A DNA stretch of 64,000 bases. Origin: a virus. This document shows positions 1-64,000 of the stretch, one piece after another. The notes beneath the pieces were generated by a model. The model was not told the DNA's origin. It saw only the letters and a list, made by a program, of their open reading frames with translations, and did not search any database. Every line of letters starts with the position of its first letter. The first letter of the stretch is position 1. A program made the translations under genes and the position numbers. Where the stretch lies: IMG/VR virus record IMGVR_UViG_3300035701_000001; one strand, written 5' to 3'.

Positions 1-162
1 ATGGGGTATACTTCTTTTCAGCCAGGGGATCGGGTCAAGATTCTGCGTAAAAAGTGGTTCAAGGATATGATCAACGTACCTTTTGACTGGTCTGATCAGA
101 TGATTCTCCAGATTCTGGAAGCCTACGTCCACTTTGTTCCAGAAAAGAAGGACCGGGTATGA
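1..162 (+). CDS. small hypothetical protein (may extend beyond window start)
   Basis: Open frame MGYTSFQPGDRVKILRKK...KDRV* whose TGA overlaps the next ATG (ATGA). Confidence 0.5.
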   Translation: MGYTSFQPGDRVKILRKKWFKDMINVPFDWSDQMILQILEAYVHFVPEKKDRV

Positions 163-665
163 TCCTCATTTCCTGCCTGGCAATCTTCGGTGCGATGGCC
201 CTTGACGAGCCTGAGCACTTGCCCGTTCGATTCACCGTGCCTTTGCGGGACAAGGATCTGCAAGATCTCCTGTCTCTGGCCAATGTCCGCATCGAGGATC
301 TGTCGAAGGTTCCTCCAGAAGCAAAGCCGAATCTGGTACGGCTGGGTCTCTCGGCACTCATCCTTCTCTACCGTAGGAAGGAACTTGCCTATTTCGCGAA
401 AGACGCCGTACAGTGGACGGCGTTCTGGGCGGTCGTCATCCAGAGATATGGCCTGCGGGAGGCCGCAGCCGCCGCCCTGGCTTCTGCCGATGGTCCGATC
501 CCCGTCATGGACCTGATTGCCGTGGGTCTCACCCTGTGGACGATCCTCGACATCCTGTATGCGTGGGACGACCTGTGGAATCTGGTCGAGCCTAGTCTTG
601 TGGAAGATTCCCGACCGAGAACACGAACTCCAGGTCCTGCCGCGTCTCGCCCTGGTTCACCGTGA
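159..665 (+). CDS. hypothetical protein with N-terminal hydrophobic segment and an AAALASADGPIPVMD hydrophobic hairpin
   Basis: 168 aa ORF, ATGA-coupled to upstream ORF. Confidence 0.6.
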   Translation: MILISCLAIFGAMALDEPEHLPVRFTVPLRDKDLQDLLSLANVRIEDLSKVPPEAKPNLVRLGLSALILLYRRKELAYFAKDAVQWTAFWAVVIQRYGLREAAAAALASADGPIPVMDLIAVGLTLWTILDILYAWDDLWNLVEPSLVEDSRPRTRTPGPAASRPGSP

Positions 666-957
666 CCGAAACCCCGTAGAGACCGCAGATCCGAAGGATT
701 TCGCTGGCAATTCGCTCCATGAGGTCGAGGGGATTGTCGGTTTTCACGGTGACGGAGGCATACCGATTCCCTTCTCGGGTCGAACCGAAGCGGACATCCA
801 CATCCACGAGTCCGAGGATGACCTCCAGAAATCCCTGCAGTTGTCTTGCAGCGGTGTCGATGGCCTGGTTGGTCCGACTCATGGGAGGAGCCCCGTAGCG
901 AGCTTGGGGAGCGAGCAGGAGTTTTTGCAGGTACGGGTCGATCATCGGAGGCTCCAT
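592..957 (-). CDS. hypothetical protein
   Basis: 121 aa ORF, AGGAGG upstream, follows stop of 972..1514. Confidence 0.6.
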   Translation of the reverse strand: MEPPMIDPYLQKLLLAPQARYGAPPMSRTNQAIDTAARQLQGFLEVILGLVDVDVRFGSTREGNRYASVTVKTDNPLDLMERIASEILRICGLYGVSVTVNQGETRQDLEFVFSVGNLPQD

Positions 958-971
958 AGCTTTCTATCCTC

Positions 972-1514
972 CTAACCCTGGGAGTCCTCCTTGGCCTCTG
1001 AGTGTTCTTCGCGCAACTGCTTCATTCGTTCCCACATCTCTTGATCACTTGGCAGGTACGAGGAGACGTACGTGGTTGCGAATCCGCATCCGAAGACACC
1101 CTGTAGATTGGCGCGGACAGTTGGGACTGAGATGTCCAACAGTTTCCACCAGGCGACCAGACGGATGTTGGGCAGGATCAGCACGATGTTCCATTCCGGG
1201 GACATGACTTCGATCCGGAGGGCAGTTCCGAGGTCTTCCATCACGCGAGCCACGAGGGCTCCCTCTCGCTCGGCCAGGATCATCCAGAACTGGTTGGTCC
1301 TCGCGGAAGCCCCGAGTTCCTGTCGTTCTTTCGTCATCCAGATGGGGGTCGAGGGCTGTTCTCTGTCCACCCGGTGCGCGAGATGGGTTGCCAGGATCTC
1401 GTTGACGAGAGCACTGACGCTCTTCTTCTTGCGTGCATGGGCTTCCATCGTGAGATCGTCGATGAGATCCTTCCGGACACGGACGATGAGGCTGGACGAT
1501 TCGGTGGAACGCAT
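972..1514 (-). CDS. putative DNA-binding protein with N-terminal ribbon-helix-helix-like motif
   Basis: LIVRVRKDLIDDLTMEAHARKKKSVSALVNEILATHL fits the RHH beta-helix-helix pattern; start chosen at MRSTES. Confidence 0.55.
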   Translation of the reverse strand: MRSTESSSLIVRVRKDLIDDLTMEAHARKKKSVSALVNEILATHLAHRVDREQPSTPIWMTKERQELGASARTNQFWMILAEREGALVARVMEDLGTALRIEVMSPEWNIVLILPNIRLVAWWKLLDISVPTVRANLQGVFGCGFATTYVSSYLPSDQEMWERMKQLREEHSEAKEDSQG

Positions 1515-1610
1515 AGGGACTCCCGTTTGAATCCAGCCTATCCTTTCGGTCAAATGTACGCAATTCGCCACAGTTTTGTAAACAAACGTGAACACCTGAA
1601 ATCCATCCAC

Positions 1611-1639
1611 TTGACACAAGATGTGTCATCTGTTAGAAT
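1611..1639 (+). promoter_or_regulatory. sigma70-type promoter with overlapping palindromic operator
   Basis: TTGACA(1611)-N17-TAGAAT(1634); perfect palindrome TGACACA-AGA-TGTGTCA at 1612-1628. Confidence 0.75.
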
Positions 1640-1657
1640 TCAGGGAGGAGTGGTTTC

Positions 1658-2653
1658 ATGAAAATTCCAGATTCCGACGAAGTACTCAGATACCTCAGTC
1701 GATTTCCGAACTCGGTTCTCGCGGCAGCCCATGCACTGGCGGATGCCTTGGCTGTCCATGAAGGACGTCGGATTCACATTGACCGTTGGCGTCCTGTCGT
1801 CGGGGCTGTTCTCGAAAAGAAGCGGGTTCGAGACGAGCCGTTCGAGGCTGTTTTGAAAGTCGGTCAGGAGGCAGGGCTCTTCCAGATTGACCGAGAGAGT
1901 GGAGCCTATCCGTTCTTTGTCTTGCCCGAAGCGGATCCCGTGGTTCCCATCGAGGAACAGGTGGATGAGGTCGTCCTTCCGACCCCCGAGGAAGTCAAAG
2001 CCTTTCTCGACGTCCATCCAAATCCCTACGAGGCGGCAGCCCTGGCACTTCACCAGGCGGTTCGCCGGTATACGGGACGAAGGCTTCACATCGACCGCTG
2101 GCGGCCTGTTGTCGGGACCGTGCTCGGGCGCAAGCAGGTTCGGGATGTGGTCTACGATCCCGTGTTGCAGACTGCCGAGCGCATGGGTCTCTTGACGGTT
2201 GACCGGGAGAGCGGGGCCTATCCGTTTTTTGTCTGGCACATGCCTCCCTTGGAGCGCGAGGTCCAAGAATCTGGAGAGGAGTCTGAGGAGCCCGAGGATC
2301 CCTTCGACGAGGAATGGGAACGCCATGTCCATTGCTCCGAAGATCCCCAGCTTGTCCTTTCTCCTTCTCCGTTCGGACCGGAGCCTCCGGCTCCCTGGAA
2401 CTACCCGGACTACATGCCCTGTGGGCATTTGAACTTCACGTGTACCGAGACCGAATGCCGTCGTCCGAAGAACCAGCCGAACTACCGGTTCCTTTCCGGG
2501 GTGTACCGGGTCCCGGTCCCTGTGTTCCTCCGCCAGACGAAGGAGAAGATCACCCAGGGAGGATTCATCGGCCTTGTCGTCGATGAAGACGGCTACTACT
2601 GCGGGGGAGAATTCAACCAGTCTCCGAAACGGAGGAAGCGGAGGGCCCCATGA
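1658..2653 (+). CDS. hypothetical protein with two tandem ~90 aa repeats and Cys/His-containing C-terminus
   Basis: GRR(I/L)HIDRWRPVVG.VL...DRESGAYPFFV occurs twice; GGAGG RBS. Confidence 0.8.
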   Translation: MKIPDSDEVLRYLSRFPNSVLAAAHALADALAVHEGRRIHIDRWRPVVGAVLEKKRVRDEPFEAVLKVGQEAGLFQIDRESGAYPFFVLPEADPVVPIEEQVDEVVLPTPEEVKAFLDVHPNPYEAAALALHQAVRRYTGRRLHIDRWRPVVGTVLGRKQVRDVVYDPVLQTAERMGLLTVDRESGAYPFFVWHMPPLEREVQESGEESEEPEDPFDEEWERHVHCSEDPQLVLSPSPFGPEPPAPWNYPDYMPCGHLNFTCTETECRRPKNQPNYRFLSGVYRVPVPVFLRQTKEKITQGGFIGLVVDEDGYYCGGEFNQSPKRRKRRAP

Positions 2654-3162
2654 ATGTCCTCGTCTATCACGCGGATCGAAAGGAAGAAGGTCTCTGCTCC
2701 TGGCCGGTTGGATACACGGTCGTTGCACGGGTGCACTGCGGAATTCTCGCGGAAGCCGTGTTGGCAACCCAGAACGGGGATCAGAAGTGGTTCGAGCGGA
2801 CTTCGCTCGGGGATGTGCGGTGCGAACGGCTCCAGTCTTCGCCGATGCGCTCTACGCTCGTGGGAGACGTGTTTCTCATCGAGGAACAGAATCATGGGAA
2901 AGAAGAGGTCTCGATTCACCAGTTGAAGGCTGGAATGCGATTCGATGTCCACCAGGTTCGTCTTCCGAGTGGATATATCATGGAAAAGTTTGTTTCAAAG
3001 CATCTTTGTTCCAAGTCCAACCCTTCCGGACATCCAGGAGCAGGGCCCCGAGGTGAGTTCGAAGAACGGCGTTTGCTGTCGATTCTCCTTTCTCGTCTCA
3101 AAACCCTCGATGATCCGCGTGTCAACGAGATTCTGTGCTCGTTGGGAATCAAAGTATCCTGA
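2650..3162 (+). CDS. hypothetical protein, YodL-like motif
   Basis: MRSTLVGDVF resembles the YodL RSxSVGDV motif; ATGA-coupled. Confidence 0.55.
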   Translation: MNVLVYHADRKEEGLCSWPVGYTVVARVHCGILAEAVLATQNGDQKWFERTSLGDVRCERLQSSPMRSTLVGDVFLIEEQNHGKEEVSIHQLKAGMRFDVHQVRLPSGYIMEKFVSKHLCSKSNPSGHPGAGPRGEFEERRLLSILLSRLKTLDDPRVNEILCSLGIKVS

Positions 3163-3192
3163 CGGTTTTTTTCAATTTTTGTATTTTTGTTG

Positions 3193-3221
3193 TCGACACA
3201 CCCGGTGTCAATGGATAGTCT
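3193..3221 (+). promoter_or_regulatory. sigma70-type promoter with operator copy (likely leaderless mRNA)
   Basis: TCGACA-N17-TAGTCT; CGACAC-ACCCG-GTGTCA at 3194-3210; ATG 7 nt after -10. Confidence 0.55.
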
Positions 3222-3227
3222 GTTCTC

Positions 3228-3560
3228 ATGGCAACCCAAGTCGTTCGTCCCCTTTTCGCCCATCCTTCCCGGAGGGCTCCCATGGATCAGTGGCTACTGA
3301 TGTTCCGTGAGGTACAAGGCGCAATCCAGATTGCGTCGGCGGGACCGTTCGACGTTTCGGAAGTTGTTTCTGCCGCAGAGATTGCGTTCGAAGACGGGTA
3401 TGACGGGGTGTTGGCCATGGATCGCAAGCCGGACCTCGGACTGGCCGCACGTCGGGTGGCGGATGGACGCGCACTTGCGGGAATGGAAGGGGTCGTTCGC
3501 CGCTACGTTCCCGAGGAAGATTTGCCTGAGATCGAGAGAAGCCTGGCCAAGGCAGGATAG
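3228..3560 (+). CDS. hypothetical protein
   Basis: 110 aa ORF downstream of promoter. Confidence 0.6.
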   Translation: MATQVVRPLFAHPSRRAPMDQWLLMFREVQGAIQIASAGPFDVSEVVSAAEIAFEDGYDGVLAMDRKPDLGLAARRVADGRALAGMEGVVRRYVPEEDLPEIERSLAKAG

Positions 3561-3578
3561 CCGGTTAGGGGACAGGGG

Positions 3579-3607
3579 TTGACAACTGCACCGTCAACGG
3601 ATACCAT
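3579..3607 (+). promoter_or_regulatory. promoter for tnpA
   Basis: TTGACA(3579)-N17-TACCAT(3602). Confidence 0.6.
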
Positions 3608-3615
3608 TATACTCG

Positions 3616-4185
3616 ATGATGATACGACTTACTGAGTGGGCGACTCGACAAGGGATCGCGTATATCACGGCCTTTCGTTGGTCACAGGCTGGTAAAATCC
3701 CAGGACTGCACAAGTCCGTATCTGGACGGCTTTTTGTCGAGGTCGAGGAGTCAACCGGTAGGGAAACTGTGCTTTACGGTCGTGTTTCGTCTTCCGATCA
3801 AAAAGCAGATCTCGACCGACAGATGGACCGACTTCGAAGTTTTGCCGCAGCGCGCGGAATGATCGTGAATCGCGAGGTGCAAGAGATCGGTTCCGGGTTG
3901 AACGGACATCGAAAAAAACTCATTGGTCTTCTTCGCGATCCCAAAGTTAGTGTGATCGTCGTTGAGCATAGAGACCGATTGGCACGCTTCGGAGTCGAAT
4001 ACATTGAGGCTGCCATAGCTGCACAAGAACGGAACATTCTTGTCGTAAATGAAGGAGAACAGAAACTCGATCTCGTTCAGGATTTCATCGATGTGGTGAC
4101 TTCAATGTGTAGCCGTATTTACGGTCGACGTGCTGCATTGAACAGAGCAAAGGCTGCACTGGCTGCAACCAAGGTTATTCCATGA
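3616..4185 (+). CDS. tnpA: IS607-family serine recombinase/transposase
   Basis: N-terminal MerR-like HTH (LTEWATRQGIAYITAFRW), YGRVSSSDQKADLDRQ catalytic motif, VVEHRDRLARFG. Confidence 0.95.
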   Translation: MMIRLTEWATRQGIAYITAFRWSQAGKIPGLHKSVSGRLFVEVEESTGRETVLYGRVSSSDQKADLDRQMDRLRSFAAARGMIVNREVQEIGSGLNGHRKKLIGLLRDPKVSVIVVEHRDRLARFGVEYIEAAIAAQERNILVVNEGEQKLDLVQDFIDVVTSMCSRIYGRRAALNRAKAALAATKVIP

Positions 4186-5507
4186 TTCTCGCCCGTAGTT
4201 CCACTCTTCGTCCATCTTCCGAACAGGCCCGTGCCTTCGGTCGGGCGTGTGGAACGGCCAGGTGGGCGTGGAACTGGGGTCTCGCCAAGAAGCAGGAAGC
4301 GTGGAAGATCCGAAAAGCCGCCATCGAATCCGGAATCAAACCGTCTGACGCTCCGAAGGTGCCAACGGCCATTGACCTACATCGGGATCTGGTAAGATTC
4401 AAAAAGCTTCCCGTCGAGGAAGGTGGCGTCCCATGGATGTACGAAGTCTCGAAATGTGCTCCGCAAGAGGCTCTTAGAGACCTTGACGTAGCATTCGAGA
4501 ACTTCTTCAGACGGTTGAAGTGTGGAGAAACGCCAGGATACCCAAGATTCAAATCGCGTTTTCGTGATCCTGGACACTTTCGGCTTACGGGTGCTATCTC
4601 AGTCAAAAATGGACGGATTCGTCTCCCTCGGATCGGGGCTGTACGGTTCATGCCTGGAGATCGGAGCTACTTTTCTGACGGTGCCTTCGGTAGTGTCAGT
4701 ATCGTAGAAGACCATGGTCGCTGGTGTGTCTCCGTGAGGACGAACATTTTCGAGGCTCCTGTGGACAACACGCGGCCTACTGTTGGAATCGATGTGGGTG
4801 TTCGAGAACTCGCTCATCTCTCCGATGGAACCGTGATTCCGAATCCGCAGGCGCTGGACAGTGAGAACAGGCGACTCCGCAGGGCCAGGCTGACAATTGC
4901 CAGAAAGCAGCGTGCTGCTGATAAGCGATTTGGAAAGAGGAAGAAAGGAGAACGTCGTATCGAGTCAAAGCGACTGCAACGAGCCAGGAAAATCCATGCC
5001 CGTCTTGCTCGTCGTGTTACAGATCTCCGTGCGGATGCTCTTCACAAGTCAACGACATGGATTGCGAAGACGTACAGCACCGTCGTAGTCGAAGACCTTC
5101 ACGGGAAGAACATGACCCGTACCAGGAAAGGTAAAGGTCGAGCCTCGAAGGCCGGTCTGAATCGGTCGATTCTCGACAGCGGAATGCTACGTATTCGGCC
5201 TATTTTGGCTTACAAGATGCCGTTGTACGGTGGCTGGTTGGTTGCGGTTCCGGCAGCGGGGACGTCGCGTCGATGTTCTCGTTGTGGAGCGTACAACGAT
5301 CCAGGTTCCTCGAAAATTTACAAGTGCGAATCCTGCAAACTCGTCATTGATCGAGACGAGAATGCTTCGCTCAATATTCATGCCGCTGCGAGTTGCACAG
5401 TGGCCTCGACAGAAATGTCGGGATGTCGTGGAGCGGTTGTAAGACCCAAGGCGAAAGCCGGACGGCAGGCTGCTTTGATCCGACAGTTGGAGCCTGATCA
5501 TGTTTGA
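4182..5507 (+). CDS. tnpB: RNA-guided endonuclease TnpB, catalytically intact
   Basis: RuvC-I VGIDVG, RuvC-II VVVEDL, Zn finger CSRCG/CESC, RuvC-III DRDENAS; ATGA-coupled to tnpA. Confidence 0.95.
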   Translation: MILARSSTLRPSSEQARAFGRACGTARWAWNWGLAKKQEAWKIRKAAIESGIKPSDAPKVPTAIDLHRDLVRFKKLPVEEGGVPWMYEVSKCAPQEALRDLDVAFENFFRRLKCGETPGYPRFKSRFRDPGHFRLTGAISVKNGRIRLPRIGAVRFMPGDRSYFSDGAFGSVSIVEDHGRWCVSVRTNIFEAPVDNTRPTVGIDVGVRELAHLSDGTVIPNPQALDSENRRLRRARLTIARKQRAADKRFGKRKKGERRIESKRLQRARKIHARLARRVTDLRADALHKSTTWIAKTYSTVVVEDLHGKNMTRTRKGKGRASKAGLNRSILDSGMLRIRPILAYKMPLYGGWLVAVPAAGTSRRCSRCGAYNDPGSSKIYKCESCKLVIDRDENASLNIHAAASCTVASTEMSGCRGAVVRPKAKAGRQAALIRQLEPDHV

Positions 5508-5700
5508 TCATGTTCCGAGCAACGGACGTACCTGTTGCTTCTGCTCGATTTGGGCCGTCGCAAAAACCAGCCCATCGCTGTCGAACCCGATGGATGGACC
5601 TGGACACTGCTTTTCCCGGTCATTCCTCATACGGTGTATGACCCCCATCCGGTCGAGGCGCTCGTACGGGCATTCGAAGAAACGATACAGGACTCTGTCC

Positions 5701-6207
5701 ATGGATGAACCGAAGCCGATCCGCCGCATCGTGTTCCTGGACATCGACGGGGTCTTGAACTCCCGAGAGGTCTTCGAACGAATCTGCACGCAGATGCCCG
5801 AGATCCGTCGGAAGGGTCGGTTCGAGTACGACGTGGCTCAGTTGGACGAGGTGATGGTGGGCCGACTGAACCGGATTCTCGAACGAACGGGAGCCGAGGT
5901 CGTGCTTTCCAGCACCTGGCGCAAGCTGCACCTCGTTCACGAGGTGCAGGCCATGCTGGAATGCAAGGGATTCACGGGTCGGATCCTCAGCCAGACTCCC
6001 GTGATGAACACCTTGCGGGGCCATGAGATCGAGCGGTGGCTTCAGAAGAATGCTCCCTCGGCCTCCTACGTCATCCTGGACGACGATTCGGACATGGAGG
6101 GGTGTTTGGACAGGCTCGTGCAGACTTCCTGCCGTACGGGGCTGCAGGACGAGCACGTCGAAAGGGCAGTGGCCTTGCTGATGGAATCGTCGGGAGTCGA
6201 TTCCTAG
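5701..6207 (+). CDS. HAD-superfamily phosphatase (HAD_SAK_2 / RNA-repair-associated type)
   Basis: FLDIDGVLNS, LSSTWR, RGHEIERWL, YVILDDDSDM motifs. Confidence 0.85.
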   Translation: MDEPKPIRRIVFLDIDGVLNSREVFERICTQMPEIRRKGRFEYDVAQLDEVMVGRLNRILERTGAEVVLSSTWRKLHLVHEVQAMLECKGFTGRILSQTPVMNTLRGHEIERWLQKNAPSASYVILDDDSDMEGCLDRLVQTSCRTGLQDEHVERAVALLMESSGVDS

Positions 6208-6212
6208 AACGT

Positions 6213-6340
6213 GGAGTACGACCCGAACCTTCGTACTCTTTGTGTCCTTCGTGGTGGTCCTGTCGTTCTTTTTCACCGTTGAGGACGCGGAGATCGCGGA
6301 GTATGACCCGATCCTCCGCGTTCTCTGTGTTCTTTATGGT
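6213..6340 (-). repeat. dispersed palindromic repeat with 9-bp periodicity, copy 1
   Basis: Contains CTCCGCGATCTCCGCGTCCTC and ACCACGAAGGACAC modules also at 36.8, 42.6, 43.7 and 56.6 kb. Confidence 0.8.
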
Positions 6341-6344
6341 AAGG

Positions 6345-7052
6345 CTACCTTGCGCGGGGTGCGTGCTTCTTCTTCGTCACGAGCCCCTTCTTGTTCGAGC
6401 GCAGTTCGAGGTCGATCGGGCAGCCTTCCTTGTGGCCTTTCTCCTGTTTGGCCCCACAGGCTCCGCAGCGTCCATTCACCCATTCGAGGTTCTCCAAGAG
6501 TTCCTTGCGGCGCACGGCGTGGCTCTTGACCTTTGGCTTGATACGGCGGGGCGGGCCGTACTTGTTCAACTGGTTTGCGGCACTCATGAGTTCGGAGCGC
6601 ACGAAGCTCATGGCGATCTCGCCCTTCGCGTTCTTCGGCCATTCGATCTGGTCGATGAGCGTCGAGATGCGGATGAGCGCTGCCACCATCTGGCCGCAGA
6701 GCGCATGGTGTTCCGGGATGCGGCCCTTGGCTGCCACAGGGACGGGCTCCCCGCAGAACGAACACGTGATGCGCCTCGGGCGGCCTTTGGGCCAATAGGT
6801 TTCCGTCGGAAGGATCTCCGTCGGAAGGATCTCCGTCGGAAGGATCTCCGTCGGAAGGATCTCCGTCGGAAGGGTCTCCGTCGGGAGGGTCTCCGTCGGG
6901 AGGGTTTTCGTCGGGATGGTTTCCGTCGAGGGGGTCTCCGTCGAGGGGCTCTCGGTGGAGGGGCTCTCGGTGGAGGGGCTCTCGGTGGAGGGGCTCTCGG
7001 TGGAAGAAGCAAGGAAAACCGGGGTAGGCTCGGTCTGGGGGGTGGGGGTCAT
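6345..7052 (-). CDS. hypothetical protein with pentapeptide (TESPS/TEILP) repeat tract and C-terminal Cys/His Zn-binding motifs
   Basis: GGAGAGAGG RBS before ATG at 7052; CSFCG..HHALC and CGACG..HKEGC. Confidence 0.75.
   Translation of the reverse strand: MTPTPQTEPTPVFLASSTESPSTESPSTESPSTESPSTETPSTETIPTKTLPTETLPTETLPTEILPTEILPTEILPTEILPTETYWPKGRPRRITCSFCGEPVPVAAKGRIPEHHALCGQMVAALIRISTLIDQIEWPKNAKGEIAMSFVRSELMSAANQLNKYGPPRRIKPKVKSHAVRRKELLENLEWVNGRCGACGAKQEKGHKEGCPIDLELRSNKKGLVTKKKHAPRAR
6801..7004. repeat. 15-bp coding tandem repeat (~14 units)
   Basis: CTCCGTCGGAAGGAT / CTCGGTGGAGGGGCT units. Confidence 0.9.
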
Positions 7053-7117
7053 GTCCTCTCTCCATTTCTCATGAGGAATGTATCTGGAGAGAGCATATGC
7101 CACGACCGTGAACATGT

Positions 7118-7134
7118 CGACACTTTTTGTGGCA
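7118..7134 (-). promoter_or_regulatory. operator copy overlapping TTGCCA -35 box
   Basis: minus strand TGCCAC-AAAAA-GTGTCG upstream of gene 7052. Confidence 0.45.
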
Positions 7135-7153
7135 AAATGTTCAGACACGCGTT

Positions 7154-7894
7154 TTATGGCTTGTAGCGCGGATCTCCGGGTTCGAGGTTCTTTGTCCAGC
7201 CGGGGAAGAAGGTGTCCAGCATCTCCTCGATGGTTCCGAAGGAGAGGGGGATCATCGTCTCGCTGTAGCCTGAATGGCTTGCGGTCTCGGGGATGGTCCG
7301 GCCCCAGGACAACAGGACATTCCCCATGGGTTTTCCCGGTGCGACATGACGGGAGAAGGTTCCTCTCCAGCACAGGTAGGGCTGTTCCGGTTCACAGTCC
7401 TTCCACATGTCGACCAGGCGCTGGACGAGGTGGACCGGCTGGATACGGAGGAGGAGTTCCCATTCGAAGCGCCGAGCATACCGGATGCACAAGCTCCAGT
7501 ATTCCTCATAGACAGGTCGTGTCCGTTCTTTGGTCTTGAACAACCCCCAAGCCGGGGAGGCCTTGTCGTTCATGTCGATGGCACGAGGAATCGACAGGGG
7601 GCGAATCCGACCGGACCCGAACGCGTAGCAGGGAGACCAGGACTCGGGTACCGAAAAATACTCGGGAATGGGAAGGGTTGGGTCTTGCTGGTAGGGGAGC
7701 ATCCGGCTGCGGATCTGGAGGAGCATGGGCTTGGTCACGAACCAGATGCCGAGTTCGAATCCCATGGCGAACATCCCGAAGGGAACGGGGATCCCCTCAG
7801 GAAGATCGTTGAGTGGTCGGATCGTTGGATCTTTCTGTGGAGTCTCGGAGGCGAGCGCGAGACCCAGCGTCAGCAAGGACAGGGTTCCGATCAT
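7154..7894 (-). CDS. putative secreted hypothetical protein
   Basis: N-terminal MIGTLSLLTLGLALA-S signal-like sequence; 246 aa. Confidence 0.7.
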   Translation of the reverse strand: MIGTLSLLTLGLALASETPQKDPTIRPLNDLPEGIPVPFGMFAMGFELGIWFVTKPMLLQIRSRMLPYQQDPTLPIPEYFSVPESWSPCYAFGSGRIRPLSIPRAIDMNDKASPAWGLFKTKERTRPVYEEYWSLCIRYARRFEWELLLRIQPVHLVQRLVDMWKDCEPEQPYLCWRGTFSRHVAPGKPMGNVLLSWGRTIPETASHSGYSETMIPLSFGTIEEMLDTFFPGWTKNLEPGDPRYKP

Positions 7895-8673
7895 GGCGGT
7901 GTTTCCGGAAGCAGGAACCAGTCCATGAAGGTGCCCTTTCGGGCAGCGGAATGCCAGTCGAAAGCATCCAGAAATACGACAAGGGGTGCAAAGGAGGGCC
8001 GTGAGCCGAACTCTGATGGATGTTCATCGAGAAATGCCTTCAAATTCTCGTCCGTCTCGTAGAAATACTCCTTGCATTCCAGGATGTCTCCCCCTATATC
8101 GGAGGGGTTTCCATTGTGGAAGACGATTCCATAGGTATCGAGTTCCGTGGGAATCTGATGGAGCAGTCGTTTCATGAACTGAGCGGGACTCTTCCGGAAA
8201 GGTTTCAGGTCGACCTGCCAAGGATGGAGCGAAACAACAGGAAAATTTCGGACGTCCAGGGGGTCGAGTGGAAAAGAGGGGTCCAGGTCGATGGACCGGA
8301 TGGCGATGGGATCTCCTCCCAGGTAGACGGTTGAAACCCCGAAGCAGGTTTTTCCCCGTTTCCAGGAATTCGATCTGTCGATAGCTCGCTTGGGGTCAAA
8401 GCAATCCCATCCGGTGAGAGACCTTCCTGCCTGTCGAAGGAAAGGAATGGCTTTCTTCCGGGTAAGTTCTGGATGTCCTTTCATGATACCGGAAGGTAGG
8501 AAATCGGATTCAGGTGCTGTTAGGTGTACGAGGAGGGGGTCGATGCGCCCCTCGGGGCCAAGCCGGAAGACGGGGACCCAGATGGAGAGGGTGGAGCGGG
8601 ATGGGGAAGGGGCCGTCGCCGGGTCTGTCCCCAGTGCAACCGAGAGTGTGGCGAAGGCGAGGGGCCAGATCAT
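7891..8673 (-). CDS. putative secreted hypothetical protein
   Basis: Start at MIWPLAFATLSVALG with GAGGA RBS; coupled to 7154..7894. Confidence 0.7.
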   Translation of the reverse strand: MIWPLAFATLSVALGTDPATAPSPSRSTLSIWVPVFRLGPEGRIDPLLVHLTAPESDFLPSGIMKGHPELTRKKAIPFLRQAGRSLTGWDCFDPKRAIDRSNSWKRGKTCFGVSTVYLGGDPIAIRSIDLDPSFPLDPLDVRNFPVVSLHPWQVDLKPFRKSPAQFMKRLLHQIPTELDTYGIVFHNGNPSDIGGDILECKEYFYETDENLKAFLDEHPSEFGSRPSFAPLVVFLDAFDWHSAARKGTFMDWFLLPETPP

Positions 8674-8708
8674 CGGGAGTCCTCGTCTCCTTCCTAACCC
8701 AGGTGATC

Positions 8709-8736
8709 TTGACACAGGATGTGTCGTCGTTACTTT
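8709..8736 (+). promoter_or_regulatory. promoter with operator copy driving atypical tRNA
   Basis: TTGACA(8709)-N16-TACTTT; TGACAC-AGGAT-GTGTCG at 8710-8726. Confidence 0.6.
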
Positions 8737-8744
8737 GTCCATGC

Positions 8745-8817
8745 CCCCGCGTAGCTCAGCGGTAGAGCAGCGGAATTTCAAGTCCAGCGGTCGCAGGTTC
8801 GAGCCCTGTCGCGGGGT
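8745..8817 (+). tRNA. atypical tRNA; bulged anticodon stem, loop can be read as TT-TCA-AG (UCA anticodon)
   Basis: Acceptor CCCCGCG/CGCGGGG, canonical D arm TAGCTCAGCGGTAGAGC and T arm GCAGG-TTCGAGC-CCTGT; anticodon arm longer than canonical. Confidence 0.65.
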
Positions 8818-8979
8818 CTTTCCCTTGACGAGCCCATGGAATGGTCCTACGCTATGCCTATGACGACCTGGATCTTCGAGTTCACGTGAATGCGGGGCAT
8901 CTCCTCGATGCCGTGACCCTCCCGAATGGGTTGGATGAATCGGTTTCTTCCTTCCAACCCTTTTTCGAGAGAGAGTCCC

Positions 8980-9399
8980 ATGAAAAACGAACGTCTGGTC
9001 CATCTGAAGCTGAAACTGTCCTCCCTTGCCGCCGAGTCTCGGCTCATCCGGAACGAGGAGAACAAGCGCCTGAAGAAGCATCGCAAGGTGCTGGAGAAGA
9101 AGAAGCAGTCCGGAGAACTTGTCGATTCCTCCGAAGTGGCTCCTGGTTACCGGAGCTTGCACGACCATCGCACCGGAATCGTCCGGGAGACGGCGCGGCA
9201 CAACCACCTGGCCTACGGGTTCCTCCGGGAAGTCCCGTATGCGGTCATGGAATCCCGGTGCAAGGAAGAACCGGATTTTGGTCTCATCGAGAAGATCGCC
9301 CAGCGGTTTTCGACCGTATGGTCCGAGGAGATGTGGAAGACCTGGTCCGAGGAAGCACGGGGTCACCTCGCCCATCCTTCCGTTCCGGTCGCTGCCTAG
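8980..9399 (+). CDS. hypothetical phage protein
   Basis: MKNERLVHLKLKLSSLAAESRLIR...RHNHLAYGFLR; GAGAG upstream. Confidence 0.7.
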   Translation: MKNERLVHLKLKLSSLAAESRLIRNEENKRLKKHRKVLEKKKQSGELVDSSEVAPGYRSLHDHRTGIVRETARHNHLAYGFLREVPYAVMESRCKEEPDFGLIEKIAQRFSTVWSEEMWKTWSEEARGHLAHPSVPVAA

Positions 9400-9407
9400 A
9401 AATGCGA

Positions 9408-9447
9408 AGCGGCCAGGCCTTCCGGAGATGGGTGTGGAAGGCCTGGC
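9408..9447. terminator. GC-rich hairpin between convergent genes
   Basis: CGGCCAGGCCTTCC...GGAAGGCCTGGCCG 14-bp stem. Confidence 0.6.
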
Positions 9448-9508
9448 CGTGTCGTACCGCTTGACTGCATCGGGGTCGATGGAGTGAAGGAAGTCTATCC
9501 GGGTTGTC

Positions 9509-10417
9509 CTATCCGGACCATCCGGGTGGTGCGGGGCAGTTGCCCGCCGGAAACGGATCCGGGGCCTGGATTTCCTGGGACTTCGCCTGGTCGACCGGGA
9601 TGCCGAGCGCGGCCAACCGCTCCCTCGTCCCGTAGCGGAACACGAGTTCGAGGCAGGGGGCTTCCGTTGCGCGTTCGAAGGAAATGTCCCTTGTCCGAAG
9701 CTCGGCACGGGATCCGTATCCGGTCCCGAGGTCGACCTTGGAAGGATCGAGAGAACGGGTTGATTTCGTGGCGACACCCTCTGTGTGGACCGAGTTCACG
9801 ACGGCCGAGTCCAGGTGGTTGGAGAAGCTGGCATCAATGACTTGGGACTCGGAGTCATCACAGCATGCGGCTCCTCCGTGGGAGGATTCCCTGTTGGATC
9901 CGAGGGCTAAACACCGGGTGAAAGTGAGGTGGGGTTCGGGATATTCGAGGTAAGGAAAATCCCAGGGGTAGACCCTGCGACGATAGATTGGAATCTCCCG
10001 GATGACCGGGACCTCCACGATGCGGGGAACGAAGATCGGGTCCGGTACGCGGACCTTTTCGTCGAAGACCGCCACCGCGATGACCCCGGTGTTCCGCTTG
10101 CCATGTCCCATGGCCTGGCTGTAGGAGCCCTCGTTTTCGGTGAAGGTGAACCGAGCGACTTCCTGGTCGTTCCGCCGCCAGCCGGGGATGACCATCCGCT
10201 GCCAGGGGAAGAGGACATACCCGTTGCCGTCCCGGCTCGCGGGTTTGCCGTCGAGTACGGAGAGCCCGTCGACCGAGACGACGGCCAGGCGACGGTGGGG
10301 ACTGTTGTTCACGAGAACGATCTCGTAGTCGCCCGAGGGAGGAGCCAGCACCCAGTGCTGGGCCTCGTGGAAGAGTACGGGGAGGGGAACACCGTTCTGC
10401 TGGATCTGGACTTTCAT
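9509..10417 (-). CDS. conserved-looking hypothetical protein
   Basis: 302 aa; AVVSVDGLSVLDGK, IPGWR, NTGVIAVAVFDEK motifs typical of a widespread uncharacterised family (from memory). Confidence 0.75.
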   Translation of the reverse strand: MKVQIQQNGVPLPVLFHEAQHWVLAPPSGDYEIVLVNNSPHRRLAVVSVDGLSVLDGKPASRDGNGYVLFPWQRMVIPGWRRNDQEVARFTFTENEGSYSQAMGHGKRNTGVIAVAVFDEKVRVPDPIFVPRIVEVPVIREIPIYRRRVYPWDFPYLEYPEPHLTFTRCLALGSNRESSHGGAACCDDSESQVIDASFSNHLDSAVVNSVHTEGVATKSTRSLDPSKVDLGTGYGSRAELRTRDISFERATEAPCLELVFRYGTRERLAALGIPVDQAKSQEIQAPDPFPAGNCPAPPGWSG

Positions 10418-10746
10418 GGAATCACCTTGTCGGACGGGAAAGGGTTAGGGGAAAGGGAGATGTCTTCGGGAATGCAGCCCTCGCGCAATCCCCGGATCAA
10501 TTCTCGACAGGTCGTCTCCCAATCGAGGTCCTTGGACTCGAAGTGGTCGTAGAGGGAGGTGTCGAGGCGGAAGGAGAGCCGTTCGGAGAGGAATGGCTTC
10601 GTCTGGGCGTGGAGCTTTCCGTCTCGTACGGCATAGAGAAGCTCGTGCAGGACCCGAGTGGGGGTCGTCGAACGGGCCTTGGCATACGCAAACAGCCACT
10701 CCTTGTCGGAGGCGGTCACGTGAAGCTGGAGGGGCCGGGTGGGCAT
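10414..10746 (-). CDS. putative tandem ribbon-helix-helix regulator
   Basis: Two RHH-like segments (LQLHVTASDKEWLFAYAK..VLHELL; LSFRLDTSLYDHF..CRELI); leaderless start after promoter. Confidence 0.5.
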   Translation of the reverse strand: MPTRPLQLHVTASDKEWLFAYAKARSTTPTRVLHELLYAVRDGKLHAQTKPFLSERLSFRLDTSLYDHFESKDLDWETTCRELIRGLREGCIPEDISLSPNPFPSDKVIP

Positions 10747-10752
10747 GCAGGG

Positions 10753-10781
10753 AGTGTATGACGTGGTGTCATACGTGTCAA
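10753..10781 (-). promoter_or_regulatory. consensus sigma70 promoter
   Basis: TTGACA(10781)-N17-TACACT(10758). Confidence 0.7.
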
Positions 10782-10842
10782 GAGAAGAGTAGAAAAGTTT
10801 AGAAATCTGATATATAAACCAGGACAAAGCGAGGAACAGAGC

Positions 10843-11211
10843 ATGAAGAACGAGTCCGTGGGATCCAAGGATCTTTTTGAAATCGTAGATGTGGTGTTGC
10901 AGGATGGCGAAGTCCTCTCTGGGCTCGTCGATGGAAATGACAAAGTGGTAGCGGAAATCGCAATGACCAATGCCGAGGGGTGGGAAGTCGATCAGGCAGA
11001 GGTATTGACTGCCGAGTCCATGGGGTCTGATGAGATATTCTTCACTGCTTCGTTTCTTTTGATCGGTCAGCAGCGTGAAGATCGGATGGCGTGTGGTTCG
11101 AGGTTCAACGTCATGGCAGACGGCGTTGTGAAGCGGCTGGACGATTCATGGAAAATCGATCGGTTGAACGTGACGGATATTTCGTCCGATTTCGAAAACG
11201 AAGAAGTGTAG
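10843..11211 (+). CDS. acidic hypothetical protein
   Basis: 122 aa ORF with GAGG upstream. Confidence 0.65.
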   Translation: MKNESVGSKDLFEIVDVVLQDGEVLSGLVDGNDKVVAEIAMTNAEGWEVDQAEVLTAESMGSDEIFFTASFLLIGQQREDRMACGSRFNVMADGVVKRLDDSWKIDRLNVTDISSDFENEEV

Positions 11212-11220
11212 ATAAAAAAA

Positions 11221-11250
11221 CGGGGTCGACGCCGTGAAACGTCGACCCCG
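11221..11250 (-). terminator. intrinsic terminator
   Basis: CGGGGTCGACG/CGTCGACCCCG stem followed by T7 on minus strand. Confidence 0.7.
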
Positions 11251-11303
11251 CTGGGGCGAAACGGAAACCCCGTCCCGCCTCCACCACTCTCGCCTTGAGA
11301 GAT

Positions 11304-11918
11304 CTATAAATTTGCAATTGTTATTGGATCTATGATTTTCGCAGCAATAACTTTTCTCCGCACAACAGAAAAACCGTATTTTTTTGCTGTTAGTTCTTTT
11401 TCTTGATCCAACTTTTTCTGTGTTTCACAAAAATGATACGGGCCGTCAAATTCAACCAGGATTCTTACATCCAAGAGAGCCAAGTCGAAGACATATTCTT
11501 CAATTTTGTACTCAAGTTCAAATTTTCTATTGTTGTTAACAAGTACATCTCTTATGGCAGAGTATTTCCATTTTTCTCTTCTTTTCAATGTTTCTGACGC
11601 TGTAAGTAAATTTCCTTTTTGTAGAATTCCGCCAAGTCTTTGCGAGGATCTCCGTTCTTCAGACATGCTGGATGAACTAGCGCAAGAACGAGAACAATGT
11701 CTCTTGGCTTTGTTGTGTGTGGTCGTAATGAATGTTTTGCCACATCCTGGGCATACCATGATTATCTCTTTAGATTTTCTTGGTGCATTCATGGTCAATG
11801 CGGTACATGAAAGGCTGCAAAACATTTTTCTGCCAAGTCTTTTTGATCTGTTGAATTCGCTTGCAGATTTCAAGACTTTGGCCCCACAACCATCACACTG
11901 TATTTCAACTTTCTTCAA
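11304..11918 (-). CDS. free-standing putative homing endonuclease (Zn-finger repeats + DUF559/Vsr-like PD-(D/E)XK domain)
   Basis: CDGCG..FCSLSC and CPGCG..HCSRSC; YVFDLAL..ILVEFDGPYH; TTG start after GGAGG; AT-rich. Confidence 0.7.
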   Translation of the reverse strand: MKKVEIQCDGCGAKVLKSASEFNRSKRLGRKMFCSLSCTALTMNAPRKSKEIIMVCPGCGKTFITTTHNKAKRHCSRSCASSSSMSEERRSSQRLGGILQKGNLLTASETLKRREKWKYSAIRDVLVNNNRKFELEYKIEEYVFDLALLDVRILVEFDGPYHFCETQKKLDQEKELTAKKYGFSVVRRKVIAAKIIDPITIANL

Positions 11919-11935
11919 GTCAACCTCCACCGGAC

Positions 11936-11964
11936 ATTGTAGCAAAGTCCGATGGAGGTGACAA
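11936..11964 (-). promoter_or_regulatory. promoter for the endonuclease, immediately 3' of tmRNA
   Basis: TTGTCA(11964)-N17-TACAAT(11941). Confidence 0.65.
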
Positions 11965-11968
11965 GAGA

Positions 11969-12630
11969 TGGAGATGGCGGGAGTCGACACATTGTTGTCG
12001 CCGTGGCTTTTTATCCTCGGCTTCTGCCCGTTTTCTTCCGGACAGGTCGGCGTACGTTTTCCCCCTCGGGTTTCCTCGGTCGGGGGCTGGAGACTCTTGG
12101 GGGGATTCTTGCTGGCATCTGTGCTCACCCCCTACGCTCTACGAGGACCTCGTGCTCGCGAAGCCCTCTCGGCGTTCCCATCTCAGGGTTCACCGATATT
12201 CCCCAGTTCTCTTCCCTGAATTACGCCAGGGAACGGGCCTTCTCTCGACCCGCGTCCAGAACCAATCGACCTCAACGTCTACGCGCGTAGCGGGTTTGGC
12301 ATTCGGTTCCCCTTGGAGTTCCCACGTCCATCGAAGTTCCTACACGGCTGATCTCCCCCGAAGGAGAGAGAATCCGGTCGTCGTCCCCCGGAAACCCCGC
12401 CATTCCATCTCAGACACGCCCAGCCAGGTGGTGATGGAAGGTGAGTCTCGGACCTTCCTGGCCGGACGGGAGCGTCCCTTTCGGGACTAGGCAGCCAGAC
12501 GGGCCGCCTCTCCGAAGTGCTTGCTGTTGTTGGCAATTACTTTTGGTTTGCCCAGTGCTTTACGAGGTTCTGGACGACCTCGGCGCGCGGTCTTGGCCTT
12601 CCTCGGCCCTGTCGAAACCGGTGCATCCCC
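11969..12630 (-). ncRNA. ssrA: tmRNA, split: exon 1 12630-12248, exon 2 11987-11969
   Basis: 5' GGGGATGCACCGGTTTCGAC; tag reading frame ANNSKHFGEAARLAA* (stop 12487); spliced 3' end GGACGCGGGT|TCGACTCCCGCCATCTCCA; acceptor GGGGATG/CATCTCC. Confidence 0.93.
11988..12247 (-). mobile_element. group I intron (260 nt) in tmRNA T-loop
   Basis: U before 5' splice site pairs with G of IGS GCCCGU (P1), terminal G, P3 CUGGGGA/UCUCCAG, P7 GCGUA/UACGC, P8, P9 hairpins. Confidence 0.85.
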
Positions 12631-12721
12631 ATAGAGAAACGGGAGCCTTCGGGATGTCCCTTCGATCCAAGGAAAAAGCAGTAAGAGGCGGATCGGAAGG
12701 CTCCGGTCGATCAAAGAACGG

Positions 12722-12738
12722 TGACACAAGATGTGTCA
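12722..12738. promoter_or_regulatory. operator copy between tmRNA and secreted-protein gene
   Basis: TGACACAAGATGTGTCA identical to 1612-1628. Confidence 0.7.
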
Positions 12739-12818
12739 TGCAGAAGGTAGCGCAGGGGGAATTCCCCGTCAAGTCCCCGATGTCGCGTTCGTCGGTTAGG
12801 AGAAGACGAGGAGTCCCG

Positions 12819-13760
12819 ATGTTGGTCCCCCTGGCTCTCGCTGCGCTCGGCATGGCGGTCGCCTCTGCAGGAGAGGAGAGATCGCCTTCCGAACGAGTGC
12901 CATTTCCGGGGTTTGGACCGGAGGTACTTCTGCAGTTGATGCCGGGGTCCGCCTATTACGACATCGACAAGTGCTTCGGGCATCTGGATGGATGGTTCGT
13001 CCTGGCCTGGACGATTCCTACTTTGCTTTCGATGCGAAGTGCCGTGCGATCCCTGCTCAAGACCCCGCACATGGACATGGAGTGCCGGATCAGGTGTCCG
13101 GTTCCCATTGCCTGGTTTTTGCCGAAGGAGTCCCTGTCGGATCAGGCAAACAAGGTCCTGATGGAAATCCGGGGATATGACCTGGGCAGACACACCAAGG
13201 GTCATCCGGCTTACTTCAGGGATCGGGTTCTTCTTCTGAAGGAACTGGATGTCCTGCTCCGCCGGATCTTTGTCCCTTCGGAGCCAAACGAAGCCTTCGA
13301 GACTACATTTGGGATCGTTCAGACGGCGATAGGCCATACCCCTGTCCAAGTTCGGGAACTCGATGAGGTCAAGGAGGAGATCCGGGGGGCGTTGCTCAGT
13401 CGAGAAGAGTACGCCACTCGGATACTCAAGCCGTACTACGATTGGAGAACGCCGGACCCCAAAGAGCACAAGGAGATCCTTGTCGTCAAGTTGTGGGATT
13501 TCAAGCAGTCTTATATGAAAAAATTTCGGTATGGGGAACGCTGCGCGAATGTCAAGGTGCATTGGATCTATGAGGTAATCCAGGAACCCAAGGGGGATTT
13601 CTGGGCAGATGATTCCGTCGCCTCCTACGAGATCGACGACATGCTCGCAAGGCTCGGCTGGACTCCACCGCACCCGCGCAAGAAGAAGGACGGAGGAGAA
13701 GGAGAAGGAGGGGAAGAGGTTTCCGTAGACGATCTCATGAAATTGATTGGAAGTCATTGA
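12819..13760 (+). CDS. putative secreted hypothetical protein
   Basis: MLVPLALAALGMAVASA signal-like start, GAGGAG RBS; 313 aa. Confidence 0.75.
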   Translation: MLVPLALAALGMAVASAGEERSPSERVPFPGFGPEVLLQLMPGSAYYDIDKCFGHLDGWFVLAWTIPTLLSMRSAVRSLLKTPHMDMECRIRCPVPIAWFLPKESLSDQANKVLMEIRGYDLGRHTKGHPAYFRDRVLLLKELDVLLRRIFVPSEPNEAFETTFGIVQTAIGHTPVQVRELDEVKEEIRGALLSREEYATRILKPYYDWRTPDPKEHKEILVVKLWDFKQSYMKKFRYGERCANVKVHWIYEVIQEPKGDFWADDSVASYEIDDMLARLGWTPPHPRKKKDGGEGEGGEEVSVDDLMKLIGSH

Positions 13761-13795
13761 CAAAGCGTTGTTTTCGTTGATTCTTGTTTTTTTTG

Positions 13796-13824
13796 TTGCA
13801 CTTCTCGAAGCCCTTGGTTAGCCT
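13796..13824 (+). promoter_or_regulatory. promoter of tRNA block 1
   Basis: TTGCAC-N17-TAGCCT. Confidence 0.55.
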
Positions 13825-13830
13825 TTTTCC

Positions 13831-13923
13831 ATGACTCCCCGCAGTTCCATCACCTTCGCCACAAGCTTCCTGCTTCCGAGTTTGTCCTCGTGGCGGAAGT
13901 ACGTTCCGGAGGTGGGCCCGTAG
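13831..13923 (+). CDS. putative attenuator leader peptide 1 (MTPRSSITFATSFLLPSLSSWRKYVPEVGP)
   Basis: 30 codons between promoter and terminator; 3' end carries antiterminator arm. Confidence 0.55.
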   Translation: MTPRSSITFATSFLLPSLSSWRKYVPEVGP

Positions 13924-13950
13924 GGCTGGACTGCTTGTCTTCCCCCCCCT

Positions 13951-13995
13951 GAAGCCCCCTCCGGAACGAAAGCCCGGAGGGGGCTTCTGGTTTTT
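13951..13995 (+). terminator. attenuator/terminator hairpin upstream of tRNA block 1
   Basis: GAAGCCCCCTCCGG/CCGGAGGGGGCTTC 14-bp stem then TGGTTTTT. Confidence 0.75.
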
Positions 13996-14035
13996 CGGAT
14001 CCTTGAAATCGGGAATACGGATGGTTGTCCTGGAT

Positions 14036-14120
14036 GCGGATGTGGCGCAATCGGTAGATCGCGCGGGTCTCAAAAACCCGTGGGGGAAACCCCGTAGGAG
14101 TTCGAGTCTCCTCGTCCGCA
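14036..14120 (+). tRNA. trnL: tRNA-Leu(CAA)
   Basis: cloverleaf, CT-CAA-AA loop, long variable arm. Confidence 0.9.
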
Positions 14121-14124
14121 CTTT

Positions 14125-14202
14125 GGCTGGATAGCTGAGCGTGGGACAAGCGCCTGACTGAAGATCAGGAGTACGTCGGTTCAACTCCGACTCCAGCCAC
14201 CA
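14125..14202 (+). tRNA. trnF: tRNA-Phe(GAA)
   Basis: CCTGA-CTGAAGA-TCAGG; CCA encoded. Confidence 0.9.
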
Positions 14203-14203
14203 T

Positions 14204-14291
14204 GGGAGGAAGCCAGATGTTAAATAGCTGGGGCGGGCTGTAAACCCGTTGCCTTCGGGCTGGGAGCGTTCGAATCGCTCTTCTCCCACCA
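14204..14291 (+). tRNA. trnY: tRNA-Tyr(GTA)
   Basis: GCGGG-CTGTAAA-CCCGT; long variable arm; atypical D loop. Confidence 0.85.
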
Positions 14292-14300
14292 TTTTTCTGC

Positions 14301-14388
14301 GGAAGGTGAGGCCGGGCGTGGGCTGGTCGCTGGTTGGAAGCCAGATGGCATCTTCGGATGTGCGGTTCGATTCCGCCGCCTTCCGCCA
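14301..14388 (+). tRNA. trnS: tRNA-Ser(GGA)
   Basis: TT-GGA-AG loop, long variable arm, G73-CCA. Confidence 0.85.
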
Positions 14389-14395
14389 TTTTTTT

Positions 14396-14472
14396 GGGAT
14401 GTTAGCTCAGTAGAGTAGAGCCCCCGACTCTTAATCGGGCGGTCGTCGGTTCAAGCCCGACACATCCCACCA
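14396..14472 (+). tRNA. trnK: tRNA-Lys(CTT)
   Basis: CCCGA-CTCTTAA-TCGGG. Confidence 0.9.
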
Positions 14473-14478
14473 CTTTTT

Positions 14479-14561
14479 GCTCGGATGGTGGAACGCTAGA
14501 CACGCGGCGCTTAGAACGCCGTGGCCGAAAGGCTGTGCGGGTTGAATTCCCGCTCCGAGTA
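14479..14561 (+). tRNA. trnL: tRNA-Leu(TAG), C19:G56 variant
   Basis: CT-TAG-AA loop; D loop GC, T loop TTGAATT. Confidence 0.85.
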
Positions 14562-14568
14562 CTCTTTT

Positions 14569-14656
14569 GGGGGCGTGGTGGAATTTTGGTAGACACCATA
14601 GGCCGAGGACCTATGGGGGCGTAAGCCCCGTGCCGATTCGACTTCGGCCGTCCCCA
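14569..14656 (+). tRNA. trnL: tRNA-Leu(GAG)
   Basis: CATAGG-CCGAGGA-CCTATG. Confidence 0.85.
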
Positions 14657-14663
14657 CTCATTT

Positions 14664-14751
14664 GCACGCGTGATGGAAACCAGGAAGACATCCGAGGCTC
14701 AGAACCTCGGGAGACGAAAGTCTCGTGCCGGTTCGATCCCGGCCGCGTGCA
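14664..14751 (+). tRNA. trnL: tRNA-Leu(CAG)
   Basis: CCGAGG-CTCAGAA-CCTCGG. Confidence 0.9.
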
Positions 14752-14761
14752 CTCGTTTGTT

Positions 14762-14835
14762 AGGCACCGTGCGCTGGGACACACCCAGGATTCCAAATCC
14801 AGGGGGGCCCGGATCATCACCGGGGGTGCCTGCCA
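14762..14835 (+). tRNA. trnW: tRNA-Trp(CCA), atypical T loop
   Basis: AGGCACC/GGTGCCT-G-CCA; TT-CCA-AA loop; T loop ATCATCA. Confidence 0.7.
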
Positions 14836-14844
14836 TTTTTCCAA

Positions 14845-14928
14845 GGGATGAGGTCGGGTTCCTGTTTGGAACCTGCTAGAACAACGGAGGCGGGTGGTCG
14901 AATAGACCTGGGAATCCGACCTCATTCC
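14845..14928 (+). ncRNA. unidentified structured RNA in tRNA array
   Basis: 18-bp terminal stem GGGATGAGGTCGGGTTCC/GGAATCCGACCTCATTCC enclosing small hairpins. Confidence 0.45.
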
Positions 14929-14937
14929 TCTTCTTTT

Positions 14938-15018
14938 GCCCAGATGGCGAAAAGGCAGACGTAGAGGTCCTAAAAACCTTGTCCTTCGGGAGTGCGGGTT
15001 CGACTCCCGCTCTGGGCA
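14938..15018 (+). tRNA. trnL: tRNA-Leu(TAA)
   Basis: GAGGT-CCTAAAA-ACCTT. Confidence 0.85.
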
Positions 15019-15100
15019 CTTTTCGGAGTTCTCGGATAATACCTGTCGGACGGCCTGAAAAACCGATCGATGCCCGTGGGGGCGGGGACTCCGTTTCTTG

Positions 15101-15188
15101 GGAGGCGTGACCGAGTGCTCGATGGCACCAGTCTTGAAAACTGGAGGTTCGCAAGGACCCGTGGGTTGGAATCCCACCGCCTCCTCCA
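15101..15188 (+). tRNA. trnS: tRNA-Ser(TGA), C19:G56 variant
   Basis: CCAGT-CTTGAAA-ACTGG; D loop GAGTGCTCGA, T loop TTGGAAT. Confidence 0.85.
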
Positions 15189-15194
15189 TCTTGT

Positions 15195-15282
15195 GGAAAC
15201 GTGACCGAGAGGCCGATGGTCCCCGCCTGCTAAGCGGGGTGTGTTAACCCACACGCGGGTTCGAATCCCGCCGTTTCCGCCA
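15195..15282 (+). tRNA. trnS: tRNA-Ser(GCT)
   Basis: CCCGC-CTGCTAA-GCGGG. Confidence 0.9.
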
Positions 15283-15287
15283 TCTTT

Positions 15288-15375
15288 GGAGCAGTGGCCA
15301 AGAGCCTCATGGCCCCCGTCTCGAAAGCGGGTGGTGCGAAAGCACACGCGGGTTGAAATCCCGCCTGCTCCGCCA
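15288..15375 (+). tRNA. trnS: tRNA-Ser(CGA), C19:G56 variant
   Basis: CT-CGA-AA loop; D loop GAGCCTCA, T loop TTGAAAT. Confidence 0.85.
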
Positions 15376-15468
15376 GTTTGAGCGATTGTGACCGATCTTG
15401 TTGATGTTCCATTCGAGATAAACTAGGCTCTTTCCATCGGAAGTGTCGGGAAGATCGGGCAGTTACAA

Positions 15469-16326
15469 ATGGAGGATTTCACGGAATTGGTCGCAGAGAA
15501 AAAATCAGAGAGCCCTGGACAGAAGCTCATCACAGCAGGACGCCATTCCTGGGAAGAGATCGGGAAAGTCTGGGAAGTGATGGAGGAGGAGAATCAGGAG
15601 GCTGCTGTTCGGGAACTTCTTGGTCTCCTCAAGACGACAGAGGATCACGGGGTTCGTGACATCGCTGCGATGTTTTTCGGTGATTTGAAGGAACAGGATG
15701 CCGCTGTTATCCTGGCTGGACTTCTCACGGACCCTCGGACAAAGAACCATCGGGGTCGTCTCGTTGCTGCATTGGGAGACCTCGACTACCAGGAGTTCCT
15801 TCCTGTGATCGAGGGACTTGCGTCTCCGGATGAGAGTTTTGAGGTTCGGAGCATCGTCCAGTACCTGCTCCATCTTCCTTTGGTAAGCCCTCCAGTACAG
15901 GTCGAGGAAGTGGTGATGGCCCATGACCCTTTGAACGCGACCGAGGCCATCGCAATGGCCGTCCTGGCATTCCTTCCGAAGGCGGACGATGCCAGGTTGC
16001 GGGATACCATGGAGAGACATTTCTTCGAGCCCGCGCCGCGCAAGGTGATCGCCCGCCTGAACCCCCCAGAGGAACTACGGGAGGCCCTTGACCTCTGCGC
16101 AGAACTGGATGACGTGTGGGACCTCGGTACCGACGTGCAAAGGCAGAGTATTGAGGATATCCGCCGACTTCTTGTGGGCCTTATCGGGAAAGGCCCCTGC
16201 CACGAGATCACCCTTGACGATTGCGCGGTGTTCATCGAGGTCATCCGTCGCGAAGAAGAACACCATCCTCTCCCTGCCGAGGTCCAAGAACCGTTGCGGC
16301 GACGACTTGTCGGGGAGCCACGATGA
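15469..16326 (+). CDS. HEAT/PBS-lyase-repeat-like protein, possibly two domains
   Basis: VRDIAAMFFGDLKEQDAAVILAGLL, RGRLVAALGDL helical repeats; internal RBS+ATG near 15916. Confidence 0.65.
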   Translation: MEDFTELVAEKKSESPGQKLITAGRHSWEEIGKVWEVMEEENQEAAVRELLGLLKTTEDHGVRDIAAMFFGDLKEQDAAVILAGLLTDPRTKNHRGRLVAALGDLDYQEFLPVIEGLASPDESFEVRSIVQYLLHLPLVSPPVQVEEVVMAHDPLNATEAIAMAVLAFLPKADDARLRDTMERHFFEPAPRKVIARLNPPEELREALDLCAELDDVWDLGTDVQRQSIEDIRRLLVGLIGKGPCHEITLDDCAVFIEVIRREEEHHPLPAEVQEPLRRRLVGEPR

Positions 16327-16337
16327 CTTGCTGAATT

Positions 16338-16385
16338 CGGGTGGTGCGAAAGCACACGCAGGTCGAAATCCTGCCTGCTCCGCCA
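16338..16385 (+). repeat. direct repeat of tRNA-Ser(CGA) 3' half (att-like)
   Basis: 48 bp, 3 mismatches vs 15328-15375. Confidence 0.85.
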
Positions 16386-16400
16386 GATTCTAATTTTTTC

Positions 16401-16429
16401 TTGACGACCACCTTTGAACCAGGTACATC
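16401..16429 (+). promoter_or_regulatory. promoter of tRNA block 2
   Basis: TTGACG-N17-TACATC. Confidence 0.5.
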
Positions 16430-16457
16430 ATCCTTGTCTTACAGGAGTTCGTCTACC

Positions 16458-16583
16458 GTGTCTCCATTTGCCAAAACAAACGCCCAAACCGCAGCCATTC
16501 GGCCCGAAAGGTCCGGGTGCGTCGGTATGGTGCGCGAGCAGGCGAATCACCCGACGGTGAACCGGGGGCGCGGCATGCGGTAG
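16458..16583 (+). CDS. putative attenuator leader peptide 2 (MSPFAKTNAQTAAIRPERSGCVGMVREQANHPTVNRGRGMR)
   Basis: AGGAG RBS, GTG start, 41 codons, antiterminator arm at 3' end. Confidence 0.6.
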   Translation: MSPFAKTNAQTAAIRPERSGCVGMVREQANHPTVNRGRGMR

Positions 16584-16604
16584 ACGATTTTCACCTACCC
16601 GACC

Positions 16605-16650
16605 GAGGCCCCCGGCAGAGCAATCTTCCGGGGGCTTCGTCGTTTTCTGT
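16605..16650 (+). terminator. attenuator/terminator hairpin upstream of tRNA block 2
   Basis: GAGGCCCCCGG/CCGGGGGCTTC stem then T-rich tract. Confidence 0.7.
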
Positions 16651-16677
16651 TCTTTGATTTTTTGAACTTTTTGCTCC

Positions 16678-16753
16678 GGGGATGAAGCTGAATTGGAACA
16701 GCCCCGCGCTACGGACGCGGAGAATGCCCGTTCGATCCGGGTCATCCCCGCCA
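16678..16753 (+). tRNA. trnR: tRNA-Arg(ACG)
   Basis: CCGCG-CTACGGA-CGCGG. Confidence 0.9.
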
Positions 16754-16797
16754 TTTCGAAGCTCTTTTCCATCCTGAATACGAATGGTCTTGTACAC

Positions 16798-16886
16798 GAT
16801 GTTCCTGACCGGAGAGGGTCGAGTCCATCGGCGGACGCAGGGAAACCGTGCACGTCGGTGGGTGCTCCCCTCTTCGGCAGGACATC
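16798..16886 (+). ncRNA. unidentified rod-like RNA in tRNA array
   Basis: GATGTTCCTG..GGAGAGGG / CCCCTCTTC..CAGGACATC stem, inner stem capped by GAAA. Confidence 0.4.
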
Positions 16887-16891
16887 CCTTG

Positions 16892-16965
16892 GTTCCCGTA
16901 GCGCAGATGCACAGCGCGCCGCGCTCCGGACGCGGAGGTCACCGGTTGGAATCCGGTCGGGAACG
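16892..16965 (+). tRNA. trnR: tRNA-Arg(CCG), C19:G56 variant
   Basis: CCGCG-CTCCGGA-CGCGG; D loop AGATGCACA, T loop TTGGAAT. Confidence 0.85.
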
Positions 16966-16973
16966 CCTTCTAT

Positions 16974-17050
16974 GGTAAGCGAAGTTCTATTGGTTGAACG
17001 CCGGGTTGTGGCCTCGGAGGGTGCGGGTTCGATCCCCGTCGCTTACCCCA
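16974..17050 (+). tRNA. trnH: tRNA-His(GTG)
   Basis: G-1 and C73; TT-GTG-GC loop. Confidence 0.9.
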
Positions 17051-17158
17051 GTTCGGCAATGCGGACACGGTGTAAGCAGCCCCCGCGTTGCCGGGCTGTC
17101 CCAGCGGGACGTTTTTGAGGTCCTGTGAGTGCAGTCGCTTGCGACTGCCGGGACAGCC
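17051..17158 (+). ncRNA. unidentified structured RNA in tRNA array
   Basis: 14-bp hairpin 17051-17096 plus three-way junction GGCTGTCCC/GGGACAGCC. Confidence 0.4.
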
Positions 17159-17166
17159 TGGTTTTC

Positions 17167-17243
17167 GGGGTGGTAGTTGAGTCGGTCACAACACCGGCCT
17201 GTCACGTCGGAGTTCGCGGGTTCGAGCCCCGTCCATCCCGCCA
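17167..17243 (+). tRNA. trnD: tRNA-Asp(GTC)
   Basis: CCGGC-CTGTCAC-GTCGG. Confidence 0.9.
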
Positions 17244-17292
17244 TTTTGGAGGTCCACATGACCCGATTGAAACGTCGGTCGATCTACCCCGT

Positions 17293-17365
17293 GGGGCGGT
17301 AGGTCAACTGGCAGACAAACGGCCTTTTAAGCCGATAGTTCCGGGTTCGAGTCCCGGTCGCCCCA
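17293..17365 (+). tRNA. trnK: tRNA-Lys(TTT)
   Basis: CT-TTT-AA loop. Confidence 0.9.
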
Positions 17366-17373
17366 CTCCCTTT

Positions 17374-17450
17374 CCGAGCGTAGCGCAGCCTGGTAGCGCA
17401 CAAGCCTTGGGCGCTTGTGGTCAGAGGTTCAAATCCTCTCGCTCGGACCA
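17374..17450 (+). tRNA. trnP: tRNA-Pro(TGG)
   Basis: CAAGC-CTTGGGC-GCTTG. Confidence 0.9.
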
Positions 17451-17457
17451 TTTCTTT

Positions 17458-17571
17458 TCCGCCTCGCAGCGGAACCTGCCGTCGGGGGCGGGACCGGGTT
17501 TCCACGGGACAGCAACCTGTGAAACGCGGATAGGGAAACCCCGGTACACTCCTTTCCGATGGGCGAGGGAA
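17458..17571 (+). ncRNA. unidentified rod-like RNA in tRNA array
   Basis: Nested stems CCTCGC/GCGAGG, CCGTCGG/CCGATGG, ACCGGGTTTCC/GGAAACCCCGGT, CACGGG/CCTGTG. Confidence 0.4.
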
Positions 17572-17586
17572 GGAGCCCGATTCTTC

Positions 17587-17659
17587 GTTCCCATCGTCTA
17601 GTGGTCCAGGATGGCGGACTCTCGATCCGTCGACACCGGTTCGAATCCGGTTGGGAATG
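17587..17659 (+). tRNA. trnE: tRNA-Glu(CTC)
   Basis: GCGGA-CTCTCGA-TCCGT. Confidence 0.9.
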
Positions 17660-17670
17660 CCTTTTCAGAT

Positions 17671-17687
17671 GGACACACGATGTGTCC
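17671..17687. promoter_or_regulatory. operator copy
   Basis: GGACACA-CGA-TGTGTCC palindrome. Confidence 0.6.
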
Positions 17688-17748
17688 AATGGTACGTCTT
17701 CTCCGAGGTCAATCCATGAACTCCAGGTCTCGTTCAAAGCAGGAAGCG

Positions 17749-18207
17749 ATGGACAACCGATACCCTCTCTGGGTCGACTCCAGTGAACGGTTCAACCTGC
17801 GGGAGGTCGCCCCCAACCTTTACGTGGGCTCCCAGTGGTCGTTGGAGTGCAGGGATTGGCGGGCGGTCGTGGATCTCACGGGAAGCAGCCGCAGCGATCC
17901 CACTGCATATGGACGTTGCGACCGGCTCCTGCGCTGGACCCTGCATGACGGGGATCCCTTCCCGGAGGGATCCCTCACGGCCATCGAGGGATTCTGCCGG
18001 GACCGGAGTGGTCCGATCCTTCTGCACTGCGCGGCGGGTCTCTCCCGGTCCGCCTCCGCTGCCTACGGAATCCTGAGGACCCACCACCGGCTGCCTCCGA
18101 GGGAAGCCCTCCGCAGGATTCGGGTCCTGCCTCAGTTTCCCGTGAAGGAGACCTTGCTTTCTGTGGAACAGTGGGTCCGTCGCTGGAAATATCGGAATTC
18201 CAGGTAG
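17749..18207 (+). CDS. dual-specificity/tyrosine phosphatase family protein
   Basis: HCAAGLSRSA (CX5R) P-loop; LYVGS and DGDP motifs. Confidence 0.85.
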   Translation: MDNRYPLWVDSSERFNLREVAPNLYVGSQWSLECRDWRAVVDLTGSSRSDPTAYGRCDRLLRWTLHDGDPFPEGSLTAIEGFCRDRSGPILLHCAAGLSRSASAAYGILRTHHRLPPREALRRIRVLPQFPVKETLLSVEQWVRRWKYRNSR

Positions 18208-18279
18208 AGTGGAGACGGGAGATGGTCCTGTGACGTTCTTCCCTTCTGCGGATAGAAGAGAAGAAAGAGAAGATATTCC

Positions 18280-18768
18280 ATGCATTCCCTGGTCTGGCTC
18301 GGTGCACTCGTTCTCGGTGGCTCGGCTCTGGCCTCGCGCGAGTCGAAGCCATCGGGTCCTGAGCAAGATCCCCGTTTTCAGCCGGTGGGTCCAGGGAGAG
18401 ATCCCGAGACATTCGGGGGGCAGGAAGAAGCGGTCCGTCTGGCGGATGCACTCGTAGCCCTCTGTGATTACGCCGAGGAAAACTGGGAGGAACTCGGGAT
18501 TCACAGAGTCCGGGTTCCTGAGGACCAGGGGGGTACCCTGGAAGGGATCCTCATTGAGCACTCCGTGCATGGAGCCGAATTCGTGATCCTCTCCCAGGCA
18601 CTCGAACTGGCAGAGCAGTACGAGGTCCGAGCCGTCCACGTCCTCTCGGACAAGGGGATCTTCATCGGATTCACTCCGCTGTTCTCCACGTCGTTCGAGC
18701 CCATCGACCCCGCATTCGTTAACCAGGGATTGCTGTGGAGGTCATACGGCAATCCCCTGTGGAAATGA
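18280..18768 (+). CDS. membrane-anchored hypothetical protein (WLGA family 1)
   Basis: MHSLVWLGALVLGGSALAS N-terminus. Confidence 0.75.
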   Translation: MHSLVWLGALVLGGSALASRESKPSGPEQDPRFQPVGPGRDPETFGGQEEAVRLADALVALCDYAEENWEELGIHRVRVPEDQGGTLEGILIEHSVHGAEFVILSQALELAEQYEVRAVHVLSDKGIFIGFTPLFSTSFEPIDPAFVNQGLLWRSYGNPLWK

Positions 18769-18814
18769 CGGGGTAGGGATTTATGGATAGGAAAGGGGAA
18801 AGAGAGGACATTCC

Positions 18815-19513
18815 ATGGCACACAAGACCGACTTCACTCCCCTGTACTGGCTTGGCGCGGCGTTGGTCGGCGCGTGGGCATTGTCTTCTGGAGGTTCGAA
18901 GGAAGAAAGGAGACTGGAAGGTCACCGGGGAAGGGCACAGGAACCCTACAGGACTGAAGAGCCACCACGGGAACCCGTCTCGCAGATGCAGACGAGAATC
19001 CCCGGAGGATCGGAAAGGGTCGAATCCGAGGTCCAGAGGAGAAAACCTGTCTCTTCCACAATGGGTCCCCAGAGAGCCAGTGTGGAAGAACAGGCCAGAC
19101 AAGCGGCAAAGGAAATGATCCCTGCCCAGGGGGAGGTCCAGTCTGTGGATCCGGGGGATGAGACGACTCTGATCTACCGGTATCCATCGGAGGATTGGCT
19201 CGGGACGCCCACAAAGACCCCCTGGGGGATTGCACGGTCTGCCCAGATGTTTGGAATCACAGGGTACATCTTCCCCGATGCGGCGGGTCGATACCCGATG
19301 TACGCCGCACAGGTCGAAGAAGGGATTTTCTATCCCTACTACTTGGTCTCCAAAGGAAAAGTGATTCCTGCGAAGTCCACCTTTGAGATCCTGTCCCTCG
19401 ATCCCTCCAAGGCCGAAGGCAAGGTCTACCTTTTCTCTCCGGACAATCCGAAGGACGTTCCCGGAAGAAAAGCTGTTCTGCAGGGAGGTCGGGTGAAAAT
19501 GGAGCAGGAGTGA
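18815..19513 (+). CDS. membrane-anchored hypothetical protein (WLGA family 2)
   Basis: LYWLGAALVGAWALSS; TPWGIA, FPDAAGRYP. Confidence 0.75.
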   Translation: MAHKTDFTPLYWLGAALVGAWALSSGGSKEERRLEGHRGRAQEPYRTEEPPREPVSQMQTRIPGGSERVESEVQRRKPVSSTMGPQRASVEEQARQAAKEMIPAQGEVQSVDPGDETTLIYRYPSEDWLGTPTKTPWGIARSAQMFGITGYIFPDAAGRYPMYAAQVEEGIFYPYYLVSKGKVIPAKSTFEILSLDPSKAEGKVYLFSPDNPKDVPGRKAVLQGGRVKMEQE

Positions 19514-19576
19514 GCTTGTTCCAGGAATGACATTGGGATGTGCTGCGGATAAGAAGGGGAAAAGAGAGGTCGTGTC

Positions 19577-20671
19577 ATGAATTCCCTGTACTGGCTCGGC
19601 GCGGCATTGCTCGGGGGTTGGCTGGCCTCGGGCTACGGAGAGAAGACGGAGGCGACTCCCTCTCGTCCGGCTCCGATCCCTCCCCGTCGGAATGGGACCG
19701 GACATGGGGATCAAGGTCAGGAGAGATACCCCGAGGAACCGGTCCAGGAACGCGAAGGGGCCGAATCAGGTCTTTTCGAGCAGGAAGAGCAGTTCGGACG
19801 CAAAAAGCCACAGCCATCGAAACACGAAGTTCGTACCGGGACTCCTCCTGCCAAGCCCAAGAAGAAGCCCGCTGCCATTGCCCAGAGCGATGCACTCGGA
19901 CTTGACCTCAACCCCATCTCCCGCCTGGCAACTTTCTCGAATTGTGAGGCCGAGAAGGTGGCAGCGCAGGAAGCCATCCGTCCTTTCTCGGAGCCGGTCC
20001 CGAAGACGCCCAGGACATCCCTGGTTGCTCCCCCTCCTCCGCCCCTCGACTTCGACGAAGAACTGGATCTCCTCGAAGAGGGAATCGAGTCCGAATTCTT
20101 CGAGGGTGTTCCGGAAGGAAAAGGACCCGTTTCTGCCAAGGCAAAGAAGTCAGCCCGGATCGAAACCCAGAACCGGGCAGTCCAGCGTGGGAAAGAAAAC
20201 GTCATCTCGGAGTTTTCCCTCGAAGGATCCTCAGAAGGCCCCGAGGAAGACGAAGAGGAAGACTGGCTCGACTGGGCCGAGGCCGAGTTTTCAGAAGAGG
20301 CGATGACCCAGTGGCAGGAATTCGGCCGCAAGCCCAAGGGATCTATGGCGGGACCCGGCAGCGAGTTCGAGGATCTGGAGTCTGCCGACCCCTACGCGAA
20401 CCTCGGCAACATCTACAGCACACCTGCAGGACCCGTACGGCATCGTCAGATCGACACGCCGGACGGCCCCCGCAACCTCTACACGTTCCCCGATGCTCAG
20501 GGCCAGTACCCGACCGTCTTCGATACACCGGACGGTCCCCGCTACGTCTATCCGGGGACTCTGCCGGGACAGACCGTCGAGGCTGTGACGGAACGGCGGG
20601 GGGATTCGTACTTCCACATGTCTCCGCAGCGGCTTGTCGATCTGGATTCACTTGGGCTTTCGGTCGAATGA
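19577..20671 (+). CDS. membrane-anchored acidic hypothetical protein (WLGA family 3)
   Basis: MNSLYWLGAALLGGWLAS; FPDAQGQYP. Confidence 0.75.
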   Translation: MNSLYWLGAALLGGWLASGYGEKTEATPSRPAPIPPRRNGTGHGDQGQERYPEEPVQEREGAESGLFEQEEQFGRKKPQPSKHEVRTGTPPAKPKKKPAAIAQSDALGLDLNPISRLATFSNCEAEKVAAQEAIRPFSEPVPKTPRTSLVAPPPPPLDFDEELDLLEEGIESEFFEGVPEGKGPVSAKAKKSARIETQNRAVQRGKENVISEFSLEGSSEGPEEDEEEDWLDWAEAEFSEEAMTQWQEFGRKPKGSMAGPGSEFEDLESADPYANLGNIYSTPAGPVRHRQIDTPDGPRNLYTFPDAQGQYPTVFDTPDGPRYVYPGTLPGQTVEAVTERRGDSYFHMSPQRLVDLDSLGLSVE

Positions 20672-20746
20672 CCCCCTTGTTTTTTGCCACTTCTTCCTTC
20701 AACTCATCTTGTTCTTCGGGATATAGAAGAGCAGGAGGATGTCTTC

Positions 20747-21721
20747 ATGCACCCTGTGATCTGGATCGGCAGCCTCGTCCTCGGGGCCTGGGCTCTCTCG
20801 GGAACCTCGAAGAGAAAGGAACCTCCTGTCGCAGGTTCTCCCGAACCTTCTCGCTCCGTAGGGTTCCTGGGTCGTCCTCGCTATGGAGCTACGGAAATCC
20901 GGCAGGTTTCCCCAGATGAACTTGGGCTTCTTGTTGAAGTACCCTGGGGAATAGTAGCGAAAGCACGGCAACAAACGCTGAAAGATGGCTGGACTCACAC
21001 GTTTTTTCCTGACGCACGTGGAAAATTTCCCATCTGGGCAATCGGCCAGCACTACTACTACTTGCCTCCAGGCGACCCGTGGACAGATCAGTGGGCAATG
21101 TCCTCGACGTACGCCGATCCGTTCGATCCTCCGACAAGGAAGAGGATTTTCACCGTTCCTTCCAAAGATCCTCAGTACTTCGACCTGGTCGATAGAATGA
21201 CTGAAATCAATCTGGACGAAGCCTATGCAGGGCGGAAGTCACGTTCGGACCGTTTCGGGGCAGTGACGGAGGAGGACCGCCTGGCTGTAGCCATCCGGGA
21301 ATTCAGGCGCGCAGCCGAGGAGTTCAAACCGCACTATGACAGGGGGGACTCCGTCCTGAATGCGAAGACCTCGGACAGCAAGGGTAGGCCCCTTGTTGGC
21401 GTTCTCACCCCTGTGGGGGACTGGGAATACGGGAAACCCATCAACTACGGCGTGGACTATCTCCATGGAGAGGCCTGTCGCATCGCGGAGAAGTACCGGG
21501 TGAGGGCAGCGATGTCTCCGGTGGTGTCCGTTGGGGAGAACCAAGGGGTCGTCATCGGACTCACGTCGGCTTGGAACCCAGCATTCCAGACTCTCTTCCG
21601 TGGACAGAATCCAGAGCTTCAATGGGGGAGAGCCAGTCTGAAGGGACTCCAGTACCAGACAGGCATCTTGCCACGTCCTGGTTCGGGGGACTCGTACGGG
21701 AAGAAGGCCTCCGAGATCTAA
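20747..21721 (+). CDS. membrane-anchored hypothetical protein (WLGA family 4)
   Basis: MHPVIWIGSLVLGAWALSG; VPWGIV, FPDARGKFP; GGAGG RBS. Confidence 0.75.
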   Translation: MHPVIWIGSLVLGAWALSGTSKRKEPPVAGSPEPSRSVGFLGRPRYGATEIRQVSPDELGLLVEVPWGIVAKARQQTLKDGWTHTFFPDARGKFPIWAIGQHYYYLPPGDPWTDQWAMSSTYADPFDPPTRKRIFTVPSKDPQYFDLVDRMTEINLDEAYAGRKSRSDRFGAVTEEDRLAVAIREFRRAAEEFKPHYDRGDSVLNAKTSDSKGRPLVGVLTPVGDWEYGKPINYGVDYLHGEACRIAEKYRVRAAMSPVVSVGENQGVVIGLTSAWNPAFQTLFRGQNPELQWGRASLKGLQYQTGILPRPGSGDSYGKKASEI

Positions 21722-21794
21722 CGCAATCGAATAGCGCACCAGATTGGGGATCTGGTGAGTGATCGTTCCAATCAGGTGGTCCCGACTTGTTCAT

Positions 21795-21871
21795 GGGGTT
21801 GTAGCTCAGTTCGGGAGAGCGCGGCGTCCGCAACGCCGAGGCCGGGGGTTCGACTCCCCTCGACTCCACCA
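21795..21871 (+). tRNA. trnA: tRNA-Ala(CGC)
   Basis: CGGCG-TCCGCAA-CGCCG; G3:U70. Confidence 0.9.
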
Positions 21872-21876
21872 TTCAT

Positions 21877-21949
21877 GGGCCTGTAGTTCATCTGGGAGAA
21901 CACCTCGGTGGCATCGAGGAGGCAGTCGGTTCGAGTCCGATCAGGTCCA
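21877..21949 (+). tRNA. trnA: tRNA-Ala(GGC)
   Basis: CCTCG-GTGGCAT-CGAGG. Confidence 0.85.
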
Positions 21950-21958
21950 CTATTTCAC

Positions 21959-22035
21959 GGGGTTGTAGCTCAATGGTTTAGAGCAATCGGCCGTTAACCG
22001 ATAGGCTGTCCGTTCGAGTCGGACCTTCCCCGCCA
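21959..22035 (+). tRNA. trnN: tRNA-Asn(GTT), two U-U mismatches in acceptor
   Basis: ATCGG-CCGTTAA-CCGAT. Confidence 0.8.
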
Positions 22036-22040
22036 TCTTT

Positions 22041-22128
22041 GGGACGGTAGCTCAGTTGGGTAGAGCGCGGTTCTGATAAGACCGAGGCCGAGAGGATTTC
22101 GTGGGTTCGAGCCCCGCCCGTCCCACCA
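22041..22128 (+). tRNA. trnI: tRNA-Ile(GAT), enlarged variable region
   Basis: CGGTT-CTGATAA-GACCG. Confidence 0.85.
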
Positions 22129-22129
22129 T

Positions 22130-22206
22130 TGTCCCCTAGTTCAATTGGCAGAACGCTCGGCTCTGGACCGAGAGGTTTCAAGGTTCGAACCCTTGGGGGA
22201 CAACCA
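22130..22206 (+). tRNA. trnQ: tRNA-Gln(CTG)
   Basis: CTCGG-CTCTGGA-CCGAG. Confidence 0.9.
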
Positions 22207-22212
22207 TCTCGT

Positions 22213-22285
22213 GTCGGTGTAGCCCAAAGGCTGGGCACGACGCTGCAAACGTCGAAGAATGCCGGTTCGAATCCGGCCGCCGACT
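22213..22285 (+). tRNA. trnC: tRNA-Cys(GCA)
   Basis: CGACG-CTGCAAA-CGTCG; U73. Confidence 0.85.
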
Positions 22286-22292
22286 CCCTCTT

Positions 22293-22368
22293 CGGGGTGT
22301 AGCTCAGTTGGAGGAGCGCCTGGTTCGGGACCAGGAGGTTTTCGCCGGTTCGAGCCCGGCCACCCCGA
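22293..22368 (+). tRNA. trnP: tRNA-Pro(CGG)
   Basis: CCTGG-TTCGGGA-CCAGG. Confidence 0.9.
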
Positions 22369-22454
22369 CTCCTTCGTGTTACAACAAGGATACCGGCAGG
22401 CCGTGAGCCGGGACAACCGCACGGTACCTTCACCTCGATGTCAGGGAGAACGAC

Positions 22455-22883
22455 ATGAGACAGGTGCGTGCGAAGTTCCGGTGCATGGAGATCAGCCGTT
22501 TCTGGAACGGGGGGTGTACGCTCGTACGTTTTTTGCCTGTCATGGCAAAGAATGGATGCCGTGCGGACGAAGAGACCGCCAGCGAGGAGAACGCAGCCTT
22601 CTGGCAGGCAACCCCTTCCGGAGAAGCCAAGCTCCAGTTCCCCACGCTCGACCCCGTGTCCTACGAGATCGGGCACTGCTACTACCTCGACATGCGTCCA
22701 GACGAACAGGGGAGTTGGAAGCTCACCGAGCGCAAGCACAGTGAAGGCCAACTCGGGGTTGTCCTGTCCTGCTCCTGGCGGGACTCGGTCAGCATGAACA
22801 TCTGCAACGAGTCAGCCTGGGATGCCTTCGACGGTCCCATCGGGGGACCCTGGTCTGTCGAGTTCACGCACGCGGGGCCGTAG
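22455..22883 (+). CDS. hypothetical protein inside tRNA array
   Basis: 142 aa, GGAGA RBS, VRAKFRC and ENAAFWQATPSG motifs. Confidence 0.75.
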   Translation: MRQVRAKFRCMEISRFWNGGCTLVRFLPVMAKNGCRADEETASEENAAFWQATPSGEAKLQFPTLDPVSYEIGHCYYLDMRPDEQGSWKLTERKHSEGQLGVVLSCSWRDSVSMNICNESAWDAFDGPIGGPWSVEFTHAGP

Positions 22884-22898
22884 CGCTCCTTCTTTTGC

Positions 22899-22969
22899 CG
22901 GGGCGTTGGCAAGCGGCAAGCCACCAGGCTTTGGTCCTGGCATCGCAGGTTCGAATCCTGTCGCCCCCA
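22899..22969 (+). tRNA. trnQ: tRNA-Gln(TTG)
   Basis: CCAGG-CTTTGGT-CCTGG. Confidence 0.85.
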
Positions 22970-22977
22970 CCTTCGAA

Positions 22978-23054
22978 GGCAGCGTACCTCAGTTGGCCAG
23001 AGGAGGGCGCTCATATCGCCACGGTCGCCGGTTCGAGTCCGGCCGCTGCCACCA
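22978..23054 (+). tRNA. tRNA-Met/Ile2(CAT)
   Basis: CT-CAT-AT loop; identity Met vs Ile2 not resolved. Confidence 0.8.
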
Positions 23055-23063
23055 TCCTTTCAT

Positions 23064-23141
23064 CCGGCTGTAGCTCAGCCTGCTCAGAGCGCGTGGTCGG
23101 GGACCACGAGGTCGCCCGTTGAAGTCGGGCCAGCCGGACCA
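23064..23141 (+). tRNA. trnP: tRNA-Pro(GGG), C19:G56 variant
   Basis: CGTGG-TCGGGGA-CCACG; D loop AGCCTGCTCA, T loop TTGAAGT. Confidence 0.85.
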
Positions 23142-23145
23142 TTTT

Positions 23146-23220
23146 GCGGGTATGGCGCAATGGTAGCGCATCGGGTTGCCAATCCGAAGGTTGCCGGTTC
23201 GACTCCGGTTGCCCGCTCCA
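23146..23220 (+). tRNA. trnG: tRNA-Gly(GCC)
   Basis: TCGGG-TTGCCAA-TCCGA. Confidence 0.9.
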
Positions 23221-23339
23221 CTTTGAAATAATCTACAAAAAACGAAAGAAACGAAAATAATGACACAGAACTTGTATAGTCCGAGGCTTGGACTATACAG
23301 TTCCTGTGCAATTTCAAGAAAGATGCAGGTTCCTTCGTT

Positions 23340-23412
23340 GCTGACATAGCTCAGCCGGTAGAGCAGTGGTTTTGTAAACCTCAGGTCGTCGGTTCGAACC
23401 CGACTGTCAGCT
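23340..23412 (+). tRNA. trnT: tRNA-Thr(TGT)
   Basis: TT-TGT-AA loop. Confidence 0.9.
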
Positions 23413-23422
23413 TTCCTTCCTC

Positions 23423-23500
23423 GCCCCAGTAGCTCAGGTGGATCAGAGCGCGTCCTTGGTAAGGACGAGGTCATCGGTTCAAGTCCGATTTGGGGCTCCA
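23423..23500 (+). tRNA. trnT: tRNA-Thr(GGT)
   Basis: CGTCC-TTGGTAA-GGACG. Confidence 0.9.
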
Positions 23501-23506
23501 TTTTGT

Positions 23507-23584
23507 GCCTCAGTAGCTCAGATTGCTTGGAGCGCCTGCTTCGTACGCAGGAGGTCGTCGGTTGGAATCCGACCTGAGGCTCCA
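23507..23584 (+). tRNA. trnT: tRNA-Thr(CGT), C19:G56 variant
   Basis: CCTGC-TTCGTAC-GCAGG; D loop AGATTGCTTG, T loop TTGGAAT. Confidence 0.85.
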
Positions 23585-23587
23585 TTT

Positions 23588-23719
23588 CTCAGGACGCATC
23601 GAACGAGGCTAGGGCCCGTGTCTCCCTTCGGAATCGGTGGGAGGAGCTTCGGCTTCGTTTGCACCACCCCAACGCGGTGGATAATCGGGGTGGGAAGCGT
23701 GCGGATGACCTGTCCTGGG
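23588..23719 (+). ncRNA. unidentified multibranch RNA in tRNA array
   Basis: Terminal TCAGGAC/GTCCTGG stem enclosing CTCCC/GGGAG, GAGC-TTCG-GCTT and CCACCCC/GGGGTGG hairpins. Confidence 0.35.
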
Positions 23720-23727
23720 ATCTATTT

Positions 23728-23799
23728 GCGGGAGTAGCTCAATGGTAGAGCGCCAGCCTTCCAAGCTGGCCGTTGCGGGTTCGAGTCCCGTTTCCCGCT
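23728..23799 (+). tRNA. trnG: tRNA-Gly(TCC)
   Basis: CCAGC-CTTCCAA-GCTGG. Confidence 0.9.
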
Positions 23800-23807
23800 C
23801 TTTTTCC

Positions 23808-23882
23808 GGGTGTGTAGCTCAATGGTGGAGCACCGTTTCGACATGGCGGAGGCCGTTGGTTCGAGTCCAATCACACCCACCA
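23808..23882 (+). tRNA. trnV: tRNA-Val(GAC)
   Basis: CCGTT-TCGACAT-GGCGG. Confidence 0.85.
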
Positions 23883-23888
23883 TTTCTT

Positions 23889-23926
23889 GGGGACGTAGCT
23901 CAGTTGGGAGAGCGGCGTTGCACGCG
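23889..23926 (+). pseudogene. truncated 5' half of tRNA-Ala(TGC)
   Basis: GGGGACGTAGCTCAGTTGGGAGAGCGGCGTTGCACGCG with no T arm or 3' acceptor. Confidence 0.7.
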
Positions 23927-23952
23927 TAGTCCAGGTATGGTAGCACTAGGCT

Positions 23953-24444
23953 ATGTCGAAGTACCGCTTTGTGAAAGCTCCTCCTGACTACCCCGGCAAG
24001 GTGTACTCCTGGGGGTATCGGGTTCTTGAACATCACCTTGTTTGGTGGCAGAACACCAAGCGCCTCGTTGCAGAAGGTTTTGAGCTTCACCACAAGAACG
24101 AAAATGGGTTGGACAATCGCTTTGAGAACTTGGAGGAAATCAGGGCGCCGGATCATGGCAAGCTGCATCACCCAAAGGAACCGGATGTGGAGACAACCTG
24201 CGCTTACTGCGAAAAGCCTCTCACTAGAAGTGGCCGGGATGTCAAGTCCAAGAGAAAAGCTGGTCAGCAGCGATTCTTCTGCTCATCTTCTCATGCAGCC
24301 CTCATACGACAACGTGAGAAGAAAGGATCGAAGGCCGGTCACGGTACAAGCTCGATGTATAACATTCATGGCTGTCGATGTGAAGTCTGCAAAGTCTACA
24401 ATCAAGCCAAGTATCTCAGGTACAAGGCTAAAAAGGGGCGTTAG
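23953..24444 (+). CDS. HNH homing endonuclease (HNH_3-like)
   Basis: VLEHHLVWW..ELHHKNENGLDNRFENLE; CAYC/FCSSSH and CRCEVC Zn motifs. Confidence 0.85.
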   Translation: MSKYRFVKAPPDYPGKVYSWGYRVLEHHLVWWQNTKRLVAEGFELHHKNENGLDNRFENLEEIRAPDHGKLHHPKEPDVETTCAYCEKPLTRSGRDVKSKRKAGQQRFFCSSSHAALIRQREKKGSKAGHGTSSMYNIHGCRCEVCKVYNQAKYLRYKAKKGR

Positions 24445-24510
24445 TTCAGTTGCGAGAACACTCGGCTTGCACCCGAGAGGTCGCGGGTTGGAACCCCGCA
24501 CGCTCCACCA
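24435..24510 (+). tRNA. trnA: tRNA-Ala(TGC), C19:G56 variant, overlaps HNH stop codon
   Basis: CTCGG-CTTGCAC-CCGAG; D loop AGTTGCGA, T loop TTGGAAC. Confidence 0.85.
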
Positions 24511-24516
24511 TTTCTG

Positions 24517-24590
24517 TGCGGGGAGAGGTGTTGGTTTCCCAACCAGGACTCATACTCCAGGCCACGTCGGTTCGATTCCGGCCCCCGCTA
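24517..24590 (+). tRNA. tRNA-Met(CAT), initiator-like 1:72 mismatch
   Basis: CT-CAT-AC loop; U1-U72 mismatch; lacks the three anticodon-stem GC pairs of canonical fMet. Confidence 0.75.
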
Positions 24591-24599
24591 CCCTTGTTC

Positions 24600-24672
24600 G
24601 CGAGCATCGTCTAGCGGCCAGGACTCCGCCTTTACACGGCGGCTATCGGGGGTTCGAGTCCCTCTGCTCGCA
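24600..24672 (+). tRNA. trnV: tRNA-Val(TAC)
   Basis: CCGCC-TTTACAC-GGCGG. Confidence 0.85.
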
Positions 24673-24682
24673 CTTCTCCCAT

Positions 24683-24755
24683 GCCCCCGTCGTCTAACGG
24701 TCAGGACTCCGGGTTTTCAGCCCGGCTACTGCAGGTTCGAATCCTGTCGGGGGTA
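24683..24755 (+). tRNA. trnE: tRNA-Glu(TTC)
   Basis: CCGGG-TTTTCAG-CCCGG. Confidence 0.85.
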
Positions 24756-24761
24756 CTCCTT

Positions 24762-24836
24762 GCTCGCGTAGCTCAATGGAGGAGCACCGGAGTTCTACCT
24801 CGGTCGATGGAGGTTCGAATCCTCTCGCGAGCGCCA
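24762..24836 (+). tRNA. trnR: tRNA-Arg(TCT)
   Basis: GT-TCT-AC loop; weak anticodon stem. Confidence 0.75.
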
Positions 24837-24841
24837 ATCAC

Positions 24842-24916
24842 GGCCCCGTAGCTCAGTGGAATCAGAGCCTCCCGTTCCTACCGGGAAGGTCACCGGTTCG
24901 AGTCCGGTCGGGGCTG
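24842..24916 (+). tRNA. trnR: tRNA-Arg(CCT)
   Basis: TCCCG-TTCCTAC-CGGGA. Confidence 0.9.
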
Positions 24917-24976
24917 CTTTTCCTCGTCGTGCAAGACCGTCGTATCCAGGGTATTCCTCTGCTGCAGGAAACTGTC

Positions 24977-25558
24977 ATGCACGCCGTCCTTCTTCTCAAC
25001 GTCGACCATACCCCCATGAAGATCGTCCCCTGGCAGAAGGCCATGTGTCTTCTGCTCGCGGACAAGGTCCGGCTCATCGAGAGCTACGGGGACAAGGTCG
25101 TGCATTCCGCCTCGGGCAAGACCTGGCCCTGGCCTGCGGTCGTGGCCCTGAAGACCTATGAGCGGATCAAGAGGGCCGAGTCGAAGGTCAAGTTCAAGCG
25201 CCTCAACGTGCTGGCCCGAGACGGGTTTGCCTGCGCGTACTGCGGGGTCAAGCCCCAGACGTCCGCCGGGCTTCCTGACCTGTCTCGCCTCTCGGTCGAC
25301 CACGTCGTTCCGAAGTCCCGTGCGGTCGATGGCAAGGTGAAGCTGCCCTGGAACGGCCGGGTGGTCCCCATGACGTGCTGGGACAACGTCGTGTCCTCCT
25401 GCAACGCCTGCAACTACGCGAAGGCGGACCGGACCCCTGCCGAGGCGGGGATGAAGCTCCAGGTCGTCCCGAGACGACCCAATCCCTTCGACGTCGTCCG
25501 CATCGTGCTGTCTCGGATGGCCGTGCCTGCCGAGTGGGAACCACATTTGTCTTCTTGA
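24977..25558 (+). CDS. HNH endonuclease (McrA-like)
   Basis: VLARDGFACAYCG, SVDHVVPKSR, WDNVVSSCNACNYAKAD. Confidence 0.9.
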   Translation: MHAVLLLNVDHTPMKIVPWQKAMCLLLADKVRLIESYGDKVVHSASGKTWPWPAVVALKTYERIKRAESKVKFKRLNVLARDGFACAYCGVKPQTSAGLPDLSRLSVDHVVPKSRAVDGKVKLPWNGRVVPMTCWDNVVSSCNACNYAKADRTPAEAGMKLQVVPRRPNPFDVVRIVLSRMAVPAEWEPHLSS

Positions 25559-25562
25559 CCGT

Positions 25563-25591
25563 TTGACACCTGGAGTGTCATAGGGTAAGGT
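25563..25591 (+). promoter_or_regulatory. promoter of cas12f-like gene with operator copy
   Basis: TTGACA-N17-TAAGGT; TGACAC-CTGGA-GTGTCA at 25564-25580. Confidence 0.7.
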
Positions 25592-25621
25592 GGTCGCACA
25601 GGACAGGCCACGGCGGTTTGC

Positions 25622-26953
25622 ATGAAAAAGTCCAAGGTCTCCAAGACCCCCAAGATCATCATTTCCCATCCGGGTTTCCTCACGCGGGCCGTGCGGTTCG
25701 CGGTGAGCTTCCCTGGGATGCGGAAGGCCGATCTCAATGGGGAGAAGGGGCTGTTCTACCAGCTTACCGTCACACAGAGCGATGTGCGTCGAGCCGCCAA
25801 CCGCCTGATTCACCTCATCGCCTTGCTCGACCGTGGGATGATCGAACGGCCGATGAGGGAAGATGGAACAGGCCCCGAGTACGCCCAGACCCTTGGCTAT
25901 CGGGCCCTCAACGGAACCTGGCAGCCCTTCGACAAGCCTCTTTACGATCCGGAAGCCAAGCGGCTCGGCGGTGGATGCCTCTCTGCGCTGTCCGAGTTTG
26001 TCCGCAACCGGTATGCCAACGACAAGAAGGCAGTCCGGAAGGATCGGAATCGTCCGGAGTACAGCACGTTCAAGATCCTCCCCATCCCCATCCGGGCCCA
26101 GGAGACCCACATCCAAGAGGACGAGAAGGAGGGAATCACGATTTCCCTTGGCCTGTGGAGCAGGGATGCGGGGGGAGCCACTCGCCTGAAGGTCAAGCCG
26201 GTCAAACCCAACGCAGGGCAGAAGACCATCCTCCAGCGTCTCCTCGATGGAACCTACTCGTGTGGCGGTGCACAACTCACCCATCATCCCCGCAAGGCGA
26301 AGTGGATGCTGTCCGTCGTCTATACAGGCCTGGTCCAGCAAACACGGGGGGATTGGATTGCCGGGGTACGGCTCGATGCCTCTCCCTACGTCGAGATCGC
26401 CTACACCCCGAAGACTCCTGTTCCCGAAAATACTCCGAACCACGAAGCTCCTCGTCCGGATACGCTGCGTGTCTCGGAAGTCGCCCTGAGGGCGTGGTGC
26501 CAGGTGGAGGAACAGAAGAGGGAACGGCTGCACTTCAACCGGGACGTCTACGGGGCTCGGGAAGGACAAGGCCGGAACGGAAAGCTCAAGCCTGTCTCCG
26601 CAATCCAGGACAAGCATGCGAGGACGGTGAAGACAGCCCTGCAGCAGACCGCGTGTGCCGTCGTGGAGACGGCGAAGAAACGGGGTGCTTCGGTGCTCGC
26701 CCTTGGAGATGTGCAGGGTCTCGCCAGGAAATTCCTCCGCCAGACGGACGAGATGAGCCGCCGCAAGCGTGCCCACCTCCGCCGGATCCGGTTCTTGCAC
26801 CAGCAGCCGTCCGAACTGTACGGCTACATCCAGATGGCCGCAGAGCGGGAAGGCTTGGCCTTCCTCAAGGTCGGTCCTGCCGACTCCGCCCTCCATGCGG
26901 CCTTGCAAGGACGGGAAGCCATTCTGCAAGGAGAAATCCCATCCGTTTCTTGA
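25622..26953 (+). CDS. cas12f: nuclease-dead Cas12f/TnpB-derived type V effector
   Basis: Cas12f-like segments (LDGTYSCGGAQL..KWMLSVVY; GQGRNGKLKP..DK; AAEREGLAFLKVGP) but RuvC-I AGVRLD (D>R), RuvC-II ALGDV (E>G), no Zn finger or RuvC-III; adjacent to CRISPR array. Confidence 0.75.
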   Translation: MKKSKVSKTPKIIISHPGFLTRAVRFAVSFPGMRKADLNGEKGLFYQLTVTQSDVRRAANRLIHLIALLDRGMIERPMREDGTGPEYAQTLGYRALNGTWQPFDKPLYDPEAKRLGGGCLSALSEFVRNRYANDKKAVRKDRNRPEYSTFKILPIPIRAQETHIQEDEKEGITISLGLWSRDAGGATRLKVKPVKPNAGQKTILQRLLDGTYSCGGAQLTHHPRKAKWMLSVVYTGLVQQTRGDWIAGVRLDASPYVEIAYTPKTPVPENTPNHEAPRPDTLRVSEVALRAWCQVEEQKRERLHFNRDVYGAREGQGRNGKLKPVSAIQDKHARTVKTALQQTACAVVETAKKRGASVLALGDVQGLARKFLRQTDEMSRRKRAHLRRIRFLHQQPSELYGYIQMAAEREGLAFLKVGPADSALHAALQGREAILQGEIPSVS

Positions 26954-26974
26954 CTTTGAACGCTCTTTGACATT

Positions 26975-27180
26975 TCTGAGCATCCCCCTGTTGGTTCCCG
27001 CAGCGGCAGGGGTGTGGTGTTGGGCTGACTACGCAGCCAGAAGGGGAGTCCCTTTCTAGGGAAGCCACCCGAGCCCATGGGAAGCTCGGGGCGCGAAGTG
27101 GTCTACAGGGTTGCAAGCCTCGGTTCCCGGTGTCGAAACCGGTCCCCCCGAGGCCCCCCGCAAGGGGCAGGACCCGCTTG
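26975..27180 (+). ncRNA. putative tracrRNA (boundaries approximate)
   Basis: Anti-repeat CTACAG-GGTTG-CAAGCCTCGGTTCC (27103-27127) pairs 14+6 bp with the repeat using G-U wobbles; flanking hairpins. Confidence 0.65.
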
Positions 27181-27397
27181 ATCAACGCTCCTCAATCCTC
27201 TCCTTTTGCGAGTGGTCCGGCTTCGGCTGGATTCCCAGATGCCGCTCGCACGCTCGAAAGTGCAAATAAGGAAGGAACCTACTATTGAAAGATAGAAGAG
27301 TGGATCTCTGCGGGAACCTCTGTGGCTGCGTGGAAAAGGTGGATAACTCGCCATCCGAGTCGGAGAAGGGCTTGGTTTGCGGATCGTGAACGGGTCT

Positions 27398-29461
27398 GTT
27401 GCAGTGGAGGAACTGAGGTTTGATCTGCTGTAGCGCTCCTGGACACATCGACTTGCTGGCCGAGTTTCCAGGTTGCAGTGGAGGAACTGAGGTTTGATCT
27501 GCTGTAGCGCTCCTGGACACATCGACTTGCTGGCCGAGTTTCCAGGTTGCAGTGGAGGAACTGAGGTTTGATCTGCTGTAGCAAAAGACCGAACGTCCGG
27601 TCGAGACCAGCAATCCAAGTTGCAGTGGAAGGACTGAGGTTTGATCTGCTGTAGCATGATACAGCGCACGACCTATGCGCCCTTCGCGTCGTTGCAGTGG
27701 AAGGACTGAGGTTTGATCTGCTGTAGCATGCCCTGTCTGTCGGGAACGGATCCGTTGTACAGGCGTTGCAGTGGAAGGACTGAGGTTTGATCTGCTGTAG
27801 CCTACCAGCGGTCCGCCGGGATCACGGCGTCGGATCTGGTTGCAGTGGAGGAACTGAGGTTTGATCTGCTGTAGCCGCCCAAGTTCCGCTATCTCTCTCA
27901 GCACGTTCCGGGTTGCAGTGGAGGAACTGAGGTTGGATCTGCTGTAGCGCAGAGCTACTCCGTGAGTCCACGTCTCGCCCACTTGTTACAGTAGAGGAAC
28001 TGAGGTTTGATCTGCTGTAGCCGGCTCGTCGCCCTCCGCGACCACCTTCTGCACCATGGGTTGCAGTGGAGGAACTGAGGTTTGATCTGCTATAGCCAGG
28101 CCCGCAGTGTCTCCGGGCGGTGGCTAGAAGGCGGTTGCAGTGGAGGAACTGAGATTTGATCTGCTGTAGCAGCACCGGCCACCTGAGAACAGGTCACACT
28201 TCTCGGAGGTTGCAGTAGAGGAACTGAGGTTTGATCTGTTGTAGTTAGAGCGAGCGCGACAGGATGAGCGCGGACCTTTGAGTCGCAATGGAGGAAATGA
28301 AGTTTGATCTGCTGTGGCCCGCAATCTCGCTCGCTGTCCGAGCAATTTCCGGTGGTTTCAGTGGAGGAACTTAGGTTTGATTTGCTGTAGTTCCACGCGC
28401 GGACGCTACGCTGGGGCTGGCAGGTGAAATCGCAGTGAAGAAACTGAGGTTTGATCTGCTGTAATGACCCGGATACGCCCGCGTCCAATGCCAGTTCTGT
28501 GGTCGCAGTGGAAAAACTGAGGTTTGATCTGCTGTAATGACTTCCGGACGACCTTCTCTTCTGCAGATGATCAGTTGCAATGGAGGAACTTGGGTTTTAT
28601 CCGCTGTAGCAGGTACTCCGCTGCTTCATAGGTTTGATTCGCTGTAGCTTGGCGAGCGGAGGCTTCTTGTCAGGAAGATGAAGGAATCGCAATGGAGAAA
28701 CTTAGGTTTGTTCTACTGTAGTCTCGACCGTCTACCTTATGAGAGACCCTGTCATCGGTTGTAGTAGATGAATTGAGGTTTGATCCTCTGTAGCACTCGA
28801 ACTGACCATGGAAAAGTTGAGGTTTGATCTGCTGTAGCGAGGGTCCTCGATCCAAATCCAAAGGTCCTACCTTGTCACAATGGAAAAATTGAGGTTTGAT
28901 CCTCTGTAGCGGTGGAGCGACGTTGAGAGTTGGTTCCGCGAGCGCTTCGCAATAGAGAAATTGAGGTTTGATCCGTTGTAGCCGCAAGCCCGGTGACCAT
29001 CTGCCTGGTAAAATCGTGATTGCAGTAGAAAAGTTGAGGTTTGTTCCGCTGTAGTGCGGCTGCGGTCAACGGCAGGGGTTCCGTGGACATCGTTGCAGTG
29101 GAAAAGTCGAGGTTCGTTCCATTGTAGCAAGAGAAGCTCGAAGAATGGAAGGAGCATCCCGGTGGTTGCAGTGGAAAAGTCGAGGTTTGATCTGCTGTAG
29201 CAAGCCGTTCACCGGGGAACAGTCCTGGTATGGGGTCGGATATCTGAACCTCGTGATGTCCCATCGAATTGCAGGGGAAGAATTGAGGTTGGATCCACTG
29301 TAACATTGCCTGCCACGTTTCACAGGTAGAGGTCGATTGTCGTTGAGATGGAGGAAGGAAAGTCAGATCTGCTGTAGTGCGGCCCCCGTGCTGCCCCATG
29401 AAGTTCCTTGTGCCTGCCAAAGAGGTCAAGGGGGAAAAACATAGGTTGGATCCGCTGTAAT
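27398..29461 (+). CRISPR. CRISPR array, ~28 repeats, 37-bp consensus GTTGCAGTGGAGGAACTGAGGTTTGATCTGCTGTAGC, spacers mostly 35-37 bp
   Basis: Repeats at 27398, 27472, 27546, 27619, 27691 ... 29342, ~29425; degeneracy increases rightwards; spacers 1 and 2 identical. Confidence 0.97.
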
Positions 29462-29537
29462 GAGCCGATATCCCGGCGTCTGCTGATGTTTGGAGTGGGC
29501 ATGCCCATGCATGACCTGTATTTGACGAGGAGAAACC

Positions 29538-30356
29538 ATGGCTCATGTGACCTGGGTGGTTGAGACAGGCATTGAGCCTGCCTATGAAAAGGTTCTCCTG
29601 AAGTCTATTCAGAAAACCGGTTCGAAAGCCTTCGTTCGCAAGGTGCTACCGTTCGGGGAGGGGATGCTCGATCCTCCGGATCTTTCGGGGCATGTCGTGT
29701 TCCATGGAAGCCTCCAGGGGGCCCAGTGGGTCCGGGAACATACCGACTGGAAGCCCGGTGCCATCGAAAACACCTCGCAGTTGGAGTGTCGCTACTACTA
29801 CCCCCGGCTTGGACCCAGGCTTCTCAATCGGGAACACACTTTCCTCCCCTTCGGCTGCCTGGAGGAACGCAAGGACGACCTGTTCCGGTGGCTGGGGGAG
29901 GCGGACTGCATCTTCCTTCGCCCGGACTCCAACCGGAAGCCGTTCTCGGGGCAGATCATCCGGAAAGAGCAGTGGAATGAGGATATTGGCCTTGCTTCCT
30001 TTTACGGCGTAGATCCCGAGGTGATGGTGGTCGTGGCCCGACCTCAGGTGGTTCGGGCCGAATGGCGGTTCTTCGTGTGCCGGGGGCAGGTAGTCACGGG
30101 CTCCTGCTACCGTCGGGGGGACCAGCGGGTTCGGAAGCGTGCCGACGAGAAGAGGATGGACGTGGCGAGGAACATGCTCGCGTTTGCCCTGAGCCAGGGG
30201 TATGACCCCGACCCCGTGTGGGTACTGGACATCTGCGAGGACGGAGCAGGGGAGTACCGCATCTTGGAGGTGGGCGGTTTCTCCAGTGCCGGGCTCTATG
30301 CCTGCAACACCCACCTCCTGGTGCAGGCGGTCGAGGTCGCAGTCACGCAGCCTTGA
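29538..30356 (+). CDS. ATP-grasp domain protein (R2K clade / DUF4343-like)
   Basis: IFLRPDSNRKPFSGQI, EWRFFVCRGQVVTGSCY, WVLDIC..YRILEVGGFSSAGLYAC. Confidence 0.85.
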   Translation: MAHVTWVVETGIEPAYEKVLLKSIQKTGSKAFVRKVLPFGEGMLDPPDLSGHVVFHGSLQGAQWVREHTDWKPGAIENTSQLECRYYYPRLGPRLLNREHTFLPFGCLEERKDDLFRWLGEADCIFLRPDSNRKPFSGQIIRKEQWNEDIGLASFYGVDPEVMVVVARPQVVRAEWRFFVCRGQVVTGSCYRRGDQRVRKRADEKRMDVARNMLAFALSQGYDPDPVWVLDICEDGAGEYRILEVGGFSSAGLYACNTHLLVQAVEVAVTQP

Positions 30357-30921
30357 ACGTCTCCGTGTAGAGGTCCAGCAGTTCCCGGTTCGCCAGGGAC
30401 GCCATCATCCGAGACTCGGGGATCTCATCCTCGGGGTACTGATCGACATACCACCTGTCCCATGTTCGGTAGAACTTCCCACCAAATCCGAGCCAACCGC
30501 AGAAGCGGTACTCGTTCCCGTTCTTCTCCTGCGTGAGCCAGTCAACGAAGGACGCCCGGTCATGGGTGGGCTCCTTTCCCAGGCAGTTGCGGACGATGAT
30601 GTCGTACACCTTGTTCGCAACCTCGGGGGTGACGGTGAGAACCCTGTGGGTGTTGCGGGGCATGGCCACCCACTTTGCACAGGTTTCCTGGTTGATGGCT
30701 GCCACCAGCGGGTCGAGGCTGTACGCCAGGTAGGCATCCACTGCCCTCTTTCGGGTCTTGAACGGACCGAGTTTTTTCTGGGTGGTGAGCAGGATGAACC
30801 ACCCCTCTTCCTCCTTGTCGATCCAGCAGAGGTTTCGGAAGTTTGTGTCCACAGGTCCTTTGTAGAGGGCAGCGTAGGTTCCCTTTTCGATTTTCTTGAA
30901 CTTGTACGTTCCAAGGATCAT
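30343..30921 (-). CDS. hypothetical phage protein
   Basis: 192 aa; EYRFCGWLGFGGKFY..YVDQYPEDE motif. Confidence 0.7.
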   Translation of the reverse strand: MILGTYKFKKIEKGTYAALYKGPVDTNFRNLCWIDKEEEGWFILLTTQKKLGPFKTRKRAVDAYLAYSLDPLVAAINQETCAKWVAMPRNTHRVLTVTPEVANKVYDIIVRNCLGKEPTHDRASFVDWLTQEKNGNEYRFCGWLGFGGKFYRTWDRWYVDQYPEDEIPESRMMASLANRELLDLYTETFKAA

Positions 30922-30926
30922 GTCTG

Positions 30927-32368
30927 CCTGGTTTCGGAAAGTTGATGAAACTTCCCAGGCGTCCTTTCATTCGCCATTGGCATCCGACCGCTTTGCAGCA
31001 GTTGGATGACGGGATTGACCAGTTGTAGATCCCGATTCACCCCCAGGAATCTCGCCTGAGTTATCCCCTGTGCCAGCAGGATTGCTGGAGCCAGAGACAG
31101 GGCTGTGAGCCCGGCTATTCTTCGGACGAAGGAACGAGTCCTTCATCCACGACCACGCCTTCGGCTTGAGTGCATGGTTACGGGATCTTGCTTCCAGCTT
31201 CACCCGTGACCCACCCCGGCCTTGGAGCGTGTCCGTAAACGTCTGTCTCTCCTTGATTTCCATTCCACGACGAGCGATCACGAGGGCCGCCGCTGTGTGA
31301 CGATTCAAGGAGTACATACCGGCGTACTTGAGGAGACCGAGAACCGACGTGAACGCCGGATTGACTTCGATGGCCTCGACGCCCTCACTTGCTGCCCTGG
31401 ACTTGATGGCGTCCAGTATCCTCCTGTGGAGGAAGTTGTGCTTCATCCTCTGGAACTTCGCCCCACGCTGCTTCCCGCCCCAGAACCGCAACTCCTCCAA
31501 GACAAGGGGCTTGCGAACCTTCACCGCATAGTCCACCACCTGGATAGCAAGCTGCCGAACGTCGTAGGTCCGCTTGCCCTCACAGGCGAACTGAATGCGC
31601 TGCTCTTTCTCGTACCGATGGTCCAGGAGATTCCCGTCGGAGTTGACCTCAACCAGGGCCACTCCATCAGGATTGCAGTCCACCCCGATTGTCCCGTTGG
31701 AAGGGGAGGTCGTGATGACATGTGGAGCCAATTCGTCCCAGGATATCGAGACCTTGAACTTGTCCTCTCCCACCCACTTCAGGCGAACATCGTAGCAGGA
31801 CCAGTTCGGCTTGAATTTTGCGGGCATCCAAAACTTGCCCTCGATCCACAGCCCCCGTGCAGCCGGGTCATTGATGAGAATCTTGTCCTTCACGACACGG
31901 ATGTTGGGATTGCCCTTCTTGGTCTTGTCCCCTCGGCTGTAAAGAAGGGAGTTCCGACGCTGCTGCCAGTCTTCTTTGGCTAGCTCCCCAGACTGGAAGT
32001 TCTTCCACGCCTTCTTTCCCCCGAAGATCACGGAGGGCTTGTCCCTCATCTGAGCGGCGATGCCACAGGCGTCGGAGACGTATCGCTGGTTCAGATCAGC
32101 CATGTAGCGCGTCTTGACGTGCTTCTTCACCTCATTGGTGACGTGGCCAGTCCTCCGCATGAACTGGTAAGCCGACCGGACTGCACTGGACTGGACCAGC
32201 ATCAACTTGGCCACCCGATCCCTGTCGGATTGGGAGGAAAAGTAGGCAGTTCCATGAGCCACACGTCGCATGGAGAGAAGATAGAGGATTCTATTCCTCC
32301 CGTCAAGGCCGCTCCATACAATGAGGCTTCATCAAGTTTCATCAACTTTTTGGGTAGCTGCTGCTACC
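30927..32368 (-). mobile_element. non-autonomous tnpB-only element with IS607-like ends
   Basis: 16-bp inverted repeat AAAGTTGATGAAACTT (30938-30953 / 32334-32349); right end TTCCGAAACCAGG resembles TTCCGAGCAACGG of the IS607 copy. Confidence 0.65.
30967..32271 (-). CDS. tnpB: TnpB-related protein (Zn-finger-less subfamily)
   Basis: IGVDCN, LVLEEL, VNPAFTS, NRHTAAALVIARRG. Confidence 0.85.
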   Translation of the reverse strand: MRRVAHGTAYFSSQSDRDRVAKLMLVQSSAVRSAYQFMRRTGHVTNEVKKHVKTRYMADLNQRYVSDACGIAAQMRDKPSVIFGGKKAWKNFQSGELAKEDWQQRRNSLLYSRGDKTKKGNPNIRVVKDKILINDPAARGLWIEGKFWMPAKFKPNWSCYDVRLKWVGEDKFKVSISWDELAPHVITTSPSNGTIGVDCNPDGVALVEVNSDGNLLDHRYEKEQRIQFACEGKRTYDVRQLAIQVVDYAVKVRKPLVLEELRFWGGKQRGAKFQRMKHNFLHRRILDAIKSRAASEGVEAIEVNPAFTSVLGLLKYAGMYSLNRHTAAALVIARRGMEIKERQTFTDTLQGRGGSRVKLEARSRNHALKPKAWSWMKDSFLRPKNSRAHSPVSGSSNPAGTGDNSGEIPGGESGSTTGQSRHPTAAKRSDANGE

Positions 32369-32744
32369 TCCCATACCATGCGGTCAATTTCTCCCGGAGT
32401 TCCGGTTCCAGGGCCTTGGCCTTCCTCTGACCAGACTCGTATGCTTCAGGGAAGTTGCCGGGGAACACGCTCCGACGCCATCCAGAGTGGAGGTCCTTGA
32501 GAACCTGATCGACGGATCCGTGCTGGCGGTAGCCCATCAGGGTCTTGACCGCCTGGGTGGCCTGGTTTCCAGCACCGGGGATCTGGCCGTTTTCCTCCGC
32601 TGCCTTGAAATGTCTGCCGGTCGCTCCTGCTTCTTCGGGGCTGTCGTAGATGGCGACGATGTACGCCGCCGAAACGAGTGGCTGTCCGGGGTATTCGAAG
32701 AACTCTCGGAGCCTGCAATACTCGCTGTCGCTGATTTTTTTCAT
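32364..32744 (-). CDS. hypothetical protein
   Basis: 126 aa ORF. Confidence 0.6.
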   Translation of the reverse strand: MKKISDSEYCRLREFFEYPGQPLVSAAYIVAIYDSPEEAGATGRHFKAAEENGQIPGAGNQATQAVKTLMGYRQHGSVDQVLKDLHSGWRRSVFPGNFPEAYESGQRKAKALEPELREKLTAWYGR

Positions 32745-32773
32745 TTGGAAGTCTTATCCCTGGATCTGACAGT

Positions 32774-32802
32774 TTGCCACAACGAGTGTCATCGGGTAAG
32801 GT
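32774..32802 (+). promoter_or_regulatory. promoter with operator copy
   Basis: TTGCCA-N17-TAAGGT; TGCCAC-AACGA-GTGTCA; closely parallels the 25563 promoter. Confidence 0.65.
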
Positions 32803-32839
32803 TCTCCCACGAGGAAATGTTTCTTCTCAGGAGAAGCCC

Positions 32840-33076
32840 ATGGATTCCTTCACGGCGGTCGGTCTTGCGGAAGGCTTCCTTGATCCCACAAAACCGAACA
32901 AGGAAGAACAGAAGGCCGAGATCCTCGAAGCCTGGCAGTACCTCATCGACACCGGAGAGGTCTGGCAGATGCAGGGATGGTTCGGTCGGACAGCCCAGGC
33001 TCTCCTGGACCGAGGGCTCTGCCGTCCAGCCCCCTCTCCAGCCCCCTCGAACCCGCTCGAAGCGAAGGAAGGTTGA
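32840..33076 (+). CDS. small hypothetical phage protein
   Basis: EAWQYLIDTGEVWQMQGWFGRTAQALL; AGGAG RBS. Confidence 0.7.
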   Translation: MDSFTAVGLAEGFLDPTKPNKEEQKAEILEAWQYLIDTGEVWQMQGWFGRTAQALLDRGLCRPAPSPAPSNPLEAKEG

Positions 33077-33078
33077 CC

Positions 33079-33612
33079 ATGTGGGACATCGACTACCCCA
33101 AGACATCCTTCACCCCGTTCAACACCCTGGAAGAGGTCCGTGGATACGTCCTGGATCATCTCCGGTCTGGAGCGAGGTGTCCTTGCTGCGGTCAGACGGC
33201 GAAGGTCTACGGGCGCAAGTACAACCTCTCCGAGGCCTACTCACTCATCTGGCTCGTGAAGGAGTCCGGTCCCCTGATGCGCTGGGTGAACGTCCCGGAA
33301 AACGCACCAAAGGGTCTCATCAAGTCGAGGGAATTCCCCAAGAACCGGTACTGGGGCCTCATCGAGCCCAAGCCCAACGACGACGATCCGAAGAAGAAGG
33401 ACTCGGGGATCTGGCGTCCCACAGACAAGGGTGTGAACTTCGCCTACAACCGCATCCGGTTGGAGCAGAGGGTTTTCCTCTATGACAACCATGTGGTCGG
33501 CTTCGCCTCCGAGACGATGTCCATCCTGGACGCGCTCGGGACCCGGTTTGACTACGAGGAACTCATGTCGGACCGTTCCATGCCGGACCTCTGGAAGGAC
33601 TCCAAGAAGTAG
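33079..33612 (+). CDS. hypothetical protein with CPCCG motif and winged-helix-like region
   Basis: 177 aa; GAAGG upstream. Confidence 0.7.
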   Translation: MWDIDYPKTSFTPFNTLEEVRGYVLDHLRSGARCPCCGQTAKVYGRKYNLSEAYSLIWLVKESGPLMRWVNVPENAPKGLIKSREFPKNRYWGLIEPKPNDDDPKKKDSGIWRPTDKGVNFAYNRIRLEQRVFLYDNHVVGFASETMSILDALGTRFDYEELMSDRSMPDLWKDSKK

Positions 33613-33718
33613 AAGAGGTCCAAATTCTCCTGGAGATGCAGACTCTGCAGGAGTCTCAAAAAAACGTGTTTGTACGTAACTTTGTGTAGAGTACCTCCTT
33701 TTGGGTTAGAACGAGGAC

Positions 33719-34186
33719 ATGCAGATCCGTCGTACCCAGGACGGAATGTCAGGGTTTTTGTGCTGGAACCTTGTCAGCCCTGGACTCGTGGACCTCGTCC
33801 ATGCCTTCTTCTCGGGGGATCGCTTCGTGGTTTGGCCCTTCGTTCTGACACAGCACGTGCTTCCGGTTGAAGAAGAGCTTCACGAGGTCATCCACGCGGT
33901 TCAACAGGTCGAGTGCTCGATGGCCGGGACCCTGCTCGTTCTGTTGCTCTACCTCTCCTGTCTTTCCCCGGCCGTGCTCTGGCTGCTTCCCTTTGCCTGG
34001 CTGCCGGGGTCGAACCCCTACCACATCTTGACGATTGTTTTCTATGAAATTGGACTTTTCAGACACAAGAGTCGGAATGCAGCTTGGCACCGGATTCCAT
34101 TTGAACAAGAGGCCAGGGAAGGCAAATCCTGTCTGTATTACCTGGTAAAACGTCCATTATTGGCCTGGTGGTCGTACCAGATCTGA
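33719..34186 (+). CDS. putative membrane protein with HExxH motif
   Basis: LHEVIHAVQQVE; hydrophobic segments; IPFEQEA. Confidence 0.6.
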   Translation: MQIRRTQDGMSGFLCWNLVSPGLVDLVHAFFSGDRFVVWPFVLTQHVLPVEEELHEVIHAVQQVECSMAGTLLVLLLYLSCLSPAVLWLLPFAWLPGSNPYHILTIVFYEIGLFRHKSRNAAWHRIPFEQEAREGKSCLYYLVKRPLLAWWSYQI

Positions 34187-34224
34187 CCCTAGACATAACC
34201 CGAGGGTCCGGATAAGGACGCCGG

Positions 34225-34458
34225 ATGCCCCACTGGGAAGAAATCCTCGTGGAGTCCTACCGACTCCCGGCCGCTGGACGTGTCTGGACGTTCCACAAGG
34301 TACGCCTGCGGAGAGGACCGGATGGGAAGACGATCCTGCCTCGGGAAGAGCGGGATGCGATCCACACGGTCATCTCCCGAATCCTGCTGAAGAAAACCAC
34401 GCCACTCACGGAGGCGGAGCAGGCGTTTCTCGATGATCTGACCTACGAGTCGCTCTAG
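34225..34458 (+). CDS. small hypothetical protein
   Basis: 77 aa ORF. Confidence 0.5.
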   Translation: MPHWEEILVESYRLPAAGRVWTFHKVRLRRGPDGKTILPREERDAIHTVISRILLKKTTPLTEAEQAFLDDLTYESL

Positions 34459-34487
34459 GGCAAGGCGGGGCAGGTTAGAGAAACTCC

Positions 34488-35324
34488 ATGGCCCTTCCGC
34501 TTCTGGCTCTCGGAATGCTCGGATTTGCCGCTGCGGCGGACGGGTCAAAGCCATCGTCCTCCGTGGAGTCGATTTCTCCGAGCGAACGTCTCCGTCGAAT
34601 TCGACAGCGACATTTTCTCTTTTACTTCGTCGGTGTAGATGTCGAGTTCAACGAAGGATTCGATTATGACCGCAAGGAAGGTCTGGGGATATTCCAAAAA
34701 TCAGGCGATGCCATCGCGGTGATTCCCCACTCGTTCCTGTACTGGTTGAATCAGCAATTCAGAGTGTTGGGACAGTTGGATCCACGGTTTGACCGATGTG
34801 AATTTTCGTACGGAGGACAGGACGATCCTCTTCCTGTCGAGCTTTATTTCACCCAATCCATCCCGGTGGGTCCTCTGCGGGATTACCTGATGAATCTTGG
34901 AGATTTCGAGAATCCCGCCACACCGAAAGACATTGAGTGCCGCCATGCCATCTTGGATTATCTGCTCTACGGTACGGATGAGGACTTCGAGTTTGTCCAG
35001 GACCTCCTGATCCGGAACTACGGCATGGACTGGATGATCCATAAGAACCCTACGTTTGGCCCCATGGATTTGCAGCGGGTCAAGACGGAGTTGAAAGCAG
35101 AACCTCCTGTCCACATCCTTCCGACTTCGATTCCGGATTACTACCTGAACCCGAGAATCGGACTGTCCAAGTGGAAGTCCTGTGATCTTTCCTGGATGGA
35201 AGTGGAAGACACCTTCGAGTTGAACTGTTCGTTGCTCTCGAAGACAGAATGGGATTCCCTGGAAGGCTACCTTGCCTGGCTCAAGGCAAAAGGTGGATTC
35301 TCCTCTGTCCCACGACTCGGTTAA
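34488..35324 (+). CDS. putative secreted hypothetical protein
   Basis: MALPLLALGMLGFAAAA signal-like start. Confidence 0.75.
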   Translation: MALPLLALGMLGFAAAADGSKPSSSVESISPSERLRRIRQRHFLFYFVGVDVEFNEGFDYDRKEGLGIFQKSGDAIAVIPHSFLYWLNQQFRVLGQLDPRFDRCEFSYGGQDDPLPVELYFTQSIPVGPLRDYLMNLGDFENPATPKDIECRHAILDYLLYGTDEDFEFVQDLLIRNYGMDWMIHKNPTFGPMDLQRVKTELKAEPPVHILPTSIPDYYLNPRIGLSKWKSCDLSWMEVEDTFELNCSLLSKTEWDSLEGYLAWLKAKGGFSSVPRLG

Positions 35325-35351
35325 AGAAAAGAAGAACCCATTGGAGTCTCC

Positions 35352-36350
35352 ATGTTTCTTCCCCTTCTGCTCGGCGGTCTCGTCGGTTTCGTCGCGGCCC
35401 AGTCCATGGCCCCTACCGAGACGGAACTCGTGAAGGGGTTTTTGGGAGAGAAGGTCAAGGACGAGGACATCGAGAAGATCAAGTATGTCGTCGAGAACTT
35501 CTGGGACCAGATCCAGAACTTCATCTCCTTGATGGCTGCTCCTTCTGTGGCGAAGGAGGCAGCGGGAGGGTGCTATGGTTTGGCAGCGTGGCAAACCCTG
35601 GGTATGTCCGAGTCTGTGATCCCAGAAAGTGGGTATGAGCGTCAAAGTCGTGAGCGCAGAAGCATCCGCCGAACCCTCGGAGAGGTCCCCGGCGTCTTCG
35701 AGATGATCGCGATGTACTACCTGCTCGCGGATCCCCAGACCCCGCTCTACCTCAAGGCAGAACTCGCGAGCGTGCTGGCCTACGTGCTTTCTCCCGTCGA
35801 CCTCATCCCGGACGAGATCCCCGGCATCGGACAACTGGACGACCTCGGACTTCTCTACCTCGGCTACCAGCATGCCAAGGAGCATTTCCAGCCGCACCAC
35901 CTCGACCAGGCCGAGCAGTGGATCCGGGACCGGGGCAACGAGCCCTACCTCATGACGCCCAAGATTCTCTCCTCCTGGCTGCGCGCCAAGGCCCCGGCAG
36001 CCTTTGCCTCTCGGCCGACTTCCCACGAAGGATTCGGGGCCTCCGATCCATGGGAGATCTGTCCGGTCTGTGGAATGCCGGCAGAGGGCCGCTGCAAGTG
36101 CGCCTGGGGAGACCGGGAGTGCTCCTGTGGACATCACTGGGGCTGGTGCCCGGTTCATGGACGACGGGTTCTCTATCCTCCTGGTAAGAACTTGCATGCG
36201 CTGCCCACGCCCGAGTTCGGGACGTGCCTGTGCTCTTACGGAAAGCCCGTTCCGGAATCCCATCCTCCGACCCATGAAGGGTTTGGAGCACAAGATCGCA
36301 GGAGAGAAGAGGAACTTGTCCAGTTGTTCCTGGATGAACTCTACCCATGA
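35352..36350 (+). CDS. YkvA/DUF1232-domain protein with C-terminal Cys-rich Zn ribbon
   Basis: LAYVLSPVDLIPDEIPGIGQLDDLGLL; CPVCG..CKCAWGDRECSCGHHWGWCPVH. Confidence 0.75.
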   Translation: MFLPLLLGGLVGFVAAQSMAPTETELVKGFLGEKVKDEDIEKIKYVVENFWDQIQNFISLMAAPSVAKEAAGGCYGLAAWQTLGMSESVIPESGYERQSRERRSIRRTLGEVPGVFEMIAMYYLLADPQTPLYLKAELASVLAYVLSPVDLIPDEIPGIGQLDDLGLLYLGYQHAKEHFQPHHLDQAEQWIRDRGNEPYLMTPKILSSWLRAKAPAAFASRPTSHEGFGASDPWEICPVCGMPAEGRCKCAWGDRECSCGHHWGWCPVHGRRVLYPPGKNLHALPTPEFGTCLCSYGKPVPESHPPTHEGFGAQDRRREEELVQLFLDELYP

Positions 36351-36757
36351 TCCTCCCCGTCTTCCTCTTTACGCTGGCCGGAAGTCTCTTCACGGAGGAA
36401 GCCCGCAGGAGCGCCCAGTTCTCTCTCTGGTTGCAGAAGGTGTTCTACGATCCATCCGGAGAGAGAGTCGGTTCCGATCCCATCGTCTTCACGGCTCCGT
36501 TCTACGCAGACCGCTTGGAAGAGCTTCTCGGTCATCCGGACATCCTCGGGATTCCGTGGTCCCACTGGCAGCTTTCCCATGATCGGAAGACCCTGTTCCT
36601 GATCTCTTTTCGCAACCCGGTACCAAATTCCGACTATGACGTCGTGCTCGAAGCGGTCCTGCACAAGAACCTCGGCATCTTCATGGAAGCAGACCAGCTT
36701 GTCTTCGCCCTCTGGTCCGATCCCGACATCGTGCAGCAGAGCTACGGAAGTCTCTGA
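36347..36757 (+). CDS. hypothetical protein with hydrophobic N-terminus
   Basis: ATGA-coupled 136 aa ORF. Confidence 0.65.
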   Translation: MILPVFLFTLAGSLFTEEARRSAQFSLWLQKVFYDPSGERVGSDPIVFTAPFYADRLEELLGHPDILGIPWSHWQLSHDRKTLFLISFRNPVPNSDYDVVLEAVLHKNLGIFMEADQLVFALWSDPDIVQQSYGSL

Positions 36758-36765
36758 TTTCTTCT

Positions 36766-36931
36766 GAAGAACGACAGGATCACCACGAAGAACACGAAGG
36801 ACACGAAGGATCGGACTGGTCGGACCCCGCGCTCTCCGCGTTCTCTGCGGTAGAAAAGACCAGAAAAACCACCACGGAGGACACGGAGGACACGGAGGAT
36901 CGGACGGACCGGACTCCGCGTTTTCGGCGGT
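36766..36931 (+). repeat. dispersed palindromic repeat, copy 2
   Basis: ACCACGAAGAACACGAAGGACACGAAG...CTCCGCGTTCTCTGCGGT x2. Confidence 0.85.
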
Positions 36932-37009
36932 GACTTGTTCCCCAGACACAGAACGACGCATCAGCCCCGAAGGGCTGTGCGTCGTCCGTGGACTTCCCTG
37001 GAGTGGGCG

Positions 37010-37474
37010 TCAGACGATGAAGTGCATCGTCAGCCGGGCGGACCCGACGGTCGGGAATCCACTGATGGTCGCGATGACTGCCTCGGGGACCTCCGGGGGG
37101 ATGGGTCCTGGGACGGCGACCGTAAAGGTGCGCTCCGCGTTGACCGACTTGATGCCGGGGGTCAGCAGATTGACCGCATCCACGAGGTTGATGAGGGAGT
37201 TCGGAACGGCGGCCGAACCGACGATGAGGGTCGCCAGGTTGTCGAACGGGGTGAGGACCTCGATCTCGGCCCCGGTGAAGACCATGCCGTTCGGGTAGGT
37301 CGGGGGGGCCTGGTTCGGAGGAGACAGGGTCGGGTACGCCCCTGCCGCACCGGGTAGCGCGATGACGACCGCGATCTCCTGCGGGGAGATGTTGGCTCCC
37401 ATGTCGCCCTGCTCGCCATCGAACCGCTCGTCGCAGAACCGGCTGTTCAACCCATCGACGTTTTTCTTGCCCAT
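37010..37474 (-). CDS. hypothetical beta-rich protein, possibly structural
   Basis: 154 aa, GAGGA RBS, Pro/Ala/Val-rich beta pattern. Confidence 0.6.
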   Translation of the reverse strand: MGKKNVDGLNSRFCDERFDGEQGDMGANISPQEIAVVIALPGAAGAYPTLSPPNQAPPTYPNGMVFTGAEIEVLTPFDNLATLIVGSAAVPNSLINLVDAVNLLTPGIKSVNAERTFTVAVPGPIPPEVPEAVIATISGFPTVGSARLTMHFIV

Positions 37475-37710
37475 GATGTCCTCGTCCTCGTGTGGGAAGG
37501 TTCACCCCTCCTGTATCCGGCATCGGGGAAACCTTCCAATCCTCCGGGAGAGGCTTGGGGGGATGAAACAGGATTCATCCGGTTTGATGTGTGAAAATAA
37601 GCAGGATTCCCCTTGTGTATGACAAAGAGATGGTTCTGGTTGTCCTGGAAAAGCCTCCGTACGATTTGGACAGGGAGAGGAGGGTGGGCAAGACAGGTTA
37701 GGAAGAGTCC

Positions 37711-38178
37711 ATGATCTGGGAACTCGCCATGCTGGGACTCGCGCTCGCCTCGGATACACCTGAGGAAAATCCCGACAGCCCCTACTGGAACGATTGGCTG
37801 TGGGAAAAGCGGTTTGAGCACGCGGATCGGATCCGGAAATCCTTCGGAGTTCCCAAGATGACTCCCAGGGATCGAATGCGGGCATTGGTCCATGAACGGC
37901 CTTTTTCCCGCTATGTTGTCTATGGATTGACGATCTGGCTTGCCGAATACATTCCCCGTGACATCACTCCGGATGCTCCATGGGTTTTCGTTCAACACAC
38001 TCGTCTGCATGAGGCGTGGATTTCCCAACTCTGTGTCCCGCGTTCAAAGGGGGACATGTCCAAGAATATGCAGGTTCTGGCGAAGCAGATATTCCTGCCT
38101 TGGTTCGGTACCGGTGCGATCAGCCTCGGGTTCGTCTCGGAAGAAAAGATGCGCTCGTATTGCGGGACGCTGCCGTGA
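37711..38178 (+). CDS. array paralog 1
   Basis: family motif. Confidence 0.85.
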   Translation: MIWELAMLGLALASDTPEENPDSPYWNDWLWEKRFEHADRIRKSFGVPKMTPRDRMRALVHERPFSRYVVYGLTIWLAEYIPRDITPDAPWVFVQHTRLHEAWISQLCVPRSKGDMSKNMQVLAKQIFLPWFGTGAISLGFVSEEKMRSYCGTLP

Positions 38179-38672
38179 TCCTGGAATTGACTACACTGGG
38201 ATTCGCGCTTGCCTCGGATGCTTCCGAGGAGAATCCCGAGAGCCCATACTGGGATGAGTGGTCCTGGGAATGTCGGTTCGAGCACGCGGATCGGATTCGG
38301 GAATCCCTTGTCATTCCAAAGCTCACTCCGGGGGATCGGATGCGGGTAATGCTGGGACAACCTCCTCGGTCTCCCTACGTAATCTCTGAGGATCTCTATC
38401 TTGTCCAGAAAATCGACGAAAAGAAACTGACGCTCAACCGAAAACTGGGGATACAGGAGAAATCGTACTGGCATCTGGTGCGGTACCAGGATTTGTCTCC
38501 CAAACACATCATGGCATCTCTGATTTCAAGACGCGGGGATCGTGCTTCACAACCTATTTTTGAAGTCGAGAAGGTGCTCGGAGAACAGATTTTTCTACCC
38601 CAGATCACCTGGTTGCCCATGGGTTGGATCAACGAAGATCAAGTCCGTGAAATCTGTGGAATGGTTCCATGA
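38175..38672 (+). CDS. array paralog 2
   Basis: family motif, GTG start. Confidence 0.85.
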   Translation: MILELTTLGFALASDASEENPESPYWDEWSWECRFEHADRIRESLVIPKLTPGDRMRVMLGQPPRSPYVISEDLYLVQKIDEKKLTLNRKLGIQEKSYWHLVRYQDLSPKHIMASLISRRGDRASQPIFEVEKVLGEQIFLPQITWLPMGWINEDQVREICGMVP

Positions 38673-39148
38673 TCCTCGAACTCACCACGCTGGGCCTTGC
38701 ATTGGCTTCGGATGCTTCGGGTTCCGAAGAAGAAGCCTGGATCCAGAAATTCGAGGAGACCAACATCCTTCGAGCTTCCTACGGAATTCCTGTGCTCACG
38801 GCTGCAGAACGCATGGCGTGGATGATCGGTGAAAATCCGATCTCGAAAAGCCATATGGTCTGTGGATATGTCGAGACAGGAAAACTCGGCACACTTTCCG
38901 ATTATCTTGTCTGGATTGCAGAAGCAAAACCGGACTTGGTACTTGGATACTCTACAGGTTCCATCAAGGGATTTCAACTTCACCTATTTTATGCATTCCG
39001 AAAAAAGTTTACGGACTCATGGGAAGTCTCCATTTTCGAGCAGGAAATCGCCAGGAAGTTGTTCCTTCCCTGTTCTCTTGTTCCCCGACGTCCAGGAACC
39101 GTCACAACAGTGAACAGCTTCCTGACATTGAGGAATGATCTTCGATGA
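38669..39148 (+). CDS. array paralog 3
   Basis: family motif. Confidence 0.85.
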   Translation: MILELTTLGLALASDASGSEEEAWIQKFEETNILRASYGIPVLTAAERMAWMIGENPISKSHMVCGYVETGKLGTLSDYLVWIAEAKPDLVLGYSTGSIKGFQLHLFYAFRKKFTDSWEVSIFEQEIARKLFLPCSLVPRRPGTVTTVNSFLTLRNDLR

Positions 39149-39657
39149 TCCTCGAACTCGCCATGCTGGGACTTGCGGTGGCCTCGGACTCCGAGTCGGA
39201 CGGCAATGAGCAAGAATGGACAAGGCGATTCGAAGAGGTGGACAAGCTGAGAGTCCAGTATGGGGTCCCGCCTCTCACGGCACAGGACAGGATCCGGTGG
39301 ATGATCGGGCAGCAGCCTTCGAAGGAGTACGTGCTGGTCTGGCGGTTCGACCGTTTTCACGAGAGACAGACTCTCGACGACGTCATACTTTCCTTTTACC
39401 GAAAAGAAGTGGAGGAGCCTGCTTCATACCGACGGATGGTTTTCTCTTTTCTACCGAGTTGGAAGCTCTATGAGTTCGCACGGATCGCCAAGCAAACCTC
39501 ATTGAAAATAGAGGATCAGATCAGGTCTTACGCCGAAGTTCTCGAAAATCAGATGTTTTTGCGACGGGCGATCTCCGATGTCGGAGCAGGACTGATCGAT
39601 GTCCATCCTCCCAACGAGGTCCTGGGAATCATCCTTCATGGGGAGAAGAAGGGATGA
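39145..39657 (+). CDS. array paralog 4
   Basis: family motif. Confidence 0.85.
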   Translation: MILELAMLGLAVASDSESDGNEQEWTRRFEEVDKLRVQYGVPPLTAQDRIRWMIGQQPSKEYVLVWRFDRFHERQTLDDVILSFYRKEVEEPASYRRMVFSFLPSWKLYEFARIAKQTSLKIEDQIRSYAEVLENQMFLRRAISDVGAGLIDVHPPNEVLGIILHGEKKG

Positions 39658-40124
39658 TTCTCGAACTCTCCATCCTGGGTCTCGCGATTCTCTCGGATTC
39701 CGAACCAGAGCCCGAAGGGTCTGAATGGATTCGGCGATTTGAAGAGATCGACAGCCTGCGTTTCAACTGCGAAATCCCCTTTCTTTCTGCTCAGGAACGG
39801 ATGGCAGTTGTCCTCGGAAAAAACCCGACCTCCAAAGATTACATTCTTTCGACTTTTCACGAACAAACCAAGCACCAGGGTTGGTTTCGAATCTTTGTTG
39901 GCAAATTGGAAGAAGGAGAGCTTTTGGATGGAAAAAGGTCGTTCTTGTTGAGAAGATGGTGCTTGTTCGCAGACAAGTTCAAGAGTATCTTCGATGCCAT
40001 GTCGGCACGGAACGGAATGGCGAAAGCACTGTTCCTCCCTGCTACCGCACTCTCTTTTTCCACAAGGGAACCCCACCATACGACCCAGGAAAGCCTGGAC
40101 GGCAACTGGATTGACCTGAGATGA
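39654..40124 (+). CDS. array paralog 5
   Basis: family motif. Confidence 0.85.
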   Translation: MILELSILGLAILSDSEPEPEGSEWIRRFEEIDSLRFNCEIPFLSAQERMAVVLGKNPTSKDYILSTFHEQTKHQGWFRIFVGKLEEGELLDGKRSFLLRRWCLFADKFKSIFDAMSARNGMAKALFLPATALSFSTREPHHTTQESLDGNWIDLR

Positions 40125-40591
40125 TTCTCGAACTCGTCACCCTTGCGTTCTCCGCCCTCTCCGATCAGGAGAAGGTCTCTGAGCAGGACTGGTCTCAACG
40201 GTTCCAGGAAATGGATCTGAGGAGATCTGAAGTTGGGATTCCACCGCTTACACCAAGGGAACGGATGCAAAGGATGCTCGGAGAGCCCCCCTCTTCGGAC
40301 CAGTACGTATTGTATGCGAGAGAAGAGTGGGATTCTGATCTACATTTTTCCGTCTATGTCTTTGGCATGGCAAAGCTCGAAAAGTCCCCATCAGGATACG
40401 GATATCGCGTACGAAACTTTCAGCGCTTGATGGAAGAGGAGAAAGACCTTACAAAAGCGATGATCCGCCTTGGAGAATTGGCAAAGGAACTCCATGTCCT
40501 GTACAGCACACTCGTCAGTACATTGACTCCGGATTGGTTCGATGTCGACCACCTCGAAGAAATGCGGAAGAACTGGCTGGACATCCCATGA
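40121..40591 (+). CDS. array paralog 6
   Basis: family motif. Confidence 0.85.
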   Translation: MILELVTLAFSALSDQEKVSEQDWSQRFQEMDLRRSEVGIPPLTPRERMQRMLGEPPSSDQYVLYAREEWDSDLHFSVYVFGMAKLEKSPSGYGYRVRNFQRLMEEEKDLTKAMIRLGELAKELHVLYSTLVSTLTPDWFDVDHLEEMRKNWLDIP

Positions 40592-41145
40592 TTCTCGAAC
40601 TCGTCACCCTTGCACTCGCCGCTGCCTCAGATGGAGAAGACTCCTCCGAAATCGACTGGACCCGGTGGTTCGACGAGATTGACTGGATGCGGATTTCCCT
40701 CGGAATGGCCCCGCTCTCTCCCCAGGAACGGATGTGCCTTCTACTCGGTGAAACCATTCCTGGAAACACCATTCCAACCCGATATGCCATCGGGTGTCTG
40801 CTCTCAGGGAAGGGCGAGGTTTCGGCCGAGGAATACCTGGTGAAACAGCGGATGATCGTGCAGGCCTTCCAAGCCATACACCTGGGTCCTTCCTCCACGG
40901 TGTTCGGGGCGAACTGGTTCTGGAAGAAGGTCGGACAGCGGGAGTTCCCCGATTCAACCTGGATGGATATCGAAGTCAATGGCCACAAACAGGCATACCC
41001 TGTCTCTCGCATCTCGCTCGCGACCCAGCGTTTGGCCAGGCAACTCTTCGTCCATTTTGCGGGATACGATGCGGCAGAGGGCCAGAGGCTCTCGACCTAC
41101 GATGTCCAGTGCATGGTCGGTCCTGTGAGGTCCCAAGTGCCATGA
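40588..41145 (+). CDS. array paralog 7
   Basis: family motif. Confidence 0.85.
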   Translation: MILELVTLALAAASDGEDSSEIDWTRWFDEIDWMRISLGMAPLSPQERMCLLLGETIPGNTIPTRYAIGCLLSGKGEVSAEEYLVKQRMIVQAFQAIHLGPSSTVFGANWFWKKVGQREFPDSTWMDIEVNGHKQAYPVSRISLATQRLARQLFVHFAGYDAAEGQRLSTYDVQCMVGPVRSQVP

Positions 41146-41615
41146 TCGGAGAACTCGCGCTGGTTTCGCTCGCACTGGCTGCCTCCTCGGAGGAAGGTCC
41201 AGAGGAGTCCACATGGATTGGCCGGTTCGAAGAACTCGACGCACTGCGGGGGAAGTACGGGGTGCCTCCGCTCACTCCCCAGGAACGGATGGGGCTCTTG
41301 ATCGGGGGAACGATTCCGTTTGTCTACGCCATTACGGATGTCCTTTCCTCGAAGAACTGCCCGCCGGGTCCATTCACGATCCAGGTTCTCACCTACCAAC
41401 CGGTCTGGGAAGGAGGGGAGTGGGTCTGGGAACAGGTGGGGTCGTCCTCTCCCAGCAGGGAACTCCTGCAGACCCTTTCTCATGAGAAAGTGGATGTCGA
41501 TGAGATCATGGAGGAACTGGCTCGAACATTGCGCGTACAGTACTTCTACATGATTCATCTGGGGCAGGAGGTACGGGGCTGGGAACTCGAACGCATGAAG
41601 GCGGGTGTGGAGTGA
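41142..41615 (+). CDS. array paralog 8
   Basis: family motif. Confidence 0.85.
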   Translation: MIGELALVSLALAASSEEGPEESTWIGRFEELDALRGKYGVPPLTPQERMGLLIGGTIPFVYAITDVLSSKNCPPGPFTIQVLTYQPVWEGGEWVWEQVGSSSPSRELLQTLSHEKVDVDEIMEELARTLRVQYFYMIHLGQEVRGWELERMKAGVE

Positions 41616-42142
41616 TTTCTGCTCTTTCGCTCCTCGGCCTGGCATTCGCCTCTGCCTCGGACGGGGAGTCGAGCGGGGAGATCTCCTCCGAACAGGAGTG
41701 GACTCGTCGGTTCGAAGAAGTCGATCAGCTTCGGAAGAAGTACCAGATCCCTGCTCTTTCTGCACAGGAACGCATGGCGTTGTTGCTCGGGCGTCCAAAC
41801 TATCCTGGCTATGCGATCAAGGGAACGGCATATCACCAGGACGATTACGGGAATTACGAAATCGAGATTCGTGTGTATCGACCCCGGTTTTTCCAATACA
41901 AAGATCTGGAGCCCCTGTGGGTTTGGAAGAAGTGCCATACGTCCGCCGGGGATGCGTCTTTGTGGAAGAGCACGGAATCCTACATGGCTGAATGGGTGAG
42001 CGAACGGATCGACCGGATTGTCCAAGAATTGGCAAAGAGGATGTACGTGTATTCGAGCACTCTTTCGATTACGGAGGAAGAATATCTATCTCATCGGGAG
42101 ATCGAAGCGGTCCTCGGTCCCCACCCGAAGGTTTTGCCATGA
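41612..42142 (+). CDS. array paralog 9
   Basis: family motif, GTG start. Confidence 0.85.
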   Translation: MISALSLLGLAFASASDGESSGEISSEQEWTRRFEEVDQLRKKYQIPALSAQERMALLLGRPNYPGYAIKGTAYHQDDYGNYEIEIRVYRPRFFQYKDLEPLWVWKKCHTSAGDASLWKSTESYMAEWVSERIDRIVQELAKRMYVYSSTLSITEEEYLSHREIEAVLGPHPKVLP

Positions 42143-42579
42143 CCCTCTCGCTGCTTTCCCTGGCCAGCTTGGCGTTTGCCTCTTCTTCGGACGAAGAGTT
42201 CAGCAGGGAGGTCTCCTCCGAGCAGGACTGGGCCCAGCGGTTTGCGGAAGCGGATCATCTCCGTGCCCTCTGCAAGATCCCCGCAATGACGCAGAAAGAG
42301 CGCATGGCGCGGATGCTCGGGCTTCCCTTTGTCTGTCCCTACACGTTCTCCTTGTCTCTAGGAGGACCGTGCACCCACGCGATCTGCCGTGCCTGGGAAT
42401 CGGAACAAACAGGAATTCGGTACTGGAGATGGCTGAGGTTTGTGGATCAGGAGTCCGAGTCCGAAGACCAGGCAGATCGAATGTTCGTTCACCGGTTTTC
42501 CGTTCCGTATTCAGGGAGAATCATGCAGAACTGGGAATGGCAGTTTGTGCAGTCGGGCCGTCTTTACCTGCCTGAATAG
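42139..42579 (+). CDS. array paralog 10
   Basis: family motif. Confidence 0.85.
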   Translation: MTLSLLSLASLAFASSSDEEFSREVSSEQDWAQRFAEADHLRALCKIPAMTQKERMARMLGLPFVCPYTFSLSLGGPCTHAICRAWESEQTGIRYWRWLRFVDQESESEDQADRMFVHRFSVPYSGRIMQNWEWQFVQSGRLYLPE

Positions 42580-42593
42580 CGCGGAGCACATCT

Positions 42594-42875
42594 ACCGCAG
42601 AGGACGCGGAGATCGCGGAGTACGACCCGATCCTTCGTGTTCTTCGTGTTCTTCGTGGTGATCTTGTCGTTCTTTTCTGCTGCAGAGGACGCGGAGATCG
42701 CGGAGTCCAACCCGATCCTTCGTGTCCTTCGTGTTCTTCGTGGTAGTCCTGTCGTTCTTTTCTACCGCTGAGAGTACGGAGATCGCGGAGTCCAACCCGA
42801 TCCTTCGTGTCCTTCGTGTTCTTCGTGGTGATCTTGTCGTTCTTTTCCACCGCAGAGGACGCTGAGATCGCGGGG
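42594..42875 (-). repeat. dispersed palindromic repeat, copy 3 (~3.5 tandem ~84-bp units)
   Basis: GAGGACGCGGAGATCGCGGAG..CCCGATCCTTCGTG(T)CCTTCGTGTTCTTCGTGGT repeated. Confidence 0.9.
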
Positions 42876-42923
42876 CAGAGCCCAACGGGATAAAGCTTCT
42901 TCAGCCCTTTCCTGGAGAGTCCA

Positions 42924-43640
42924 ATGCCTGTTTTACGCGATGGTTCGATTGCCCTCGACCCCCGACTCACCTGGATTCCCTTCTTCGACCCGAAGTCCAT
43001 CCTGTACAAGATCTCGGATCTCTTCGAAAAGGACGCGGTCCTCAAGACCAAGACCTGGCGCTGCCTGCAGGTCCTGGACCAGGGCAACGAAGGGGCCTGC
43101 ACCGGATTTGCAGTCGCTCACGAACTCATCGCGGCTCCCGTCGAAGTCAAGGGAATCGACGCGAAGTTTGCCAAGGAGAAGATCTACTGGGAGGCCCAGA
43201 AGATCGATCAATGGCCGGGAGGGGCGTATCCCGGAGCCGATCCCTACAAGGAAGGTTCTTCGGTGATCGCGGCGATGAAGGTTGCGAAGAGCCTCGGGTA
43301 CATCCAGGAGTACCGCTGGGCGTTCGGAATCGAGGACATCAAGCGGGCACTCTCGGAAATCGGTCCCGTGGTCCTCGGCATCCCCTGGTACAAGGACATG
43401 TTCAATCCTTCCCCCTGCGGAGCCATCCATCCGACGGGGAAGAAGGTCGGAGGTCATGCCCTCCTTGCCCGTGGAATCAACGTGAAGGAGAAGAAGATCC
43501 TGTTGCATAACTCGTGGGGAGAGCACTGGGGAGACGACGGGTGTACCTGGATCTACTGGGACGATCTCGCCACGCTCGTCCATGGTATGCAGGCGGAGGC
43601 CTGCGTTCCGCTCGTCCGGTCGCTCACACCGCAGCCATAG
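42924..43640 (+). CDS. papain-like (C1) cysteine peptidase
   Basis: DQGNEGACTGFA (Q..C), GGHA (H), LHNSWG (N); GGAG RBS. Confidence 0.9.
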   Translation: MPVLRDGSIALDPRLTWIPFFDPKSILYKISDLFEKDAVLKTKTWRCLQVLDQGNEGACTGFAVAHELIAAPVEVKGIDAKFAKEKIYWEAQKIDQWPGGAYPGADPYKEGSSVIAAMKVAKSLGYIQEYRWAFGIEDIKRALSEIGPVVLGIPWYKDMFNPSPCGAIHPTGKKVGGHALLARGINVKEKKILLHNSWGEHWGDDGCTWIYWDDLATLVHGMQAEACVPLVRSLTPQP

Positions 43641-43667
43641 GTGGGTGTGATTCATGAACCGGTTGTT

Positions 43668-43744
43668 CTCCGCGATCTCCGCGTCCTTTGCGGTAGAAGA
43701 TAAGGACAGGATCACCACGAAGAACACGAAGAACACGAAGGATC
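43668..43744 (+). repeat. dispersed palindromic repeat, copy 4
   Basis: CTCCGCGATCTCCGCGTCCTTTGCGGT..ACCACGAAGAACACGAAGAACACGAAG. Confidence 0.85.
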
Positions 43745-43775
43745 TCGTAAGATTACACCTCCATAGGGTGATATC

Positions 43776-44249
43776 GTGATTTCCACGCTGGCTCTGGCTT
43801 CCCTGATACTTGCTACTGCAACTGAGCCGGGGGATGAAGAAACCTGGGCCGAGCGGTTCGCAGGAATAGACCAGATGCGGGCCCAGTACAAGATTCCTCC
43901 GCTCACACCCGCTGAACGGATGGGATGGTTGTTCCAAAAGGCCCCTCCTTTCCCAAGGAAATACGCCGTCTCGTATGGAAAGGTCAAATCAAGGGAAGAG
44001 CCGGGGAAGATGTACGAGTCCGTCAAGATTTTCCGATGTTAGAAAGACAAGGAAGGAACCTGGAGATGGAAGCTCGTCCACCAGGACGACGCCCAGTTCG
44101 ATCCCTGGGGAACTGGGTTTCGGCAAGCACGAAAAAAGGCGGAACTGCTTTCTGAGCAACTTGGAATTGTCTTTCTACACTACTTGGTGGAGGGAAAACC
44201 CCTGGTCTCGTGGATGAACGAGGCCATGTTCGGGACGAAAATTCCATGA
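43776..44249 (+). pseudogene. array paralog 11 with single in-frame TAG (44040-44042)
   Basis: Frame continues KDKEGTWRWK...KKAELLSEQL..FGTKIP* to a TGA overlapping the next ATG. Confidence 0.75.
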
Positions 44250-44737
44250 GCCTTGCCCTGCCTCTTCTCGGTGTGGCCTTCGCGCTGGCATCGGATGCTG
44301 AGCCGGGAGAAGAGGAGGCATGGACTCTGCGATTCGAAGAGTGCGATCATCTGCGAGCCCGGTACAAGATTCCTCCACTCACGGCTGCCGAGAGAATGGC
44401 ATGGGTGTTCGGAGGATTCCCTCCCTTTCCGCGCAAGTACGTCGTCTCGTATGGCAGGGTCCGATCAAAACTCCATCCTGGAAGGATGACGAGAGTCCTG
44501 AAGATCTTCCAGGTTCCTTCTCTTTTGGAAGTACAGGAATGGGATAAAGGATTCAAGCTTCTCTTCAAGGACAACATCGAGTTCGAGCTTCACTCTCAAA
44601 AAGGTTCGATTCAAATTCAAGGAATGGCAAAAGAACTCTCGGATCGGTTCCGTGTTCTCTACTGGCTCTATCTCTCTGACAAGGAACCCCTGCGTCCCTG
44701 GATGCTGCCCCTCCTGTACGGGACCCACAATCCATGA
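44246..44737 (+). CDS. array paralog 12
   Basis: family motif; closest to paralog 11. Confidence 0.85.
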   Translation: MSLALPLLGVAFALASDAEPGEEEAWTLRFEECDHLRARYKIPPLTAAERMAWVFGGFPPFPRKYVVSYGRVRSKLHPGRMTRVLKIFQVPSLLEVQEWDKGFKLLFKDNIEFELHSQKGSIQIQGMAKELSDRFRVLYWLYLSDKEPLRPWMLPLLYGTHNP

Positions 44738-45261
44738 GCCTGCCTCTCTTCCTCGCTTCCCTTGCATTGGCCTCTGCCTCGGAGGAAGAGTCCCCGGAAG
44801 AGATCTGGGAAAAGAAATTCGCGGTCATTGACGGGATGAGAGAACATCTCCGCATTCCTCTGCTCACCCCAAGGGAGCGCATGGCGGTGATGCTGGGGAT
44901 GCTTCCGCCCATTCCCCAGTTTTTTGTACTCTCGGCTGGGGAAATCCGGACTCCCTGTCCACGGAGGAATGAACGTCTTCTTCCTATGGAGGTGGGTTCC
45001 TACAAGACCCACAACTGTGTGAAGGTCTACCAGATCGTACAGCGAAAGAAAGACAAGGTCTGGATCTGGAGGTACCTCACACAGGTTCCCACGCTGTACC
45101 CCGGTGGGCACGGTGGGTACTCCATGGCTCTTTTCAAGGGTTACGAGCTTTCAGATCTTCTTCATGTCCCTTTCATTTCCGGTCACCCCATACAGGGACA
45201 TCCGGTTATGCCGGTGGGTCTCAAGAGTTTGACGGGAATCGACCTGGAGAAAAACCCATGA
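44734..45261 (+). CDS. array paralog 13
   Basis: family motif. Confidence 0.85.
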   Translation: MSLPLFLASLALASASEEESPEEIWEKKFAVIDGMREHLRIPLLTPRERMAVMLGMLPPIPQFFVLSAGEIRTPCPRRNERLLPMEVGSYKTHNCVKVYQIVQRKKDKVWIWRYLTQVPTLYPGGHGGYSMALFKGYELSDLLHVPFISGHPIQGHPVMPVGLKSLTGIDLEKNP

Positions 45262-45779
45262 TTTCCATGGCTGTTTCCCTTGCGTTGGCCTCGCTTGGCT
45301 TTGCCTCGGTCTCGGATGAAGAACCCATCTTGGAAGAAGCTTGGTTCCAGAAGTTTGAAGAAGCCAATCGGCTGCGGGCAGAACTCAATATCCGACCGTT
45401 GACTCCCAAGGAACGGATGAACATTCTCCTCGGGCAGTTTTTTCCTCCCTGGTGTGGGGTTTCTCTACGAGAATCTGTCCCTACCCTCATCGCCGCATTC
45501 GTCCCGGAATACAAAGGAAAAGGGCGTTTGAAGACGTGGTTCTGGAAAGAGATTGGACGCCAGGAGATCCCCGAGTCGACCTGGAAGAACTTCGAAGGGT
45601 TGAAGGGGCTTCCATCCTGGATGTCCTCCACTGATCTTCACAAGATGAACGGTGTGATAGGGGAGAGAGCCAAGAAGATGTACGTGTCCTGGCTCGGCAT
45701 CCACGTACGGAACGGAGATCCGATGGACACGGAGATCGAGCTTCCGTTGATCATTGGAGAGGGAAAGGCCTCGCGATGA
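45258..45779 (+). CDS. array paralog 14
   Basis: family motif. Confidence 0.85.
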   Translation: MISMAVSLALASLGFASVSDEEPILEEAWFQKFEEANRLRAELNIRPLTPKERMNILLGQFFPPWCGVSLRESVPTLIAAFVPEYKGKGRLKTWFWKEIGRQEIPESTWKNFEGLKGLPSWMSSTDLHKMNGVIGERAKKMYVSWLGIHVRNGDPMDTEIELPLIIGEGKASR

Positions 45780-45847
45780 TCCTCTCAGGGAAAGACATCG
45801 GGTTAGAACCCTTGTAGGGGCCTGCAGGAGCCCCGAGGACACGTTCG

Positions 45848-46318
45848 ATGCTCATACCCCTGGCTCTTCTAACCCTCGCATTCTCCGTGGCCTCCCAGGG
45901 GCCGGAAACGGAGTCTACCGAGGAGTGGGCCTGGCAGTTCGAGGAGGCAGATCGGATCCGGGCAAGCCTGGGGATTCCTCCCTTGATCCCCAAGGAGCGC
46001 ATGGAGATTTTGCTTGGAAACCGCCTCCTGCTCTGCCCCTTCGTTGTCTCGGTCGGTCGCTACGGTTCGATGACGGCGAGCATACGATGGGGAAGCATCT
46101 CCCTGAGGTTCCCGATCTACAGCGTGAAGATCTACCGGGCCGTGCCGAGGCAATCCGATGGGGTCACCACCCGGAGGCTCTTCCGGACCGTGGGAACTCC
46201 GAGGGCTTGTCAGCATGAACCGAGTCAGAAGCTGATTGACGAAGGAGAGGCAATCGCCGAACAGATGGGGTTGCCGTTCGATCTCGACATCCGGCACGGG
46301 CAGGAGGCCTTCGCATGA
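45848..46318 (+). CDS. array paralog 15
   Basis: family motif. Confidence 0.85.
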   Translation: MLIPLALLTLAFSVASQGPETESTEEWAWQFEEADRIRASLGIPPLIPKERMEILLGNRLLLCPFVVSVGRYGSMTASIRWGSISLRFPIYSVKIYRAVPRQSDGVTTRRLFRTVGTPRACQHEPSQKLIDEGEAIAEQMGLPFDLDIRHGQEAFA

Positions 46319-46779
46319 TCGGCCTTCTCGCCCCGGTGTTTGCCTTGGCCGTCGCCTCGGATGCCGAGACGTCCTCGGATGCGAACGAAAAGGTCTGGGC
46401 CGAGCGGTTCCGTCAGGCAGATGTACTGCGGAAACTCTATGGAGTCCCCATGCTGACCCCCAGGGAGAGGATGACCATCCTCCTCCGGGGAGATCCAACA
46501 GGATTTCACCATCTCGTAGGGTCCGAGACAGAAAAGGACGAATGGATCGCAGAGGATAAAAAGTTCTGTGTATGCCTGTACACCCAGGTGAAATCCATCT
46601 CGGACGATACATGGGTATGGGAGAGCCAACGGTTTCTCTTGGAGTCTTTCCCCACGTATCGCCAGGTCAACGAGGCCATCGAAGACTGGGCCAGGCTCCT
46701 GCTTCTTCCGATGAATACATTGATTGAATCCTATGACGAGGTGGGTAACCACAGCCGACATACCCGGTGGCCATCTTGA
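46315..46779 (+). CDS. array paralog 16
   Basis: family motif. Confidence 0.85.
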   Translation: MIGLLAPVFALAVASDAETSSDANEKVWAERFRQADVLRKLYGVPMLTPRERMTILLRGDPTGFHHLVGSETEKDEWIAEDKKFCVCLYTQVKSISDDTWVWESQRFLLESFPTYRQVNEAIEDWARLLLLPMNTLIESYDEVGNHSRHTRWPS

Positions 46780-47240
46780 TGGAAATACTGCTTCCCATCC
46801 TGCTTCTGGCCGTCGCCTCCGACTCTGAAGACGGCAATGAAGAGACCTGGGTCGAGCGGTTTGACCAGATCGATGCAGACCGGAATCATTACGGAGTTCC
46901 TCTGCTTTCGGCACGGGAACGGATGTCCATGATCCTGGGGAAACCAGATCCGAACCCGGATTGGATTGTGGGGGTCGTGTGGGACTACGGGATCCACGCC
47001 ATGGCTCTCTGTCTATACCGACTTGTCAACGAGGAGTTCCCTACTGCAGTCCGTTGGAAACTCGCCTGCGTTCTCGGAAAGTATGTCCACAATAACTACG
47101 GAGAAGAAGACAGGGCTTTGTTGGATCGAGACGCCGGGCAATGGGGGAGAAAACTGCACCTGGGAATTAACCTGCAAGCCCGTGACAGTTCGGAATGGTT
47201 CCTGTCTTTCTGGGCTTTCAAGACGGATCACCTGAAATGA
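46779..47240 (+). CDS. array paralog 17
   Basis: family motif. Confidence 0.85.
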   Translation: MEILLPILLLAVASDSEDGNEETWVERFDQIDADRNHYGVPLLSARERMSMILGKPDPNPDWIVGVVWDYGIHAMALCLYRLVNEEFPTAVRWKLACVLGKYVHNNYGEEDRALLDRDAGQWGRKLHLGINLQARDSSEWFLSFWAFKTDHLK

Positions 47241-47734
47241 TCGGAATCCTGCTCCCTACGCTGTTCCTGGCCGCTGTCTCTGATTCCGAAGGCAGCAACG
47301 AGGAGGTTTGGACTGAACGGTTCCGCAAGGCAGACAAGGAACGAAAACGGGTGGAGGTTCCCCTGCTCACTCCCAAGGAGAAGATGCAGATTCTACTCGG
47401 GGCGCATCCTACTCTCGATGAGACCACGTTCCTCGTAGGGTTTGTCTGGAAGACCCCGGCGAGCATCACAGGGGAGGAACCCAGACGGTTCCAGTTCCGA
47501 TGGCAGGCTTGTGTCTATGAGACGGAATGGGACATTCTGGCCGCTCGACCCATCGTATACCGGACTCCTTATGCAGAGCCCTCTCGTTTTCTCGTCTCCG
47601 GAGACTCTACGGATGGATGGGAAGAAGCGTGTCTCGATGCCAAGGAACTGGCAACTCGACTTCTTTTGCCGTTTAGTATCGGAATTGCAGATGGATACTA
47701 TGTGGTTCAAGAGGGGCTGGAGGTTCCATGGTAG
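47237..47734 (+). CDS. array paralog 18
   Basis: family motif. Confidence 0.85.
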   Translation: MIGILLPTLFLAAVSDSEGSNEEVWTERFRKADKERKRVEVPLLTPKEKMQILLGAHPTLDETTFLVGFVWKTPASITGEEPRRFQFRWQACVYETEWDILAARPIVYRTPYAEPSRFLVSGDSTDGWEEACLDAKELATRLLLPFSIGIADGYYVVQEGLEVPW

Positions 47735-48210
47735 GCCTGGTTCTCCCCGTGCTGCTCCTGTCCGTTGCCTCCGATTCCGAAGGCAGCAACGAAGAGGCCT
47801 GGACCGAGCGGTTCCGGAAAGCGGACGAAGCGAGAAAAAGCCTCGACATTCCCCCTCTCACCGCACGGGAACGGATGGCCATTTTACTGGGACAACCCCT
47901 TTCTCTCCAGGAAGGATCGTTGATCCTCGGGTACGAGGAAGACGAGATTGTCTTGGAAGGAAAAAGATATTCCGTGATGTATGTGCGGGCATTTCGCTGC
48001 AGCAAACCCGTTCGTGGTTTTTTTGACACTCTGGAATCCATCGGGAAAGCGAAGATCTGGAAGTTTTCCGGAGGGTGGGCACGCCGCAATCGGCTCGCTG
48101 CGGTGGACGAGGTCTTGAGTCTCGCGATAGTTCTCCTTCTTCCTTATGATGTTTCAATCAATACACCCGGATTCAAAGGGGACGTTCAGGATGTGGAGTA
48201 CCCATGGTAG
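47728..48210 (+). CDS. array paralog 19
   Basis: family motif, MVGLVLP clade. Confidence 0.85.
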   Translation: MVGLVLPVLLLSVASDSEGSNEEAWTERFRKADEARKSLDIPPLTARERMAILLGQPLSLQEGSLILGYEEDEIVLEGKRYSVMYVRAFRCSKPVRGFFDTLESIGKAKIWKFSGGWARRNRLAAVDEVLSLAIVLLLPYDVSINTPGFKGDVQDVEYPW

Positions 48211-48686
48211 GCCTGGTCCTTCCCGTATTGCTCCTGGCCGCTGCCTCCGACTTCGAAGGCAGCAGCGAAGAGGACTGGACCGAGCGGTTCGCATGGGTGA
48301 ATGAAGAACGAAAGAAAATCGGAATTCCACTGCTCACGGCCAAGGAACGGATGTTGATCCTGATTGGTCAACACGAGATGAAACCAGGATTTTACGTGGT
48401 TGGATACCAGTTGATTGATGTTTCTGGAGTCCAGAATTACCTGGGATGGAGAACGTGTGTTTTCAAGACGGATAAGGATGGATATGCAAGAACATCAGTC
48501 TTAGAGTGTCCTTTGCACAAGTTCGAGGATTCATCGCATCCATGGAGTCAAAGAGAAACCATCGAAAGTGATCGTGAGATCGAGAAACTGGCATATCAGT
48601 TGATGATTCCTTATTCCGTTTCCCTACATCGAGGTGGCAACGTCATTGATCTCATCGAGATAGGCTCGATAACATACCCATGGTAG
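48204..48686 (+). CDS. array paralog 20
   Basis: family motif, MVGLVLP clade. Confidence 0.85.
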   Translation: MVGLVLPVLLLAAASDFEGSSEEDWTERFAWVNEERKKIGIPLLTAKERMLILIGQHEMKPGFYVVGYQLIDVSGVQNYLGWRTCVFKTDKDGYARTSVLECPLHKFEDSSHPWSQRETIESDREIEKLAYQLMIPYSVSLHRGGNVIDLIEIGSITYPW

Positions 48687-49117
48687 GCCTGGTTCTCCCC
48701 GTGCTGCTCCTGGCAGTTGCCTCCGATTCCGAAGGCAGCAACGAAGAGGACTGGGCCGAACGGTTTCGGAAAGCGGATGAAGCACGCAGAAAAGTAGGGA
48801 TTCCGCTACTCACTCCTCGGGAGAAGATGAGGGCGATCCTCGGAGAGGTCGTGAGGGGTAACTACGTCATTGGAGTTGTCTCTGCCAGGAAATTCGCCCC
48901 TGTTGGAGTCTATGTACAAGCTGGATTGTTCAAGAGGAATCTCGAACTATCGTATTTTCCCTTTCAATACACGGGTCATTTCCGTGGAGGCGGGAGGTAT
49001 TTTGAAATTCTTCGGGACATGAAGCTATGGGCAAAGGAACTCCTAATCCCATGGAGTACCGAAGTCGATAGCGGGTTACCACTATCCGAGAATGGCTACG
49101 AGAATCCACTTCAATGA
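48680..49117 (+). CDS. array paralog 21
   Basis: family motif, MVGLVLP clade. Confidence 0.85.
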   Translation: MVGLVLPVLLLAVASDSEGSNEEDWAERFRKADEARRKVGIPLLTPREKMRAILGEVVRGNYVIGVVSARKFAPVGVYVQAGLFKRNLELSYFPFQYTGHFRGGGRYFEILRDMKLWAKELLIPWSTEVDSGLPLSENGYENPLQ

Positions 49118-49554
49118 TGATTTTCTCCCTGATTTCGCTTGCACTGGCCGCCGCCTCTGACTCCGAAGGCGAAAACGAGGAGGCTTGGGCCGAACGGTTT
49201 GCACAAGCGGACAAAGAACGCGTGAAGAAGAAGGTTCCTCTGCTGACACCGATGGAAAAATTCCAGATTCTGGTTCGGAAAATTCCTGCTCTACCCATCT
49301 ATCTCGTTGGAATCCTGGAAATAGATGATGAAAAGGGTTGGCCTCTCTGCTATTCCGTCCTGTACCAGTTTGGAAGCCAAGGGGCCAAAGAATGGGAAAG
49401 GGAGGAGTACTTGACGGGTCCCTACTCGGATTTTCGAAGGGCCGAGGAAGATGCGAAAGAATGGGCATCTCGTCTGCTTCTTCCCTTGAACTTGTCCATT
49501 TTGCCTGGCCACCCCCATGAGTGGTGTGCCCATGAAACCCGGTGGTCCCTATGA
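49114..49554 (+). CDS. array paralog 22
   Basis: family motif. Confidence 0.85.
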   Translation: MMIFSLISLALAAASDSEGENEEAWAERFAQADKERVKKKVPLLTPMEKFQILVRKIPALPIYLVGILEIDDEKGWPLCYSVLYQFGSQGAKEWEREEYLTGPYSDFRRAEEDAKEWASRLLLPLNLSILPGHPHEWCAHETRWSL

Positions 49555-50009
49555 TGGAACTGATTTTTCCCGCGCTGCTGTTGGCCGCTGCCTCCGACTC
49601 CGAAGGCGGCAACGAAGAGGCATGGACAGAGCAGTTCCGAGTAGCGGATGAAAAACGGAAGAAGATTGGAATTCCTCTTCTCACTTCCAAGGAGAAGATG
49701 CGGATCTTGCTCGGTGTTCGAGAGATGTTCGACGGGATGTACATCGTTGGGTTCCAGTTGGGAGGATCGGGGAAAATACACCTATGGAATCCCGTTATCT
49801 TCCGGTGCCAGAAGTTGAAGACCTCGTTCGTCACCCAAGAAGTCCTGTATCGAGGTCCACAAACCCCCCATGACATCGAAGACGACTGCTTCACGGCCAA
49901 CGAGGCAGTCCTTGTTCTCGCGAAAGAACTGCTCATCGCCTCCAGCGGCCAGGTATCCTACCAAGGACAACGGATTCACGACGACGAGACATTGAGGTTT
50001 CCATGGTAG
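49551..50009 (+). CDS. array paralog 23
   Basis: family motif. Confidence 0.85.
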   Translation: MMELIFPALLLAAASDSEGGNEEAWTEQFRVADEKRKKIGIPLLTSKEKMRILLGVREMFDGMYIVGFQLGGSGKIHLWNPVIFRCQKLKTSFVTQEVLYRGPQTPHDIEDDCFTANEAVLVLAKELLIASSGQVSYQGQRIHDDETLRFPW

Positions 50010-50551
50010 GCCTGGTTCTCCCCGCACTGTTCCTGGCCGTCGCCTCGGATTCCGAAGACAGCAACGAAGAGGTCTGGGCCGAGCGGTTCCGGGTGGCCGA
50101 TGAAGAGCGGAAGACCTGGAACGTCCCCCCGCTTACCCTGAAAGAACGCATGGCCGCATTGCTCGGGGCTTCCCTCGGAACTGGTTCTCACGTGGTCGGG
50201 CTCCAGGTCGAGTCCTTCTTTTCCAAACCTCAGATTCCCACTACGGGAGACCCCTCGGATCCGGGGGATCCCTTTCGGCAGAAGTGGTTCTTGTGCATCT
50301 ACCGCGTCGAAAGAATTTGCAAGGCCATCCCCGGAGATTTTCCGCGTTCGGGACAAACGGTTCGGTTCATCGACCGCTGGACGGTGGACCGCAAGGTTCC
50401 CCTTCCGGGTCCCTTCCAGTCGACTCAGACAGCCTACTCAGCCTGCCGGGTGCTCGCATACCAGGTGATTCTTCCTTTCGACCCGATGTTGCGGGAGGAG
50501 AACCCGGTCCGGAGACGGCATTTCCAGAACTTCGCGAAGGCACCCTCATGA
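50003..50551 (+). CDS. array paralog 24
   Basis: family motif, MVGLVLP clade. Confidence 0.85.
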   Translation: MVGLVLPALFLAVASDSEDSNEEVWAERFRVADEERKTWNVPPLTLKERMAALLGASLGTGSHVVGLQVESFFSKPQIPTTGDPSDPGDPFRQKWFLCIYRVERICKAIPGDFPRSGQTVRFIDRWTVDRKVPLPGPFQSTQTAYSACRVLAYQVILPFDPMLREENPVRRRHFQNFAKAPS

Positions 50552-51042
50552 CGGAACTCGCGATCCTGTCGCTTGTACTGGCCGTTGCTTCGGATTCCGA
50601 AGGCAGCAACGAGGAGGCTTGGGCTGAGCGGTTCAAACGGGTGGATGAGGAAAGGAAGACCTGGGGTGTTCCTCCGATGACCGCGAAGGAACGCATGGCG
50701 GCGATGCTCGGGACTCCCCTTGGGACCGGTCTGCACGTGGTGGGGCTAGAAGTAAGAATGAAACGAGAGATCCCCGGACACTTTGTCTACCGATGGATTC
50801 TCTGTGTCTACCAGGTTCAAAAAGCGACAGGAAGTACCCAGTTCCCTCGCTGGACCGATCGATGGGAATTGGGGAGGGATGAAGTCCTTCCTGAACCTCT
50901 TGCACTCAAGGAACTCCGAGATGTAGAACCGAGTTGCCGTGACCTGGCGTTTCGACTGATGCTTCCCTACGATGTCCGCATCCGGAAAGGCAACAAGATC
51001 AAGAAACAGCACTTCCAGCGTTTTGCCGAGACCTCCCCATGA
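50548..51042 (+). CDS. array paralog 25
   Basis: family motif. Confidence 0.85.
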   Translation: MTELAILSLVLAVASDSEGSNEEAWAERFKRVDEERKTWGVPPMTAKERMAAMLGTPLGTGLHVVGLEVRMKREIPGHFVYRWILCVYQVQKATGSTQFPRWTDRWELGRDEVLPEPLALKELRDVEPSCRDLAFRLMLPYDVRIRKGNKIKKQHFQRFAETSP

Positions 51043-51557
51043 CGGAACTCGCGATCCTGTCGCTTGTACTGGCCGCTGCCTCCGATGTGGAACGAGGAGA
51101 GGAAGAGGCCTGGGCTGATCGGTTCGAAGAGGCGGATCGGTTGCGGAAGAAATATGGAATCCCCTCACTCACTCCAAAGGAGCGGATGACGATTCTGCTT
51201 GGGCAGCCCTTTTTCACTGGATACGCGGTCCAGTCGACTGGATACTGCAAGAACTCGGACAGACCGGACATCCGAGAGACAGGAATCCTGTTCACCATCT
51301 ACAAGCCTTCCTTGGGACTACTGGGCGGATTTCATCTGGACCCGGAGAAATGCTGTTGGAAATGGGATCTCGTCTTGAAGAACCGGATTCCGTACAACCG
51401 GGAGGTCTCCTTCACAGAGGCCAAGGCATTCGGCCGAGAAGAAGCCCAACGCCTGTTCGTGACCCATGCCCCAGGTCTCCTCTTCGAAGGACTCTGGCTG
51501 ACGCGGGAGTCGGCCCTTTGTGTGCTGGGGCCCACGTCCCTGGGGCAGATCCGATGA
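51039..51557 (+). CDS. array paralog 26
   Basis: family motif; leader identical to paralog 25. Confidence 0.85.
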   Translation: MTELAILSLVLAAASDVERGEEEAWADRFEEADRLRKKYGIPSLTPKERMTILLGQPFFTGYAVQSTGYCKNSDRPDIRETGILFTIYKPSLGLLGGFHLDPEKCCWKWDLVLKNRIPYNREVSFTEAKAFGREEAQRLFVTHAPGLLFEGLWLTRESALCVLGPTSLGQIR

Positions 51558-51607
51558 AGAGTAGAGGCCAAACGGGATAGAAGGAAGGTGGAACCCCGGA
51601 GCCGTTC

Positions 51608-52087
51608 GTGATCCTGGAACTCACCATTCTTGCCCTGGCCGTCGCCTCCGATCTCGAAGGCGAGGAGACCTGGGAAGACCGCTTTGCTCGGTGCGATGCG
51701 GAACGGGCGAAGTACGGGATCGAGCCCCTTTCCGCTCGGGAGCGCATGGCCTGGATGATCGGAGTCCACCCCTGTGCTCCTCGCTATATCATTACCGACT
51801 TTTATGGCAAGGTGCTTGCTGGACATGCTCGGTTCCTCCGGATCCTCAAAGCGACTCCCCGTAAGAAGGATGGGGAGTTGATCTGGAAGCCTCACACCAT
51901 AGATGATCTGGAACGACTCGGGTACGTCACGGAGAGAAAGAAAGGATGGGACGAGGCGTACCGAATGTCCGAACGACTCAGGATTCCATTTGGTAGATCC
52001 TCTGGAATGTCGAATTTTCTCGTCCATGACTCCGAGTATCGGTACCTGGACGACGCCCCCGGAGTCTGGAGGAAATACCCCGCATGA
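51608..52087 (+). CDS. array paralog 27
   Basis: family motif, GTG start. Confidence 0.85.
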   Translation: MILELTILALAVASDLEGEETWEDRFARCDAERAKYGIEPLSARERMAWMIGVHPCAPRYIITDFYGKVLAGHARFLRILKATPRKKDGELIWKPHTIDDLERLGYVTERKKGWDEAYRMSERLRIPFGRSSGMSNFLVHDSEYRYLDDAPGVWRKYPA

Positions 52088-52617
52088 TCTCTGGACTTGC
52101 CCTTGCCACGCTCACCTTGGCCTTTGCCTCCGACTCCGAAGGTGAGGAGTCCTGGAAGGACCGCTTCGACCGGTGCGATGCGGAACGGGCGATGTATGGG
52201 ATCGAACCCCTGACAGCGGCCGAGCGAATGACGTGGATGCTCGGGCAGGCCCCTCCAATCCCCTGTTACCTGCTCCAGGCCTGGTGGCACAAAGCCAAGG
52301 CGTACATCCAGACGTACAAGGACAACGCCACGTGGACCCTCCGGATCTACAAGGCGACCCCCCGCAAGAAGGACGGAGTGTTGATCTGGAAGGTCCACCG
52401 GATCGATGACTTCGAAGGAATGGGGCTGATTCGGTTCGAAAAAGAGTTTGGCTGGGGACCTATGCGGAAGGAAGTTGCACGGATCTCCGAACGGCTCCGG
52501 GTTCCCATGGCAGGAAACTGTGGGTCGAACTTCGAACTTCTCCGTACGACCTACCGTTTTCCCTGGGATCCTCTCCCTACCTACACAAAGCTCGGCGCAA
52601 AGAGGGGAATGCCATGA
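52084..52617 (+). CDS. array paralog 28
   Basis: family motif; shares KATPRKKDG.LIWK with 27. Confidence 0.85.
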   Translation: MISGLALATLTLAFASDSEGEESWKDRFDRCDAERAMYGIEPLTAAERMTWMLGQAPPIPCYLLQAWWHKAKAYIQTYKDNATWTLRIYKATPRKKDGVLIWKVHRIDDFEGMGLIRFEKEFGWGPMRKEVARISERLRVPMAGNCGSNFELLRTTYRFPWDPLPTYTKLGAKRGMP

Positions 52618-53258
52618 TCTCTGCCCTCTCCCTGCTTTCTCTTGTTTTTTCCGTTGTTTCGGACGGGGAAGAAACCGAGTCGTGGGAAGAGATTTTTGAG
52701 AGGGCGGATGCCCTGCGGGCCCAGTATGGAGTCCCGCCGATTCCGCCTTCCGAACGCATGAAGATCCTGATCGGAAAATCGACGCTTTCCTTCTCGGAAT
52801 CCGAGTTCGAAAGAGCGAATCTTCTGCGTGAAAAGATCGGTATTCCTCAAATCGTAAAGAATGAAGGAGCTTCTCTTCTTACGAGAACCCACTTGTTTCC
52901 TCCGGAATGGATGGTTGGATTCTTGGATGAGGAGACGAGGAAAGCCTCTGGAATTCGCAGGAAGAAGGGAGGACCTCTCGACCGGGATCGATACGGACGG
53001 TACGTTGGAATCTACCGGTTGAAACCAGGTCCAGAGCCGGATCGTCCCTTCTACGATCTCGTCTCGTTTCTTTCGATGAAAGATCCGTTTTTTTCAAAAG
53101 AAATTCGCAAGATGGAAAACCATCAGATTGTCGAAGTGGCCTCGAAGATGCTGCTTGTTCCATCCTATTATTACATGTGGTTGATTTTTCAGTATCCTGG
53201 TTGTGGAAGAGCTTTTCATCCCCTCGAAGAGCACCTCGTGGTCTGGCCATGGGAATGA
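52614..53258 (+). CDS. array paralog 29 (partial internal duplication of scaffold)
   Basis: FERADALRAQYGVP then FERANLLREKIGIP. Confidence 0.85.
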   Translation: MISALSLLSLVFSVVSDGEETESWEEIFERADALRAQYGVPPIPPSERMKILIGKSTLSFSESEFERANLLREKIGIPQIVKNEGASLLTRTHLFPPEWMVGFLDEETRKASGIRRKKGGPLDRDRYGRYVGIYRLKPGPEPDRPFYDLVSFLSMKDPFFSKEIRKMENHQIVEVASKMLLVPSYYYMWLIFQYPGCGRAFHPLEEHLVVWPWE

Positions 53259-53701
53259 TCTGGACTCTACCATTTCTGGCCTTGGCCGCTGCCTCGGATT
53301 CCGAAGGCGGAAACGAAGAGGCCTGGGCCGAGCGGTTTGCCCAGATCGATGCCTGGCGGAAGGATTGTGGAATCCCTGTGCTCAGTCCCCAGGAGCGGAT
53401 GTCGTTCCTCCTTGGGTTTCCCCAGGTTCCCCGTGATTGGATCGTGACGTACCATTTCCTGCGCGAGGATATTGATCAATTGAAGACGCCGGAATCGGTT
53501 GGGTTTTCCGTCGTCTTGCTGCGACAGGAACCCGGTACGACCTACTGGACCCTCCACCGGAAATGGGGTGGGTATCGAATCGACCAGGCCATCGAGGAGG
53601 CCACACGGATTTCCCGGAATCTACTCGTGGGGCTTGACCTCAGCATCACCCTGTTCCGTCCTGTGTCCGAGACGAAGTACGAGACGGAGCACCTGAAATG
53701 A
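53255..53701 (+). CDS. array paralog 30
   Basis: family motif. Confidence 0.85.
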   Translation: MIWTLPFLALAAASDSEGGNEEAWAERFAQIDAWRKDCGIPVLSPQERMSFLLGFPQVPRDWIVTYHFLREDIDQLKTPESVGFSVVLLRQEPGTTYWTLHRKWGGYRIDQAIEEATRISRNLLVGLDLSITLFRPVSETKYETEHLK

Positions 53702-54192
53702 TCGAGACCCTGCTGTTGTCGCTTGGACTCGCTGCCCTTTCCGACGAGGAGAAAGAGAACGAAGAGGACTGGGCCAAGCGATTTGCGCAGATAGATACCG
53801 AGCGAAGCAAGTATGGATTTCCTCAGCTCACAGCCCCGGAACGGATGAAGATCTTTCTCGGGCAGACCTGTGTGAACCCCCGGTATGCTCTCGGGCTCGA
53901 AGGATTGGATCTACCTGATCACAGCGGGTGGGGCTGGGCGATGAGCCTGTATGAGGCATGTGAACCCACTCTGGAAGTCCGGTACCGGTTCTGGATGATT
54001 CCGAAAGGATTTCAACCTGTTTTTCTTCAACCTCGTTTTCGGTCAAGACAATCAGAAAGAATGTCGAGGTGGAAACGTGTCTGTTCCATTGCCAGCCAAT
54101 GCTGGATTCCCTGTCATCTTTCTGTTGGTCGGTGGAATGATGTGCAAAAGATCTCTGCCGAGGAGTACGAGTCCCAGTGGAGATTCCAGTGA
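53698..54192 (+). CDS. array paralog 31
   Basis: family motif. Confidence 0.85.
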   Translation: MIETLLLSLGLAALSDEEKENEEDWAKRFAQIDTERSKYGFPQLTAPERMKIFLGQTCVNPRYALGLEGLDLPDHSGWGWAMSLYEACEPTLEVRYRFWMIPKGFQPVFLQPRFRSRQSERMSRWKRVCSIASQCWIPCHLSVGRWNDVQKISAEEYESQWRFQ

Positions 54193-54713
54193 TTGGTCTT
54201 ATACTCCTACCGCTGGTCCTGGCCGCCGCCTTCGATTCCGAAGGCAAGAGCGAAGAGGACTGGGCCAAGCGGTTTGCAGAGGTTGACGCCCTGCGCACCT
54301 CCATGAGGGTTCGACCCCTCACCGCACGAGAACGGATGAGCCTGGTGATCGGGGGGTCGTTTGGAAAGAAGCCAAAGAATGTAGATCTCGAATCCGTGGA
54401 GGTCCCCGAGTATCTCGTCGGGTACGTGGCGGTTGGAGAGCATGGGACCACGATGGCGAGCATTTCCTGGTACCTCATCGTACTGCAGAGGGAGTCTGAC
54501 GAGGATGGAACTTTTTGGAACGAAATCCACCGTCGGTTGATCCTGCAACACCACTGGGATCTCTGCAGCGAGGAATCCGTCCAGGAGGTACGGATGGCCC
54601 GTGAACAGGTGGAGGAGTGGGCGAGGAAACTTTTGTTACCATTCGAACCCTTTGTACGACACGGGGAACGGATCGATTCCGACTGGATGGATCACGTGGA
54701 ATGGCCACTATGA
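54189..54713 (+). CDS. array paralog 32
   Basis: family motif, GTG start. Confidence 0.8.
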   Translation: MIGLILLPLVLAAAFDSEGKSEEDWAKRFAEVDALRTSMRVRPLTARERMSLVIGGSFGKKPKNVDLESVEVPEYLVGYVAVGEHGTTMASISWYLIVLQRESDEDGTFWNEIHRRLILQHHWDLCSEESVQEVRMAREQVEEWARKLLLPFEPFVRHGERIDSDWMDHVEWPL

Positions 54714-55201
54714 CGGGAATCGTGCTGCTACCGCTTGTGCTTGCCGCCCTCTCCGACGAGGAGAGGGGTGGGGAAGGGGTGTGGGTCGAACGGTTTGCAC
54801 GGTGCGATGCCCTGCGGATTCAGCGAGGGGTTCGCCCCCTCACAGCACGGGAACGGATGCGGATACTCCTCTCGGATCCCTTCGACCCGCTGAACGAAGT
54901 CCCGGAGTACATGGTCGGATACCATCCCTCCGAAGATCACAAGACCTGGCTTGTCGGAATCTACCGGAATAGCAAGTTTGTCCATCCCCACGAACGCTTC
55001 AAGTGGATTCTGATCCATGAGAAGTCGATGGATCCATTGGACCCTGGAAAACTTGTCTTCTTCGAAGAAGCGACCGTAGGGCAACTTTTGCCGACTGTCC
55101 GTCGGTATGCCTTCGAGATGTACCTGCCCATCGACCCCTACTTGACACCGCAGAATTCCATCTGGGAAGACTGGCGTAGAGACGTGGAGTATCCATGGTG
55201 A
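54710..55201 (+). CDS. array paralog 33
   Basis: family motif. Confidence 0.85.
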   Translation: MTGIVLLPLVLAALSDEERGGEGVWVERFARCDALRIQRGVRPLTARERMRILLSDPFDPLNEVPEYMVGYHPSEDHKTWLVGIYRNSKFVHPHERFKWILIHEKSMDPLDPGKLVFFEEATVGQLLPTVRRYAFEMYLPIDPYLTPQNSIWEDWRRDVEYPW

Positions 55202-55671
55202 TGGGTCTGGCTTTGCTTCCGCTGTGGCTGGCGGCTACTTCCGATGAAGAAGGAGGAAACGAGGAGGCGTGGGCCGAACGGTTTGCCCAGGTCGACGCGG
55301 AACGAAAATCCTGTGGTATTCCACCGCTTTCTCTACGGGAACGGACGAATGCGATAATCAAGGGACATCCATGGCCCCGTCCGGGGGATCTGGTCGTTGG
55401 ATTTCACGCCAAGAAAACCTGGTATGCCTGCGTATTCTGGGTTCAGTCCATTCCCAGCAGGGCGCTTCCCGGTGGAATATGGAAAAAGGGAATGACCGTG
55501 AACGAGATCATCCATCGGGGTCCTGGTCACACCCTTTCAAAGGGGTGGAAGGCGGGTTCCATCGAAGCCTGCAACAAGGAAATCAAAGAGATGGCCCAGA
55601 GATTTCTGTTGCCCTATGGGTACAACATTCACCTGGAATGCGTGATAGAGGAAGTTCATTACCCATGGTGA
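55195..55671 (+). CDS. array paralog 34
   Basis: family motif. Confidence 0.85.
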   Translation: MVMGLALLPLWLAATSDEEGGNEEAWAERFAQVDAERKSCGIPPLSLRERTNAIIKGHPWPRPGDLVVGFHAKKTWYACVFWVQSIPSRALPGGIWKKGMTVNEIIHRGPGHTLSKGWKAGSIEACNKEIKEMAQRFLLPYGYNIHLECVIEEVHYPW

Positions 55672-56144
55672 CTCTAGCTCTTCCTCTGCTATTCCTGGCC
55701 GCTGCCTCCGATTCAGAAGACAGCAACGAAGGGGCTTGGACCAGGCGGTTTGCAGAGGTCGACGCGAAACGGGCGAAATATGGTATCGAACCTCTCTCTC
55801 CCCAGGAACGCATGGCGTGGATGATTGGAACTTCTCCGCCTCTTCCGTCTTACGGCCTCATGTATTCCCGTGCCGATCTCTGGGGAAACGGTGTGTATAC
55901 ATATGGCATCCGGTTCTACAAGGTTGCGTTTCGAAGAGGGACCGAAGAATTTTCCTGGCGATACTGCATCGAAGATGACGTCCATCGGAATGAAATCAAA
56001 TGGTGTTCTGATTCCATCCTCTTCGAACGTCAATTGTCGGAGGATCTCAGGATTCCCATCCTATTAGCCGTCCAAGGACAAGGAAGCAGGCAATACCGGT
56101 ATGCGGACGATCCGCCCTCAAAATGGAGGGTGTTTCCAAAATGA
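55665..56144 (+). CDS. array paralog 35
   Basis: family motif. Confidence 0.85.
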   Translation: MVTLALPLLFLAAASDSEDSNEGAWTRRFAEVDAKRAKYGIEPLSPQERMAWMIGTSPPLPSYGLMYSRADLWGNGVYTYGIRFYKVAFRRGTEEFSWRYCIEDDVHRNEIKWCSDSILFERQLSEDLRIPILLAVQGQGSRQYRYADDPPSKWRVFPK

Positions 56145-56632
56145 TTCCTGGGATTTCCATCCTGGTTTTCGTGCTGTCCGCCGCCTCGGATTCCGAAGGT
56201 GAGAGCGAAGAGACTTGGGCCGAACGGTTTGCCCGGTGTGATGCGATCCGTGAAAAATACAGAATCCCGCTGCTCACCGCAAAGGAGCGAATGTCGATTC
56301 TCCTCGGACAACACCGTATTTCGACGGACAATCCTCCAAGCCATCTCGTTGGATATTACTGGAGTTCCGGGGAATGGATCGTAGCCTTATACAAGAAAAA
56401 ACCCATTTTTTCAAGGATTCCATATCACAAGGGAGAATCGATCTCCAGAAGCTCAATCTGGAAGACGGTGTGGAAGATTTCCATCGGTGTGGCGAGCGAC
56501 ATTCCAGTCCAGAAAGTACAGGATAAAGCATTGGGAATTGCACGTGAACTTTTGCTCGGCTTCGACGACAGGGTCTGCCCGGATGATCTGGTCGGTTTTC
56601 AATGGGACGAGAACGTGCAGTGGCCATGGTAA
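56141..56632 (+). CDS. array paralog 36
   Basis: family motif. Confidence 0.85.
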   Translation: MIPGISILVFVLSAASDSEGESEETWAERFARCDAIREKYRIPLLTAKERMSILLGQHRISTDNPPSHLVGYYWSSGEWIVALYKKKPIFSRIPYHKGESISRSSIWKTVWKISIGVASDIPVQKVQDKALGIARELLLGFDDRVCPDDLVGFQWDENVQWPW

Positions 56633-56638
56633 ATCTTC

Positions 56639-56760
56639 ACCACGAAGAACACGAAGGACACAAAGGAAGACGGAGGACCATCCGATCTCTGCATTCTCCG
56701 CGTCCTCGGCGGTAGAAAAGAACGATAGAATTACCACGGAGGACACAGAGGACACAGAGC
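56639..56760 (+). repeat. dispersed palindromic repeat, copy 5
   Basis: ACCACGAAGAACACGAAGGACAC..CTCCGCGTCCTCGGCGGTAGAAAAGAACG..ACCACGGAGGACACAGAG. Confidence 0.85.
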
Positions 56761-56786
56761 AGCTATAGAGAACCTGGAGTCTCCCC

Positions 56787-57179
56787 ATGGTCCTCGAACT
56801 TGCCTTCGTCCCCCTGGTCCTCTCGGTGGTCTCCGACGACGAATCGGAAGGGGAGAAGAACTGGGCCGAACGGTTCGAAGCCATTGACAAGGCTCGGAGT
56901 GTCCGGGGCCTTCCCCTGCTCACCCCGGCGGACCGGTTCCAGTTCTTGATGGGAGAGTTCCCGAAGAACTCGGAGTACGTGATCATGGGGTACGAGACGA
57001 GCCAGGGGGATTACCACGTTTCCATTCTGTGCGTAAACAAGGACAACCCACAGGCCTTCCACTACTTTCGACTCCTCGGCCTCCAGGAATGCCCTCCGAA
57101 AGATGCACGGGCAGAACGACTCCTGCTGCAGTCCTACGGGGAGAAGCTGGCACTTCCCGTCCGGGTGAGGATGAAATGA
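56787..57179 (+). CDS. array paralog 37
   Basis: family motif. Confidence 0.85.
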   Translation: MVLELAFVPLVLSVVSDDESEGEKNWAERFEAIDKARSVRGLPLLTPADRFQFLMGEFPKNSEYVIMGYETSQGDYHVSILCVNKDNPQAFHYFRLLGLQECPPKDARAERLLLQSYGEKLALPVRVRMK

Positions 57180-57619
57180 TCGAGGCCCTTGCTCTCGCCA
57201 CGATGACGCTTGCACTCGGTATGGGACCGGACATGCCCGAGGAAGTGCTCTGGACAGGAATCTTCGATGCCATCGACGAAGCCCGGAAACGCTACGAAGT
57301 GCCTCCCCTCTCGGCCGAGGAGCGGATGCGGAAAATGCTCGGGGAAGACCCTCGGGAAGGGGAGTATCTCCTCACGATACTGAGGGGGAAACCCTACAAG
57401 GAAACCGATCCACTCCACAAGATTTTTCCGCCAGATCAGCATTCCCAGTACTTCCTGGCGATCTTGAGAAGAAAAGAAAAGGAAGACGGGGTCCCGTACT
57501 GGGTCCTATACCGTAAACTGACAGTGGAGATGGACTACGCGCCTCTGCGGCTCGGAACGGACAGTCCCGTGGAACGATTCGAGAAGCTCCTGTATCTTGC
57601 CTATCGGAGAAACGGATGA
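57176..57619 (+). CDS. array paralog 38
   Basis: family motif (divergent). Confidence 0.8.
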   Translation: MIEALALATMTLALGMGPDMPEEVLWTGIFDAIDEARKRYEVPPLSAEERMRKMLGEDPREGEYLLTILRGKPYKETDPLHKIFPPDQHSQYFLAILRRKEKEDGVPYWVLYRKLTVEMDYAPLRLGTDSPVERFEKLLYLAYRRNG

Positions 57620-58326
57620 TCCCGGAACTCCTCCTCGCAAGTCTCATCCTGGCCGCTGCCTCAGACGGGGAATCGGCCGAGGAGGAAGCCTGGGTTGAAC
57701 GGTTCCGGGAAACGGATGCCTACCGCGCGAGCTTCGGGCTCGGACCCCTGACCGCTGCCCAGCGTATGAGGGTGTTGCTGGGACAACCTCCGATTCCAAA
57801 GAAGGAGTATGATCGATGGAGAGAGGACCGAACTGAAGCCAAGAATGCATGTCGGTTTCACCTGATGTATCTCTTGTGGGGTGAGGAACAGGTTCTTGGG
57901 GGAGCCCTCTGTCCCGATGAGGGGTTCTGGAAGACACGGATCACAACGATCAATGCCAACCGGGCTCGACTCTCGGAAGCTGCCCTCGATCATGTCTGGG
58001 AACCGCAACCGACCCCCATTGGAAATGTGCTGGCTCCTGTGACGATTGGTCCCCTGACTCCCGTGGAGATCGGACGGATCCGAAAAGGACAACCTCCTGT
58101 TCTTGGCCTCTTTGTCCTCACGTTCTCTCCTTCCAATTCCGAGACTGATTTTCAGGGAGGTCCCAACATCGAGTTCTGCCGAAAACTCGAATCCGGAAAT
58201 TGGAAGATGCACGACACGCTCTTCATCAAAAACCGAGGCGACTCAGTTGGATCGGACTTTTGTGCGAAGGTATATTCTCAGGAAATCTACCTGCCATTCG
58301 TCCCCCGTCTGAAGGGGGTTGTATGA
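57616..58326 (+). CDS. array paralog 39 (long variable region)
   Basis: family motif; 236 aa. Confidence 0.85.
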   Translation: MIPELLLASLILAAASDGESAEEEAWVERFRETDAYRASFGLGPLTAAQRMRVLLGQPPIPKKEYDRWREDRTEAKNACRFHLMYLLWGEEQVLGGALCPDEGFWKTRITTINANRARLSEAALDHVWEPQPTPIGNVLAPVTIGPLTPVEIGRIRKGQPPVLGLFVLTFSPSNSETDFQGGPNIEFCRKLESGNWKMHDTLFIKNRGDSVGSDFCAKVYSQEIYLPFVPRLKGVV

Positions 58327-58796
58327 TCCTGACCCTTTCCCTTGCCGCACTGGGCTTGGCCACCGTTTCGAACGGAGAGTCGGCCGAGGGAAAAGCCTGG
58401 ATACAACGGTTCGAAACCATCGACCAGAACCGCACAAAATGGGGCATCCCCCTGCTTACACCTCGGGAACGCATGGAGGCGATGCTCGGACAGAAGTCCA
58501 CGAATTCCCTCTACTGCATCACGACGAATTTCAACCGTGAGTTCTACGATGGCCAGGGCAGACACCAGTGGATTTACTGCATCCACTTCTGGAGGTGGAT
58601 GAAGCTGCCCAGGAGCTATTCCGAGGAAGGAGGAATGTGGTCTCCCGAGAAGGCCCCTGCCGAGTTTCAGATGTTCATCCAGGGATACTTCATGGATCTC
58701 ATCGAACAGGCCCGGCAGTTGGCTCGGGACTTGTATCTACCCTTTGCCGTCGGGGAGATCGATGCGTTCTCCCATGCGCTGCCGGAGGAACGATGA
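58323..58796 (+). CDS. array paralog 40
   Basis: family motif. Confidence 0.85.
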   Translation: MILTLSLAALGLATVSNGESAEGKAWIQRFETIDQNRTKWGIPLLTPRERMEAMLGQKSTNSLYCITTNFNREFYDGQGRHQWIYCIHFWRWMKLPRSYSEEGGMWSPEKAPAEFQMFIQGYFMDLIEQARQLARDLYLPFAVGEIDAFSHALPEER

Positions 58797-59254
58797 TTTC
58801 GACCCTTGCTTTCGCCGTACTCGGACTGGCCGCCGCATCGGAACCAGAAACGTCGGACGAAAAAGCCTGGGAAAAACGATTCCAGGACACGGATCGCCTT
58901 CGGAAGACCTGGGGCGTTCCTCCCCTCACCGCACGGGAACGGTTTGCGATGCTGCTGGGGCAATCGGCTCCACGGGATACCCATGTCGTCCAGGTCGTCC
59001 ATGTCATCGACCAGATCGGTTGGTGTCCGGAACCCCGGTATCCGGAACGGTACGACATCCTCATCTGGCAATTCTTGGGGACGAAAAATGAAGGGGAACC
59101 CCTCTGGAAAGATGCAGGCCGGTACAAGTGGTCTTCCAAAGATTCGAACGAAGGAGAAAAGACTGCAAAACACCTGTCCGACATTCTCTACATTCCCTTC
59201 TCGGAAGAAAATCCCAAGAACTCCATCGGCATTCCGAAGTTCAGGGAGGGTTGA
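58793..59254 (+). CDS. array paralog 41
   Basis: family motif. Confidence 0.85.
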   Translation: MISTLAFAVLGLAAASEPETSDEKAWEKRFQDTDRLRKTWGVPPLTARERFAMLLGQSAPRDTHVVQVVHVIDQIGWCPEPRYPERYDILIWQFLGTKNEGEPLWKDAGRYKWSSKDSNEGEKTAKHLSDILYIPFSEENPKNSIGIPKFREG

Positions 59255-59257
59255 TCG

Positions 59258-59692
59258 ATGTCCGTCCTTCCCTTGACACTCATCTCCCTCGCACTTGCCG
59301 CCGGTTCGGACGGGGAATCCTCCGGGGAGAAGACCTGGGAAGAGCGGTTCGACGCCCTGGACGCTGCACGGAGAGAATTCTTCGTTCCTCCACTTTCCGC
59401 CGAGGAACGGATGCGGGTACTGCTCGGGGAACTCCCAAACAACAAGGAGTACGTGGTCTCTGCGGAATACGTGAGCAGTGGCTGGTACGGAATCGTCCTG
59501 CACCCGATGGAACAGAAAAGGAAGTCCCGGTTGAGCCAGGTCCAGAAGAGCCCCTGGGCGTGGGGTCGATTTGCGGGACATGTCGAGTTTCACGTGCTCT
59601 ACCATTCCCGGTGGATCGAAGAGCTTTCGAAACGCTTGTTCCTTCCTGCACGGGAGGATTTGCGGGTGGGGTCGCCATGTTCGAAGGGCTGA
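59258..59692 (+). CDS. array paralog 42
   Basis: family motif. Confidence 0.85.
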   Translation: MSVLPLTLISLALAAGSDGESSGEKTWEERFDALDAARREFFVPPLSAEERMRVLLGELPNNKEYVVSAEYVSSGWYGIVLHPMEQKRKSRLSQVQKSPWAWGRFAGHVEFHVLYHSRWIEELSKRLFLPAREDLRVGSPCSKG

Positions 59693-60099
59693 GCCTGATC
59701 ACCCTGGCCCTCTCGGCACTCTCCGAGGGAGAGGGCTCCGGGGAGGAATCCTGGGTCCAGCGGTTCGAAGAGGTCAATGCCCTGCGCTTCAAGTACGGAA
59801 TCCCGGTACTCACGGCTCGGGAACGGATGGAGGTGATGCTGGGAGAACCCCCCTCGTCCCATTTGACATGGGCCATTCGATTCCAAGAAAATTCCCTCAA
59901 TCCAAACGCCTACGACACCACGCTGGACCGTTACGATGGAGAACGGGAGAGATGGACCTTTGTGAACGTCTTGCGCACGGAGGTTGTCGGGTCAAACCGT
60001 GACGAGGACAAGAAGTGGGAGAAAAACTTTCATCTCCTCGAAGGACGAGCAGAGGACCTTGCTCGGTTCCTCCACATTCCCTTTGAATCTGTCGTCTAG
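59677..60099 (+). CDS. array paralog 43
   Basis: family motif. Confidence 0.85.
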   Translation: MFEGLSLITLALSALSEGEGSGEESWVQRFEEVNALRFKYGIPVLTARERMEVMLGEPPSSHLTWAIRFQENSLNPNAYDTTLDRYDGERERWTFVNVLRTEVVGSNRDEDKKWEKNFHLLEGRAEDLARFLHIPFESVV

Positions 60100-60113
60100 G
60101 CAAGACAGGATAA

Positions 60114-60861
<748 letters not shown>

Positions 60862-60865
<4 letters not shown>

Positions 60866-61293
60866 TGTTGCCCGTTCTTTCCCTCGCATTCCTCGGGATG
60901 GCCGCTGCCTTGGACGGGGAAGAGTCTGGGGAGCAGTCGTGGGCTCGATGGTTCGAAGAATGCGACCGACTGCGGGCTCAATATCACCTTCCTCCACTCA
61001 CAAGGCGGGAGCGGATGAAGAAAATGCTCGGAGAACCCAATCGGACGGAAGAATACTTTGTCGAAATCGGAAGTTGGAGGAAAACCAAAAAGGGAATCCT
61101 CTTGTTTGACCTGGAGATTTACAAGGAACAACAACCAGAACCTTTCTACCGAATGAGGTCCTGGCTCAGGATAGGGGTCAAACACTTGAAATCCGGGAAG
61201 TTCGAGGGAAAAGTGATTCGATTGAACAAGCAATGGATCCAGGCAGGAAGGACGTTTGCCGAAAAACTCTATCTCCCGTTCAAACTCACATGA
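60862..61293 (+). CDS. array paralog 46
   Basis: family motif. Confidence 0.85.
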
Positions 61294-61754
61294 CTCTGCC
61301 TTTTTTCATCGTTGCGCTCGGACTCGCCGCTGCCTCGGAGGGGTCATTTCTCGACGAATCCGCCTGGCAAGAACGGTTCCAGCAGATCGACGATCTCCGT
61401 GTCCTTCATGGGATTCCCCGGCTGTCTCCACGAGAACGGATAAACCGGATGCTCGGACATTCCCCGCTTGACTACTTCTACTCCGTGACCGTCGAGCAGA
61501 ACGTTCACAACGGGCTACAGTACGATACCGTCCTGTGGAAGTGGAAACGGGACTTCCGTCACAAGGAAGCGAATCGAAAAGAGTGGGTTGCCGTTGCTGT
61601 GGAACAATTGGATAATGACTTTCTGGAAGACTACAACCTGGAAATCGGAGAACAGACAGCGGACTTGATGCGGATGGAAAAATCAGCACGAGAAAGAGCA
61701 CGTTCCCTCTACATCCGATACGGGTCTCCATGGATCTGGGGGCAAGAACCCTGA
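61290..61754 (+). CDS. array paralog 47
   Basis: family motif. Confidence 0.85.
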   Translation: MTLPFFIVALGLAAASEGSFLDESAWQERFQQIDDLRVLHGIPRLSPRERINRMLGHSPLDYFYSVTVEQNVHNGLQYDTVLWKWKRDFRHKEANRKEWVAVAVEQLDNDFLEDYNLEIGEQTADLMRMEKSARERARSLYIRYGSPWIWGQEP

Positions 61755-62149
61755 TGTTCCCACTTCTTTCCCTTGCTACCCTTGCCCTTGCCTCTGGTTC
61801 GGACAGAGAAGAATCCAGTGAAGAGGCCTGGGCCGAACGGTTCCTCCGATGTGACGCACTCAGGACCCGATTCGGAATTCCACCGTTGACTCCTGGGGAC
61901 CGGATGAAAGTTCTTCTCGGGCAAGGTGGAATCAATCCCGAGTATCGGCTCAACGTCCGGAGAAATACTTCCCTTCCACCATCCGGGTATTTTGTAATAC
62001 TCGAAAAGAACAAAGATTTCCCTGCGACTTGTTGGTGTCCTCTGCAACGGGTGAGCCCTCTGTACTCAACCGATAGAGAAGCCAACGCGGAAGGCTACCG
62101 GTTGAGCCGGGAGATGTGGATTGTCGTTTCTCAGTGGATTACAGAGTAG
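61754..62149 (+). CDS. array paralog 48
   Basis: family motif. Confidence 0.85.
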   Translation: MFPLLSLATLALASGSDREESSEEAWAERFLRCDALRTRFGIPPLTPGDRMKVLLGQGGINPEYRLNVRRNTSLPPSGYFVILEKNKDFPATCWCPLQRVSPLYSTDREANAEGYRLSREMWIVVSQWITE

Positions 62150-62151
62150 AA

Positions 62152-62523
62152 ATGATATTCGTCCTTCCTACGCTGTGTCTCAGCCTGGCCATCGCTTCGG
62201 ATACCGAGGTAGAAAGCGAACAAGCCTGGGCTGAACGGTTTGAAGCCATTGACCGGAACCGAGCGGAATTAGAAATCCCTCCACTCATGGCAAAAGAAAG
62301 GATGGGTCTTCTGCTTGGAAAATGGCCGAACCCGGACTTCTACTATATCGACGTTCACGAATTTCCACGTCGGCAAGATCGTTTTCGAATGGCGTTATAT
62401 CGGCACGGAAAGAAAGAGAGGGACTTGCCGTTGAAGAACCAGGAGCACGGATTCGAAGCCGGTCAGGAAGCCATTGCCCTGGCAAAGTCTCTCTACATTT
62501 CCTGGGGACCTGACCCCGCCTGA
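62152..62523 (+). CDS. array paralog 49
   Basis: family motif. Confidence 0.85.
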   Translation: MIFVLPTLCLSLAIASDTEVESEQAWAERFEAIDRNRAELEIPPLMAKERMGLLLGKWPNPDFYYIDVHEFPRRQDRFRMALYRHGKKERDLPLKNQEHGFEAGQEAIALAKSLYISWGPDPA

Positions 62524-62539
62524 CACGATAGAGGATCCT

Positions 62540-63004
62540 ATGTTCCCCGCCCTTTCCCTTGTCACCCTCGCCCTTGCCTCCGGATCGGACGGAGAAGAAT
62601 CCAGCGAAAAAGCCTGGTTTGAACGATTCGAAGCCATCGATCAAGCACGGAAAGGCTTGAATATACCACCTCTTTCGAAGAAAGAGCGGATGGCTTTGTT
62701 GTTGGGGCAGGGACCCATCTGCACGACGTTTGTCCTCAACGTCTGCCAGAGCCGGGACCCTACCTCCTACGACGAAGCGATGCATCGTTCCGAGTTCAAC
62801 TACGACATTTCCCTTGCCCGCTGGGAGAAAGATCCCGTCTATCCCGCATCTACGACGTGGTTTCTGAAGCCCATGAGGACGGAGTACTGCATCACGGATG
62901 CCTTGCGGAAGGTCCGGGAGTACAGCCAGGACTTGAACTTGAAGTTCCTGTGGTGTGAACCCCACGACTTACCTCCTCCTCCCTACATCTCAGCCTACGA
63001 GTAG
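62540..63004 (+). CDS. array paralog 50
   Basis: family motif. Confidence 0.85.
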   Translation: MFPALSLVTLALASGSDGEESSEKAWFERFEAIDQARKGLNIPPLSKKERMALLLGQGPICTTFVLNVCQSRDPTSYDEAMHRSEFNYDISLARWEKDPVYPASTTWFLKPMRTEYCITDALRKVREYSQDLNLKFLWCEPHDLPPPPYISAYE

Positions 63005-63010
63005 GCCCCC

Positions 63011-63442
63011 ATGTGGACTGCCTTTTCCCTTGTCATCCTCGCGCTTGCCGCCAGATCGGACAGAGAAATCCCGGACGAGGAAGCGTGGATCCAGCGGTTC
63101 GAGGCCATCGACCGGTTGCGGGAGAAATACGGAGTCCCCTCCCTCACGGCAGCCGAGCGGATACGGGTCGTGATCGGGGAGCCTCCACTCGACCATCGCT
63201 ATGGACTCTACCTGCAAGAACGATCTTCGGGTTCCTACGGTCGCTACGGGGTCATCCTCATGGTCTGGCGTGAGTTTCCCTCTTCTTCCAAGCTTGTTGA
63301 GAAAGGAGAATGGATCGGGATCAAAGACGTCGAGGAAACCGATCCGGACCGACAGGCACTGCGTTTGAGGGAAGAGGCGATGGTCTATGTCCAGTCCCTC
63401 GCGGACCGGATGTTCCTTCCCTTCGTCCACTGGGGAGGATGA
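63011..63442 (+). CDS. array paralog 51
   Basis: family motif. Confidence 0.85.
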   Translation: MWTAFSLVILALAARSDREIPDEEAWIQRFEAIDRLREKYGVPSLTAAERIRVVIGEPPLDHRYGLYLQERSSGSYGRYGVILMVWREFPSSSKLVEKGEWIGIKDVEETDPDRQALRLREEAMVYVQSLADRMFLPFVHWGG

Positions 63443-63465
63443 ACCAGACGGGATAGGAGATCCCC

Positions 63466-63861
63466 ATGCTCTCCGCCCTTGCCCTTGCCACCCTTGCTTT
63501 CGCTTCCGCTTCGGACGGCGAGAATCCAGACAAGAGTACTTGGGTTGAACGGTTCGAAGCCATCGACCGACGCCGTGCGGAATTTGGAATTCCACCGCTC
63601 TCGCCACGGGAGCGGATGGCGATGATGCTCGGCAAGGGTCCTGTTTCTTCCCTGTACTACATAGATGTACTGGAAGATGAAGATCGGGAACGTTGCTATC
63701 GGATCATGCTGTACCGGTGGGTGGAAAAGAAGAAGGGAAGGGCCGACTGGGTAGAAGAGAAGGAGCTACCCTGCGTGGTCTTCGCGGATTACATCGGTTC
63801 CAACGACGAAGCCTATCTCCTGGCGAAGTCCCTGTACCTGCCCATGAATCCGCCGTTCTGA
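63466..63861 (+). CDS. array paralog 52
   Basis: family motif. Confidence 0.85.
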   Translation: MLSALALATLAFASASDGENPDKSTWVERFEAIDRRRAEFGIPPLSPRERMAMMLGKGPVSSLYYIDVLEDEDRERCYRIMLYRWVEKKKGRADWVEEKELPCVVFADYIGSNDEAYLLAKSLYLPMNPPF

Positions 63862-63871
63862 GGAAGACCTC

Positions 63872-64000
63872 ATGATCCTCCCCCTTTCCCTTGTCATCCT
63901 CGCACTCTCCACTGGATCGGACGCGGAATCCCCCGAGAACGAGTCCGCCTGGACACAGAAGTTCGAGGCCTGTGACCGCGCACGGTACGAACTCGACATC
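63872..64000 (+). CDS. array paralog 53 (partial, runs off window)
   Basis: MILPLSLVILALSTGSDAESPENESAWTQKFEACDRARYELDI. Confidence 0.8.
   Translation, partial: MILPLSLVILALSTGSDAESPENESAWTQKFEACDRARYELDI

Follow-up and report, generated by a model that had tools for sequence, protein, structure and literature searches.

A stretch of viral DNA of 64,000 nucleotides (the window; IMG/VR virus record IMGVR_UViG_3300035701_000001) carries the gene for a Cas12f-like protein with a predicted dead nuclease site, followed on the same strand by a structured RNA and a long CRISPR array. This locus is probably best explained as a self-contained, adaptation-less, type V-F-like module on a large phage-like element of ∼204 kb. 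The module would more probably than otherwise act as an RNA-guided DNA binder that does not cut, a natural form of CRISPR interference (CRISPRi). Binding without cutting is the most likely activity because the cutting site has been lost and the helper RNA and the 28-repeat array have been kept. Identical copies of the gene and the array are present in independent assemblies, the samples containing the element include JGI 3300035659, ENA ERZ27248148, and SRA SRR11719878, and no Rfam family matches across positions 25400-29700. The features of the locus are as follows:

25622..26953, plus strand: dCas12f gene (P0001, 443 aa) with AsCas12f-like WED/REC/RuvC regions, R250 and G362, and the Zn finger (TNB) and RuvC-III Asp deleted in frame
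26967..26972, plus strand: TTGACA-like hexamer, 14 nt past the stop codon and at the same place in relatives
26990..27249, plus strand: structured helper RNA, a tracrRNA-like scaffold with predicted bounds, a family-specific motif, and covarying stems
27102..27127, plus strand: candidate anti-repeat with 6-7 bp and 14 bp of complementarity to the 3' two-thirds of the repeat, overlapping the 5' strand of stem A
27250..27397, plus strand: leader-like, relatively A+T-rich region between the helper RNA and repeat 1
27398..29461, plus strand: CRISPR array of 28 repeats of 37 nt, starting GTTGCAG and finishing CTGTAGC, degenerating toward 29461

The effector protein and its relatives

Judged from its sequence and its modeled structure, P0001 is a member of the Cas12f family with an AsCas12f-like fold. 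The protein matches the PADLOC Cas12f profile (2e-18) and, over residues 72-367, the AsCas12f chains 8J12, 7WJU, and 8DZJ (∼3e-13), in agreement with the initial annotation, which had described a 443-aa Cas12f/TnpB-like protein and proposed a comparison of an AlphaFold model with Cas12f. The AF2 model (pLDDT 88.9; pTM 0.83) is confident to residue ∼420, and its top Foldseek match is again AsCas12f 8J12 (E 2e-21; TM 0.65-0.70 over ∼420 columns). The Pfam domains OrfB_IS605/HTH are absent from P0001, unlike in the true TnpB encoded at 4182-5507.

The exchanges of the RuvC-I Asp for Arg and of the RuvC-II Glu for Gly, read by eye in the initial annotation, hold in the alignment. R250 occupies the RuvC-I Asp position ('GVRLDAS' aligned to 'GIDLGVA'), a column that is Ala in the D225A constructs 7WJU and 8DZJ, and G362 occupies the RuvC-II Glu position ('LALGDVQ' aligned to 'IQMEDLT'). 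These residues align to D225 and E324 of AsCas12f, in which D225, E324, R383, and D401 are each needed for cleavage (bioRxiv 10.1101/2023.07.03.547593). Downstream of 'KVGPADSA', P0001 does not contain the CxxC...CxC Zn finger of its relatives, and the RuvC-III Asp is missing along with it through a clean, in-frame deletion. As had also been noticed, a tail of ∼20 aa replaces both elements; this tail ('LHAALQGREA..') resembles what would be left of the RuvC-III helix ('DADLNAARNIA') after loss of the Asp. A split or frameshifted C terminus was ruled out, with no remnant of the Zn finger found 3' of the gene in any frame. With all three carboxylates and the Zn finger absent, P0001 is predicted to be incapable of RuvC activity. 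The protein may be unstable in this form, since Cys-to-Ala exchanges in the Zn finger of AsCas12f lead to severe protein precipitation (bioRxiv 10.1101/2023.07.03.547593).

An inactivated gene of this kind could be a decaying relic, that is, a formerly active phage Cas12f whose gene, helper RNA, and array are functionless and drifting to loss, an explanation that is considered unlikely. In its favor, the nearest relative and sister of P0001, P0003 (42% identity), is nuclease intact with the canonical D/E/Zn/D residues, and P0001 is a singleton lineage on a longer terminal branch (1.3 versus 0.84), the exact lesions being common to no relative. Against it, divergence is raised in the RuvC half only. 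In this half, identity to 13 canonical relatives averages 0.330 for P0001 versus 0.421 for P0003, compared to 0.347 versus 0.348 in the WED/REC half, and a shift of the same kind is seen in other dead relatives. Although the gene carries four separate lesions, its reading frame stays open over all 443 codons, and the Zn finger has been removed cleanly and in frame. P0001 retains 27 of the 36 columns conserved at ≥80%, and 6 of the 9 lost columns are RuvC or Zn-finger positions. Simple decay of the gene does not fit these observations well, as the extra divergence is restricted to the RuvC half, the WED/REC half is as conserved as in P0003, and no frameshifted Zn-finger remnant follows the gene.

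Loss of the nuclease also recurs across the family, often with retention of the helper RNA, which is a further argument against a relic. Noncanonical RuvC-I/II residues are found in 20 of 62 representatives of the phage/MGE-associated Cas12f clade, a distribution that requires a minimum of 10 changes in the phylogeny, and both residues are replaced in 6 representatives. The dead relative P0002 (locus L001) has its own array and its own helper RNA, and gene, helper RNA, and array form one joint module in the window as well as in related loci. Peptide-pattern searches of IMG/VR identified no relatives.

Helper RNA and CRISPR array

The helper RNA contains a P1 hairpin (27023-27038), a long-range pairing of GGGGAG (27043-27048) with CUCCUC (27188-27193), the nested stems A (27117-27123/27148-27154) and B (27127-27131/27138-27142), and a conserved 3' hairpin (27208-27249). 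The nested stems covary among six related loci. A single copy of the motif GCYG-N6-CRGC-NNRARGGGGAG lies downstream of the effector gene at each family locus with enough sequence, and 0 of 206 unrelated loci contain it; among these loci, the structured RNA is confined to sites beside genes of this Cas12f family. A metagenome scan with a three-part helper-RNA pattern matched 120 loci that contain no Cas12f-family gene; these are chance matches in G+C-rich DNA. At the P0001 locus, all conserved elements of the helper RNA are intact, contrary to what a relic would suggest. The TTGACA-like hexamer is kept in loci L001, L004, and L209 and is weaker in L002, and it is possibly the -35 element of a helper-RNA promoter. 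A scan for the sigma-70 consensus yielded no full promoter, and the promoter/terminator consensus scan was uninformative.

The initial annotation described a same-strand anti-repeat that pairs with the repeat via G-U wobbles. The complementarity is confirmed: positions 27114-27127 pair contiguously with repeat positions 12-25 (14 pairs, including 3 G-U), and the 3' end of the repeat pairs with 27103-27108. This candidate duplex is the best in the intergenic region (-35.8 versus -27.6 for the next), and a helix of ≥14 has a P value of ∼0.02 in mononucleotide shuffles. A tracr role for 27102-27127 is doubtful because this segment overlaps the 5' strand of the covarying stem A. In related loci, pairing with the repeat is limited to separate segments of 8-10 bp. 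RNAcofold pairs helper RNA and repeat in L001 alone, via the segment CCGCUCG, and predicts 0 intermolecular pairs for the window and L004, owing to self-folding of the repeat. Dependence of the module on a tracrRNA is plausible from these sequences. The 3' strand of stem A, CCGAGGC, resembles CUGAGGU of the repeat, and the 5' strand of the 3' hairpin, UGCGAGUGG, resembles the repeat segment UGCAGUGG. Given these look-alikes of repeat segments carried in cis, the helper RNA may be a switch in which the crRNA must displace the look-alike strands in order to load. A fixed guide after the 3' hairpin (27250..27397) was ruled out, with no self-match elsewhere in the window.

The array starts 445 nt past the stop codon of the effector gene, and the earlier count of ∼28 repeats is borne out by 28 full 37-nt copies at 27398-29461. 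The spacers are 35-38 nt long, with ∼26 distinct full-length sequences; array units 1 and 2 are identical. The 11 leader-proximal repeats are near-identical, which speaks against a relic. The distal repeats, which fit a relic, degrade to ∼63-75% identity, with a partial repeat at 28629-28648 and two repeats (28758 and 28802) separated by merely 7 nt. Between samples, the array shows no spacer turnover or gain, and only one unit is duplicated or lost. The protospacer searches gave no match: BLAST with every spacer covered the window (array masked) and 213 loci, the entire array was compared with the INPHARED phages and the PLSDB plasmids (distant mode), and spacers 1, 3, 4, and 9 were scanned in IMG/VR for exact 24-nt matches. 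The spacers of the related loci L001 and L004 gave no cross-matches. The spacer mapping that the initial annotation had proposed yielded neither targets nor a PAM in these collections, and the host defense genes or competing phages that it had put forward as targets are conjecture. The lack of spacer gain and of targets in these searches is likewise in line with a relic.

Neighboring genes and proposed function

The surroundings of the module were scanned with Pfam and PADLOC on hand-picked larger open reading frames between 19.6 and 37.5 kb. Among these frames, there are no cas1/cas2/cas4 genes (nor are there any in the Pfam hits of locus L128), no Tn7-like genes (tnsB/tnsC/tniQ), and no sigma factor (rpoE) or HTH partner, as the initial annotation had noted for adjacent cas1/cas2, Tn7, and sigma factor genes. 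Adaptation genes (cas1/cas2/cas4) are found in many V-F loci without being obligatory. The scanned neighbors encode two HNH endonucleases, an R2K ATP-grasp protein, a distant TnpB-like protein, and orphans, and tRNA genes occupy the stretch upstream of the module. P0136 (30967-32271, minus strand) was ruled out as a second effector for the array; it falls in a separate, large phage family (SSO2105_N type) and does not resemble P0001. The IS605-type TnpB of the element has only ∼40% matches, scattered over Asgard archaea, Chloroflexota, and others, and is not diagnostic of the host.

One of the HNH genes (24977-25558) lies 63 nt upstream of the effector gene on the same strand. This position would suit an RNA-guided recruiter, in which the dead effector brings the HNH endonuclease or a host factor to the target, as the Bacteroidota dCas12f recruits sigma-E (PMC13472631). 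Such a role is quite improbable: Pfam and an all-against-all BLASTP comparison of six related loci revealed no shared neighbor, which ruled out a conserved partner gene; HNH homing endonucleases are common in the element, with a second gene at 23953-24444; and the scanned frames contain no sigma factor or HTH partner.

Alternatively, the dead protein could be a decoy that sequesters tracrRNA/crRNA from a Cas12f system of the host or a rival phage, an anti-CRISPR by mimicry, or the array and helper RNA could supply guides to an active Cas12f elsewhere. The same family includes active relatives with related helper RNAs, and for effectorless phage arrays, the use of Cas proteins of the host has been suggested (PMC7162821). 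These roles are most improbable, as gene, helper RNA, and array travel as one module here and in related loci, the other TnpB-like genes of the window belong to different families without this helper RNA, and no host system is known.

For the preferred reading, binding without cutting, a multistep mechanism is proposed. P0001 probably dimerizes, by analogy with AsCas12f, its closest solved relative, and would load the ∼200- to 260-nt helper RNA from just downstream together with crRNAs cut from the array. The complex would then find complementary double-stranded DNA flanked by a PAM, form an R-loop, and stay on it. The bound complex would act as a roadblock to target transcription or replication, with host genes or rival mobile elements as presumed targets. 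The extension of this mechanism to a weapon with which a giant phage exerts multiplex CRISPRi, with ∼26 guides silencing host or rival genes and with the recurrent nuclease loss in the clade being selected, is tentative. If the module works as proposed, it would be among the clearest natural cases of a virus with a many-guide, cleavage-free CRISPR program, and its 443-aa effector would dispense with the Zn finger still carried by engineered dCas12f tools. Such a system would bear on the reprogramming of hosts and the exclusion of rivals by phages, on the reasons why phage Cas12f lineages repeatedly lose the nuclease, and on the minimum size of an RNA-guided DNA binder.

Comparison with known systems

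The V-F1 nucleases AsCas12f, OsCas12f, and SpCas12f1 (8J12, 7WJU, 8DZJ, 9NZQ, and 9I8Y) are the best sequence and structure matches to P0001. AsCas12f shows the same fold and size class (422 aa versus 443 aa) with only ∼22% identity, and this group shares the large gene-adjacent helper RNA, the 37-nt repeat starting with GTTGCAG, and the order of gene, helper RNA, and array. In contrast, P0001 is without the RuvC carboxylates and the Zn finger, and its locus is without cas1/cas2/cas4 and lies on a phage-like carrier. Its inactivation appears from the sequences to have arisen independently inside the AsCas12f-like clade.

The dCas12f-sigmaE activators (9N9C/9N9M) have a similar, naturally dead and C-terminally truncated Cas12f fold (Foldseek E 5e-14). 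This structure match is weaker than that of AsCas12f, and 9N9C is absent from the sequence-search matches of P0001. These activators are mostly arrayless with single chimeric guides, whereas the present locus has an array and, among the scanned frames, no operonic rpoE gene for an ECF sigma factor with an extended CTD and no HTH partner. TldR, Cas12m, and Cas12k are also RuvC-impaired members of the TnpB/Cas12 superfamily with RNA-guided DNA binding and no cutting of double-stranded DNA. TldR differs through one omega-RNA-type guide, which overlaps the 3' end of its gene, and the lack of an array, Cas12m through its size of ∼600 aa and its tracr independence, and Cas12k through its work with Tn7 genes, of which none occur in the frames scanned here.

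The initial annotation held that the combination does not match known systems, which overstates its novelty, as two earlier descriptions precede it. Al-Shayeb et al. (2020) described type V-F systems without Cas1/2/4 in huge phages, including a 'dCas14' (RIF_PHAGE_CU_29_17) with a spacer matching a host tRNA synthetase gene, for which repression was proposed (PMC7162821). This system resembles the P0001 locus as a phage-borne Cas14/Cas12f with an array, no Cas1/2/4, and a missing catalytic residue. In the 'dCas14', a single catalytic residue is missing and a protospacer lies in a host gene, compared to three residues and the Zn finger missing and no protospacer found for P0001; the array of 28 repeats also contrasts with a median of 6 in phage arrays. 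Hoffmann et al. (2026) reported a cluster of CRISPR-array-associated dCas12f proteins with C-terminal truncations (Extended Data Fig. 1a,b) and covarying guide-scaffold RNAs upstream of the arrays, likewise with repression proposed (PMC13472631). Their example is chromosomal, from a MAG of the Chitinophagaceae, and one guide matches the promoter for an efflux function (PMC13472631). Compared by description, both have a predicted-dead Cas12f with partial RuvC removal beside an array and scaffold RNA, differing in the ∼204-kb phage-like carrier and the absence of a found target here. Guide-dependent binding or repression without cleavage is not experimentally shown in the examples of either study (PMC7162821 and PMC13472631).

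With its inactivated Cas12f, array, and predicted scaffold RNA, the locus corresponds to the description of an array-associated natural dCas12f. The kind is thus already known but uncharacterized, and the P0001 locus is a further member. Because two papers have already mentioned such systems (PMC7162821 and PMC13472631), the value of the locus lies not in a new principle but in its extreme form, which combines loss of the full catalytic triad with a clean deletion of the TNB, an array of 28 repeats, and an active sister for comparison.

Fold and catalytic residues of P0001 and its relatives

The 443-aa protein P0001 finds no match in Pfam; the PADLOC Cas12f profile matches it at 2e-18, and AsCas12f chains match residues 72-367 at about 3e-13. 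The AlphaFold2 model, built on an alignment of 73 family sequences, shows a pLDDT of 88.9 and a pTM of 0.83, with poor prediction confined to the last ~22 residues. Foldseek ranks AsCas12f (8J12) first (E 2e-21, TM 0.65-0.70, ~420 columns), followed by OsCas12f and SpCas12f1; the sigma-E-linked dCas12f 9N9C is farther away (5e-14), and one catalogued viral protein in BFVD is as good a match.

In the HMMER alignment, 'GVRLDAS' of P0001 lies on the RuvC-I segment 'GIDLGVA' of AsCas12f, whose aligned aspartate is the residue mutated to alanine in the D225A constructs 7WJU and 8DZJ, and 'LALGDVQ' lies on the RuvC-II segment 'IQMEDLT'. AsCas12f cleavage is abolished by mutating any of D225, E324, R383 and D401 (bioRxiv 10.1101/2023.07.03.547593). 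Past the conserved strand 'AAEREGL..KV.P', relatives carry 'YTSKTC..CG...C.CG..(H)AD.NAA.NIA.RG', and P0001 reads ADSALHAALQGREAILQGEIPSVS at the corresponding place. The Zn-finger is absent, and by alignment the remaining C-terminal tail looks like the final RuvC helix in which the Asp has been replaced. A frameshifted C-terminus is ruled out: a tblastn search of all downstream frames, using the C-termini of nine relatives, gives no Zn-finger remnant, and the deletion is clean and in-frame. HMMER, the family alignment and tblastn therefore agree with the initial annotation, which had described a Cas12f-like protein with RuvC-I and RuvC-II replaced and the Zn finger gone.

An exhaustive search of 1.84 billion representatives yields 133 relatives, 36 of them below 1e-30. 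Maximum-likelihood analysis of 63 members places P0001 as sister to P0003 (42% identity), which has the canonical D/E/Zn-finger/D set; P0006 (canonical) and P0008 (His at RuvC-I) join these two in a well-supported clade of four. Non-canonical residues at RuvC-I and/or RuvC-II occur in 20 of 62 scored members, with at least 10 changes on the tree. Both motifs are replaced in six (P0001, P0002, P0011, P0048, P0057 and P0065), and the Zn-finger is also lost in P0011, P0030, P0033, P0057, P0065 and P0067. Nuclease loss is therefore recurrent in the clade, and in P0001 it is a separate event. A sizeable share of the Cas12f clade shows a RuvC-I Asp-to-His exchange ('GVHLG') with the Glu, the Zn-finger and the RuvC-III Asp kept (P0008, P0020, P0025, P0027-P0030, P0032, P0036, P0038, P0040 and P0135); P0135, from the related locus L004, has an array.

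P0001 retains 27 of the 36 alignment columns with at least 80% conservation, and six of the nine lost are RuvC or Zn-finger positions. Against 13 canonical relatives, the WED/REC half (residues 20-245) of P0001 averages 0.347 identity, compared with 0.348 for P0003 and 0.340 for P0006; its RuvC half falls to 0.330, versus 0.421 and 0.382, respectively. Four other nuclease-dead members show a similar shift, which is absent in canonical members. The guide- and DNA-binding half of P0001 thus evolves as in active enzymes, with the nuclease half alone relaxed; these sequence comparisons speak for a selective loss of the nuclease. The protein is identical across all four assemblies bearing it. The module is best read, with reasonable probability, as a means by which a giant phage-like element binds DNA under RNA guidance without cutting it. 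Its main rival, a slowly decaying relic, appears unlikely; the confinement of relaxation to the nuclease half is the main argument, although not proof, against a dying gene.

Scaffold RNA and proposed anti-repeat

The non-coding stretch 3' of the gene is conserved in the window and in L001, L002, L004/L005, L209/L210 and L211, that is, in every related locus extending far enough. It holds the helper RNA, a structured tracrRNA-like scaffold (26990-27249, +), and the loci have the following elements in common.

Shared elements of the non-coding stretch
TTGACA-like hexamer directly past the stop codon
Variable 5' hairpin
5-bp hairpin GGCYG/CRGCC with two compensatory changes
GGGGAG in long-range pairing with CUCCUC
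Nested multi-tier stem-loop within the GGGGAG/CUCCUC domain
3' hairpin with sequence-conserved strands GCGAGYGGUC and CCGCUCGC

The motif GCYG-N6-CRGC-NNRARGGGGAG is present as a single copy per related locus, the window included, and in 0 of 206 unrelated loci. No Rfam family matches the region, and a metagenome search with the helper-RNA pattern gives chance matches only. Conservation, covariation and the restriction of the motif to family loci thus indicate a dedicated scaffold RNA encoded beside the gene, for nuclease-dead and Zn-finger-bearing members alike, a conclusion that is well supported.

The initial annotation placed an anti-repeat at 27102-27127 (+). Its complementarity to the repeat is real: positions 27114-27127 form 14 contiguous pairs with repeat positions 12-25, positions 27103-27108 pair with the 3' end of the repeat, and the segment is the best repeat duplex in the region (P about 0.02, shuffles). 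Its core GCCUCGG, however, coincides with the 5' strand of stem A (27117-27123/27148-27154), which has its partner CCGAGGC 25 nt downstream and covaries across loci.

Stem A strands by locus
Window: GCCUCGG/CCGAGGC
L004: GCCGGGG/CCCCGGC
L002: GCCCGG/CCGGGC
L211: GCCGCG/CGCGGC
L209: CCCCGCG/CGCGGGG

Stem B (27127-27131/27138-27142), enclosed by stem A, covaries too, and in relatives with arrays the strand homologous to the anti-repeat pairs weakly with their own repeats. Judged from sequence, the 3' hairpin offers a candidate alternative anti-repeat in its invariant CCGCUCGC(A), which can base-pair with the conserved 5' portion of the repeats in the window (UGCAGUGG), L004 (UGCAGCGG) and L001 (CGAGCGG); the intermolecular pairing from RNAcofold in L001 uses this segment. 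Segments of the repeat resemble the strands that partner these two candidates in cis, in stem A and the 3' hairpin; this may be a relic of an origin of the repeats from the scaffold or may mean that the crRNA displaces those strands.

Two relatives show other arrangements. Downstream of the nuclease-dead, Zn-finger-less P0030 and its helper RNA (L209:7590-7990, L210:5300-5700), a canonical array is missing; in its place, ~10 copies of GGKGCGGTGG at irregular intervals, resembling the 5' end of the window repeat (GCAGTGG), may be a reduced or reshaped guide array. At P0033, likewise dead and Zn-finger-less (L211:7339-7700), the helper RNA is followed by no repeats before the next, opposite-strand gene, and the locus may, by analogy with TldR or sigma-E dCas12f, be a natural single-guide form.

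CRISPR array and carrier element

Features of the window around P0001
5500-6207: HAD_SAK_2 ('Swiss Army Knife' RNA-repair) domain protein
23953-24444: phage-type HNH endonuclease, on the other flank of the last tRNA block
24977-25558, +: phage-type HNH endonuclease directly before P0001, flanking the last tRNA block with the other HNH
25622-26953, +: P0001 ORF, 443 aa
Between P0001 ORF and array, +: non-coding stretch of 445 nt
27398-29461, +: CRISPR array
29538-30356: R2K-clade ATP-grasp protein (phrog_7313) directly beyond the array

The long array, initially put at ~28 repeats, counts 28 full repeats of 37 nt with inverted termini (start GTTGCAG, end CTGTAGC), and its spacers are 35-38 nt long. 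Among the first 11 repeats, differences amount to at most about 3 bases; from about 28.2 kb on, the repeats degrade, chiefly in the 5' half, with the 3' half (GAGGTTTGATCTGCTGTAGC) better kept. This pattern is in keeping with crRNAs read from the + strand that carry a 3'-repeat handle, and with a leader on the side of the gene. Also present in the distal half are a partial repeat at 28629-28648, a pair of repeats separated by 7 nt, and 'spacers' that are too long, at 66 and 46 nt. Repeat-spacer units 1 and 2 (27398-27545; 74 nt each) are identical, and L128, a JGI contig from another sample, is identical base for base to window 24884-31475 except for a single first unit (L128:2515-2588). The duplication reflects either variation in the population or a difference between assemblies; as the two differ by one unit, the comparison gives no indication that spacers were acquired, just a variant of the kind produced by slippage or recombination. 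Spacer mapping, as initially proposed, finds no protospacers in the window once the array is masked, in 213 further loci, in INPHARED phages or in PLSDB plasmids, nor any target for the four spacers scanned in IMG/VR.

The window looks like a piece of a large phage-like element. P0001 is catalogued on a contig of 204,502 nt, 41 tRNA genes lie in blocks at 8745-24917 (among them a tRNA-SeC(tca) call, 8745-8818), and the genes are mostly orphans, a few falling in PHROG families of unknown function. A long back-to-back series of paralogous ~155-175-aa ORFs occupies the + strand at 37711-64000. A canonical IS605-type TnpB (4182-5507, +) shows HTH_OrfB, OrfB_IS605 and TNB Zn-finger domains and matches PADLOC Cas12u4/Cas12f profiles at 1e-74; it is of a different sequence class from P0001, with nearest genome matches (~40% identity) in Asgard archaea (Hermodarchaeota, Thorarchaeota), Chloroflexota and others. 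P0136 (30967-32271, -; 434 aa), 1.5 kb past the array's distal end, is a distant TnpB/RuvC-like protein with the motifs 'GVDCNP', 'VLEEL' and 'NPAFTS', no Zn-finger and a His at the expected RuvC-III Asp; it has no similarity to P0001 and belongs to a large, mostly viral ESM Atlas family (SSO2105_N; one cluster of 8041 members).

Among the larger ORFs scanned at 19.6-37.5 kb there are no cas1/2/4, Tn7 or sigma genes, in line with the initial annotation. As the six related loci have no neighbour gene in common, what is conserved comes down to the gene and its helper RNA, usually accompanied by an array. On sufficiently long contigs, the surroundings of the relatives resemble a mobile element, with integrases, a DUF3987 primase-like gene, a DNA methylase and HNH genes among the neighbours, along with stretches of small orphans.

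Relation to known systems

P0001 is related to type V-F1 Cas12f and predicted to work alike, but departs from that family in its nuclease. The initial annotation is borne out in what it described and in part of its reading; its view that the combination does not match the known inactive relatives overstates the novelty, as the locus fits the loosely defined natural CRISPR-array-associated dCas12f. Huge phages with type V-F systems that lack adaptation genes were reported by Al-Shayeb et al. 2020; one of these systems is a 'dCas14' whose spacer is directed against a host tRNA synthetase, and those authors proposed repression for it (PMC7162821). Hoffmann et al. 2026 described a cluster of array-associated dCas12f proteins that are truncated C-terminally and come with covarying scaffold RNAs, one guide matching an efflux promoter (PMC13472631). 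These systems were experimentally tested in neither paper, and no functional study of a phage-borne dCas12f was found in the literature. The missing targets and the earlier appearance of the same idea limit the interest of the locus, which belongs to a kind already known though uncharacterized. It differs from the known array-associated dCas12f in degree, through complete loss of the triad, a clean Zn-finger deletion, an array far longer than the median of six repeats in phage arrays and an intact sister lineage for comparison.
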